Origin: Mobula hypostoma
Taxonomy: Eukaryota
DNA length: 64,000 nt
NCBI RefSeq assembly: GCF_963921235.1
Contig: NC_086108.1
Location: 20,522,001-20,586,000, forward strand
Direction: 5' to 3'
Numbering within the stretch: the first letter of the stretch is position 1; the number at the start of each line of letters is the position of its first letter. Positions 1 through 64,000 of the stretch are shown piece by piece. A model generated the notes under the pieces. It was given only the letters and a program-made list of their open reading frames with translations. It ran no database searches and was not told the origin of the DNA. A program made the position numbers and the translations under genes.

Positions 1-880
1 ACATATCATCAGGATCAGTAGTACTTCAGGATTACTAATTAGAATGCAGACTATGTGTTAACAGAATGCAAGAGCTCAAAGCAAGCTGTACACATTACTG
101 GAGAGATTGAGAAAAATATACAATAGTCAAATGGCAAATCTGAATGTTCATAGTACAAAGTTACCACAGGTAGGTTTTTTTCCATTCAAGATTGCAGCAG
201 ATAACAAAATCCACAGGAAAATTGTTCACATTGTAAAAATTAAAAAAAGAACATTACATGGGTATAAAATAGTTCAGTTAAAACACTTTTCCAACAAAAT
301 AAAGTATTTTAGGTATTAAAAACCTATGGATGTGCAATTCTACATGGTAATACTGTTGACTACATAGATTGCTCATTCCATTTCCATACCCAACATGGGT
401 TAACTAGACTAGAGCAAGTAAGCAAAATTAATGATGAAAGGATAGGAAATGCAAAAAAAAATCTTAAGTACTCCCAAAACAGTTAACTACAGTAACTGTA
501 ATCTAGCTGGATTTTATGTATCAAAAAGTCCAGCATTACTGGTTATAACATATACACTATTTGGTGAAACAAATCTTTTACTTAAGGCAGTGGTTCCACA
601 GGGCAGTCAGTGCAACTGGGATGCACAGTCCTCAGAGATTCAGATCACTTATCAAATGCTTCTTAGCTGCTCCAGGACAACCACAATATTGTCACTGAGT
701 CTTAGTGGTTGGTGCTGTTACGCTGTGAAGTTTGTGCTCCGATATAAGAATACTAAGCACACCTCTGGATTCAATCCTGGCACAGAAAGAACAAATGTGG
801 AACTCTTCCATGAGGTCCTTTCAGGAACCGCAAGCATCCATCAAGCTTGCAGACAAGTCTTGAATTATGCCACTATTCGG
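1..880 (-). other. RALGPS2: 3'UTR of RALGPS2 (partial, continues beyond window)
   Basis: AT-rich, repeat-free sequence directly downstream of the TGA at 881-883 (minus strand). No AATAAA seen on the minus strand in 1-880. Confidence 0.75.
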
Positions 881-910
881 TCATTCAAAAGACATCAAGT
901 TTGCAGGGAC
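881..910 (-). CDS. RALGPS2: RALGPS2 last coding exon, VPANLMSFE*
   Basis: Minus strand reads ...atcttctcag|GTC CCT GCA AAC TTG ATG TCT TTT GAA TGA. Phase 0 matches the previous exon ending in CAG, and the peptide matches the RalGPS family C-terminus. Confidence 0.93.
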   Translation of the reverse strand, partial: VPANLMSFE

Positions 911-1164
911 CTGAGAAGATAAAATTTTAAATACTGAATGAAACAATTATACAACATTAAGACCATAAATCAGCTGCACTAGCAATTCTCAAGAATGTGA
1001 AAAGATTCCTTTACAGGGACATAGTTAAGCTAGCGGGGACATCAAAAGCACACTCAGAACTAGGCTTAAGAATGTCTTAAAGTAAAAGAAACTTACAGAG
1101 AGGTTTATAGAAGGAAAAAACCAGAGGTTAGGGTCTCATTAGCTAAACATCTGATTAGATTCAT

Positions 1165-3410
1165 TAGGCAGCACAGAAACAGGCCCTTCAGCCTAATTTA
1201 CACCACCACCATTTTGGTGTCATCTGCAAATTTATTAACCATGCCATCTACATTCTCATCCAAATCGTTAATACATTATAAATGAAAAACAGTGAACGCA
1301 TTACCAATTCCTGTGGCACACTAGTAGTCACAAACCTCTATTCAGAAAAGGACCCTCCACTACCACCCACTGACTCAACACCAAAAAGCAATTTTGTATC
1401 CAATTGGCTAACATACCCTGAATCCCATATGATCTCAACTTCTGGGTTGGCCTACCATGGCAAGACCTTGTCCATTTAGTGATCTACTGCCCTGCCCACA
1501 TCATTCCTCTCACTCTTCTCTTCAAAAAGCTAAACTAAATTTATGAGACACAATTTTCAATGCACAAAGCCATGCAGACAATCCCTAACTGGTCCTTGCT
1601 CTTTCAAATACATAAAGATACTGTTTTAAAAAAAATCCTTTCCAGTAACTTACTCACTACTGATGTCAGGCTCACAGCCTTTAGATCCCTGGCTTGTCCT
1701 TGCAGCTCTTCTTAATAAAGGCACAATGTTAGCCACCCTCTAGTTTTTATCTCAGCTGTGGCTACCTATGATACAAATATCTCTGCCAGTGGCCCAATAA
1801 TTTCTTTTCTGGTTTTGCATAATATCTAAGGACACACCTGGTCAGGCTCAGGGGATTTATCCACCTTTATGCACTTTTAAGATTGCCAACACCTCCTCTT
1901 TTGAAATGTGGATTTTTTAAAAAAATCACCATTCTCTTCCATAATTTCCCTAGCTTCCATGGTTTCCACAGTAAATACAGACTTCATTTAAGACCTCATC
2001 CACCTTCTGTAACTCCACACATATTCTTTTCCTAGTTACTCTTTTGCTCCTAATGTACAAACGTATTTATAGCATCACTTAGGATTCTCCTTTTCCTTAT
2101 CTCAAGCTATCACACAGTATCCTCTCTTTTGGCCCTTTTGATTTCTCCTGTAATAGAAGTTTGCTTAATCCCAGCTGCCAAAAGTTGACATTTGCCTCCC
2201 TTTTCCTCACCAGAATCTCAATATTCCTTGTCATCCAGGGCTCCCTAATCCTACCAGATTTGCCTTTCATTCAAACAGGAACTTATTGGTCCTGAACTCT
2301 CCACATCTCATTTTTTCATACCACCCCACCCCTCACTTGCCACTCATCCTGTAAACCTGCGATTCTCACTGCACCAATTGCAATGTACCAAAGGTGGCAT
2401 CATGGCTTGGTATGGCCTGCGATCGCAAGACACTGTAGAGTTGCGGATGCAATTCAGCACATCATGGAACACAGCTTCCCTTTCCTGGATTCTGCCTACA
2501 ATTCTCGCTGTTTCAGTAAAGCAAACAATGTAATCAAAGTCTCCACCTACCCCAGACATTTTCTCTTCGACACAACCCTCATTGGGCAGAAGCAGCCTGA
2601 AAACATGTACCACTAGGCTCTAGGACAGCTTCTAGCCCATCGTTATAAGACTACTGAATGGTCCCTTATTATGAAAGGTTGGATTCTTGAACTCTCAGTC
2701 TATCTCATTACGGCACTTGCAACTTATTGGCTGCCTGCATTGCACTCTCTCTATAGTTCTGAAACTTTATTTTGCATTCTGTTATTGTTTTCTGTTGTAC
2801 TACCTCAATGCACTGTTGTAATAATATGATCTGTATGGATGACTTGCAGAACAGATTTTCACCCTACCTTGGGGTATGTCACGATAATAAACCAACTCCA
2901 ATTCCCTCTTATTTCTAAATTCTACCCATATATCCTCATGAGACAATCCCCCAAGGTATTTCCTCTCCAAGTACTGCCGGGATATTCTCCCTTATCAAAA
3001 AGGTAACACTCCCCAGTCTAGCCCTCAACCATGTTTCTTTATAGTTCCAATATTCCAATCCCATTAGTACATCTGGCCTTCATTACTCCATAATCTGTTC
3101 CTGTGTGTCCTGCCAACTGAATTTATTTGCTTTACTGCTGCACTGAAGAGAAATATAGAAGTTAAAGCAAACAAATACCATACCCTTGCCAGGCAAGTTT
3201 AAACCTTCCCAAATGGCACTAGTGAATCTTTATATTGGATTCTCCTCCTATTTAGCTTCAGGTGCAATTCATATAGTTACCTTCTACCCCAGAAGAGATC
3301 TCAATGAACCCGAATCCCATCCTCCTACACCATCTCTTCAGTCATGCATTCATCTGCTCAATCCATCTACTCCTATCCTTACTAACACATGGCAATGGAA
3401 GTAATCCAGA
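1165..3410 (-). mobile_element. Old degraded CR1 LINE (RT/EN/ORF1 remnants), interrupted by a Rex1 fragment; continues at 6819-7320
   Basis: Minus strand at ~1200-1275 reads INDLDENVDGMVNKFADDTK. ORF1/ORF2 junction remnant at ~3197. Confidence 0.7.
2345..2900 (+). mobile_element. Rex1/Babar LINE 3' fragment
   Basis: Degenerate C-terminal ORF (YPRHFLFDTTLIG) and 3' tail gataataaacc, similar to other Rex1 copies in the window. Confidence 0.6.
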
Positions 3411-6400
3411 GTCAAGGATGTCTCTGATCAATTGCATGACATTCTGAAGTGGGAGGGTGATCAGCCAGATGTCGTGGTGCACATCGGTACCAATGACATA
3501 GCAAGGAAGAGTGAGGAGGTCCTGGAGAGTGGTATAGAGCGCTTGGTAGGAAGTTGAAAAGCAGGACCTCGAGGGTGGTAATCTCAGGATTGCTACCTGT
3601 GCTATGTGCCAGTGAGGGTAGGAATAGGATGCTCTGGAGGATGAACAAATGGCTGAGGAACTGGTGTAGGGGGCAGGGTTTCAGATTTCAGGATCATTGG
3701 GATCTCTTCTGGGGCAGGTAGGACCTGTACAAGAGAGACGGGTTACACTTGAACTACAGGGGGACCAATATCCTTTCAGGGAGTTTTGTTAGTGCTATTG
3801 GGGAGGCTTTAAACTAGATTTAAACTAGATGGGAACCAGAGTGCCAAAGCTGACAGTGTGGCTGGGGTGAAAATAAATGATGTTAAAAGTTCAAGCAAAT
3901 CCGCTAATAGAAAGGTTGTGAGTGGTGGTAAAAATCTTCTGAGGTGTATATATTTCAATGCTAGGAATATTGTGGGGAAGGCGGATGAGTTGAGGGTGTG
4001 GATTGACACGTGGAATTATGACGTTATAGCAATTAGTGAAACTTGGCTACAGGAGGGGCAGGACTGGCAGCTTAATATTCCAGGGTTCCGATGTTTCAGA
4101 TGTGATCGAGGCAGAGGAATGAAAGGTGGGGGAGCAGCATTGCTTGTTAGAGAAAATATTACAGCAGTGCTCAGGCAGGACAGATTAGAGGGCTTGTCTA
4201 CTGAGTCCTTATGGGTGGAGCTGAGAAACAGGAAAGGTATGGCCACATTAGTGGGATTGTATTACAGACCACCCAATAGTCAACGAGACTTGGAAGAGCA
4301 AATCTGCAGAGAGATAGCAGGCAACTGCAGGAAACATAAAGTTGTGGTGGTAGGGGATTTTAATTTTCCATATATTGATTGGGACTCCCATACTGTTCGG
4401 GGTCTAGATGGTTTAGAGTTTGTAAAATATGTTCAGGAAAGTTTTCTAAATCAATATATACAGGGACCAACTAGAGGGGATGCAATATTGGATCTCCTGT
4501 TAGGAAACGAGTTAGGACAAGTGACGGAAGTCTGTGTGGGGGAGCACTTTGGTTCCAGTGATCATAACACCATTAGTTTCAATTTGATCACGGACAAGGA
4601 TAGATATGGTCCTAGGGTTGAGGTTCTGAACTGGAAGAAGGCCAGATTTGAAGAAATGAGAAAGGATCTAAAAAGCGTGGATTAGGACAGGTTGTTCTCT
4701 GGCAAAGATGTGATCGGTAGGTGGGAAGCCTTCAAAGGAGAAATTTTGAGAGTGCAGAGTTTGTATGTTCCTGTCAGGATTAAAGGCAAAGTGAATAGGA
4801 ATAAGGAACCTTGGTTCTCAAGGGATATTGCAACTCTGATAAAGAAGAAGACCGAGTTGTATGAAATGTATAGGAAACAGGGAGTAAATCAGGTGCTTGA
4901 GGAGTATAAGAAGTGCAAGAAAATACTTAAGAAAGTAATCAGGAGGGCTAAAAGAAGACATGAGGTTGCCTTGGCAGTCAAAGTGAAGGATAATCCAAAG
5001 AGCTTTTACAGGTATATTAAGAGCAAAAGGATTGTAAGGGATAAAATTGGTCCTCTTGAAGACCAGAGTGGTCGGCTATGTGCGAAACCAAAGGAAATGG
5101 GGGAGATCTTAAATAGGTTTTTTGCGTCTGTAATTACTAAGGAAACTGGCATGAAGTCTATGGAATTAAGGGAAACAAGTAGTGAGATCATGGAAACTGT
5201 ACAGATTGAAAAGGAGGAGGTGCTTGCTGTCTTGAGGAAAATTAAAGTGGATAAATCCCCGAGACCTGACAGGGTGTTCCCTTGGACCTTGAAGGAGACT
5301 AGTGTTGAAATTGCGGGGGCCCTGGAAGAAATATTTAAAATGTCGCTGTCTACGGGTGAAGTGCCGGAGGATTGGAGAGTGGCTCATGTTGTTCCATTGT
5401 TTAAAAAAGGATCGAAAAGTAATCCGGGAAATTATAGGCCGGTAAATTTAACATTGGTAGTAGGTAAGTTATTGGAGGGAGTACTAAGAGACAGAATCTA
5501 CAAGCATTTGGATAGACAGGGACTTATTAGGGAGAGTCAACATGGCTTTGTGCGTGGTAGGTCAGGTTTGACCAATCTATTGGAGTTTTTCGAGGAGGTT
5601 ACCAGGAAAGTGGATGAAGGGAAGGCAGTGGATATTGTCTACATGGATTTCAGTAAGGCTTTTGACAAGGTCCCGCATGGGAGGTTAGTTAGGAAAATTT
5701 AGTCACTAGGTATACATGGAGAGGTGGTAAATTGGATTAGACAGTGGCTCAATGGAAGAAGCCAAAGAGTGGTGGTAGAGAATTGCTTCTCTGAGAGGAG
5801 GCCTGTGACTAGTGGTGTGCCACAGGGATCAGTGCTGGGTCCATTGTTATTTGTCATCTATATTAATGATCTGGATGATAATGTGGTAAATTGGATCAGC
5901 AAATTTGCTGATGATACAAAGATTGGAGGTGTAGTAGACAGTGAGGAAGGTTTTCAGAGCCTGCAGAGGGACTTGGACCAGCTGGAAAAATGGGCTGAAA
6001 AATGGCAGATGGAATTTAATACAGACAAGTGTGAGGTATTGCACGTTGGAAGGACAAACCAAGGTAGAATATACAGGGTTAATGGTAAGGCACCGAGGAG
6101 TGCAGTAGAACAGAGGGATCTGGGAATACAGATACAAAATTCCCTAAAAGTGTCGTCACAGGTAGATAGGGTCGTAAAGAGAGCTTTTGGTACATTGGCC
6201 TTTATTAATCAAAGTATTGAGTATAAGAGCTGGAATGTTATGATGAGGTTGTATAAGGCATTGGTGAGGCCGAATCTGGAGTATTGTGTTCAGTTTTGGT
6301 CACCAAATTACAGGAAGGATATAAGTAAGGCTGAAAGGGTACAGAGAAGGTTTACAAGGTTGTTGCCAGGAATTGAGAAACTCAGTTACAGAGAAAGGTT

Positions 6401-6818
6401 GAATAGGTTAGGACTTTATTCCCTGGAGCATAGAAGAATGAGGGGAGATTTGATAGAGGTATATAAAATTATGATGGGTATAGATAGAGTGAATGCAAGC
6501 AGGCTTTTTCCACTAAGGCAAGGGGAGAAAGAAACCAGAGGACATGGGTTAAGGGTGAGGGGGGAAAAGTTTAAAGGGAACATTAGGGGGGGCTTCTTCA
6601 CACAGAGAGTGGTGGGAGTATGGAATGAGCTGCCAGATGAGGTGGTAAATGTGGGTTCTTTTTTAACATTTAAGAATAAATTAGACAGATACATGGATGG
6701 GAGGTGTATGGAGGGATATGGTCCATGTGCAGGTCAGTGGGACTAGGCAGAAAATGGTTCGGCACATCCAAGAAGGGCCAAAAGGCCTGTTTCTGTGCTG
6801 TAGTTTCTATGGTTCTAT
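3411..6818 (+). mobile_element. Young 5'-truncated CR1 LINE: ORF1 esterase C-terminus plus near-intact ORF2 (APE endonuclease and RT)
   Basis: ORF1 motifs HIGTNDI and RDGLHLN. ORF2 3858-6746 is in one frame broken only by TAG at 4683-4685 and 5700-5702, with motifs SETWL, GDFNFP, SDH, GVPQGSVLGP, KFADDTK. 3' stem-loop and ttctatgg tail present. Confidence 0.95.
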
Positions 6819-7320
6819 AGACCTTGAGGGTTTGCTTTTTAACCTTTTGCATAACTCCCTATATGCACTCTGCAAGAACTCATTCCTTTATCTAACAATT
6901 CATTGTTCACCCTTTCCCTTGACAACATTCTTCACCTGCTTGGAGACATCCTTCATCCTGGGAGGCAACATGCTATCCTGGAGCCTCATTGACACTTACA
7001 GAAACTACTGTCTATAATCAAATTATCAAATCTTTAATACTACAACTCCTGGTGTCTCTACTCTCCCCTGCTGTGCATCAGAAACAGCTGTTGTGCTACT
7101 GCCCTGGCTGTCCTTCTCAATAGCATCCAAAACAAGATACTTACTCCTGGGATGAATGGTCTCAGGGGAATCCTGCACTCTAACTATCTCTTCTACCTTT
7201 CCTGATGGTTATTCAACAATCTGCTACTGCACTTGTTGTGTGACCACTTCAATGACACTCTCAGCATCATATCTGCTCCTGAATGAGTCCAAGTGCAGTT
7301 TCTGACATGCTGAAACCTCT
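6819..7320 (-). mobile_element. Continuation of the old CR1 (ORF1 region)
   Basis: Resumes the ORF1 antisense sequence interrupted at 3410 (gtaatccagag ... accttgagg). Confidence 0.6.
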
Positions 7321-7799
7321 CGAGCCAAAGCCAAGGTATTTACATCTGAAACGGAGTAGCTTTTAATTACTTCATCATGGAACTCCCTGAGATTGCATAG
7401 GTGATTTGTAAAGTTGCACCATAAGTGGAAAATTTTAACAATGAGGGAATACGTGATAGGTATAGATATTACCAGCAGGTCTTTGTGTATGAATGCACAT
7501 ATCAATTGCCAGAAATGTTCCGAGCTCTTATAGGGAATGGTAGCTAGACCATGTTGGAGAAGGTGGATAACTATGCATCTCCTCTATCTTGGAGTTTCTG
7601 TGACTCCCATCAAAGTAGCTTGAATGGCAAAGTGACAAGAATTGGCAACTAAGGTCACCACCAGGTTAGGGTGTTGAACAAACTAGCTTCAATTGCTTTC
7701 CCAGGGCCAAGTGCTGATCATTAAACAACTAGATATCTCCCTGCTGTGGTACAGTTTGATCATTTTGGTCTTGTCCCATTTTTACAGCCAAAATCCAGA

Positions 7800-8525
7800 A
7801 AAAGTTGCTTAATTTCTTCAAGGGCAAGCAGGAACACTGGGTCACAGCTATGGTTTCAGGTATCCCAACTAAGGAGGTAGTGCAGTCAGTTGCTGGCGTG
7901 CATTCATACCCAGGTGCTGACTCTCTGCCTTAATACTCTGCAGAGATACTATGCGGACATATTATATTTCAGAGTGCGCCCAGGCTACATTTTTTGTCTG
8001 GCCAGGGCACTGCCTTCAAAATGACACACTGCTCCCAATGGCAAACATCATTTGTGCTGCTTTGCAGCAGTTGCCCATCTTTTCCTCAGACTTTTTTTCC
8101 CCCAGAGTCTGGAACATTGCTGACTTGATTCAAAGTGCCCTCTGTGCTCTACAGACTGTAAGGAGGTGTTTCCTACAAATGCTGTTTTTGTGCACACTCT
8201 ACTTCCTTGTCCATGATGGCAATTTGGGTACACAGCACAATGTAGAGGCCTGTTATGCCATCTGACAGCAGGGGATGGTCCCAGTACAGGTTTCTCCAAA
8301 TGTGAGTCCTGCCCCTTTAGATCAAAGACCTGGGTTGGAGAGTGCAACATAAGAAGCTGCATGCAATAAATTGTTAAATGGTTTGATGGATCTCTGAGCT
8401 ACCTTCCATTTCTGTGTCCTGGAAGTGTTTTGTTCCATATTTACATGAAATGTGAGTGGCTGCACCCCCATCTGTCTATTTGAAGGGTATGTTTCTCAAG
8501 TCCAGGCTGCATTTTCACCCCACGC
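7800..8525 (-). mobile_element. Highly degraded RTE-like LINE fragment
   Basis: Weak by-eye resemblance to an RTE RT/C-terminal region; no clean ORF. Confidence 0.3.
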
Positions 8526-8535
8526 TCCTGATATA

Positions 8536-9048
8536 CATTCAGTGTGCACTTCATTAGGTACACCTGTATACCTGCTCTTTAATGCAAATATCTAATCAGC
8601 CAATCATTAGGCAGTAACTCAATGCATAAAAGCATGCAGTTTTGGTCAAGAGGTTCATGTGCTGTTCAGACCAAATATCAGAATGGGGAAGAAATGTGAT
8701 CTAAGTGACTTTCACCATGGAATGATTATTGATGCCAGAGGGGGTGGTTTGTGTATCTCAGAAGCTGCAGACAGCCTGGGATTTTCACATACAACACATT
8801 ACAGAAAATGGTGTGAAAAAAACAAAAAAAAACATTGAGTGCATTTTCATCTGTGGGTGAAAATGCCTTGTTAATGAGTGAGGTCAGAGGAGAATGGGCA
8901 GACTGGTTCAAGCTGACAGGAAGGCTACAGTAACTCAAATAACCACACATTACAACAGTGGTGTGCAGGAGCATCTCTGAACGCACAACATGTTGAACCT
9001 TGAAGTGAATGGGCTACAGCAGAAAGTCACGAAGATACACTCAGAGTG
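8536..9048 (+). mobile_element. Non-autonomous Tc1-derived element
   Basis: TA-flanked terminus cattcagtgtgcacttcattaggtacacc. Encodes a transposase N-terminus remnant MGKKCDLSDFHHGMIIDARGGGLCISEAAD from 8683. Confidence 0.7.
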
Positions 9049-9069
9049 TATATTGAGGGCAGTAGGCCT

Positions 9070-10510
9070 CTCTGTTGATCTGCTTCAAAAGGGCAACAAT
9101 TATACCAGTGCCCAAGAATAATTATGTGAGCTGCCTTAATGGCTATCGCCCAGTAGCATTCACATCTACGGTGATGAATTGCTTTGAAAGGTTGGTCATG
9201 ACTAGACTGAGCTCCTGCCTCAGTAAGGATCTGGACCCACTGCGATTTGTCTATCACAACAGGTCAACGGCAGACGCAATCTTAATAGCTCTTCACACGG
9301 CCTTAGACCACCTGGACAATACAAACACTTATGTCAGGATGCTGTTCATTAACTATAGCTCAGCATTTAACACCATCATTCCTACAATTCTGACTGAGAA
9401 GTTACAGAACCTGTGCCTCTGTATCTCCCTCTGCAACTGGATCCTCAACTTCCTAACCAGGAGACCACAATCTGTGAGGATTAGTGATAATATCTCCTCC
9501 TCTATCAACACTGGTGCACCTCAGGGGTATGTGCTTAACCCCACTGCTCTACTCTCTATACCCATGACTATGTGGCTAGGCATACCTCAAATACCATCTA
9601 TAAATTTGCTGACGATACAACAGTTGTTGGTAGAATCTCAGATGGAGACAAGAGGACATACAGGAGTGAGATATGCCAACTAGTTGAGTGGTGTCGCAGC
9701 AACAACCTTGCACTCACGTTAGTAAGATGAAAGAGCCGATTGTGGACTTCAGGGAGGGCAAGATGAAGGAACCACAGATCAATCCTCAGAGGGATCAGAA
9801 GTGGAGAGAGTGAGCAGTTTCCAAGTTTCTGGGTGTCAAGATCTCTGAGGACCTAATCTGATCCCAACATATCGATGCAGCTACAAGGAAGGCAAGAGAG
9901 CATCTATACTTCATTAGGAGTTTAATGAGATTTGTTATGTTAACAAATACACTCAAACTTCTATAGATCTATAGATGTACCGTGGAGAGCATTCTCACAG
10001 GCTGCATCACTGTCTGGTACGGGGTGGGGGGTGGGGGGGGGCTGCTACTGCACAGGACCAAAAGAAGCTGCAGAGAGTTGTAAATTTAGTTGGCTCCATT
10101 CTGGGTACTAGCCTACAAAGCACCCAGGACATCTTCAAGGACCGGTGTCTCAGAAAGGCACCATCCATTATTAAGGACCTCCAGCACCCACGGCATGCCC
10201 TTTTCTCACTGTTATCATCAGGTAGGAGCTACAGAAGCCTGAAGGCACACACTCAGCGATTCAGGAACAGTTTCTTCCCTTTTGCCATCTGATTCCTAAA
10301 TGAACCTTGATCCTATGAACAGTACCTCAACTTTTTAAATATATATTATTTGTTTTTGCATGATTTTTAATCTATTCATTATATGTATACCGTAACTGAT
10401 TTACTTTGTATTATTATTATTACTTCTTCTATATTATATATTGCATTGAACTGCTGCTGCCAAGTTAACAAATTTTACGACACGTGCCTGTGATAATAAA
10501 CCTGAACCTG
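9070..10510 (+). mobile_element. Rex1/Babar LINE, 5'-truncated (RT plus C-terminus)
   Basis: ORFs 9075..9683 and 9975..10292 carry [30 protein letters not shown] and RFRNSFFPFAI. Tail gtgataataaacctgaacctga. Confidence 0.9.
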
Positions 10511-10640
10511 ATGGAATTCACCCTCGGGTTCTGAAGGAAGTAGCTGGAGAGATTGCGGAGGCATTAGCGATGATCTTTCAAGAATCGATAGATTCTGGCA
10601 TTGTACCGGATGACTGGAAAATTGCAAATGGTATTCTGCT
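10510..10640 (+). mobile_element. CR1 RT fragment
   Basis: Reads DGIHPRVLKEVAGEIAEALAMIFQESIDSGIVPDDWKIAN. Confidence 0.8.
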
Positions 10641-13600
10641 ATTCCTCAACACCTCTATATGCCAGAACCCACAGGAAGAGGAAATATAGACCAATACTTT
10701 GAATATGAAATAAAGTTTGAAGAGCTTCCAGCAGTAATTCAGACCTACTGCTAGAAGGACCTGTTTTAAGACCAGTCAAAACGAAAAAAGAATCTGAACA
10801 AATTATAACTTTGCAAGGACAGATTTCCTCCACCCACTGTAAGCCCAAAATGATGACAACCAGTTCTTCAGTATACACTGATAAATAGCTAGTAAGACAT
10901 TTCTTTATGTTTCCTGTAATTCAAGCACAAAAACAGCCACACCAACATTTCCCATTAAATTATCTTTTGATCCATCAGTAAAAATGGTCAACGTATCACA
11001 ATAATTCTCCTTAACATACTGATGAACCAACAGACTCTTGGGCATATCAGGATCCTTGGATTTCACTAAATCATGCAACCTAAAATCAACTAAAGCCATT
11101 GGGAAAAAAACCATAGTGGGGTTACTGAAAAAGCTACAGTGTGACAAATCATATAATCCAGCAAACCCATATTCCTAGCGTGATGAGAACCCCGTCACCC
11201 AAAACTAAAAAAAACACTCTTCTTGTAATGTTCCCAATAGTCTTCCAACACACTTAATAGGGTGATCATTCCTCTGCCCCCTCAAGTTAACCCAGTATGC
11301 TAACAACTTCATCCTTCACAACTATAAGGGTAATTGTCCCATTTCAACCAGTAAAGCTGAAACAGGAGATGACCTTACTGCACCACAACAGGCTAAAAGC
11401 CTGAACTTCTGTCACATCCAAACATTTTAAATTTGAAGATGAAGCTGATCCATAAGCCACACAGCCATATCAAGTACCAATGGAATTGAACAAATATATA
11501 AAGTCAACAGAAATTTTCACGGAGCACCCCAAGAATACCCAACAAAGACACCCAAGGATATTTAATGCCTCTTTTACATTTGTCAATCATCCTACTGATA
11601 TGGTGCTTCCATGTCAACTTATTATCCAGCCACATGCCAAAAAATCTTACCACTGACACTTCAAGAGTTTGACTATCCAAGTTCAAATTGAGTGCAGGTC
11701 TATTGATCCTCTTTGTAAAACATATGTGTTTTAGCTACTGAAAGCTTAAAACCCCATCTATTTGACCTTTCAAATTCACACAAAGAAAACTCTACATCAC
11801 TAATACTATCATTGCTATAGGTAGCTTCCAACACATCAGGATATTTACCTAGAATCTTATCCCTACATTGGTTAGCCTCTTCACTTATCTTGATTATGAA
11901 TTGCAGCAAATGACCAAGCCAGTAACTCACCCTTCTCTGTTTCATTAACAATTGTATTATCTTCTTTAATCAATACTGGAATGTTATTAGCCCTATGAAT
12001 CCCCACGTTTTTAATCATTCTCCAAACACCTTCAAGTTTAATATCCCTTCCAATACTATCACAATATGACCTCCAGTAAACCTTTCTCGCAACTTTCATT
12101 AGTTTCCTCACCACGGCCTGTGCCCTTATATACTTAACAAGGTCACTCGTTGAGTGATACTTCTTAACTTTCCTAAACACCTTATTTCTCTCCCTATTTG
12201 CCTCTGCACACTCCTCATTCCACCATGGTATAGCCTTTCTCCTATTAATGCCCTTTTTAATAGGAATCACTTCCACTGCAGTTTGATGAATAATAAATTA
12301 CTTAACCTTTCATTGCAGAAATCCACATCATTCTCAACATTTAACCCTGATAGATGTTCATCACATAAAACCTTAAACCTCTCCCAATTTGCTTTACCAA
12401 AATTCCACCTGCTAAAAGTGGCCTCCTGTCCCGTATATGAATCTGCACCCAAGCTTATAAATATAGGAAAATGATCACTTCCCAATGTTTCATCTCCCAT
12501 GATATCCCACTCATTCACTCCAGCCAGAATATTCCAAATTGAAGTTAAATCTATAACAGTTTCAGAACTATTATGAACATTAAATCTTGTGCCCCTCCCA
12601 TCATTAAGACACTCAAGATGGGAAATATTTAAAAATTCTTCTACAATCAAATCATTACTATCATTCTGTGAACAACCTCACAGTGAACAATGCGCATTAA
12701 AATCCCCACACCATACGACCCTCAGTGAGCTAGAGCTACATATGCTTTCCAGCAAATCAATCGAGAGCTTGCCAAAAAGGTTATAAAAATTTCCTTCTTT
12801 AATACACTTATCAAATACTTCTAATACAAGTGCCTCATATACTTAATTTACCTCCACAACCTTATGGACTATCTCTTTCCTTATAAAACTTGCAACACCA
12901 CCCCCTCTACCAACTAATCTATCCCGCCTAATTACAATATAATCCTGCAAAGAAAAACTTACATGTGGTAATAACCAGGTTTCCTGAATACAGGTGAATA
13001 ATCAGGTGGATTTGATAAATCAGAAACAAACTTCTTAAAGTCTTGGCCATTAGAAATCAGGCTTCTTGCATTCCAAAGCAATATTCTTATGCCCATTATG
13101 TATCTTCACAAGGACGGTGAAATACAGATACCCCACCCATTAGAGCTTCATTTACAGCTTCCCACATAACACCTGTTATACCCAGCCACTCTTCAGCAGC
13201 TTTCACAATAATTTTAATTTTCTCAGTACAAACTCGATGTTTCAGCAGTACAATTCACCACATCCATTATGAACATCACAAACTACATTTTATCAACTAG
13301 CGAAGTATCTTTAGTAAGAGAAGTATGATGCCAACATATAGTCTCTGACTTCACAGTCTGTTCCCTGATTGGTAATACTTTAGCAATGCTTGGTTTAACT
13401 TTTTGCACAGCCTCTGCCTAAGACATACCTAACTGTATTTTAACATTTTGAACTTCAGCTGCCTTAAGTACATCATATCCTCTGTAAGCTTCATTATGTT
13501 CTCCTCCACAATTACAACAATTAAACTTTACGCCTTCGCAATCCTCATATTTATGTTCCCCACCACACTTACTACATCTTACTGCTGCAACATGCCCAAA

Positions 13601-14925
13601 CCTCTCACATTTGTAACATCTAAGCAGGGGTGGAATATAATCTCGAACATTATAACTTACATATCCCAAACTAACTTTATCAGGGAGCTTCACCTCATCA
13701 AAACATATCAATATAGACAAACTATCTATCCTTTCCCCATTGCTGACTACTTGCAATCTCTTTACATCCTTAACCTTGTCTCCCAATAAATGAGATTTAA
13801 CCTCTGCTATTGAAATCTCCACCAGAACAGCTGTTATAACACCTCTAACACCTCTATTTTCATTAGGCAAAATAGGTCCAATCTTTTTGCCAAGTAAAAT
13901 CTTCAATCATAATGCCTTCTCACACTACTTTTTATCCTTATACACAATTAACACCTTCCCTCCTCTTAAAAGTATGAGACCAATCTATATTCCCTATGGC
14001 TGCTTTTAGCTCTGTAGTTAATTCAATGGGATTGATGGAGGGCGGCTGTTCCGGGTCAAATTTGAACATATTGAAGTCTTCTTCCCCTTTTTTCAAAATA
14101 TCCATCCTTTCCTCTCCATCGTTTGAAATCATTTCAGCATTATGTTTCTTTTTCCGTTTTCCAGATCTGGATTCAACTTCTTGCCAACCTCCTCCTGCCT
14201 CACCTGAACCCTCCATTTGTGGTTCCTTTTCCAAATCCTCCCCCTTACCTGAACCTACAACCATTTCCCAACATCCCCACAACCACTTGAAAAGTTCCAT
14301 CAATGCTGTCTTCGAAGCATCTTAAATATCAGCTGGGAAGATAGAAGAACCAACGTCAGTGTGCTAAATGAAGCAAAAACAACAAGCATTGAAGCCTATG
14401 TCATCAAGAACCAACTAAGATGGAGCGGTCATGTTGTTTGGATGGGAGACGGAACGTCTGCCGAAACAAATCTTCTACTCCCAGCTTAAAGAAGGCAAAC
14501 GTAAAAGAGGCGGACAACAGAAGAGATTCAAAGACGTCTTAAAAGCCAACATGAAGAAATGTAACATCGACATCAACAATTGGGAAACCAATGCCAAGGA
14601 CAGGAAACTCTGGCAAGCCATCATCCAGGAAGGAACAGCAACTTTCGAAGCCAACAGATGTGCAGAATTAGAAGAAAAGAGAAGAAAATGGAAAGAGAGG
14701 CAACAACAACCAAAGCCCGATCTGCCATCTGGAACTACCTGTCCTGAATGCGGAAGAACTGTCAAAGCCAAGATTGGACTCATAAGCCACTTGAGAGCCC
14801 ATAAGTAGATCAACAGAATGAAGACCATCATCCTCGACCTCGAGGGATAGCCACAACGACACCATTCACAGACAGCGCTACCAACTACCACTCCTTAAGC
14901 CAGCCAGGAGTTTGATGGAACCCAA
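10641..14925 (-). mobile_element. I-group (Nimb-like) LINE with gag-like ORF1, endonuclease, largely deleted RT and RNase H; interrupted by an RTE
   Basis: ORF1 zinc knuckles CYKCERFGH, CSKCGGEH and CCNCGGEH (13418..13906). EN motifs IQETWL and GSDHFPI. RNase H motifs IFTDGSK and ICSDS (10639-11147). Confidence 0.85.
14284..14850 (+). mobile_element. RTE-clade LINE 3' fragment
   Basis: Reads FHQCCLRSILNISWEDRRTN...RLPKQIFYSQLKEGKRKRGGQQKRFKD with a C2H2 finger CPECGRTVKAKIGLISHLRAH. Flanked by CCACAAC at 14277-14283 and 14851-14857 (putative TSD). Confidence 0.88.
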
Positions 14926-16140
14926 CTTCTTCTTCTTCTTCTTCTTCTTCTATTTCCAGCTGTTTAGACACATCTAGACCCTCCACAGGATGTATAATTA
15001 ATTATAGAACTTCAAGGAACTCAAATTCTCAAATACAACCTAGTGTCACGTATAAACTGAATAATAAACTCTTCAACAGGTGTTGATTCTCTTAATGGCC
15101 AAACAAAGATTTAATAGGAAACCAAAATAAATTTAAGCCAGATAGCCTCTTGAACACCTTACTTCTTTCAATTTTGTATCGATTACAGCTCAGCAAAACA
15201 TGCTGGACTGTCTCTGGACTACCACAGTCACGTAATCCAGTAGGATGCTTTCCTATTATCTTCAAATAATAGTTTAACCCACAATGCCCCAACCTAAGTC
15301 TTGTAAATTTCACCATATCTCTACGACTTAAAAGGTAACAGTCTGAGACCTTTTTAACTAGTGGGTGACTAGAAAAATAATGCCTACCCCTTAATTCATT
15401 TTTCCAATCCTCCTGCCACTTCTTCTCTATCCCTTTTTTAATCCTACTTCTCAATTCTGCTCTGCCTAGGGGAACTCTAATTTCTACTTGCCTGCTCTGT
15501 AAGGAAGACTTTGCAATGCCATCCACAGTTTCATTTCCCTCCACCCCAGCATGCCCAGGTATCCATGAAAATCTAACCGCACAACCCATCTTCCCTACTC
15601 TAAACTAAGAGAATCTCAATAACTATGTCAGGACGAGCTTTTGATTTATTCCCTTTTATAGCCTCTAAGGCAGCAGCAGAATCCGAACAGATAATAACCC
15701 TATGTGGTTGAGAGTCTTCTATCCACCATAAAGCCCAGAGAATTGCTAATAATTCTGTTGCAAAGACAGAAACACTATCTGAAACCCAGTGACCAATCTT
15801 AACTCCAAGTTGAGACACATACATCCCGAATCCTGCCCTATTGCTCTCTGGGTCCACTGAGCCATCAGTAAAAATCTTCAGATAAGATCCCCATTTATTA
15901 TTTAAATATTCATTTGTGATCAACTCTGATGAAATTGCACTGCTTCCTTGAAACTGAAAAAGGAGGAATAGGTCTACTTCTGGTTCTGGAAAGAGCCAAA
16001 AAGGGATGAGTGGCAGACAGATTTGGCCAACTATGTCTTCCTCAGTCAGTTTCAATTTCACAGCCCAGTTATTACCCAAATCTAAAAATGGGTATCTTTT
16101 AATTTTACTTTGGCGCTCCGACTTCGCCTGCAAAAGACAC
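14926..16140 (-). mobile_element. Second I/Nimb-like LINE, 3' end (RNase H, C-terminal zinc motif, (GAA)n tail)
   Basis: Motifs IFTDGSVD, ICSDSAAALEAI, WIPGHAGVEGNETVD, RLRLGH and ETVQHVLLSC. (CTT)8 at 14926-14949 is the minus-strand tail. Confidence 0.88.
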
Positions 16141-16960
16141 TTTGATGGACAGCTGTGGTTGAACCAAAACTGAGTCCTCAGATCCGTATCTCAGAGCAGC
16201 CTGGAGTAGATCCAAGGCCTCACTTATCAGTTCATCATATTATTGGGCACAGAGCACAGCAGCTAGGGCAGTCTTCATAGCCTCAGCACCATGAAGATGA
16301 ACATTGCAGAGAACAAGTGAAATTGGCTTTCATCCCATCTGACACCGTGTCTTTTCAGTCTATCTGGGCCGGTGTTCGAATGTACCCAATGATGGAACAG
16401 CAAAAGGCTCTGTGCCTTGGAGAGAGGAATGAAGATTGCAGACAGCAAGTGAAGTTGGCCCCCACCTCCAATGTGGACCAGCATTTAAATTGTCTAAACA
16501 ACGAATTGTAACTTGTACTGGGACCCAGCTGCAGCAAAAGACTCCGGGCCTAGACCACGCTGCCCAATGAATCAATCCAGGCCCAGATTCTGTCTTCCAG
16601 CCTGAAGCCACTCTCAAGCTCTTCAGGTCAGCTTGGCTTCCAGAGCAATCCAACCTTGCACCCAGGCCAGTTGAATGAGCATCGGAACTTCTCTGCCTGA
16701 GCCCCAACTTCTTTTGGAACCCAGAGCGATCCAACCTCACACCTGGGCCATCTGTATGGGCATCTTAACTCCATCTGCAACACCCCATGAACTTGGCTCA
16801 TCCCACGAACTTGTCTCACCATTGCTCGTTTCTTCACTGTTTGTGGCAATAATTTAATACAGTTTACAACAGTAAAGATTTTTTAGTGGATTTCTTATCT
16901 TTTTGACTACCAGAAGCTGATGCACACATTCGGTAGAGCCATCTTAACTGGAAGTTTTAT
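16140..16960 (-). mobile_element. Probable 5' part of a Rex1-like LINE (degenerate)
   Basis: Minus strand begins acttccagttaagatggc, with endonuclease-like remnants near 16150-16470; no intact ORF. Confidence 0.35.
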
Positions 16961-17870
16961 ATTAGGGAAAGAAGGTAAAAGCGAGTTCATCTATATTTAA
17001 AGTCTTGTATCTAAGTGATAATTCCTGAAATACTACTTTAAATTTACTTCCATCTATCACAACAATAGGTACAGTGAATGCAGTTTCACTGGCTCTCCAT
17101 TCGGCCTTGGATCATCTGAACAATAGCAATACCTAAGTCAGGCTGCTGTTTATTGATTACAACTCAGCACTCAACACCATCATACCCTCTGTACTAATCA
17201 ACAAGCTTCAAAACCTGGGGCTCGTAGCTCCCTCTGCAACTGGATTCTTGACTTCCACATTGGAAGAACAGAGTCAGTGCAGATCAGAAATGCCATCTCC
17301 TCTTTGCTGACAATTAACACTGGTGTACCTCAAGGATGTGTGCTTGGCCCACTGCTCTATACCCAGGACTGTGTGGTTAGTCACAGCTCAAACACAATCT
17401 ATAAATTTGTCTATGACACAAATATCACTGGTAGAATTTCATATGGTGACAAGGTGTACAGGAGTGAGATTGATCAGCTGGTTGAGTGTCAGTAAGACCA
17501 AAGAACTGATTGTGGACTTCATGAAGGGGAAGTTGAGGAAACGCACATCAGTCCTTATCAAGGGATCAGCAGTGGAAAGGGTGAGCAGTTTCAATTTCCT
17601 GGGTGTCAACATATCTAAAGATCTATGCTGGGCCCAACATATTGACGCAATTACAAAGAAGCACAACAGCACTATATTCCATTAGAAGTCACCAAAAACT
17701 CGCGCATATCAGACATCCCACCCTGCAAAAACTCATTTCAGGGAGGTAGCACCCCCGCGCCCCCCCCCCCCACAACCCCATATCCCCCAAGCAAGTCTAC
17801 AAGGAGTTTGGCCTCATCATGTAGGATATCAATAGCGTAGCTCCTTGGCAGCTAGCCAGCTAGTTTAAAG

Positions 17871-18960
17871 CAGGGGTCCCCAACCTTTTTTGCACCGCGG
17901 ACCGGTTTAATATTGACAATGTTCTTGCAGACCCGCCGACCTGGGGGAGGGGGTGGGTGAGTGTTAAACGCAAGCGGAATATAGGTGATAAGTCAACTAT
18001 AGGTCACTTGTAAGCGGCTAATACACTCAATTTCGTTTCTAAAGGGGTTTATCTAACGAATTTAATATTAAACACACAGCGCATATTTTCCTCGCATGAA
18101 TGTAGTAATAAGACAATTATAACAGTGGTCCCTAACCTCCGGGCCGCGAAGAATGCAGCAGTACAGCGGTGGCCGGAACACACTCAGCACATCTTTAAGA
18201 AAAAAGCCGAAATAAACAAGCTAATTAATTACGTGCCAGGCAGCACCTAATTAGGTTGTTTATTTTGGCTTTTTTCTTAAAGATGTGCTGGGTGCGTTCT
18301 GGCTACCACTGTACCGCTGCATTTTTCGTGGCCTGGAGGTTTGAGACCACTGATAAGTCACTTATAAGTCAATAGCATCATAACATTTTAAGTAACATTT
18401 GGATATTTGGAGCACATATTTTCCTCGTATGAACATATAAAATCATTGCAACACACCAATATCGCTGAATCAGTGGGAGCCCTGGGCTTGTTTTCCTGCA
18501 ACAAGACGGTGCCATCGAGGGGTGATGGGAGACAGTGATACTCGAAGGGGGTTCCTTATGTCCAGTCTATTCTGCAATTTAGTTTTCGTTGCATTCATTG
18601 CAGAAAACTTCGCTTTGCAGAAATATGTTGGAAATGGAAGCAATGTTTTCAGTGCTTTCGTGGCTATCTCAGGATATTCAGCCTTGACTTTGATCCAGAA
18701 TACCAGCAGAGATGTTATGTCTAACATACTTTTCAGCCCACCGTCATTTGCAAGCTCGAGGAGTTGATCTTTTTCCTGCGCTGACATGGATGATTCACCG
18801 GGGACATTCACAAATGGGTCACGGACCCATTCCTTTGCACGTCTTGGGTTACCGATGACCTCGCGTGTGTTAAAATTCAACAGGGAATGAGGAAAGGTGC
18901 AGCTGACTCATATCGCCAAATCATATTGCTTCCTCGCGGCCCGGTGGTTGGGGACCACTC
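17871..18960 (-). mobile_element. hAT (Charlie/Buster-like) deletion derivative with the transposase C-terminal dimerisation domain
   Basis: Termini caggggtccccaacc and ggttggggaccactc. ORF 18470..18880 reads FWIKVKAEYPEIATKALKTLLPFPTYFC...KQAQGSH. Confidence 0.88.
18123..18352. mobile_element. Foldback hAT MITE (near-palindromic, 230 bp)
   Basis: cagtggtccctaacctcc ... ggaggtttgagaccactg; arms of ~100 bp are largely reverse-complementary; ATAA repeated on both flanks. Confidence 0.85.
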
Positions 18961-20884
18961 TTAGCATGAAGGATTCTTGCTCTCCCTCTCCCTCTCAAAA
19001 AAATTTATTTCCGGGATATTGTATATAATTTGCAGGCATCAGGGAGCCACTATCGATATGTGAGAGACTCCCGGAACTTCCGGGAGAGGTGGGATGTCTG
19101 GCATATTTCTAGAGATGTACCATGGAGAGCATTCTAATTAGTTGCATCACTATCTGGTATGGGAGGGTAGGGTGGGGGTGAGAGGCTACTGCACAGGACC
19201 AGAAAAAGCTGCAGAATGTTGCAAACTCAGCCAGTGCCACCATAGGCACTCGTCTCCCCAGCATCGAAGACATCTTCAAAAGGCGATAACTTAAAAAGGC
19301 AGCATCTATCATTAAGGACTTCCATCACCCAGGACATGCCCTCTTCTCATTGCCTTCATCAAGGAGAAGATATAGGAACCGGAAGACACATGGCAGTGGA
19401 GAAGAACAGATTCTTCTCCACTGCCATCAGATTTCTGAATGTAAACTACCTCACTATTTTTCTTTTTTTTTGCTTTCTTTTTGCACTACTTATTTAGGTA
19501 ATTCAAGTTCATTAAATCTACTGGTCTCTATTATTTCAATTTCCACTGAATTCAGGAATTTGAAGTGTTTGTTTCCGTCTAGCCTATCAAACACAGATGT
19601 AAAATTTCAATATTGATGGAAAAAGCTTTTGAAAAACGAGCTATGGAAGCTCAACAGATACAGTGCAAGGCACTGTGAAGATTCCAATTCTTATAACATT
19701 TTCAGTATTCTTTTATGATGAATGACCCAAAACGAAACAGAAACATTTAAATTACAGCGCAGATTTTTAAAATACTACATAGCACAAGAGGTCATATTGA
19801 TCATTAGAGCCTGCCAGCTACAATATTTGTGGACAATCCTAAACCTACACTGTACAGAATTCTACCCACAAAAAGATCTTTTGGAAACTCTTGAGTTCCA
19901 ATCTTCTCATTTTACACAACTCCAACATGTTTTCCAGATAAACAACACTTAGCTTGTATCATTTAACATAATAACTCATGGCTTGCAAAATGCTGCAAGC
20001 AAGTTTCTTGTTGCACCTGTGCATAGATGTACTTGTGCATATGACAATACACTCAACTTTGACTTTGCTTTTCTGTACTTTGAGGACAACTAAATATAAA
20101 TTAATCATTTTGTAGCAGCATCAACATTCAATCCACCAGCATTACCCTGAGCTCTCAATTTCCTGTCACTTTAACTCTCCTACCCAATCACTTCTCTATC
20201 CTCATCCTCCTACTGTTTCAATAAAGTTCAGTATAAGGATGAGGAATAGCACATCAGCAGAATGCCTAAAGAGATCACTTGATGCAAGTCTCTGTTCTTT
20301 ATAATATAAGCTTAATAGTTGTTTGTCTTTTCTCGCAAGTATATACTGAACAAACTTATCAGCTTGTAAGAGTGGCAAATTTCAACAGAAATTTGATTAT
20401 CCAAAAACATATTCAAATGAATCACAAAATACCAAGTAAGAGTAGAAATAGTATTTTATACTGAGATGACTTGTAACCCTGGATATAGCTGGCCTGAAGA
20501 ATGTGTCCTTCAAGCAAGTCATGTGAAAGAAACTTGAATGAGTGATTAAGTAACCTAATGCCCAAGTTAGATTTCTTTTTGCTTTGTTTATATTGTTTGA
20601 GCCCTCCTCCCCTGAAGCTTACAAGCTGCATTTTCTAAAGATCACTCTGAAGTCACATTCTTCTAGTGATTGTTATTTACTGTTAGACAAAGAGGATTAC
20701 TGGATGTTATCATAGAATGGAAAGATAAAGTAACTTCTTTTAAAATATAAAAATAAGGTATTTATGATACTTAATTATGAAAAAGTAAATCCAAAATGAT
20801 CTATTCTGCACTTGTCTGAATCTGTTACGAACTTGTCTTAATATTCGTGAATCTACACACTATTAATCATGAGAGTGATTGTAC

Positions 20885-20976
20885 CTGTTGTCTGTTGCTT
20901 TGGCAGGCAGAACTCAAATGCTTAAACCATAGCATTGCATTCTCTCTATTACCAGCTTGGAATTTGTAAGAATTCC
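20885..20976 (-). CDS. RALGPS2: RALGPS2 PH-domain exon, (G)[30 protein letters not shown]
   Basis: tttcag|GG AAT ... CAA CAG|gtac; 92 nt, phase 1 to 0. Matches the recalled RALGPS2 PH C-terminal helix region ([21 protein letters not shown]). Confidence 0.95.
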
Positions 20977-21221
20977 CTGAAAATGAAGATGAGGGGGGGA
21001 GAGGGGGGAAAATGATAGAGTAATGTTATTCTATTCTGACACAGTACTGAATTCAATTTCAACAGGTTTTCTTTTGCAACAGGAAAACTGATTATACCAT
21101 TAAGAATTGGAAAGGACTTGAGCAATTATAAATGCATAAAAACATTTCATTTGCCAGTACTCAGTTATGTAGGGACATTGAAACCGATATGAAAATAGAT
21201 CTTTTTCCACCCATTACTCAC

Positions 21222-21327
21222 CCTTTTCAGAGTCTGTAAGCTGGAAAACATCTGGATGCTCTGGATCATCAGCCATCATTACCATCCAACCCACAACAGA
21301 AACACTCTTACTCAAACTTGATTTGAA
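21222..21327 (-). CDS. RALGPS2: RALGPS2 PH-domain exon, [35 protein letters not shown](G)
   Basis: ttattcag|TTC AAA ... GAA AAG G|gtgagt; 106 nt, phase 0 to 1. [14 protein letters not shown] is characteristic of RALGPS2. Confidence 0.95.
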
Positions 21328-22419
21328 CTGAATAACAGAAAAGTTAGAAACATTAATAAGACTAGGATGATGGGATAAACAGGGAAGGTGTATTGTTTAA
21401 CAGCTTATTACCGTAAAAATTAAAACAATGCAAATTTTTTGAATTAAAGAAACACAATTTTTTGTACAAAGAAGGCTGGATTAATGGTTTCTTACAGCAC
21501 CAGTCCATCTTGAATAAAAAAAAATGAACTTGCAGAAAAACATCTCAAGGTATTTCAAAAAGAGAAATGGATATTGATTCATAGTGACTGACGGCTGATT
21601 GAAGAGATGAGTATGAAGAAAGTTGTACAAATACATGATAAAAGACTAAATATGCAAATATTAAAATTAATTGGTTAAATAAGAGGAACTCAGAATTTCT
21701 TTTCTATTTGTTTTCTTCCAGATCTATGTGTACTGGCAAGGCCAATATTTATTGCCCAGACTTAATGGGCTTCAAATTGAGTGAGCATTTCAGAGGGTAT
21801 TTAAGAGCCTTCACACTTGTGGATCTGGAAACACATAAAGGACAGACTGGATAGGGACATCATATTTCCTCCAATGAAGCAGTTAAGTGTAAAAGTTTTT
21901 TGTGACAAACTAGTAGTTTTTTGTCTTTATGATTATGACTTTTTTAAGTAATTAGAGATTATTTGCAGAATTTAAATTCTAGATTATGTGTATAATTTAA
22001 ATTCCAGAGCCACCGAAAATTGAACCTGGTTCTCTAGATTGTTCATACAGCCTTTCCATTTACCAGTCTGGTAATTTAGCCATTATACAGCCATAGGACT
22101 CAGAATAGTAATAAACAAGTTGACTAGATCTCGTGTATGACATGAACAGGGTGACATATAAGGTATGCTGACAATACAAAGATAGGCAATCAATTGCATT
22201 ATAAGGATGGAAGATGAGGATAGCAGTGGCAAAGAAGCTAGTAAAAGATACCATTAAGCAAAGAGGGAAGGGGAAATATGCATATAAACTATAAAATAGA
22301 AAAAAGTGAAGTTATTCAATTTCTTAAAATGGCAAGAAAATTATAAAAGTTGGCATACAGCAAGTTATTTTGCAGGCATTGTAAACAATTAGTTAAAAAT
22401 AGCATTGAGTCATTGTTGT

Positions 22420-22790
22420 AATGGGATGCATTTAGTAAAAAAGAAATTTGTGCCCCCTTTGGACGGTACTTTAGTGGCACTGTCAGGTGTATGCATCCAG
22501 TTTTGGTCTCCATATTTAGAGGCTGGTCGTGCAATGCAAGCTCTCTGGACTGATTTCTAGGATGATGTGAATGACCCATAAATAGAGATTGTTGAAGACA
22601 ATCAATTATTCGTTGATGCTTATATGAATGACAGCTGATATGAATGAAAAAAGATCTTGAGAGAAACTGGCAAGGTAGATGCTGAGAATGCATGGAGTGG
22701 CTACACCAGCAGATTTAAACTCAGAGTAAGTCACCTATTAGGTCTCAGATGAAGAAAAAATTCTTCACTTGCAGAATAATAGATTACCAT
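22420..22790 (+). mobile_element. Degraded CR1 3' fragment
   Basis: Remnants of YCIQFWSPY and FFTCR-like motifs. Confidence 0.45.
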
Positions 22791-23440
22791 AACTATATAT
22801 AAATTGATATTCATGTCATATATTCAAGAGTAGCAGAACTTTGACTAGCCCGCTCAAGGACATCAATTTTCTTCATTTGAAGCCACTCCATGGTTGCTCT
22901 GGCAGTGTGCATTGGGTTGTTGTGCTGCTGAAGGATCAACCTCCTCCCCCATTTAAGCTTTCTAGCAGAGGCTAACGGGTTTTTATCCAGGATCTCTCTG
23001 TCTTTAGCAGCATTCATCTTCCCATCAATCCTGACCAGATTTCCAGTCCCTGCTTCTGAAAAGCATCCCCAAAGCATGATGCAGGCATAACCATACTTTA
23101 CAGTAGGGTTGGTGTTACCTGGCAGATGCACATAATTAGATTTACACCACATGAACTGTTTAGTGATAAGGCCAAAAGGTTTCATTTTCATCTCATTCGA
23201 CCACAAGACCTTCTTCCACATCTTTGCAGTAATTTCTAAGTGATGCTTTGCAAAGTCTTTACAGGCAAGGATATGCTTTTGTTTTAGCCAGGGCTTTATT
23301 CTTGCCACTCTTTTTTAAATACCCTTTTGTACCAGGCCTTAGAGATTGTGGAACCATGAACTTCATCTCCAGTTGCAGCCACTGACTTTTGTACCTCACT
23401 CTGAGTGACTGTTGGTATGACAGCAACCTCTCTTACAAAT

Positions 23441-24300
23441 GCTATTCTTCTCCAGCAACTAAGTCTGCTCTTACCCCATCCTCCATCACCTTACCAGGGA
23501 TAGGGTTCCTCTTGTCCTCACCTGCCACCCCACCAACCTCTGCTTCCAGCACATAATTCTCCAGAACTTCTGCCATCTCCAATGGGATCCCACCACCAAG
23601 CTCAAGTTCCCCTCCCCTCACACTTTCTGCTTTCACAGGGATCACTCCCTATGCGACTCCCTTGTCCATTCGTCACTCCCCACTAATCTCCCTCCTGGCA
23701 TTTATACTTATAAGCAGAACAAGTGCTACTCCAGCCCCTACAGCTTCTCCCTCACTACCAATCAGGGCTCCAAACAGTCCTTCCAGGTGAGGTGACACTT
23801 CACCTGTGAGTCTGTTGGGGTCATATACTGTCGTGATGAGGCCACACACAAGTTGCAGGAACAACATGTTATATTCCATCTGGGTAGCCTCCAACCGGCT
23901 GGCATGAGGATCAATTTCTCAAACTCCCAGTAATGGCCCCCACCTTCCCTCTCACCATTCTCCATCCCCTTTTCCCTCTCTCACCTGCCCATCACCTTCC
24001 TCTGGTGCTCCTCCAGCCTTTTCTTTCTTCCATAGCCTTCTGTCCTCTCCTGTCGAACTCCCCCTTCTCCAGCCCAGTATCTCTTTCACCAATCAACTTC
24101 CCAGCTCTATACTTCATCCTTCCCCCTCCCGGTTTCACCTACGACCTTGTGTTTTCCTCTCCTCTTCCCACTTTAAAATCTACTTCTCAGCTTAATTTCT
24201 CCAGTCCTGTCGAAGGGTCTCTGCCCAAAATGTCGATTGTACTTTGTTCGATAGATGCTGCCTGAGCTGATGAGTTCCTCCAGCATTTTGTGTGTGTTGA
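23441..24300 (+). mobile_element. Penelope-like retroelement 3' remnant (GIY-YIG linker region and tail with decayed hammerhead)
   Basis: Reads RDRVPLVLT.HPTNL..QHIILQNFCHLQWDPTTK and DHSLCDSLVHS. Tail tagatgctgcctgagctgatgagttcctccagcattttgtgtgtgttg. Confidence 0.8.
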
Positions 24301-25127
24301 ATAAATTGGGTGAGTTGGTAACTGTTGACCAAAAAGAACTAGTCTACAAATCAATGAAATCAAATGAATCGCGGACAGTGGAAGTAGACACCAGTTGTCT
24401 TTGCTCTTGCCATGTGCTTGGGGGTGGAGGCTGCCATTTTATGAAGATGTTGCATTCTCTACTTTGTGAGTTAGTTGCTTGGCTTGATTAGTGTTTTAAA
24501 GACAACACAATGATGCCTCAGGTATGCTGAACTAGGGATAATTTCCAAATAAGAAGTTACTTGTGAGATGTTCTTTAGTTGGATATAACATGCAGTTTTT
24601 TGACTGTTAGAGTCTGAATCTGGTCTGCGTGATTCAAGCTGGTTGCTGATTGAGAACAAAGAGCCATAAATTAGCACCTTTCACTTGATGGGAAGAGGGC
24701 ATTAAACGGATGCTGGCTTGGAGCAGGGCCAATAAAAAGGTGTTAAATGTCAGCCATATGACTCAAAACCAATGACATTGGAACGTAACGTTTGAATTGG
24801 TAAGGAATAATATAAAAGCAGGTGCTTCAAGTGCGCTGGTGGCAGTGACTGTAGGACACCAACTATCGTGGATGTGAGGTGCCACACGGACACGTGGAGA
24901 TTCGAAACGAGATGACGGAACATGTGGCCAGCAGCAGAAACTGCTTTTAACCTGATATTATACTTTCTGTTCTTTGACTGTTCATTGGAGTCAGGAAAAC
25001 TTAGTAGGTGTACACACAGGTGTTCGGTATGCAAGTTCATGTGTTCTTCCATTGAGACATTAAATTGGTAAATACAGATTCTTTCTGTGCTCACTGATCA
25101 TTATTACAAGGGGTGATTCTTGTAACA
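24301..25127 (+). repeat. LTR-like remnant (start uncertain)
   Basis: TATAAAAG at 24811, ATTAAA near 25058, ends in TGTAACA at 25127 where the Tc1 sequence resumes. No TSD identified. Confidence 0.35.
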
Positions 25128-25960
25128 GTCACGTAATGCAGTTTATTGCACCTGATGAAAGTTAGCATAGTAACTACAAATGGGATGAATCTTTTACAGC
25201 ATCACAATTTTGGTTTTTAATTTTTATAAAATTGTTGACAGGATTTGGAATTTTTCTTTTGATTTGACAAGATGCATAATGGTTTGTCAATTAGCTCAAA
25301 ATTCCTACTTCAATATATTTTAAATTTAGAAAATGAGACAGTAAAATGTGAAAATAGTTGTGGGGGCTGAATAGTTTTTCGAAGTACTCTATCATGCGAG
25401 AAAGCCCACCTCAGAGGCATCAAGGTTGCATTCTCAAATATGTATATATTATTAACTCATATATGTATATATTATCATTCTCATAATCCAGCCCCTTTTA
25501 GAAAATTAGTCAACACTTTTCCAGAAGTATGAAACCAAAAGAGAGCCATACATGAGGATCTTACGAGAAAGGAAAATAGGTTAAATCGGAAGTAACTCTT
25601 TTTATAAACAAGTATTTTAAAATCTCAGTTGCTATAGTTCAACAGGTGTCATCTTCATTTCACATAAGGCACTCAGCCCCTGAAGAATCTTATCCATTTG
25701 CAGGGAATGGAAAATATCAAATACTACAACTGTTCCTTTAAAGAAGCAATCTTCAAAACCCAAGTAAACACTCTAACCTCCTCACCAGTGCTCGTCCGCC
25801 AGTTTGGCTTGTCAGCTAACTGTGTTAACAGCCACGTGACTCAGTGGTGAGTAGGCCACCTTTCTAAACAACATACATCTATGGTCGGCCTGATTTGGGG
25901 TTCAACCAAACAAGAACGTTGGGAATTCCAATTAAAGGCAACTTGATTGAGCAAATGCTA

Positions 25961-28258
25961 TGTAAGTACTGCCCATAGATAATTATCGGTCGAAAAGAAA
26001 TAGTACACCAGTTTAAAATTATAAAGAAGGTATATTTGCCAATTTCAGCTTTATCAAATAGTTAATACGAAAAGAAGAAAATTAAATGGCCCATTACAAT
26101 TAAACCAGTCTAAATGTGCACATAAACGTTGGAGCTCATGTCTGTAGTAGTTGGCTATACCACTTTACTTATGGCGCTGAATTCTCATCACCAATCACAG
26201 GCAGAACTTCCCTTTTTGGACTCCCTTCTCTTGCATTAAGGTCTTTCCTTCAGATATGATCATCCAGGTGTCTTCCCTGATCCGCTCCCCTCTGCATTTT
26301 CCGTGAAAAGATCACAAACCTGACTACTCTCTATCAGAAATCTCTGTTTGACCAGCTCTCTCAAGAATCTTCTCTCCATCCCACCATCCTGATTGGCTGA
26401 CACATTTCTAAGTTGAATAACATGGGTCCTTATCTTTAGTCAAAACGAAAACTACCAGCTGGACACACTGCTTTTACAGAAAACTGCTAAGGTAAAATAC
26501 CTCACAGCATAACAGTAAAAATCTTAACTAGGGCATTAAACTCTTGCCCGCCACCAAAAATCGTCAAGTCCTCATGACTTTGGAACTTATTAAACCATTA
26601 TTAATAACACAGTATTCAAAAGACTTTTGTGATTTCAGGCACCCCCCCCAATCTACTTGTAAATGGCAGTAACATATTTCACTATTGGGATGGACACAAC
26701 ACTCTGTTTCCCTGGTACATCATATGCCAGCCTACCTGGGGGTTTCCCGACTGTGTGAGACCTTCTTATCTCATCGTCAGCTTCTTTAGCCTCAGGCACT
26801 TATTGTGACTGTTCCTTTTTACTTGGGGTGCTCCCCCCGCCCTTGTCTATTGCTCGTACCTTCTGATGACTCAGGTCCCTGGCCACCTGACTGAACTCAG
26901 TTTCATCCCCAATTATATTGGAGCCCAGTTTCTCCTCACTGTCTATTATCATGTCTGATTATCCACTGGTAGTCCTCTCCATTACCTCCAAGTCAAGGCT
27001 GGGAACTTCAGTAATCTCTTCATCAGTTCTTGGGAAGTTTGCGTAAGGTAAAGCAGACCATACTGCCATCTCCTCATCCTCCGAGTCTGCACAGTACTCA
27101 GTGGTTGGTGCCTTTTCAGGTCTTTCCACTGACATAACACTGTTGTCAGCTGGTTACCCTTCTGTTCTCCTCCTTCTGTGTAGAGTTCTCTTACTTGGTG
27201 TAAGTTCCATGTACTTCCTGGCCTAGGGGTAGAAGTTGATTCTGATGGAGGATTTTGACAGTACCATTCCTATCCTCTGGCTTCATCTGTAAAACTGGCA
27301 CATTTGGCATCTGACTCTCCACTATATAAGGCATAGACACCCAGCAGTTGGCCAACTTATGCTTCCCTGCAGCACAAATTTCTTATTAAAGCTCGGTCTC
27401 GGCATCAGTTGAGAGGACTTAATCTTTTGATCATATCTCCTCTTGTTTCCTTGGTTTTACTTGGTAGTAGAAACTGCTGTCAGCTCATAAGCTTTTGCAG
27501 TTCTTTCCTCATGTCAGAAACATACTTGAGATATGTCCTCTGTGGCAAATCCTCACTGCTGGCTCCAAAACAAAGATCTAGAGGTAATCTTGCGTTGCAC
27601 CCAAACATCAAATAATATGGTGTGTAGCCAGAAGCTTCATTCTGTGTACAGATGTAGCAGTGTACCAAGTGTCCAATATGCTGACTCCACTTGTTCTCTT
27701 TGTTGGCATCCAGGGTTCCAAGCATGTCTAGCAATGTGCAGTTGAACCTTTAAGGCTGAGGATCACCCTGAGGGTGATATGGCATGGTCCTTGACCTCAT
27801 CTCCAAGCATGCCCAGTAACTCAAGTATGAGCTTACTTTCAAAATCTCTTCCCTGATCACTGTGTATCCTTCTTGGGAGGCCATAATGAATAAAATACTT
27901 CTCCCATAACACCCTGGGAATTGTGAATGCTCTCTGATCTTTGTGGTGAAGGTTTGAACATATCTGGTGCAGTGATCAGTGATGACCAAGACATTTACAG
28001 CATTGCTAGAATCAGGCTTTGTGGAGAGGGAATCCATAAAAACTAAATCAAGTGGTCCCATACTCTGTAAGTGAGATAATGGAGCCACTCTCATAGGCAG
28101 TGCCTTCCTCTGGATTCACAACTTAACAGTACTCTTCAACCTCAGACTTCATTTGGGGCCTATAGAACCGATTCTGGACCAATTCATAGGGTCTTGTCAA
28201 ACTGCTAAAATAAAATACCTCACAGCATGGTAGTGGAAGTTTTAACCAGGACATTACG
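25961..28258 (-). mobile_element. Internally deleted Gypsy LTR retrotransposon (integrase, 3' LTR, 60-bp 5' LTR remnant)
   Basis: Integrase motifs GPLDLVFMD, VLVITDHCTRY, TMPYHPQGDPQ and ASGYTPYYLMFG. PPT-like ggtggcgggcaagag precedes the LTR 25961-26540. Segment 26481-26540 recurs at 28199-28258. Confidence 0.8.
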
Positions 28259-28429
28259 CTCTGAAAGTGGTGCAGACTCTTAGGGCCACCTAAGTCATAA
28301 CATTGTTTAGCATCCATGTACTGATGCTGCCCATTACCACGGAGTCACACAGAACAGAAACTAATCCTTCAGCTCACAATGTCTTTCCTGCTCAGCTAAA
28401 CAATTTTCATTTGCCAGTATCAAACTTGT

Positions 28430-31400
28430 ATCTTGCTATGCCTCATCTATTTAAATGCCATTATTGTATCTGATTCCAACCACTGACATCAACCACTCAT
28501 TGTGTATAAAAATTACTCCACAGATCCTTTTTAAAATTCCTTCCTATCATGTTAAGTCTATGTCCTTTCATTTTAATCTTAATACTCCTACATCGGAAAA
28601 AAGATTTCTACTATCCATTCTATTTATGCCTCTCATAATCTTATATATTTCCATCAGATCTCACCTCAGCCTCCTTCATTTCTCAACATATCCAATCTCT
28701 CCTTATAACTAAAGCCCTCCAATCCAAGAAACATACTGGTTAATCTTCTCTGCACTCCCTTCAAAATAATCATATCTTAATAATCATATCCCAGTTTGGC
28801 AAAAGAATAAATCAAGGAAGGTAGTGCACCCGTGGCTGACAAGGGAAATTAGGGATAGTATCAATTCCAAAGAAGAAGCATACAAATTAGCCAGAAAAAG
28901 TGGCTCACCTGAGGACTGAGAGAAATTCAGAGTTCAGCAGAGGAGGACAAAGGGGAAAAAAGATTATGAGAGAAAACTGGCAGGGAACATAAAACCTGAC
29001 TGTAAAAGCTTTTATAGATATGTGAAAAGAAAAAGATTGGTTAAGACAAATGTAGGTCCCCTACAGACAGAAACAGGTGAATTGATTATGGGGAGCAAGG
29101 ACATGGCAGACCAATTGAATAATTACTTTGGTTCTGTCTTTACTAAGGAGGACATAAATAATCTTCCGGAAATAGTAGGGGACAGAGGGTCCAGTGAGAT
29201 GGAGGAACTGAGGGAAATACATGTTAGTAGGGAAGTGGTGTTAGGTAAATTGAAGGGATTAAAGGCAGATAAATCCCCAGGGCCAGATGGTCTGCATCCC
29301 AGAGTGCTTAAGGAAGTAGCCCAAGAAATAGTGGATGCATTAGTGATAATTTTTCAAAACTCTTTAGATTCTGGACTAGTTCCTGAGGAATGGAGGGTGG
29401 CTAATGTAACCCCACATTTTAAAAAAGGAGGGAGAGAGAAACTAGGGAATTATAGACCGGTTAGCCTAACATCGGTGGTGGGGAAACTGCTAGAGTCAGT
29501 TATCAAAGATGTGATAACAGCACATTTGGAAAGCGGTGAAATCATCGGACAAAGTCAGCATGGATTTGTGAAAGGAAAATCATGTCTGACGAATCTCATA
29601 GAATTTTTTGAGGATGTAACTAGTAGAGTGGATAGCGGAGAACCAGTGGATGTGGTATATTTGGATTTTCAAAAGGCTTTTGACAAGGTCCCACACAGGA
29701 GATTAGTGTGCAAACTTAAAGCACACGGTATTGGGGGTAAGGTATTGATGTGGATAGAGAATTGGTTGGCAGGCAGGAAGCAAAGAGTGGGAATAAACGG
29801 GACCTTTTCAGAATGGCAGGCAGTGACTAGTGGAGTACCGCAAGGCTCAGTGCTGGGACCCCAGTTGTTTACAATATATATTAATGACTTGGATGAGGGA
29901 ATTAAATGCAGCATCTCCAAGTTGGCGGATGACACGAAGCTGGACGGCAGTGTTAGCTGTGAGGAGGATGCTAAAAGGATGCAGGGTGACTTGGATAGGT
30001 TAGGTGAGTGGGCAAATTCATGGCAGATGCAGTTTAATGTGGATAAATGTGAAGTTATCCACTTTGGTGGCAAAAACAGGAAAACAGATTATTATTATCT
30101 GAATGGTGGCCGATTAGGAAAAGGGGAGGTGCAACGAGACCTGGGTGTCATTATACATCAGTCATTGAAAGTGGGCATGCAGGTACAGCAGGCGGTGAAA
30201 AAGGCGAATGGTATGCTGGCATTTATAGCAAGAGGATTCGAGTACAGGAGCAGGGAGGTACTACTGCAGTTGTACAAGGCCTTGGTGAGACCACACCTGG
30301 AGTATTGTGTGCAGTTTTGGTCCCCTAATCTGAGGAAAGACATCCTTGCCATAGAGGGAGTACAAAGAAGGTTCACCAGATTGATTCCTGGGATGGCAGG
30401 ACTTTCATATGATGAAAGACTGGATGAACTAGGCTTATACTCGTTGGAATTTAGAAGATTGAGGGGGGATCTGATTGAAATGTATAAAATCCTAAAGGGA
30501 TTGGACAGGCTAGATGCAGGAAGATTGTTCCCGACATTGAGGAAGTCCAGAATGAGGGGTCACAGTTTGAGGATAAAGGGGAAGCCTTTTAGTACTGAGA
30601 TTAGGAAAAACTTCTTCACACAGAGAGTGGTGAATCTGTGGAATTCTCTGCCACAGGAAACAGTTGAGGCCAGTTCATTGGCTATATTTAAGAGGGAGTT
30701 AGATATGGCCCTTGTGGCTAAAGGGATCAGGGGGTATAGAGGGAAGGCTGGTACAGGGTTCTGAGTTGGATGATCAGCCATGATCATACTGAATGGTGGT
30801 GCAGGCTCGAAGGGCCGAATGGCCTACTCCTGCACCTATTTTCTATGTTTTCTTTCAATGTGACAAACGTAACTCCACATAATATTTCTAACCAGTGTTT
30901 TGTAAAACCACAAGTAACATCCTAACTCTCATATTCTGTTCTGTGACTTCTGAGAGGAAGCATGCTATTTTCCTTCTTCACTATCCTATTGACTTTGGCT
31001 GTTTCTTTCAGGGAACTATGGTTTTGAACCTCCAGGTCTCTCTGTTCATCAACATTCATTAGTGCCCTACCATTTACAGCATATGTCCTACATCTATCTG
31101 ACTTCCCAAAATGCATCATCTCACACTCATCAGGACCAAACTCCATTTGCTAACGCTCCATTTAACTTTTCTTCTGATCTATATCCTGCTGTAGTATCAG
31201 ACAGGTTTCCTTGCTATCCACAACCAGTAACTGTTGTGTAATCCGCAAAATTATTGATCGTTCCTCCAACATTCGCATCCAAGTTATTAATGTATAGTGC
31301 AAACAGCAACAATCCTAGCACTAGTCACCACTGTATGCCACTTGTTGCAGACTTCCAATCAACAAAACATCCCTCCATTACTACCTTCCTCCTCCTTTAC

Positions 31401-31495
31401 CAAGCTAATTTTGAACTCAATATGGCAGCTTGCCTTGAATTCCAAGGGCCTTAAATTTCTGGACCAGCCTACTGTGTAGGACCTTGTCAAGTACA
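28430..31495 (-). mobile_element. Old degraded CR1 hosting the young CR1 at 28790-30855
   Basis: Antisense CR1 3' region at 28430-28790 resumes at ~30856. ORF 30922..31146 reads MEFGPDECEMMHFGKS..QRDLEV. Confidence 0.7.
28790..30855 (+). mobile_element. Young 5'-truncated CR1 LINE (RT ORF open 29022-30764)
   Basis: 580-aa RT ORF with NYRPVSLTS, GVPQGSVLGP and SKLADDTK. 3' stem-loop gggccgaatggcct and attttctatg tail. Confidence 0.95.
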
Positions 31496-32139
31496 AATCC
31501 TTAAGTGTGATGAAGATGCCTGCTAGAATCAGTTTAACACTGCATGATAATCAGGGTCCTATGAGCCAAGTCATCACCAAAGATCTGAAATCACCAAGCA
31601 TGAATGCAAAATGTTCTCTAATCTTTTTGAGCAAGTTCAATACTTAGAAGTCATAGAAGAAACAGAGAGATATAACTGTCCTCCTTATTCAATGTACCAA
31701 ACTATAGATCATCCTTGTTTATGTAACTATTGAAATGGTTACTTAAATAATACTTTAAACCTCAAACAGAAGACACTAGTAACTATTTTAATGAATTGTG
31801 TATTCAGAAAATGAGCGCTACACTTCAGTCAGCCAACAAGAGAATGGTAAACAAGGAGAAAACAATGCATGGATGTGTGAACAAAGTCAGAGAATTGGAC
31901 AAATAGGATTGTTTTCCGAAAGAGCTGTTTTGGTAGACTATATTCCTCCTTTAGTGCTAAACTCTCTTAAAATTCTAAAGATGAAGATACTTAGATAATA
32001 TAATAACAATTCCATCTTGACTTCTCTAAAAATTACATTGATTCCTGAATATGTTAACAACCAAGTAAACTGCTGTAAAGCTAGGTTTTTATTTTTCTCT
32101 TTGAAGCGACTTTATACACTTCAATAAGTTACTTCTTGA

Positions 32140-32465
32140 TAGGAGGATGAGAGGTGACTTGATAGAAGTGTATAAGATTATGAGAGGCATAGGGGCAGCC
32201 AGCACCTTTTTCCCAGGGCAACAACAGTGAATATCAGAGGACATCTGTGAGTGGAGGGAAGTTTAAGGGAGAAGTCAGAGGTAGACATTTTATATAGAGA
32301 ATGGTGGCTGCCTGGAATGCATTGCTGGAATGGTGGAAGAGGTTGATTCAAAACGGGCATTTAAAAGATTTTTAGATAAGTCATGTTGCAAGAAATAAGT
32401 AAGATTATGAGCGTGCAACAATTGTCAAATAGGTTTATATTGGTTGGCACAACATCATACTGTTC
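32140..32465 (+). mobile_element. Degraded CR1 3' fragment
   Basis: Reads RMRGDLIEVYKIMRGI. Confidence 0.7.
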
Positions 32466-33151
32466 CAATGACTCAAAAGAATGAAAAGGCCTTGAGTAAA
32501 GAATCTGTCTTGATAATCCACAGTGTTTTCCTCAGTTTGTTTGTTACCAATGCCAGATGATAGAACTTGCATCTGAGTCACAGATAGTTAAGTTTAACTA
32601 ATTAATTTCAAATTTAATACAAGTGTTGACTCCTCATTAATTAAGATTATTTGGTTAAATTATGTAATGGGAAAGTCACTCAATGAAACCTATAAGTACC
32701 AATAGTCACCAACAAATGAAAATATATGAAGTTTTTGTTGATACTTTAAATTTGGTGCAAATCCTCAATAACAGACACCACAGTTTGAACGCATTCATAT
32801 CTATGCGGTTCAATGACATCAGTGACAACACTCAAAACAGTATTAATTGGCTGTAAAGCATTATGGGGATCTTTATCTGCAAAGGCACATAAATATATTT
32901 TCTTTTAATCCTTCATCATTAAATATTACTTGGTAACTTCCATAGCAATATGAGAGTCAGCAAATCTGTTACATTGCATCAATATAATTTGAAGTACAGA
33001 TGTTCTCCCTTAAGATCTGTTACACAAAACTTTCCAATAGGAGTGTCTACTGTCACTGACTAAGACTGATGATGTTTACTACAGCAGACTGCTTTCACTG
33101 GATGCTTAGCAGCTTGAAAACAAACCAGGTTCTGTGAAGAGAGATACTTAC

Positions 33152-33244
33152 ATGTTTTCTTTCTGTCGGTTTTAAAGATTTGGCTGAATAGTAATATAGT
33201 TTTGTTCCACATAATGCCACCCAATACTTGGTCCATGATGCAAC
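33152..33244 (-). CDS. RALGPS2: RALGPS2 PH-domain exon, [31 protein letters not shown]
   Basis: tttttttgttaag|GTT GCA ... AAA CAT|gtaagt; 93 nt, phase 0-0; lies inside ORF-track entry 33095..33295. Matches recalled RALGPS2 [31 protein letters not shown]. Confidence 0.95.
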
Positions 33245-35099
33245 CTTAACAAAAAAACATGACTTGTAATTGATATGATTACTGAACATATGCATTAGTG
33301 AGAATAGACCACACAGGGATTTAGATACATTATGAGAGATGTGTGAAATCTGCAGAGCTAAGTTATTTTATTGACTTTATATTGACGCTATATACTTGAC
33401 TATACTTTTTCAATCAGATTTCAATTTATGACTGATTCAATCAGGATATTAATTGCTACATTTAAATGGATAAAAACTGCTTGAAACAATTAATTCCCTG
33501 TCACAAGGTGATGAACTTATGCAGTTAAAGATGTTCTGCCTAATTTCTTGTCTCCCCAGCAATTTTTAACAATTCCCTGATGACACCAGCTGGAATTTTC
33601 CAATTAAAAGCCCCAGGTTCCATTCACAACTACCGGCTTTCATCCATCTAACTGTGTGGAAGTTTAGCAATCCCAAACGTCTATATAAGGTGGTCCCCAG
33701 TGATGGGATAAATGCACCCCACTCATCTTGGAGTCCAGCTGGGAAGCCCAAAATTTCAACAATTTACTCGCAGAGACTTGGAAAACTGTTTGCTGAACCT
33801 GAATCACGCAATCTTGGAATAAATCCAGCAAGCCCATTTGTTTTAATGGAGAAAATCAACAAGAAAGAGATAAATGAAAGCTAATTTTCTTTTCATTGCA
33901 TTAATAGAATTGATTTTAAATTATTTTAATTGTTTCTCAGTATTTAAAAAACTCAAGAAGCTTTTTTTATATAGCACTTTTAAAAACCTTTGAGCACTTT
34001 GGAAAGCTTATGATTGTCAGACATTGTCTCCTTGAGAACTTTGTCAGTTGACAAAGACTTCAGGTGTGCCTTAACCAAGTGTCACAGAAATTCTGAGGGC
34101 AGGACCTGTCAGTTTTGACTGTAAAGGCCCTTTGCTGAAGCTTAGTGTCGGGTACCCACTAACCAGTGGAAGATAATAACCAACTCTAGGCTTTGAATGC
34201 AGGTGATTGGTAGGCTGCTTGCTAAACAGTGGAAAATTGACATGCTCACTTTTCTTAAGTGAAGGTACCCAGTGCTACTCTGTAGTTCCTTGTTAGAAGA
34301 TGACTGAGAGAAATTAAAATGGATGAATTTTCACTGCCCTAGGCCCTTGTTTCAGCTGACACTAGTTGTGAATTATGTACTTGCAAGGGTGGCTATACAT
34401 AACTGAGAGTTATGGTAAATGTAGCAGCTACCACTTGAGCACATCCCGCTTTGCTAGTGAAATATCTAGAGTCATTATGCAGTCACAGCCAAGGTTGCCA
34501 TCAGGAATTTGGTTTGGGGTTCAGATTATATACTCTGTGGGTGGAACTTGGGTCCAAGATATGTGAATCCATAACTGGGTTTGGAGTTGGGAACATTGGT
34601 CATCAGGAATGTTGCTATTGTTGTAGCTGAAGCCTGAATGTGAAGTATTGGCAAGCACAAACTTACATATAAATTGTATTAATAAGGAGGAATTCACTTA
34701 CACACCACTGCAGTCTTAGTGGTCACTGACAATATCCTACTTACATCCTAGTTATCCTAATAATATTCTACTTTCTTTGTCATCTGCAGTTAGTTCATAC
34801 CCCTGTTCTGAATGAATAACCAGGACTTACTGTATTAAGCAAAAAGCATCTGACTATAATGTAGGGCTACTAATAATCAGTAAAGCTCAAGTTCCTTTTA
34901 TAATATGGATAATCAAACATACACAAGGAAACCATTCACTTGCAGGGTTCAAGGATGACTTAAATCACAATGCATATGGTGATTACACTCTAAGCATAAT
35001 CACAGTGCCCCGTAACATTTTCTAAAGTTACACATTGTGCCTGACCATTTTCTTGACCAATCTACATACATTTAATGATTACTTCTTGACTAATCTCAC

Positions 35100-37635
35100 A
35101 TGGTTGCTGAGGCGGCGCGAGGTTTAAAAAAAGAGCCTTTTGGTACTTTTCAGTGTCCGCAACATTCTAAAGGCAGTGGCTGCACCGCTAGAAGTTATGG
35201 TACACATTGGTACCAATGACAGGTAAGAAAAAGGATGAGGTACTGAAAAGAGAATATAGGGAATTAGGTAAAGCTGAAAAGCAGGACTTCTAGGGTAGTA
35301 ATCTCTGGATTGCTGTCTGTGCCACATAGGGTGATTTGACAGATGTGTGGCTGAGGAAATGGTGCAGGGGGTGAGATTTCAGATTTCTGGATCATTGGTA
35401 CACAAATTAGCCAGAGAAAGTGGCTCACCTGAGGACTGGGAGAAATTCAGAGTTCAGCAGAGGAGGACAAAGGGCTTAATTAGGAAGGGGAAAAAAGATT
35501 ATGAGAGAAAACTGGCAGAGAACATAAAAACGGACTGTAAAAGCTTTTATAGATATGTAAAAAGGAAAAGACTGATAAAGACAAATGTAGGTCCCCTGCA
35601 AACAGAAACAGGTGAATTGATTATGGGGAGCAAGGACATGGCAGACCAATTGAATAATTACTTTGGTTCTGTCTTCACTAAGGAGGACATAAATAATCTT
35701 CCAGAAATAGTAAGGGACAGAGGGTCCAGTGAGATGGAGGAACTGAGCGAAATACATGTTAGTAGGGAAGTGGTGTTAGGTAAATTGAAGGGATTGAAGG
35801 CAGATAAATCCCCAGGGCCAGATGGTCTGCATCCCAGAGTGCTTAAGGAAGTGGCCCAAGAAATAGTGGATGCATTAGTGATAATTTTTCAAAACTCGTT
35901 AGATTCTGGACTAGTTCCTGAGGATTGGAGGGTGGCTAATGTAACCCCACTTTTTAAAAAAGGAAGGAGAGAGAAACCGGGGAATTATAGGCCGGTTAGC
36001 CTAACGTCGGTGGTGGGGAAACTGCTGGAGTCAGTTATCAAGGATGTGATAACAGCACATTTGGAAAGCGGTGAAATGATCGGACAAAGTCAGCATGGAT
36101 TTGTGAAAGGAAAATCATGTCTGACGAATCTCATAGAATTTTTTGAGGATGTAACTAGTAGAGTGGATAGGGGAGAACCAGTGGATGTGGTATATTTGGA
36201 TTTTCAAAAGGCTTTTGACAAGGTCCCACACAGGAGATTAGTGTGCAAACTTAAAGCACACGGTATTGGGGGTAAGGTATTGGTGAGGGTGGAGAATTGG
36301 TTGGCAGACAGGAAGCAAAGAGTGGGAATAAACGGGACCTTTTCAGAATGGCAGGCGGTGACTAGTGGGGTACCGCAAGGCTCAGTGCTGGGACCCCAGT
36401 TGTTTACAATATATATTAATGACTTGGATGAGGGAATTAAATGCAGCATCTCCAAGTTTGCGGATGACACGAAGCTGGGTGGCAGTGTTAGCAGTGAGGA
36501 GGATGCTAAGAGGATGCAGGGTGACTTGGATAGGTTGGGTGAGTGGGCAAACTCATGGCAGATGCAATTTAATGTGGATAAATGTGAAGTTATCCACTTT
36601 GGTGGCAAAAATAGGAAAACAGATTATTATCTGAATGGTGGCCGATTAGGAAAAGGGGAGGTGCAACGAGACCTGGGTGTCATTATACACCAGTCATTGA
36701 AAGTGGGCATGCAGGTACAGCAGGCGGTGAAAAAGGCGAACGGTATGCTGGCATTTATAGCGAGAGGATTCGAGTACAGGAGCAGGGAGGTACTACTGCA
36801 GTTGTACAAGGCCTTGGTGAGACCACACCTGGAGTATTGTGTGCAGTTTTGGTCCCCTAATCTGAGGAAAGACATCTTTGCCATAGAGGGAGTACAAAGA
36901 AGGTTCACCAGATTGATTCCTGGGATGGCAGGTCTTTCATATGAAGAAAGACTGGATGAACTGGGCTTGTACTCGTTGGAATTTAGAAGATTGAGGGGGG
37001 GATCTGATTGAAACGTATAAGATCCTAAAGGGATTGGACAGGCTAGATGCGGGAAGATTGTTCCCGATGTTGGGGAGGTCTAGAACGAGGGGTCACAGTT
37101 TGAGGATAGAGGGGAAGCCTTTTAGGACCGAGGTTAGGAAAAACTTCTTCACACAGAGAGTGGTGAATCTGTGGAATTCTCTGCCACAGCAAACTGTTGA
37201 GGCCAGTTCATTAGCTATGTTTAAAAGGAAGTTAGATATGGCCCTTGTGGCTACAGGGGTCAGGGGCTATGGAGGGAAGGCTGGGTTCTGAGTTGGACGA
37301 TCAGCCATGATCATAATAAATGGCGGTGCAGGCTCGAAGGGCTGAATGGCCTACTCCTGCACCTATTTTCTATGTTTCTATGTTTCTAATACTCTTGTGG
37401 GCAGGTTTGCTAGAACTACTGGGGACGATTTAAACTAATTTGGCAGTGGGATGGGAACTAAGAGTGATATGACTGATGATGAGGTGGTTGGCATACAAGT
37501 AGATTGAGACTGTGAGGAAGGCAAAACTGCAGTCAGAGGGTTAAATTGAAATGTAACATGGGGACAAAATCGAAAAGGAAGATGAGTACAGGACCAAAAG
37601 TGTTATATATGAATGCATGCAGTAGATGGAATAAG
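35100..37635 (+). mobile_element. Older CR1 ORF1/ORF2-junction fragment (35100-35398 and 37388-37635) hosting a younger CR1
   Basis: VMVHIGTND and FRFLDHW on the left; ILVGRFART..DLN* and KVLYMNACS on the right. Confidence 0.75.
35399..37387 (+). mobile_element. Young 5'-truncated CR1, same subfamily as 28790-30855
   Basis: RT ORF with KFADDTK; +1 frameshift in the G run near 36995; tail attttctatgtttctatgtttcta. Confidence 0.95.
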
Positions 37636-38415
37636 ATAGATAGATACTTTATTGATCCGAAAGGAAATTATAGTGTCACAGCAGCATTACAAGTACACAT
37701 ATATACAAATATTAGAAGAGAAGTAGAAATAAAAAATAACTTGCTTCAAACAGTCTAACAGGAAGGGGGTTATCACTTCCCTGGCTGTAGGTTGACTCAT
37801 TATAGAGCCTAATGGCCAAGGGTAAGAATGACTTCATGTAGCGGTCTTTGGAGCAGCGCAGTTGTCCTAGTCTATTACTAAAAATATTCCTCTGTGCATC
37901 CAAGGTGGCATGCAGAGGGTGCGAAACATTGTCCAGAATTGCCAGGATTTTTCCATAAGGTCCCTTGTTCTACCACAGCCTCCAGTGTGTCCAGTTTGAC
38001 TCCTATAACAGAGCCAGCTTTTCTAATCAGTTTATTGAGCTTGTTGGCATCACCTGTGTTGATGCCATTGCCCCAGCACACCACTGCTTAGGAGATTGTA
38101 CTAGCGACAACAGACTGGTAGAACATGTGAAGGAGAGGCTTTCATACTCTAAAGGACCTCAGTCTCCTCAAGAAGTAGAGGTGGCTCTGGCCCTTCTTGT
38201 ACACAACCTCTGAGTTGGTGATCCACTCAAGTCTGTCATCCAGGTGCACCTCCACCTACTTGTAGATCCTTACCACATGCATGTCCTCACTATCAATGGT
38301 AACAAGGAGCACCGCAGGCTTAGTCTTCCTAAAGCCTCTCACCATCTCCTTTGTCTTATTAATGTTGAACTGCAGATGATTCAGTTTGCACCATTTGACA
38401 AAGTCCTCCACCAAG
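37636..38415 (-). mobile_element. Rex1/Babar LINE 3' fragment
   Basis: Reads VCWGNGINTGDANKLNKLIRKAGSVIG and RYMKSFLPLAIRLYN. Tail gatcaataaag(tatc)n. Confidence 0.85.
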
Positions 38416-38719
38416 GCCCTGATCTCGTAGTGCAGTTAGAGATTGGCAGGTGTGACTTCATATTTAATCTGCTCTCTCCTTAATGTTTTTTTAGTTGCCT
38501 TCTATTGGCTTTTAAAAGCTTCCCAATCCTTTACCTTCGCACTATTTTTTGCTATATTGTATGCCCTCTCTTTTGATTTTATGCTGCCTTTGACTTTCCT
38601 TGTCAGCCACAGTTGCCTCATCCTCCCTTTACAACACTAATTCTTTTTTGGAAAGTATCTATACTGAACCAAATTGCTGTTCTACCTTTATCCCTGCTAG
38701 TGTTCCCTTCCAAGCAAAG

Positions 38720-39310
38720 ATGTAATGTTTGGGCTTTATAAGGCATTGGTCAGACAGCACTTGGAGTATTGTGAGCAATTTTGAAGTCCTTGTCTGAGAA
38801 AGCATGTGCCGGCATTGGAAAGGGTCCAGAGGAGGTTCATGAGAATGATTCTTGGAATGAATGGGTTGATGTCAGAGGAGCATTTGATGTCTCTGGGCCT
38901 GTACTTGCTGGAGTTTAAAAGAATGAGGGGAGGGGATCTCATTGAAACCTTTTGAATATTGAAAGGCCTAGACAGAGTGTATGTGGAAAGGATGTTTCTT
39001 TTAGTAGAGGAGCCTAGGACCAGAGGATATAGTGTCAGAATAGGAGGACTTCCCTTTAGAACAGAGATGAGGAGGAGTTTCTTTATCCATTGGGTAGTGA
39101 ATCTGTGGAATTCATTGCCACATTCAGCTGTGGAGGTCAAATCATTGTGTATATTTAGGGCAGAGGTTGATAGGTTCTTGATTGGACAGGGCATTGAAGG
39201 CTACGGGGAGAAGGTGGAAGAAGGGAGACAATAAATCAGCCATGATGGAAGGTGAAGAAGACTTGATGGGCTAAATGGACTAATTCTACTCCTAAGACTT
39301 ATGGTCTTAT
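38720..39310 (+). mobile_element. CR1 3' fragment (preceded by an antisense CR1 piece at ~38455-38715)
   Basis: Reads LYKALVRQHLEYC and VVNLWNSLP; tail cttatggtcttat. Confidence 0.85.
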
Positions 39311-39885
39311 AAGACTCCTACTCCTGGTCAATATTCAATTATTGCAAAACATCCCTCTGACTGAAATGAATAATGGACATCACTTCCCTCCAAACTCATT
39401 TGTACTCAAATAGCCTTTCTATTATTAGACACATTTCTTCTGCTACCAATGATGTTTCAAAAACCTTCTACTGCTTTTGGGAAAGCAATGTTTTCTTGGC
39501 TTCTTCATTTTGTCATTAGTACTTCTTTAAGAATCTAAATTTATTTTTAGTAGAATCTTCCTCATATGTAGTTCAATACCCCTACTGTTACTCTAATTAT
39601 TCAATTCACCAGGACAACTTGCACATAGCTCAAATCATTACTATATGTTTTTTTTCTAACTTGGACTCTAGCTTTCCATACTTTCTCAGCAGAAACTATT
39701 TCAGTGGTCTTCATTGGTCTTTAACTAGTCCTTTTAACATGGTAAGACAATCCATGGGGCTTTTTAGATGGGGCACATATCTGAGGCAAATGAGAAGATA
39801 TAGATTAGTCAAAGAAACATTGGTTAAGGAGCATGAAAGAGGATAGAGATGAAGAGAGAATTCCAGATAACAGCAGTGGCAAAAG

Positions 39886-39921
39886 AGTCCTGACGAAGGG
39901 TCTCAGCCTGAAACGTCGACT
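39886..39921 (+). ncRNA. Minimal type I hammerhead ribozyme motif in a ~97-bp Penelope-derived insertion (39886-39982)
   Basis: AGTC-CTGACGA-AGGGTCTCAGCCT-GAAA-CGTC-GACT: intact CUGANGA and GAAA core, GUC cleavage triplet, 4-bp helix I, short helix II, palindromic ACGU in place of helix III. Confidence 0.75.
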
Positions 39922-40959
39922 GCGCCCCTTCCTATAGATGCTGCTTGGCCTGCTGCGTTCACCAGCAACTTTGATGTATGTTGCAAAAGCATGCCCACCC
40001 ATAGTGAAATGATTAAAATCAAGGTGTGAAAGAAGCCATGAACAGGAAAGTGCAGATAGCTTGCAGCATTTTTTGTGGTTAGATTATGTTATAGACAAAG
40101 AGGCCACAGGCCACAGAGGTTTTAAAATATTAAGAGTGAGCCATTGTTAAATTGTGAGCCAACACATGGAGTAAATGACACAGAGTGAATTTCAAGCAGT
40201 TAAGTCTTGAATGAACAAGTTGAATAATGGCAGGTTGGTCAGGAGGTGTTTTATATTGTCAGATCCAGACGTGGCAATGACATGTATATGGGTTTAAGTT
40301 GTAGTGAGTTGGGCTGAATTCAGACAATTTAAGTGAAGGAGAATTTGACTGTATTGTTGAAGGAGGAGGTGCTATTGGTCAGAAACTCATCGGGGACAAA
40401 AGTGAAACTGGTATATTGAAAAAGGACAAGAATTTTGCACTGTTGCTGTAATTTTTCTTAAACTGCTCATACAGTTTTGTTTTCAAGGACTTGTGTATGG
40501 ATATTGGTTCAAAACAGAAAAAGATCAAACTGAGGTGCCCAACAAAGTATTGAGAAATCACTATCATCAGTGAAACATCAACATTTCAGAGAGAAAACTT
40601 TCCAAACAAAATACAACTAAAATTTTAACAGAATTTGCACACTGTGAAAAAAGCTATTAAATCATTCTTCAAACAATTACAAAAACGGTTGTAAGACAGA
40701 CCAGTGCAGCAGTAGTGATAAATTCAGGAATGGTCTCCTCTTCCAGATGGAAAAACTGCACACACCATAACAGGTACCAGATACTACAGACAAAAATCAG
40801 ACTATATCATCATCATCATCATAATTCTCCGTGTGACCTTTGCACGACTGCTGCACAAATTGGAAACTGCATGTCCTACATTAATAATAATGACAACACC
40901 TCAAAAGAATTTGTTTTCCTTTGGGGGGAAGGGGTCCCCTAGGAATGAGGATTACGTAC

Positions 40960-41892
40960 TTTGATCCATTTCTGTGGCTTCCGCTGTCAGTGTTGTGGAC
41001 CCTGTCAGAGATGGAAAATGAAATGTTTGGCAGAGCAATTAATCTGGGAGGTGGTTTATGCATACTGTCTATGCTGGGCTTCTCTATGCTCCCGGTACAT
41101 GTTCAAGGTTCTCAAAGTGATCCCAAATTCTCTTTCTTGATTTCGAAGTTATGAACCTAGGATTCCCAATGGTGAGTTGAGACATTGCACTTTTTCCAAG
41201 AAATGTTTTGAGAACATTCTTAAAGCTTTTTGTTGTCCACTTGGTAATCTCTTAGTATGACAGAGTTTGGAATAAAATGCGTGTGTGGATGTCCTTAAGT
41301 GTCAATTTCATGGGTCTACCATTGAATGTGCAAATAATATGGACTACCTCATACAGCAAATTTATGCCTTAATACCTCGGACACTGCCTGGAAAGTCAAT
41401 TTGCACTGGTTCACTTAACCTGCTACTGAATTTGGAAAATTTTGAATCAATAGTTTTAGTAGCACTTCTCCAAGCCTTTGAACCACCTGCTGTAAGTGGC
41501 CTAAGTCACAAAAACAAGCACTGCTGAGACTGTAATGTTCAAACATCTTTTTCCTTAGGTAGCTAGAGGCTGTTCTGATGGACTGATGGTGACGTGATTT
41601 TAATCATAACCTTTGCTTTTGTTATGGTGATTCCCAAGAGATGAGAATTGCCTCTCCTCTTGAAGAATATTTCACAATTATGAAATTTCTCAGCATACAC
41701 TCCACAAATCTCTTGGCACTTGGAGGTTGTGGATTTGGGATCGAAGTTCCTCACTGCCAAGTTTTAGAACTCCTGGTGTGATATAGTCTGTTCTTGAGCA
41801 CCTTGCCGCTTTTCACCAAGGAAATGGCTTTTTTGACTTCTTACTGAATAGGGATAGTGGCAAGGCCGGTCTAGATAATATTCTATGGAATG
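40960..41892 (-). mobile_element. Degraded RTE-like LINE fragment
   Basis: Weak resemblance to an RTE RT N-terminal region; heavily mutated. Confidence 0.35.
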
Positions 41893-41900
41893 GTGTAAAG

Positions 41901-42066
41901 CAGCGGTGGCCAACCTTTTACATTCCATGCGTCAATTTTTTCACGCACGAGTTCTATATTAACATATTTTTACAAGAATTGAATGGGGGTACAAGAGTTG
42001 TATGGCACATCTGAACTCGTGCGTGAAAAAACTGACGCATGGAATGTAGAAAGTTGGCCACCCCTG
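41901..42066. mobile_element. hAT (Charlie-type) MITE
   Basis: ~54-bp TIRs (cagcggtggccaacctttt... / ...aaagttggccacccctg). Perfect 8-bp TSD GTGTAAAG at 41893-41900 and 42067-42074. Confidence 0.92.
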
Positions 42067-42654
42067 GTGTAAAGGATCCTCCGATCAAAGATTTTAACTC
42101 TAAATTTGCATAATCCTTACAATTAAGCACCTTGGGGCATGCAAAGGGGACATAAAAGGTGCTATACAAATATATCTCTTTCCAAAGCATAGTTTCAATT
42201 TATTATACATCTGACTTCTGTTTGACAAAGATCTCTTTTTCACCTGTTATATAAAAAAAATTTACTTCAAACAGCAGCAACCAGCATACTAGTGTGCAGA
42301 CACCTTATTTTATCTTTAGAAACTATAAAAACAGAGTCACATCCTGCTAATACACTTCAGTTAAGGTTACCCAAATGTTTGCTTTATTATTTCCATATGA
42401 TCTTCCCTTGATGTTGCAGTCACAGTCTTCTTTTTGCAGCCTAGTTTGTGTAAATAATAAATCACTAAATTATCACAAGGAAATACTACATCAACTTTAC
42501 TAATTTTTCACACCATTATTCTTTTCCTCTCATTCCAATATTCAGGCTATTTTCCCAAAACTTGGAGAAGTTAGTCCAGAAACTGCTCTGGATAAACCAC
42601 TAAAAATTTGGGCCCCTAATCTCATATGGCAACAAAATAAATTAAAAGATAGTA

Positions 42655-43010
42655 CTGAAGAACCTTTGGGTGGCGGAGTGGAGATATGCCTCTTCCAAAG
42701 CAGGTGCAAGGCACTCCTTCCCTCGCAAGCCTGCCTGCAGGTCACCCCTGGGCAAGGTGTAGCACCTGCTTAGGCCTCCAATCATGATCATGTGGAACCA
42801 TGGGAGCACGTGATGAATAGTCATATAAGCAGCTGGTGCACATCACAAGTGCTGGTTATATGACCACTAAGGCCAGGCAGACAGTCTCTGGAGTATTGAT
42901 AATGGCTGGGGTCACCCACTTTGTAAAGACACTGCCCAGAAGAAAGCAATGGCAAACCACTTCTGAAAGATCATGATCAGCCATGTCATACTACATGGCA
43001 CATAACAAAT
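42655..43010 (+). mobile_element. RTE-related SINE or non-autonomous retroelement
   Basis: 3' part gaagaaagcaatggcaaaccacttctg resembles the BovB/Sauria-SINE-type RTE 3' end. Confidence 0.55.
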
Positions 43011-43849
43011 AAATGAACTGAAGAATCTCGCATTTGCAATTTGGAAAGTGTATCTTTCCAAATTAATGCTAATTAGCTGAACCTTACAAATCACCGGCCT
43101 CAATTTTCCATATACTGATTTCCCACTCACTCCATAGGTAGCTTAATATCAGCTAATCAGCATCAGTACTCAAATTTATGACATCACAAAAATGGTTTCA
43201 AAGGTTTCTCTTAATCCTTTTCCTTAAAAGTTTTCACTCAGTGTTTCCTTGTGGAGGGAAGTGATAAATAGTTCATGGCAGAAGTCACAGTTTCAATACT
43301 TTCCCTCTACTTCATGACTACAATAGTTTGAATCTCTACTCAATATGTCTTTCAGCAGTACAGATGAGACAGAGAGCAAGCCACATGAAAAAATAATTGC
43401 AGTCCAAGGTTTTATTTTCTGCAACTGGAAGCCATATTCTTTAAGAAAGGAGACAAATTTAACTGCAATAACAACAGGGAAGTCTCCAATAGAAAGTCTT
43501 CTATGTAAGAAACCAACACCAAGTTCCTTCTCAACTGGTTGCTTTTTTAGCTGGCGTTCCACAAATTTAAATCCAATCCCAGTGATCTACATTCATCTCA
43601 AACTGTGAATACAATCCCTAAGGTCTGATATTGTATTGGGGCAAAATTGCAAAGAACGTTGTCTTAAATCTCCAGCTGTGCTCTTCAAAATCCAAGTCTG
43701 CTGCTAAATTAACAAATTTCACATCACGTGTCGGTGATGATAAACCTGATTCTGATTCTTTCTTTCAAGCTTCCCAGTTCATGAAATCAATCTGCCATCA
43801 AAATCCATATCTGAAGGAAATTCTCAACTGTACTAATTGATCAGTGTAT

Positions 43850-46800
43850 TAAAACATAGAATATAGAACATAGAAATCTACAGCACATTACAGGCTTTTC
43901 AGCCCACAATATTGTGCTGAACTACTCGAGAGTCTGTCTAGAATTTCCCGACTACATAGCCCTCTATTTTTCTAATCTCCACGTATCTATCTAAGAGGCT
44001 CTTAAAAAAACCTATTGTATCTGCCTCTACCACCATTGCTGGTGGTGCATTCCATGCACCACACACTCTCTGTGTAGAAAAATTTACCCCTGACATCCCC
44101 CCCGTACCTACTTTCAAGCATCTTAAAACTATGCCCTGTCATGTTAGCTATTTCAGCCCTGGGAAAAAGCCTCTGGCTATCCACACGATCAATGCCTCTC
44201 ATTTTATACACCCCTATCAGGTCACTTCTCATCCTCTGTTGCTCTAAGGAGAAAAGGCCAAGTTCACTAAACTTATTCTCACAAGGCACCCTCTCCAATC
44301 CAGGCAACATCCTTGTAAATCTCCTCTGCACTCTCTCTATAATATCCACATCCTTCCTGTGGGGAGGTGACCAGAACTGAACACACTACTCCAAGTGGGG
44401 TATAACTAAGGCCCTATACAGTTGTAACATTACCTCATGGCTCTTGAACTCAATCCCACAGTTGACGAAGGCCAACACAACATACGCCTTCTTAATAACA
44501 CTGTCAAACCGTGCAGCAGTTTTGAGTGTCCTATGGACAAGGACCCCAAGATCTCTCTGATTTATGATCCTCCACACTTCCAACAGTCTTGCCATTTATA
44601 TCATCTTTAATTTTGACCTACCAAAATGAATCACTTCACACTTATCTGGGTTGAACTCCATCTGCCACTTCTCAGCCCAGTTCTGCATCCTACCGACGTC
44701 TTGCTGTAACCTCTGACAACCCTCCAGACTATCCACAACATCCCCAACTTTTGTATCATCAGCAAACTTACTAATCCACTCCTCTATGTCCTCATCCAGG
44801 TCATTTATAAAAATCACAAAGAGGAGGGGTCCCAGAATAGATCCCCATGGAACACCACTGGTCACCGACCTCCATGCAGAATAAGAACATCTACAACCAT
44901 TTTTTGCCTTCTGGATCCACAAAGCAAGGTCTCCTTAGATCCCATGCCTCCTTTCTTACTTTCATGGGGAACCTTATCAAATGCCTTACTGAAATCTATA
45001 TACTCTACATCCATTGCTCTACTTTCATCAATGTGTTCTGTTATATCCTCAAAGAATTCGTAAGGCCTGCCTTTCCTTGACAAAGCCATGCTGACTACCC
45101 CTAATCAGATTATGTCTCACCAAATGCTCATAAATCCAACCTCTCAGGATCTTCTCCAACAACTTGCCCACTACTGAAGTAAAACTTACAGGTCTATAAT
45201 TTATTGGGTTATCTCTACTCCCTTTCTTGAACAAGGGAACAACATTTGCAACCCTCCAATCCTCTGGAACTTCTCCCGTCCCTATTGATGACGCAAAGAT
45301 CATCAGCAGAACCTTAGCAATCTCCTCTCTTGCTTCACACAATAGCCTGGGGTGTACCTTGTCCAGAGCCGGTGACTTATCTAACTTAATGCTTTTCAAA
45401 AGCTCCAGCACGTCCTCTTTCTTAATGTCTATATGCTCAAGTATTTCAGTCTGCCGTAAGTCATACCCCCAATTGCCAAGGTCCTTTTCCCTGGTGAATA
45501 CTGAAGCAAAGTATTCATTACGTGCATTACCTCCTCCGACTCCATACACACATTTCCACTATCGCACCTGATTGGTCCTATTCTCACATGATTCAACCTC
45601 TTGTTCTTCACATATTTGTAGAATGTCTTGGGGTTTTCCTTAATCCTGCTCGCAAAGACATTCTCATGGCACCTTCTAGCTCCTTAAGCTCCTTCCTGAC
45701 AACCTTGTAATTTTCTAGAGCTCTAACAGTACCTAGTTCCTTGAACCTTCTGTAAGCTTTTCTTTACTTCTTAACTAGATTTTCTACATCCTTTGTACAC
45801 CATGGTTCTTTTACCCTACCATCCTTTCCCTGTCTCAATGGAACGTACCTATGCAGAATGCCATGCAAATGTTCCCTGAACACCATATTTGCCACCTTTC
45901 TGCCGTTCATTTCCTTAAGAACATCTGCTCCCAATTTATGCTCCCGTGTCTGCCTAACAGCATCATATTTCCCCTACCCCAATTAAATGTTTTCCCAAGT
46001 CGTCTGCTCCTATCCCTTTCCAGCGCTATGGTTATGGAAGATAAGAGTTGTGATCACTACCTCCAAAATACTGTCCCACCGAGAGACCTGACACCTGACC
46101 AGGTTCATTTCCCAATACCAGATCGTACAGCCTCGCCTCTAGTTGGCTTATCTACAGATTGCATCAGGAAACCTTCCTCAACACAGCTAACAAACTCCAC
46201 CTCATCCAAATCTCTTGTGCTAAGGAGATGCCAGTCATTGATAGGAAAGTTAAAATCACCGTCACAACAATCCTATTATTATTGCACCACTCCAGAATCT
46301 GCATCCCTATCTGCACCTCAATGTCCATGTTACTATTGGGGGTCTATAAAAAACACCCAGTAGAGTTATTGCCTCCTTCTTGTTTCTGACTTCCACCCAC
46401 ACTGACTCTGTAGACAATCTTTCCATGACTTCCTCCTTTTCCGCAGCCTTGATATTACCCCTGATTAGCAATGCCATGCCCCTACCTCTTTTGCCTCCCT
46501 CCCTGTCCTTTTTGAAATATCTAAAGCCCGACACCCTCAGCAGCCATTCCTGCCCCTGAGATATCCAAGTCTCTGTAATGGCCACAATGTCATAGTTCCA
46601 TGTATTGATCCACGCTCTAAGTTTACCCGCCTTGTTTATGATACTCCTTGCATTAAAATAGCTACATCTCAAACCATCTGTCTGTGTATCTTTGCTCTGT
46701 CATCTGCCCATTCTTCTTCACAAACTCCCTACAAGCTGTCTCTACTTGTGTGCCAACTGCCCTATCCTCTGCCTCTTCACTTTGGTTCCCACCCCACTGC

Positions 46801-47702
46801 AAGTCTCATTTAAACCCTCTCCAATAGCATTAGCAAACCTCCCTTTCAATTCAGGTGCAATCCATCCCACTTATAAATGTCACCCCTTCCCCAGAAAAGG
46901 TTCCAATGATGCAAGCACTTGAAACCCTGCCTCCTGCATCATCTCCTCAGCCACTCATTCGTCTGTGCTGTCTTCCTGTTCTGACCTTCCCTAGCTCGTT
47001 ACACTGGGAGTAATCTGGAGATCACCTCCTTGGAGGTCCGGCTCTTCAGCCTCCTTCCTAACTCCCTAAACTTACTGCACATGTCTCTCCTGCCTATGTC
47101 AGTGGTACCAATATGTACCACAGCCTCTGGCTGCTCACCTCCACTTCACGAATATTCTGCAACCGCTCAGCACATCCTGGACCCTAGCACCTGCGAGGCA
47201 ACACATTATCCTGGGGTCTCTTTTGCTGCCGCAGAATCTCCTGTCTGCCTCCCTAACTATCAAGTCCCCTATGACATTTGCTCTGTCTGACTTCAGCCTT
47301 CTGTGGCTCAGAGCCAACCACAGTGCTATTGGTCTGGCTTTTGCTGCCTTGCCCAAATAAGTCAGCCCCCTCATCAGTGTCCAAAGGCATATACTAATTG
47401 CCGAGGGGAATAGACACAGGGGAATCCTGCACTGACTTCTTTCTCCCTTTACCTCTCTCGGTGTTCACCCATCTACTCCCTGAATTCTGCACTCTGTTTG
47501 TAACCACATGCTCAAAAGTCTCATCTATCAATTGTTCTGCCTCCAGGATGATCCTTGGTTCACCCAACTCCAACTCTAGCTCCATCTCCTTAATGTGGTC
47601 TTTCAGGAGCTGGAGTTGGCTGCACTTCCCACAGGAGTAGTCATCGGGGAGTCCAGCAGGTCCGATGAATTCCCAAATTCTACAGGAAGTGCATTCATAT
47701 TG
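43850..47702 (-). mobile_element. Near-full-length degraded CR1 LINE (ORF1 zinc finger, coiled coil and esterase; ORF2 EN-RT)
   Basis: ORF1 CX2CX16CX2C (CTSC...CGKC) followed by LQLLKDHIKEMELEL. EN motifs YFNARS and TETW; RT KFADDTK; (ttctatg)n-type tail at ~43852. Confidence 0.9.
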
Positions 47703-48129
47703 TAACAAACAAATGAAGATGAAACTGTTCACTGAAGAGAAATATTTTACAATGAAAATGTTGGCACAAGAATCTGAAGAATTCAAAGACTTAATACCAA
47801 TGAACAATTTTTTTAAAGAGGCCCTCAGGATTGAGCATGCCTTTGACCATTTTTTTGATTTCCGAGGTGGATAACAAGGACAATTTGGGAACTGTACATT
47901 CTTGCATAGGTGAAGCAGGTAGTAACCGAAAGGGAATATTCTACGTCGTTTGAAAGGCAATCTTGGTGCATGATCAAGGTCCCAAAAATCCCAAATACTC
48001 TTCTCCAACCGGAGAGATCCTGGCATGGGAGTGGTCAGTAAGGATGTTATCTTCTTCAAGCACATCCATGAATATTTCCCTCCGTCAACTGGTAACCTAT
48101 TTCTAAGATGCATCTATTCCATGACATAA

Positions 48130-48815
48130 CCTATTTCCAGGATACAATGACTACAGGGCCAGTTGCACTCACATCAGTCATAGTGAAGACTTTTGAAAGG
48201 CTGGTCATGTCATCTCTCAAATCCATAATTCACAATTTTCTAGATCTGCTGCAGTTCACCTACAAGAGGCAACAGATCTGTAGAAGATGTAATTAACATT
48301 GGTGTGGACTTCATACTGCAGCACCTCAACTCCACTGGTACATATGCCAGGATTCTCTGTTGATTTCAGTTCAGTCTTCAATACCATCATTGCTGAGCTT
48401 CTGCAAGAGAAACACTCCAAACCTGATGTACCAAGTCCCATATGCAGGTGATTCACAAACTTCTGTGACTAGAGGTAGTATGAGAGACAAGGCAAGAACA
48501 TCTCCACATGCCTCTCACTTAGCACTGGTGCACCACAGGGGTGTGTTCTTTCCCCTCTCCTATTTTTTCTATGCTGCAATGACTGCATTTACAGTGATCA
48601 TTCAGTTAAAACTGATAAAATTCTTAGTGACATCACTGTCAATGGAGTAATCACATGAGGTGATGGATACAAGTATTACCAAGAAGTAACCAAGCTAGTG
48701 TCCGGAATGCCCTCAAAACAGTTGTGATACATATTGACTTGTGTCTCCTCTCCACCCACTCATCAACAACTCTACAGTTAGTACTGTTTCAATATTCAGA
48801 TTCCTGCGCATCATT
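48130..48815 (+). mobile_element. Degraded Rex1/Babar RT fragment
   Basis: Reads PVALTSVIVKTFERLVM and DFSSVFNTII. Confidence 0.75.
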
Positions 48816-48817
48816 AT

Positions 48818-51800
48818 ACATAGAATAGTACAGCACAGTACAGACCCTTCGGCCCACAATGTTGTGCCGACCCTCAAACCCTGCCTCTCATATAACCCCC
48901 GACCTTAAATTCCTCCATATACCCGTCTAGTAGTCTCTTAAATTTCACTAGTGTATCTGCCTCCACCACTGACTCAGGCAGTGCATTCCATGCACCAACC
49001 AGTCTCTGAGCAAAAAACCTTCCTCCAATATCCCCCTTGAACTTCCTACCCCTTACCTTAAAGCCATGTCCTCTTGTATTGAGCAGTGGTGCCCTGGGGA
49101 AGAGGCGCTGGCTATCCACTCTATCTATTCCTCTTATTATCTTGTACACCTCTATCATGTCTCCTTTCATCTTCCTTCTCTCCAAAGAGTAAAGCACTAG
49201 CTCTCTTAATCTCTGATCATAATGCATACTCTCTAAACCAGGCAGCATCCTGGTAAATCTCCTCTGTACCCTTTCCAATGCTTCCACATCCTTCCTATAG
49301 TGAGGCAATCAGAGCTGGACACAGTACTCCAAGTGTGGCCTAACCAGAGTTTTATAGAGCTGCATCATTATATCGTGACTCTTAAAACTCTATCCCTCGA
49401 CTTATGAAAGACTTATGTTAGTGCGCATATGCCAGTCGTGCAAGCAGCCTGTTACAGCCGTTCTGACTAATAATCTTACTTTTTTCTTCTTACTTCTTTA
49501 ACTTACGTTATTTTTTGTATTTTTTTTTCACGGTAACACGTTGAAGCTGCACCCTCTCAAACATGCTGGTAGAGAGAGTTTTATTTGGGTTTTTAGCGCT
49601 GGAAATAGTTACATTCCGACACGTCTCATTAGCGGGGCAGAAGCATGGTCGCATTGTTTATTCCAGGGACCAGCTGATTGAGCGTATGCCGGCCGGTTTA
49701 GCAAGCAGAACGCGGAAAACTATCTGGAGGAAAACACACAGACGATCCATAGGGGGATCACAAAGGTGAGGAAAGAGGACCGGTCGAGACAACAGAGACT
49801 TATGGAGAAGAGGTGATCGGTGGGTGATAAAATGGACGAGTTCGCAGCACTAGCCAGGCATCAGAGAACATTTCGGGAGTGCAGTGTTATGTGTTTTACT
49901 GGAACGGGGCTGCACGAGGACATACCTGATCAAAACTTTTCCATGGAGGGCTTCCAGACCGATCGGGCTGACCGGAAGTGCACTGAGAACGGTAAGCGTA
50001 AAGCAGTTGGGGGCTGACTGTTCTGGTTAACAACGGATTGTGCAATCCGGGTCATATTATGATCGAGGAACATGTTTGTAGACCGGGTATTGAACTTCTT
50101 GCTGTTGGACTCCGGCCATATTCCACCGAGATACAACACTGGGTGTCATGGGAGGTTGTTCCTGCCTGTGGCTATCGAACTTTGCAGCTCCTCCCGTGGA
50201 GGGTCAGACACCCTGAGCCAATAGGCTGGTCCTGGACTTATTTCCATCTGGCATACTTTGCATTTTGTTGTTTGATTGTCTGTGGTTTTTGTATTGCTAT
50301 ATTTATGCTCTATTCTTGGCTGGTGCGGCTGTAACGAAACCCAATTTCCCTCGGGATCAATAAAGTATATCTATCTATGTATCTATCACTCCATAAGCTT
50401 TCTTAACTACCCTATCTACCTGTGAGGCAACATTCAGGGATCTGTAGACATGTACCCCCAGATCCCTTTGCTCCTCCACACTACCAAGTATCCTGCCATT
50501 TACTTTGTACTCTGCCTTGGAGTCTGTCCTTACAAAGTGTACCACCTTACACTTCTCCGGGTTGAACTCCATCTGCCACTTCTCAGCCAACTTCTGCATC
50601 CTATCAATGTCTCTCAACAATCTTCGACAATCCTCTACACTATCTACAACATCACCAACTTTTGTGTCATCTGCAAACTTGCCAACCCACCCTTCTACCC
50701 CCACATCCAGGTCGTTAATAAAAATCACGAAAAGTAGAGGTTCCAGAACCGATCCTTGTGGGACACCACTAGTCTCAACCCTCCAATCCAAATGTACTCC
50801 CTCCACCTGCTTTCTGCAGGCAAGCCAATTCTGAATCCACCTGGCCAAACTTCCCTGGATCCCATGCCTTCTGACTTTCTGAATAAGTCTACTGTGTGGA
50901 ACCTTGTCAAATGCCTTACTAAAATCCATGTAGATCACATCCACTGCACTACCCTCATCTATATGCCTGGTCACCTCCTCGAAGAACTCTATCAGGCTTG
51001 TTAGACATGATCTGCCTTTCACAAAACCATGCTGACTGTCCCTGATCAGACCATGATTCTCTAAATGCCCATAGATCCTATCTCTAAGAATCTTTTCCAA
51101 CAGCTTTCCCACCACAGACGTAAGGCTCACTGGTCTATAATTACCCGGACTGTCCCTACTACCTTTTTTGAACAAGGGGACAACATTCGTCTCCCTCCAA
51201 TCCTCCGGTACCATTCCCGTGGACAACGAGGACATAAAGATCCTAGCCAGAGGCTTAGCCTCCCTCACCTCATGCAGTAGCCCGGGGAATATTCCGTCAG
51301 GCCCCGGGAACTTATCCATCCTAATGTATTTTAACAACTCCAACACCTCCTCTCCCTTAATATCAACATGCTCCAGAACATCAACCTCACTCATATTGTC
51401 CTCACCGTCATCAAGGTCCCTCTCATTGGTGAATACCGAAGAGAAGCATTCATTGAGGACCTTGCTCACTTCCACAGCCTCCAGGCACATCTTCCCACCT
51501 TTATCTCTAATCGGTCCTACCTTCACTCCTGTCGTCCTTTTGTTCTTCACATAATTGAAAAATGCCTTGGGGTTTTCCTTTACCCTACTCGCCAAGGCCT
51601 TCTCACGTCCCCTTCTTGCTCTTCTCAGCCCCTTCTTAAGCTCCTTTCTTGCAACCCTATGTTCAACAGACCTATCTAATCCTTACTTCCTAAACCTCAT
51701 GTATGCTGCCTTCTTCCACCTGTCTAGATTTTCCACCTCACTTGTCACCCATGATTCCTTCACCCTACCATTCTTTATCTTCCTCACTGGGACAAATTTA

Positions 51801-53070
51801 TCCCTAACGTCCTGCGAAAGATCCCTAAACATCGACCACATGTCCATAGTACATTTCCCTGCAAAAACATCATCCCAATTCACACCCGCAAGTTCTAGCC
51901 TTGTAGCCTCATGATTTGCCCTTCCCCAATTAAAAATTTTCCTGTCCTCTCTGATTCTATCCTTTTCCATAATAATGCGAAAGACCAGGGAGCGGTGGTC
52001 ACTGTCCCCCAGATGCTCACCCACTGAGAGATCTGTGACCTGACCTGGTTCATTACCTAGTACTAGATCTAGTATGGCATTCCCTCTAGTTGGCCTGTGA
52101 ACATACTATGACAGGAATCCGTCCTGGACACACTTAACAAACTCTGCCCCATCCAAACCCTTGGAACTAATCAGGTGCCAATCAATATTAGGGAAGTTAA
52201 AGTCACCCATGATAACAACCCTGTTATTTTTGCACATTTCCAAAATCTGCCTCCCAATCTGCTCCTTGGCATCTCTGCTGCTACCAGGGGGCCTATAGAA
52301 TACTCCCAATAGAGTAGCTGCTTCCTTCCTGTTCCCGACTTCCACCCATACTGACTCAAAAGAGGATCCTGTTACATTATCCACCCTTTCTGTAGCTGTA
52401 ATAATATCCCTGATCAGTAATGCCACCCCTCTTCCCTTCCCCCCCACTATCCCTTTTAAAGCACTGAAATCCAGGAATATTGAGAATCTATTCCTGCCCT
52501 GGTGCCAGCCAAGTCTCTGTAATGGCCACTACATCATAATTCCATGTATGTATCCAAGCTCTCAGTTCATCACCTTTGTTCCTGATGCTTCTTGTATTGA
52601 AGGACATGCACTTTAGCCCTTCTACCTTACTACCTTTACACCCTTTATTATGCTTCTCTTTCCTCAAAGCTTCTCTATATGTTAGATCTGGCTTTACTCC
52701 ATGCGCTTCTTTCACTGCTCTATCGCTCTGGGTTCCATCCCCCTTGCAAGTTAGTTTAAACCCTCCCAAACCATGCTAGCAAACCTACCTGCAAGGATAT
52801 TGCTCCCCCTTGAGTTCAGGTGCAACCCATCCAATCTGTACAGGTCCCACCTTCCCCAGAAGAGATCCCAATGATCCAAAAATCTAAAACCCTGCTCCCT
52901 GCACCAACTCCTCAGCCATGCATTCAACTGCCATCTCCTCCAATTCTTACCATCACTATCACGTAGCACTGGCAGCAATCCTGAGAACGCCACCCTTGAG
53001 GTCCTGTTCTTCAGCCTTCTGCCTAGTTCCCAAAACTCACACTTCAGGACCTCATCCCTCATGCATTCCT
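48818..53070 (-). mobile_element. CR1 LINE (ORF1 C-terminus and ORF2 with several lesions), split by the insertion at 49411-50387
   Basis: ORFs 52751..53086 (esterase, DGLHLN), 52488..52769, 52106..52447, 51683..52024, 50375..51595 (KFADDTK) and 48874..49308. Confidence 0.93.
49411..50387 (+). mobile_element. Bipartite non-autonomous Rex1-type element (5' end and EN start fused to the 3' end)
   Basis: IVYSRDQL and ECSVMCFT..L...RADR...IELLAVGLRPY, then an abrupt jump to the C-terminal remnant and tail gggatcaataaag(tatc)n. Confidence 0.8.
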
Positions 53071-54331
53071 CATGTGGAAGAACCACATCTCCGTCATTAA
53101 CAAAAAGGCTCGGCAGAAAATATATTTTTTGCGGCAGCTGAAAATTCCACAGAGCATACTAGTATATTCTCTTCTGGAAAGCTCCCTTCTGGAAAACGCG
53201 ATTTAGAACTAATAATACAAAAATTTCACGGCATTTCAAAGGTTCAAAGATTCATTTATTATCGAAGTATGTATCTATATACAACTGTTTCTTCCCAAAG
53301 ACAAGTAATCTGTTCAATCATTTTAGTTAGTCCATTCCCAATCCACTTCCTCTATCAATTCCCTCACGAAAACACTTCAAACCACTTTTTATAATGCTTT
53401 TTATATCGTAAGTATATTCTGGTATTTATGTATTTATGCACAATTTATTCCATATCTGTACTAACTTAATTTTACATAATTCTTTATTCTTTATAATTGT
53501 TGAATGATATCATTTTTGTTGCATGCTATGCCATCACACCACAACACATTCCTAATACATGTAAGTGTATACGGCGAGTAAAGTTAACCCTTAATGACAG
53601 AGCAAGGAATAAAGGGTCTGTTTCAGGAATCCAGTGTCAGATTAATGAGGTTGAGTAAATGTAATACAGCCTCTATACTTGGAATGTTGGCCTGAGAGAG
53701 GACACCAATGTTGATTCTCTTGTTCTCCTAGTGCATTTGGAGGATTTTGTGGAGGCAGCATTGGTGGTATTTTGCCAATGACTTGAGATGCCTGTCAGAT
53801 CTAGTGCATGCTTCAGAGCATAGAGGAGGAAAAGATTACAGCTCACCAGTGCCAAAATTCAGGTTTTGATCTCCAAATACCCCTTTCTTCAATCAACGAG
53901 AGGCCACGCTGACACATTGAAGGCAATGATGAATTTCATCATCAATGTCTGTCTTCACTAACAGGTCACTCCCAAGATACAAGAGGTACACCAAATTTTC
54001 CAGGTTCTTACTTTGAATCTTTTATTGGAAGAGGGCAGAGCATACCTGGTACAAAGTATACCTGGGTCTAATCAATCTTAATATTTTGAAAACCTTAGAA
54101 ATACAAGTGGGAAAAACTACTCTACCATTTATGACTGGTATTTTACCTTTGCACCACTATCTCCATATTGCTTAAGTCACTTAATATCCTAATATCTACT
54201 GATCCTTGTTTGGAATATACTTGTGACTAAGCTCCCATAGCTCACATGGGGATTGAATTCCAAAGATTCACGATAGTTTAGGTGAAGAAACTTCTCATTT
54301 CAGGCTTGAATGGGTTTACACCTTCAGACTG

Positions 54332-55502
54332 TGTCATGGTCCGGTCCGTGAAGTCCGCATTTAAGTTCACGGTCCGGTCCATGGACTCAGGACTCTGGGT
54401 CTTCCAGCTGTCCCTTGTTTTGGTTGAGTTAATCATAGGCACCTGATTGCCATCTTGGGGCTTGGAATATAAGTGGCCTTGGGGTCGAGTGTGAGCTGCT
54501 GGTTTGTCTTGTCAAGATTCCCTGGGAGCAACCCGCTAGTGTAAGGCTAGAGCGGCCACTTGCCATCTTTAGGTTGCGTTGGTGAACCATTGCCTCATGG
54601 AGCCTTGTTGTCGGTAGTCGGATCTGTCGTTGTGGTATGGATTCGGCCGTTTCCCGGGCCAGCTGAGTGGCTGTCAGCTACTCCGAGCTAGGTAGGGATC
54701 CGGCTGTTTCCGTAGCCAGCCGAGGTTGCTGGCCGTAACTGCAACTCGGAGCAAACCCGATACGGAGATGGAACTGTCTGTCGTTCTTCAGTGTTTGTCT
54801 CCTCTTGTCCTCGCCTCCATGGGGTAAGTCAGGCCGTTCTGCCGTTGCCCTGCGGGGGATCTGTCTTGTCTTGTTCTTGCCTCCGTGGGGTAAGTCAAAC
54901 CGTTCTGCCATTGCCCTGCAGGGGGACCTGTCTTGTCTTGTCTTTGCCTCTGTTGGGTAAGTCCAGCTCTTCTGCTGTTACCCAACGGATGGACCTGTCC
55001 CACCTTGGTGTGGAGATAAAGTTGAGTCCTGCCTTGTCTAAGGATAAGTCCCGGCTCTATGCCTATGTACTGTCCAGTCTCATGTTAGTGTTGTGTTAAA
55101 GATGAGTCCCGGCTTTTCGAAGGATAAGTCCCAACTCTATGTTGATGTACAGTTCCCAGCCTGTCTCCAAGCTCAACCCTCAAGCCTCAAGACCCCAGCC
55201 ACGTTCTGTCCTGTAGCCATGTCATGTCCTTGCCTGGTTCTGAGGTCCGAGCCCAAGGCAAGACCCAGGTTCTGGGCCCTTGTCCAGTCTCTGGCTTGGG
55301 CTCCAAGCACAGGCTCCTAGTTCATGGTTCCTAGTCCCGGTCCCACCTCCCCAAGCCCAGGCTCCTAGTTCATGATTCCTTGTCCAGTTTCCCTGTTTCT
55401 TGTCCATGTCCTAGCCCAGGTCCTGCATCCAAGTCCTGTCCCAAGTACTTCAGTGTCTGTGTCTTGCATTTGGGTCTGCCATCAACGCCCTCCATTGTGA
55501 CA
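54332..55502. mobile_element. Solo LTR (1171 bp) inserted in an antisense CR1 remnant
   Basis: TGTCA...TGACA termini; 5-bp TSD GACTG at 54327-54331 and 55503-55507; internal tandem repeats. Confidence 0.85.
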
Positions 55503-55809
55503 GACTGTCACTTCTAATTCCATAAGAATTTTTATATGTTTAAGTGAGATCACCTCTCATTCTTTTAAACTCTCAAGAAAGCTTAATTTCTTAGAATGCT
55601 CAATTTCTCCTCCAAAGAAAATTCTATGATTCCTGCGTATTAATCCAGTGAATTTCCATTACAGTCCATCGATATTGGTTTTGGGGACAAAGAGGGGAGA
55701 GTTAGGGGTCATATTAGGGTTTAGGAATAGGGATATGAGGGAAGTTAGAGGCCAGGCTGGAGCCTAGGTCCCCACTCTGCACACCATGTTTGAAGGCCAG
55801 TGATATGGA

Positions 55810-56242
55810 TGTATGACAGAGCTCATGTGGATGGAGGAGCAAGACCATATATTCCATCTGGGTAGCCTCCACCTTTATAGCATGAATATTGATTTTCCTG
55901 GCTTTAAAAAAAATCTCCCCTCCTGTATTCCCCACTCTGACCTTTTACCTCTTCTCACCTACCTATCACTTCCCTTGGGTCCCCTTCTCTTTTCCCTTCT
56001 CCCAAGGTCCAATCTCCTCTCCTATCTGATACCTTCTTCTCAGCCCTTCGCCTTTCCCACCCACCTGGCTGCACCTATCATCTTCCAGCTCACCTCCTTC
56101 CCCTCCCCCCATCTTTTTATTCATGCATCCTCCTTCCTTCTCAGTCCTTAAGAACAGTCTCAGCCTGAAACGTCAACTGTTTACTCATTTCCATACTGCC
56201 TGCCCTGCTGAGTTCCTCCAACATTTCCTGCCACACACACTA
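55810..56242 (+). mobile_element. Penelope-like 3' fragment
   Basis: Reads EEQDHIFHLGSLHLYSMNIDF; pyrimidine-rich UTR; decayed hammerhead at 56142-56179. Confidence 0.75.
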
Positions 56243-56887
56243 AATCACTTGGTCTCTGACTTCCTCAATGGACTCACAGTCAGGACTTCGGCCACCAGGC
56301 CTCAACTTCTGTACTTCCAATTGACCTTCAGCCTCAAACTCCAAACTTGCCATTTGTATACCTAGCGGGTCATGTTTGTGTTTCTGTGGAAGGATACAGG
56401 CTGTGCCCCACCCCCAACCCACCCCAGGTCATTTAGTCCTCCCAATTTGGCAGGTCCTGGGACTGGTCATCTGTATGGAAAGGAGGCATGAGGGCCAATG
56501 ACCCGCTAGGTATACAAATTGCGAGTCTAGAGTTTGAGGCCTGAAGTTCGGGGTCCTGTCATTGTTGACCATGGGATTGATAGTGGAGATCAAAGCCTGA
56601 AGGTCAATTGGAAGTATGGAAGTTGAGGCCTGGTGGCCAAAGTCCTGGCTCTGAGTCAGAGACCCAGTGATTATGAATCCACTGGAGGCTGGAGGCCCAG
56701 AGGCAGACTGAACTACGGTTGGAATACTGTCTGTGCTTGTGAGTGGGTGGGTGGGTGCAAGGAAAGTGACTTGTTTTACTGTTGTTATGTTGTTGTTGCT
56801 CTGCTTGTGAACATTATGGACATGCTATGTTGGGCACAGAATGTGTGGTGATACTTGTGGGCTGAGCTCAGCAGAGTCTTAGGTTGC

Positions 56888-57625
56888 AAACACACAATAA
56901 TCTGCAGATGCTGGAAATCTAAAGCAACACACATGAAATGCTGGAGGAACTCAGCAGACCAGGTAGCATCTATGGAAAAGAGTAAACAGTCATTGTTTTG
57001 GGCTGAGACCCTTTGTCAGGACTGGAAAGGAAGAGGTGAAGTCAGATCAAGTAGGTGGAGGGAGGGGAGGAAAAAGTACAAAGTGGTTGGTAACAGGTGA
57101 AACTAGGAGAGGGGGAGGGGGGTAAGTAAAGAGATGGGAAGTTGATTGGTGAAAGAGATAGAGGGCTGGAGAAGGGAGAATATGATAGGTGAGGACATAA
57201 GACCATGGAAGAAAGGGAAGGGGGAGGAGCACCAGAGGGAGGTGATAGGCAGGTAAGGATATAAGGTGAGAGTGGGAAACAGGAATGGGGAAAGATGAAG
57301 GGGTGGGGGGGGGGAGAGTTCGAGAAATTGATGTTCATGCCATCAGGTTGAAGGCTACCCAATTGGAATATAAGGTGTTGCTCCTCCAACCTGAGTGTGG
57401 CCTCATTGTGGCAATAGAGGAATCCATGAACTGACACATTAGAATGAGAATGGGAAGTAGAATTAAAATGAGTGGCCACCAGGAGATCCTGCTTTTTGTG
57501 GTGGACAGAGCGAAGGTGCTCAGCAAAGCTGTCTCCTAATCTACATCAGGTCTCACTGCTATACAGGAGGTCACACCAGGAGCACCAGATACAGTAGATG
57601 ACCTCAACAGACTTGCAGGTAAAAC
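56888..57625 (-). mobile_element. Penelope-like 3' fragment (GIY-YIG C-terminal part)
   Basis: ORF 57042..57479 reads VATHFNSTSHSHSNVSVHG...RLEEQHLIFQLGSLQPDGMNINF; decayed hammerhead at 56987-57024. Confidence 0.85.
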
Positions 57626-59390
57626 GTTGCTTCTTAAAGTGCTGTCTGTTAACGCAAATGACACAGTTCACTGTATGTTTCACTGTACGTGTGATAAAAA
57701 AATTAACCTATTCAAATCCAAGAGATGCAAGATGTATACAATATTCCAGGTGTAATCTCACCCAGGGTGCTGTGTAATTGTAGTAATATGTCTTTACTCC
57801 TGTAATCCAATTCTCTTGCAATGAAAACCATATTGCATCTTTCTCCTTAATTGCTTCTTGCACCTGCATGCAAAGTTTCAGATATACATGTAAATGGACA
57901 TAGAGGTCCCTCCAAACCTCAACATTTAGTTATGACTTGCAAATTTTGTTGTTTTTTTCAGCTTTCACTCTACTTTCAACATTTTATAAATAATAAAAAT
58001 GTATCAGCAACCCATACTTATTTGTACGCACGGTTGACAATTTTAAGATAAATCAAGAGAAAATTTTTACAATTCTTTCCATTCCTCCACCACCCTAACA
58101 TACCTTACTGCTTTATGAATATGAACATCAGCCATTATGGGGATTTGAAAATTGGTTTTCAAGCTCATGCTGTGGGAGGTACATATTGTAAGCCTTGGTC
58201 TGTTCAAAAGCAGTTTTCCCTCACAGTTCTTATTTGCAAGAGCTGGAATTTCTTGATATAAATCCTTTTAGTACTCCCATTAAGAAAGAATTAAGTTACA
58301 AAACAGCTATCATGCAATAACCTGGAGACGATGAACACTGAATTCTGGCAACTATATACTTATTTTCTAATGCTTAATGACAATTGCCAAATGGTTTCAA
58401 CTTTACAGGGCCACATGGAGAAACTTTGCAGTTAATGATTACAATTGTAAAAATGGACCCTTTCATTCCCTCAGTATTGGCAGGAGTATTTGATTAAGCT
58501 CAGCATTAAACATTGCACCTATTAAACAGATGATGCTTGAAAACAGATTAAATGAATTTTGCAGTCTGAGAATTCAGAACTTTTTTTAAAGAATGTGATA
58601 GGATCTGCCAGTTATTGAACTAACGTCAGTTGGCAATAAAATGAGAATTTGAGGAAGGCACTGTGGTTAGCTGCTATGGAAGCAGTAAAATACACACCAA
58701 AATTCATCCAAGACTGCATCATGGTGACTGTGTAATAGAGTTTGACTCTGCAAAAAAGAGTAGTCGCAAAATCAAAGACAAAAAAATAAAGAATACAAAA
58801 CTTTTTCAAGCACTGATCTTCAACTTCACATTGGTCAGTGTAAGTCACACCTCTTTCTAAATGAGCGCATGTGGGAATCTCCCAATTACTGTCCAGATCA
58901 AAAATCCTCAGGACATGATTGTTTAAGGTGAGAAAACCTTTTCCTCAGGGAATGTACAGAATGATCTTGACCAGTTTGCCGCTCCTTAACTTGCACTTGA
59001 AGAAGCACTTGCATACAAACAGTTCTTTCAAAGCCAAGATATTGAAATATTCTCATGAAGCAAGAGGAACGGGCTGGCTCACCCTCCTAAAGGATGCTCT
59101 CACGTTGGTGTCAGAGACTGAAATTCAGAGTGATCAGGGAATGTGGAAGTTTGTGAAGGTTCCTCCATGTTTTGATGGTCAAAGTGAGCATAGATAGCGA
59201 ATAACACAGTTAAAGGTGACATCCTTTGGACAATTCATTACTTTCATTTCTTACAGTAGAGTGAAGGGAATTACAGAGGCATGAGAGAGGAGTTGGCCAG
59301 AATTCATTGGAAAAGAACACTGGCAGGGATGATGGCAGAGCAGCAATGGCTGGAATTTCTGGAAGCAATTCAGAAGGCACAGGACATATA

Positions 59391-61117
59391 CAGTGCCTAT
59401 AAAAAGTATTCACACCCTTTGGAGGTCTTTATTGTTTTAAACATTGGATCACAACGTATTTAATTTGACTTTTTTTTGACGTTGATCAACAGAAAAATCT
59501 GGACACTGCAATTTCCACCCCCTCTCTCCATCCTTCTTTACAGAACTGCTCAAGATCTGTCAGATTGCATGGGGATCATGAGAGAATAGCCCTTTTCAAG
59601 TCCAGCTACAGCTTCTCAATTGGATTCAGGTCTGGACTCTGACTTGGCCACTCCAGGACATTAACTTTGTTGTTTTTAAGCCATTCTTGTGTAGCTTTGG
59701 CTTTATGCTTGGGGTTATTGTCTTGTTGTAAAAGAATTCTTCTCCCAAGTTGCAGTTCTCTTGCAGAATACATCAGATTTTCCTCCAGGATTTCCATGTA
59801 TTTTGCTGCATTCATTTTATCCTCTACCTTCACAAGTCTTCTAGGGCCTGTTGCAGTGAAGCATCCCCACAGCATGATGCAGTCACCACCATGCTTCACG
59901 GTTGTGATGGTGTGTTTTTGCTGATGTGCAGTATTTGGCTTACGCCAAACATAGCATTTAGTCTGATGGTCAAAAAGCTTAATTTTGGTTTTATCAGACC
60001 ATAGAACCTTCTTCCAACTGACTTCACAGTGTTCCACATGTCTTCTGGCAACCTCTAGCTGAGATTTCATGTGAGTTTTTTTCAACAGAGGCTTTCTCTT
60101 TGCCACTCTCCGATAAAGCTGCGACTGGTGCAGTATGGCAACAGTTGCTGTATGTGCAGTCTCTCCCATCTCAGTCACTGAAGCTTGTAACTTCTCCAGA
60201 GTTGTCATAGGTCTCTTGGTGGCCTCCCTCACTAGTCCCCCTCTTACACAGTCACTCAGTTTTTGTGGACAGTCTGCTCTAGGCAAATTTAAGCTGTGTC
60301 ATATTCTTTCCATTTCTTGATGATTGACTTAACTGTACCAAGTGGTTAAGGCATTCGACTAGCGATCTGAAGGTCATGAGTTTGAGCCCCAGTCGAAACA
60401 GTGTGCTGTGTCCTTGAGCAAGGCACTTAATCACACAGTGCTCTGCGACAACACTGGTGTGAAGCTGTATGGGTCCTAATGCCCTTCCCTTGGACAACAT
60501 CAGTGTCATGGAGAGGGGAGACTTGCAGCATGGGCAACTGCCTGTCTTACATACAACCTTGCCCACGCCTGCACCCTGGAGAGTGAAGACTTTGGTCTCG
60601 CAAGACTAACAGATGCCTTTATTTCAAGAAATATTCAGTGCCTTGGAAAATATTTTGTATCCATCTCCTGATTTGTGTTTTTGAATAACCTTTCACGGAG
60701 TTGTTTGGAATGTTCTCTTGTCTTCATGGTGTAGTTTTTGCCAGGATACTGACTCACCAGCAGCTGGACCTTCCAGATACAGGTGTATCTTTATTATAAT
60801 CAATTGAAACACCTTGACTGCACTCGGTGATCTCCATTTACCTAATTACGTGACTTCAAAAACCAATTGGCTGCACTAGTGATGATTTAGTATGTCATAT
60901 TAAAGGGGTGAATACTTATGCAATCAATTATTTTGTGTTTTATATTTCTAATTAATTTAGATCTCATTGTAGAGATCTGTTTTCACTTTGACACAAAAGT
61001 CTTTTTCTATTGATCAGTGTCAAAAAAGGCCAAATTAAATCCACTATGATTCAATGTTTTAAAACAATAAAACATGAAAACTTACAGAGGGTGGGGAAAT
61101 ACTTTTTATAGGCACTG
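59391..61117 (-). mobile_element. Tc1 (DD34E) transposon, defective
   Basis: TIRs cagtgcctataaaaagtatt / aatactttttataggcactg with TA on both sides. ORF 59606..60286 has WSDKTKI, QQDNNPKH and SPDLNPIE, with 34 residues between the second D and E. Confidence 0.93.
60338..60620 (+). mobile_element. tRNA-derived SINE inserted in the Tc1
   Basis: A-box-like caagtggttaagg, decayed B-box gagtttgagcccc, body gtgtccttgagcaaggcacttaa; interrupts the Tc1 sequence. Confidence 0.75.
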
Positions 61118-62408
61118 TACATCCCAAAAAAGTATTCTAAAGGAAAGATGACAGAGCCAACAAAAAAGCCAAAGAGAGGGCATTTAATACAGCAAAACTT
61201 AGTGGGAAGTTACAGGATTGGGAAGCATTTAAAAACCAACAGAAAGCAACTAAAAAAAAGTCATTAAGAAGGTAAAGATGGAATATGAAAATAAGCTAGC
61301 TAATAATATTAAAGAGGATAGAAAAAGTTTCTTCAGATACATTAAGTGTAGAAGAGAGGCCAGAGTGGATATTAGACTGCTGGAAAACGATGCTGGATAG
61401 ATAGTAATTGGGGACAACGAAATGGTGGACAAACTGAATAACATCTTCAGCATTTTGTGTGTGTTGCTCAGATTTCCAGCATTGCAGATTTTCTCTTGTT
61501 CGTGATGAATTGAGTAAGTATTTTGTGTCAGACTTCACTGTGGAAGACACTATCAGTATGGTGAAAGCTCCAGGTGTTAGGGGTCATGCAGTGTGTGAAG
61601 TTACCATGACCAGAGAGATGGTTCTTGCAAAATTGAAAGGTCCAAAGTTAAAAAAGTCACCTGGAACAGATGGTGTACACCCCAGGGTTCTGAAAGAGGT
61701 AGCTGAAGAGATTATGGAGGCATTAGTAATGATCTTTTAAGAATCACTAGATTCTGGAATGGTTCCAGAAGACTGGAAAATTGCAAATGTCACTCCACTC
61801 TTTAAGAAGTGAGAGAAGCAGAAGAAAGGAAACTATAGCCCAGTTAGTCTGACTTCAGTGGTTGGGAAAATGTTGGAGTTGATTATTAAGGATGAGGTCT
61901 CAGGGTACTTGCAGGCACATGATAAAATAGGCCATAGCCAGCATGGTTTTCTCAAGGGGAAATCTTGCCTGACAAATCTGTTGGAATTCTTTGAAGAAAT
62001 AACAAATAGGATAGACAAAGGAGAATCTGTTGATAATGTGTACTTGGATTTTCAGTAAATCTTTGACAAGGTGCCACACACGAGGCTGCTTAACAAGCTT
62101 CAAGTCCATGTTATTACAGGAAAGGTTCTAGCATGGATAAAGCAGTGGCTGATTGGCAGAATGGGAATAAAGGGAGCCTTTTCTGATTGGCTGCCAGTGA
62201 CTGGAAATATTCTACAGGGTTCTGTGTTGAGACCGGTTCTTTTTACATTATCTTTCAATGATTTGAATGATGGAACTGATGGCTTTGTTGCAAAGTTTGC
62301 AGACAATATGAAGATAGGTGGAGTGGTGGGTAGTTTTGAGGAAATAGAGAGGCTTCAGAAGACAGACAGATTAGGAGAATAGGCAAAGAAATAGCAGATG
62401 GAATACGA

Positions 62409-62556
62409 ATGCACCTCTGACGTCATTTCTGCCCGGAGAGGGCTGGAAGGGAACTGCTTAAAAGCCAGTGCTGCGAAGTTTGAATAAGCGAGTCTTGAGT
62501 ACGACTTACAGACTGTGTCTCATTATTTCTAGCTCTGTGTGTAGCACATCGCTACA
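62409..62556 (+). repeat. Partial LTR-like sequence
   Basis: TATA-like cttaaaag, poly(A)-like aataag, ends ...catcgctaca. Confidence 0.35.
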
Positions 62557-62589
62557 CTTTGATAATAAATTTACTTTGAACTTTGAAGA

Positions 62590-63030
62590 TTGTTGTTGCA
62601 ACACCACTTAACCAGCTGATCTATCTCACTCTTGTACGCCTCCTTGAATTTAAGATTCTGCCAACAACATCTGTGTCACCCACAAATTTATAAATGGTAT
62701 TTGAGCTGTACCTAGCCACAGTCATGGGTGCACAGAGAGTAGAGCAGCGAGCTAAGCGCACATCCTTGAGGTGTGCCGGTATTAATCGTCCCAATGAGGA
62801 AGTCAAGAATACAGCTGCAGAGAGAGGTACAGACTCCCAGGTTTTGAAGCTTATTGATTAGTACTGAGGGGATGACGGTGTTGAATGCTGAGCTGTAATC
62901 AATGAGCAGCAGCCTGATGTAGGTATTTTTGTCGTCCGGGTGGTCCCCGAGGTCTAATGTGGAACCATTGACTGTAGATCTACTGTGGTAGTAGAAAAAC
63001 TGCAGCAGGTTCTTAGGCATCTTTGCCTAA
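62590..63030 (-). mobile_element. Rex1/Babar RT fragment
   Basis: Reads TYIRLLLIDYSSAFNTVIP, GTPQGCALSSLLYSL and IYKFVGDT. Confidence 0.85.
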
Positions 63031-63032
63031 GT

Positions 63033-64000
63033 CAGGGGTGTCAAACTCATTTTAGGTCACGGGCTGGATTGGGCAAAACGCGACTTCATGAGGGCTGGAT
63101 CAGTAGTGCGCGCGCGTGCTCCTACAGCTTTCGTTGCCTTCGTTGTTTTAATCTGCTCTCATGTTGTCTCAGTCTCTGCTGTAACTACAAAGTGTTTCAC
63201 TTTACGCATTTCATTTCTTATGAAGAAGATTGCCTAGCAAGCATTATTTTTATGATTGGTATTAACTTACAGTCGTAGGCTACAAGAAAGTTGTGATGAG
63301 AGAGAGAAAAAAACGATGCTATTTTGGCTCAGATTCTTTTGGGAGCCATACCCTTTCAATTAATAAACCATTTGAAATCGAACATTAGCAGACACAAATG
63401 TAGACCTAATGAAACAAATTGTAAATGTAGGCTAACTGCACCTAAATTTTATTCGCCTGCTTCCAGCAACCAAACTCAACAATGAACATAGTTAGCCTCT
63501 AATTTTTATTGAAGTGATCACATATACAATAATAGAATTGTCAGAAAATGAATGAATCACAATATTATGACACTCAATATTTCATAATGCATTTTGCTTA
63601 CATGTCGCAGAGCATCGAACAATGTCACTCATTTTTCACTTGCTGCTTCCAGACACCTGACATCTCTTGGCTTTAACCAGCCTGTCAACATCAGGGATCA
63701 GTTTCTGGGCAGTTGTGATTTTCATAATGTCATTTAGATGTCTGTGTGTCAGCTGCGAGCGCAGTTTGGATTTGTTAATGTTCATTATGGAGAACGCCTG
63801 CTCACTGAGATATGTTGTCCCAAACATACAAAGGATCTTTGAGGCAAAGTCTGTCATCTTGGGGTACACCGGTCCCAGATATTGATAGAATGAGTCCAGA
63901 TCCACAGTCTCAAATTTATATTTCAAAGCTAAGTTACACTGAATTTCAATTAGTTCCATTTGGAGTTCCTCCAGCACATCTGATGCTGCGTTGATGGCAA
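63033..64000 (-). mobile_element. hAT (Charlie/GTF2IRD2-like) transposon, 3' end; runs off the window
   Basis: Terminus caggggtgtcaaactc at 63033. ORF 63636..63977 reads MELIEIQCN...MFGTTYLSEQAFSIMNINKSKLRSQLT (hAT dimerisation domain). Confidence 0.88.

Follow-up and report, generated by a model that had tools for sequence, protein, structure and literature searches.

A short insertion that opens within the first helix of a minimal hammerhead ribozyme and spans 97 bases raises two linked questions: which process set its two ends, and does the ribozyme motif that it carries do anything at the locus where it stands? The insertion lies in the window, i.e., the whole stretch of 64,000 nucleotides that was analysed and to which all coordinates refer. 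The explanation that we favour, and which on the whole we regard as probable, is that of a recent target-primed insertion made from the uncut RNA of a Penelope-like element, copied by run-off to the 5′ end of that RNA and inert at its present position. The 97-bp copy is of value chiefly because the insertion is clean, can be dated and has an empty site that was verified, and its exact start, which seems to be a favoured one, may reveal where the RNA of a Penelope-like element begins. The features on which the argument draws are collected in Table 1.

Table 1. Coordinates of the insertion, its hammerhead motif, related copies and the nearest host exon in the window.
Feature	Position	Strand	Remarks
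Left copy of the 7-bp target-site duplication, GCAAAAG	39879..39885	+	Occurs once at the empty site in organisms B, C, and D
97-bp insertion: pseudo-LTR end of a Penelope-like element, optional tail absent	39886..39982	+	104-base skip; 73-76% identity to three window copies
Helix I, 5′ strand AGTC	39886..39889	+	Longer copies have a pyrimidine tract with a final C just before it
Core CUGACGA and unpaired A between positions 9 and 10.1	39890..39897	+	Consensus CUGANGAH (PMC4209133, Fig. S3)
Helix II, 4 bp (G.U, G-C, G-C, U.G) with 4-nt loop	39898..39909	+	Fold and published register
GAAA core, ACGT palindrome (39913-16), and GUC triplet	39910..39917	+	Predicted cut after C39917; architecture per PMC4209133
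Helix I, 3′ strand GACT	39918..39921	+	Letters and fold
Remainder of the repeat to the first of two preferred 3′ ends	39922..39982	+	Differing letters 39924, 39927, 39945
Right copy of the duplication, GCAAAAG	39983..39989	+	First two letters, GC, also fit the next letters of the family
5′-truncated related copy, decayed hammerhead	23836..24299	+	3′ end same as that of the 97-bp insertion
Related copy, decayed hammerhead	55829..56230	+	
Longest related copy, with a broken endonuclease end (GIY-YIG/CCHH-type), a pyrimidine-rich 3′ UTR, a decayed hammerhead and a tail	56887..57632	-	
Short related copy starting downstream of the hammerhead, with tail	61442..61503	+	Decayed 14-bp duplication (10/14 match)
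Nearest recognised RalGPS exon (PH domain)	33152..33244	-	Context

A Young Insertion and Its Empty Site

Contigs from four public sequencing runs (of 24 listed), representing four other organisms designated B, C, D, and H, were compared with the window over positions 39590-40280. In three of the four runs, those of B, C, and D, one contig each connects 39878 directly to 39983, with 7, 7, and 5 letters, respectively, fitting either side of the junction. The 104 bases omitted are the 97 of the unit plus one GCAAAAG, a word which is single in the empty site, and the insertion of about 97 bp flanked by GCAAAAG that a sequence-only reading of the window had described is thereby confirmed in three relatives. 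This 7-bp target-site duplication, single in the empty site of three organisms, is of the kind expected of a Penelope-like insertion. In organism H (run X19), the flanks were uncovered and depth was found in 8 of 29 bins.

Because the empty site recurs in three relatives, the insertion and its 7-bp duplication are both real and young. The flanks diverge from the window by 5 substitutions and one gap over 587 bases in B, by 19 substitutions over 509 bases in C and by 32 over 587 bases in D, figures which place the arrival of the insert after a split of about 1% divergence, or have it segregating at that split. As a presence/absence marker, the insertion sets the lineage of the window apart from the three relatives. 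At its right edge, judging from the letters, the GC of 39983-84 is a possible 2-bp priming microhomology.

The Hammerhead Motif

A string check on the letters of the window places AGTC at 39886-89, CTGACGA at 39890-96, GAAA at 39910-13, GTC at 39915-17, and GACT at 39918-21, and all the coordinates previously read for the motif and for the two GCAAAAG copies (39879-85 and 39983-89) are right. The palindrome ACGT (39913-16) stands where helix III would be and can pair only with a second copy of the motif. In the published register, the whole reads AGUC CUGACGAA GGGU CUCA GCCU GAAA C G U C GACU. The CUGANGA ... GAAA core with its NUH triplet is that of a minimal type I hammerhead, and since the core, the short helices and the ACGT palindrome in place of helix III fit the consensus given in the figures of PMC4209133, the attribution to the minimal, dimer-forming architecture of Penelope-like elements stands.

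Two details of that description need amendment. The word “intact” is justified for the core, but not for the first pair of helix II, which is G39898.U39909 in place of the conserved G10.1-C11.1; position 11.1 is U in the insert and C in two of the three other window copies. This pair is highly conserved, not invariant, and several lines of Fig. S3 carry G-U there (PMC4209133). Likewise, the insert does start with AGTC, but not exactly at the outer end of helix I: the helix has 4 bp in the insert and 5 bp in the family (CAGTC/GACTG), the extra C being present in all three longer window copies, so that the insert begins one base inside it. The unpaired base between positions 9 and 10.1 is A39897 in the preferred fold, which reaches -6.0 kcal/mol vs. 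-4.6 kcal/mol for a bulge-free A-U register.

When both strands of the window were scanned with a minimal-hammerhead descriptor, one site was found; 60 simulated windows that matched it in trinucleotide composition gave no site, and the motif is therefore not a product of chance. A motif scan had been suggested as a check; the Rfam models, for their part, gave no hammerhead match. Eight weak hits with E up to 5 were returned for the window, and not one of them is a hammerhead or falls at the position of the motif. Folding z-scores are not unusual (-0.97 for the 36-nt motif and +0.67 for the 111-nt stretch). Pattern scans for further copies returned none in viral contigs, zero and then one in metagenome contigs, and one in prokaryote genomes; the metagenome and prokaryote matches were set aside as chance, as both are devoid of helix I and of the rest of the repeat.

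The Penelope-Like Family of the Insert

A BLAST search with the 97 bases retrieved three more window copies, at 24203-24298 (73%), 56143-56215, and 57023-56926, over an identity range of 73-76%, together with a short 3′ piece near 61445. The likeness to the 24-kb copy had been noticed earlier, but its extent had been drawn too short, all 97 bases being common to both, the degenerate hammerhead included. The shared part had also been called a tail, a label to be dropped: in the literature the tail is an optional extension of 30-40 bp, which is absent from the 97-bp copy and present in the 57-kb and 61-kb copies. As a separate observation, the Penelope piece of ~62 bases near 61445 lies within a LINE fragment (61428-61517).

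Upstream of the motif, the 57-kb, 24-kb, and 56-kb copies continue through ~300 pyrimidine-rich bases and then into the end of an endonuclease gene. The translation of the 57-kb copy comprises 105 residues with one stop, in which two cysteines lie between GIY- and YIG-like words and histidines follow later, a pattern that bioRxiv 2021.04.23.441226 describes for Penelope-like elements; read by eye, the piece would be the endonuclease of an EN+ Penelope-like element. Pfam returned 0 families for this decayed piece, and none of the window copies found reaches the reverse transcriptase domain. The clade of the element may be Neptune-like.

The insert is thus identified as the end of the terminal repeat of a Penelope-like element that bears an endonuclease and a minimal type I hammerhead and is present in high copy, and the earlier suggestion of an independent miniature family gives way to the end of a longer Penelope repeat. 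This family is very abundant, 8,449-20,933 contigs per run matching the stretch with depth confined to the insert, a figure which is not a copy number. Four copies in the window cover the motif, and the 97-bp one alone retains an intact hammerhead core. At letters 39909-10 the four read TG, CA, CA, and TG, the pattern of a decayed CG. Two loose-end consensus rows, among those listed, read CCCGAAA, i.e., C at 11.1; no T>C change at this place was counted among the contigs of the relatives, however, and many members of the family may therefore carry U at 11.1. At 39923, C makes up 56% of the summed depth in B and 36% in H, and only 2-4% in C and D, a pattern that fits a subfamily expanded in the lineage of the window's organism. 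The three differing letters listed in Table 1 depart from the dominant family letters of B, C, and D (86-99% of depth) and are more numerous than the time since the split from B would lead one to expect (Poisson P 0.009-0.05); in so young an insert, the surplus may point to a template that had already diverged or to an enzyme prone to errors.

The 3′ End and an Uncut Template

The 3′ ends of the five window copies fall into few classes: the 97-bp and 24-kb copies stop at the first preferred end, the 57-kb and 61-kb copies bear the optional tail of 30-40 bp, and the 56-kb copy stops earlier. Behind 39984, the loose ends of contigs in two runs show the tail mixed with unrelated flanks. In the results described for Poseidon of the anole, reverse transcription begins downstream of the hammerhead at two internal sites, which are separated by the optional tail, and the main template is uncleaved RNA (PMC11167929). 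We infer that the first preferred 3′ end of the family in the window is such a reverse-transcription start. Since the insert spans the cut site, its template RNA was uncut.

An Apparently Favoured 5′ Boundary at Helix I

An end made by cleavage, as in R2-like ribozyme-bounded inserts, would be at 39918, and the actual 5′ end is 39886. Ribozyme cleavage was accordingly rejected as its maker, the boundary being 32 bases upstream of the predicted cut. Of the ribozyme-bounded unit proposed from the sequence, what seems to hold is the favoured start at helix I, not a boundary set by cleavage. Two other causes were rejected as well: an enzyme stalling at the hairpin would first meet the 3′ strand of helix I (near 39922), and microhomology at the 5′ end fails because the target ends in G and the family has C.

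Short copies seem to start preferentially at helix I in four relatives. Among the 24 rows listed of 455 loose-end rows, those before 39887 comprise 212, 126, 142, and 182 contigs in the four runs and have an A/T-rich consensus with an agreement of 0.33-0.35, random window flanks giving 0.31-0.32 in simulation. Among the same listed rows, those at 39886 comprise 419-554 contigs with an agreement of 0.41-0.45 and a visible pyrimidine tract in all runs, and the 39888 row of run X12 is likewise pyrimidine-rich. The joints at which contigs re-enter the unit are concentrated at the same place, 10 of 11 falling at 39884-39890 with no letters of the pyrimidine tract in between (strand not given), although these are single contigs, and contigs are not copies. 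Four of these joints leave from the 3′ end of the unit (39976-39984), in a head-to-tail-like manner, and six from 39916-39923, around the cut site. The binomial probability for four of five joints, about 1e-5 to 7e-5, was computed on an interval picked after the fact and is for that reason not relied on. The searched literature yielded no report of a 5′-end peak at helix I, a weak negative given its thin coverage of subscription journals and Repbase.

Six contigs, from runs X5 and X19, exit the unit at 39916-39923 and re-enter it at 39884-39886, the strand not being given; if both parts are on the same strand, these joints would be tandem pairs of a bare ribozyme of 31-40 bases, i.e., ready-made dimers, or jumps onto cut RNA.

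The alternative that survives best, while still being unlikely in our estimation, is ordinary random 5′ truncation, with a fortuitous stop at helix I and a pile-up which is an edge effect of the reference. Most Penelope insertions are 5′-truncated according to the portion of bioRxiv 2021.04.23.441226 that deals with them, and the five window copies have five different starts, only one of which is at helix I. The aligned stretch, moreover, contains none of the family's upstream sequence, so that longer copies accumulate at 39886-39888 by construction, and, in an ungapped comparison of the 30 upstream bases, agreement among the longer window copies themselves is no higher than 0.20-0.43, so that low agreement alone is no proof of unrelated flanks. 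What random truncation accommodates poorly is that the 39887 rows are A-rich in four of four runs when the rows of continuing copies, at 39886 in all runs and at 39888 in X12, are pyrimidine-rich, and that the re-entry joints cluster as they do.

Splicing might also set the boundary, an explanation that we regard as improbable. The pyrimidine tract and CAG before TCC would then be the 3′ splice site of an intron in the 5′ UTR, and copies starting at helix I would stem from spliced or splicing-processed RNA, as the intron of the Drosophila virilis element ends there. The 30 bases upstream are indeed 0.70-0.87 pyrimidine, with CAG in all three longer copies, and in the D. virilis sequence, as annotated in PMC2377424, the intron occupies 416-491 and position 3 of the hammerhead is at 496, which puts the exon start 4 bases before the core, compared with 2 here. 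Spliced templates should, however, bring along an upstream exon, and the insert has only AG between its duplication and the putative exon; the flanks of the 39887 rows are A/T-rich, with no common exon consensus.

A third and very improbable alternative is that of an independent, SINE- or retrozyme-like non-autonomous family, in which units of ~97 bases would be transcribed and recopied by the Penelope protein, head-to-tail dimers forming the dimeric ribozyme. Its support comes from the four head-to-tail-like joints of organism B, which lead from the 3′ end of the unit to helix I, from the three non-dominant letters of a young copy, as if taken from a diverged template, and from the descent of retrozymes from Penelope repeats reported in the relevant passages of bioRxiv 10.64898/2026.07.22.740005. 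Those joints are nevertheless single contigs with a depth of 5.7-9.8, the window holds no tandem array, no letter was found that distinguishes short from long copies, and the nearest family variant also runs on into the ordinary tail; the extra differences are equally explained by an error-prone enzyme or a rare subfamily.

Run-Off Reverse Transcription as the Proposed Origin

Under the run-off reading that we prefer, a Penelope-like element would have made a target-primed insertion from an RNA whose hammerhead had stayed uncut, its enzyme starting at the internal site closest to the 5′ end of the RNA, downstream of the hammerhead. The anole experiments describe a Penelope protein that initiates reverse transcription internally, downstream of the hammerhead, on RNA that has not been cleaved (PMC11167929), two properties that account for the 3′ end of the 97-bp insert and for its retained cut site. 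If an RNA of the element begins at helix I, copying to its 5′ end would give a favoured stop, and the product would be a unit of ~97 bases, comparable to strong-stop cDNA. Where helix I begins, the longer copies have TCCAGT or CTCAGT, words that resemble the initiator consensus; that the RNA starts at the A of this word, and that copying runs off there, is the reading that we prefer as most likely. Two points count against it: the same word is equally a 3′ splice site, and the start site of the D. virilis element, as mapped in PMC2377424, lies far upstream, ~120 bases before the hammerhead and not at it. In the region of the 97-bp insert, no downstream promoter element at the usual spacing was evident by eye.

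It is possible, but to our mind rather doubtful, that the numerous solitary minimal hammerheads of these genomes are strong-stop-like run-off products and not random truncations, and that jumps build tandems and pseudo-LTRs. On the one hand, uncut RNA would give units of ~97 bases from helix I; on the other hand, ribozyme-cut RNA would give units of ~65 bases from the cut, and jumps at run-off would generate the tandems and pseudo-LTRs. If this were true, the ratio of ~97- to ~65-base units would constitute a fossil record of the frequency of hammerhead cutting in vivo. The favoured boundary, if real, bears both on in vivo cutting by Penelope hammerheads and on the regeneration of tandem pseudo-LTRs.

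Activity at the Locus and the RalGPS Gene

Besides the exon of Table 1, further RalGPS-type PH exons of the minus strand lie near 21.3 kb and near 20.97 kb, and the last coding piece of the gene is likely located near 0.9 kb on the same strand. Since the RalGPS exons are on the minus strand, the hammerhead motif is antisense to a RalGPS gene, and this much of the claim that it is antisense to RALGPS2 holds; the best PDB match of the RalGPS-type exons is RalGPS1A (E 4e-9 and 7e-9). We presume that the host gene is nonetheless RALGPS2 rather than RALGPS1. Motif searches over 33.3-64 kb found no RalGPS exon upstream of the insert, and its intronic position within the window is accordingly presumed.

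The RalGPS transcript would carry the antisense of the motif, in which there is no hammerhead core, and the same-strand neighbour copies, 16 kb away, have broken cores. According to nearest-neighbour energies, which disregard tertiary contacts and protein help, the best fold of the monomer (-10.0 kcal/mol) pairs the core with CGUC, the hammerhead-like fold reaching -6.0 kcal/mol, and the active form of the dimer reaches -9.5 vs. -23.2 kcal/mol for the best dimer. The models disfavour self-cleavage of a dimer of the 97-bp copy. In published assays, minimal hammerheads did not cleave as monomers and did so weakly as dimers, and the anole motif was cut only in the presence of its protein (PMC11167929). 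With a single copy at the locus, broken neighbours and no intact same-strand partner in the window, a core that is misfolded and buried in the models, and the wrong strand for the RalGPS transcript, the copy is probably inert where it stands, contrary to the potentially active ribozyme of the sequence-only reading, and the motif is most likely a passenger with no effect on the host.

A working ribozyme that cuts an antisense transcript here, in trans with another copy or aided by protein, is hardly credible: every core position is present, the anole hammerhead cleaves upon addition of the protein of its element (PMC11167929) and the family offers many possible trans partners, but the insertion is very recent and absent from three relatives, and hence not conserved, its 10.1-11.1 pair is G.U, its modelled folds are unfavourable, monomers were inactive and dimers weak in published in vitro work, in which one of nine Xenopus dimers was cleaved, and the anole RNA data, as presented in PMC11167929, contain no reads ending at the cut site.

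Other Repeats of the Window

Several other features of the window are recorded in their own right. At 41891-42074 lies an inverted-repeat element with 59-bp arms that are 90% complementary and an exact direct repeat, TGGTGTAAAG, at 41891-41900 and 42065-42074; it looks like a MITE with its duplication and draws the top two weak Rfam microRNA matches. The near-perfect hairpin at 18120-18355 (108-bp arms, 87% complementary, 20-base spacer) is probably also a MITE, and no clean duplication was found around it. Two LINE-like fragments of ~2 kb, at 28882-30850 and 35402-37377, are 94.6% identical, share the same orientation and are 6.5 kb apart; we assume them to be CR1-type. The pair flanks the RalGPS exon of Table 1 and is a possible substrate for its deletion or duplication. 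Long pyrimidine-skewed segments at 44201-47075 and 48913-53040, 71-77% similar and about 5.9 kb apart, probably represent a pair of long minus-strand LINE copies, and at 54796-54991 a unit of 66-67 bases is repeated three times in tandem, the repeats being 73-86% alike.

Comparison with Known Systems

The motif is of a kind known since 2014, when minimal hammerheads were described in Penelope-like elements (PMC4209133). As depicted in that paper, it shares with them the CUGANGAH core, the extra base before helix II, the short helix I, the GAAAC-GUC palindrome in place of helix III, and the location downstream of the end of the endonuclease, and the genomic copies reported there are mostly solitary, as is the 97-bp copy. 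It differs in having G.U, not G-C, at 10.1-11.1 and a helix II of 4 bp, at the short end of the published lengths. No cartilaginous fish is seen among the species lines consulted in Table S1 and Fig. S3, and the accessible parts of the paper do not describe the start positions of solitary copies (PMC4209133).

Among systems studied at the level of mechanism, Poseidon of Anolis carolinensis shares two 3′ ends that lie 30-40 bases apart, i.e., by the length of the tail, as well as an A/T-rich target, and its inserts keep the hammerhead uncut, like the 97-bp copy (PMC11167929). Reverse transcription of Poseidon starts within a stem-loop rich in A and C, ~111-118 bases into the ORF, whereas the 3′ end in the window is UG-rich on the strand of the motif. 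Short run-off inserts from the 5′ site are an extension of the Poseidon model and not among the results laid out for it (PMC11167929). In Penelope of D. virilis, the end of one repeat is the 5′ UTR of the next copy, a further likeness, and the intron acceptor coincides with the beginning of helix I (PMC2377424), the place at which the longer window copies show a pyrimidine tract and CAG. In the published map, the start site of that element is at 371, which leaves 45 bases to the intron and about 120 to the hammerhead, both of them further downstream (PMC2377424).

Non-LTR retrozymes, as characterised in the corresponding sections of bioRxiv 10.64898/2026.07.22.740005, are likewise small non-coding units with a type I hammerhead and an origin in Penelope repeats; their monomers are scattered over chromosomes, and they are present in the one cartilaginous fish sampled there. 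They are defined by arrays of at least two tandem units, whereas the 97-bp copy is a lone unit with its own duplication, head-to-tail-like joints being rare and found in a relative. Set beside these systems, the 97-bp copy is less ordinary in two respects: its empty site could be verified, and there is a hint that its 5′ boundary, at helix I, is a favoured one.
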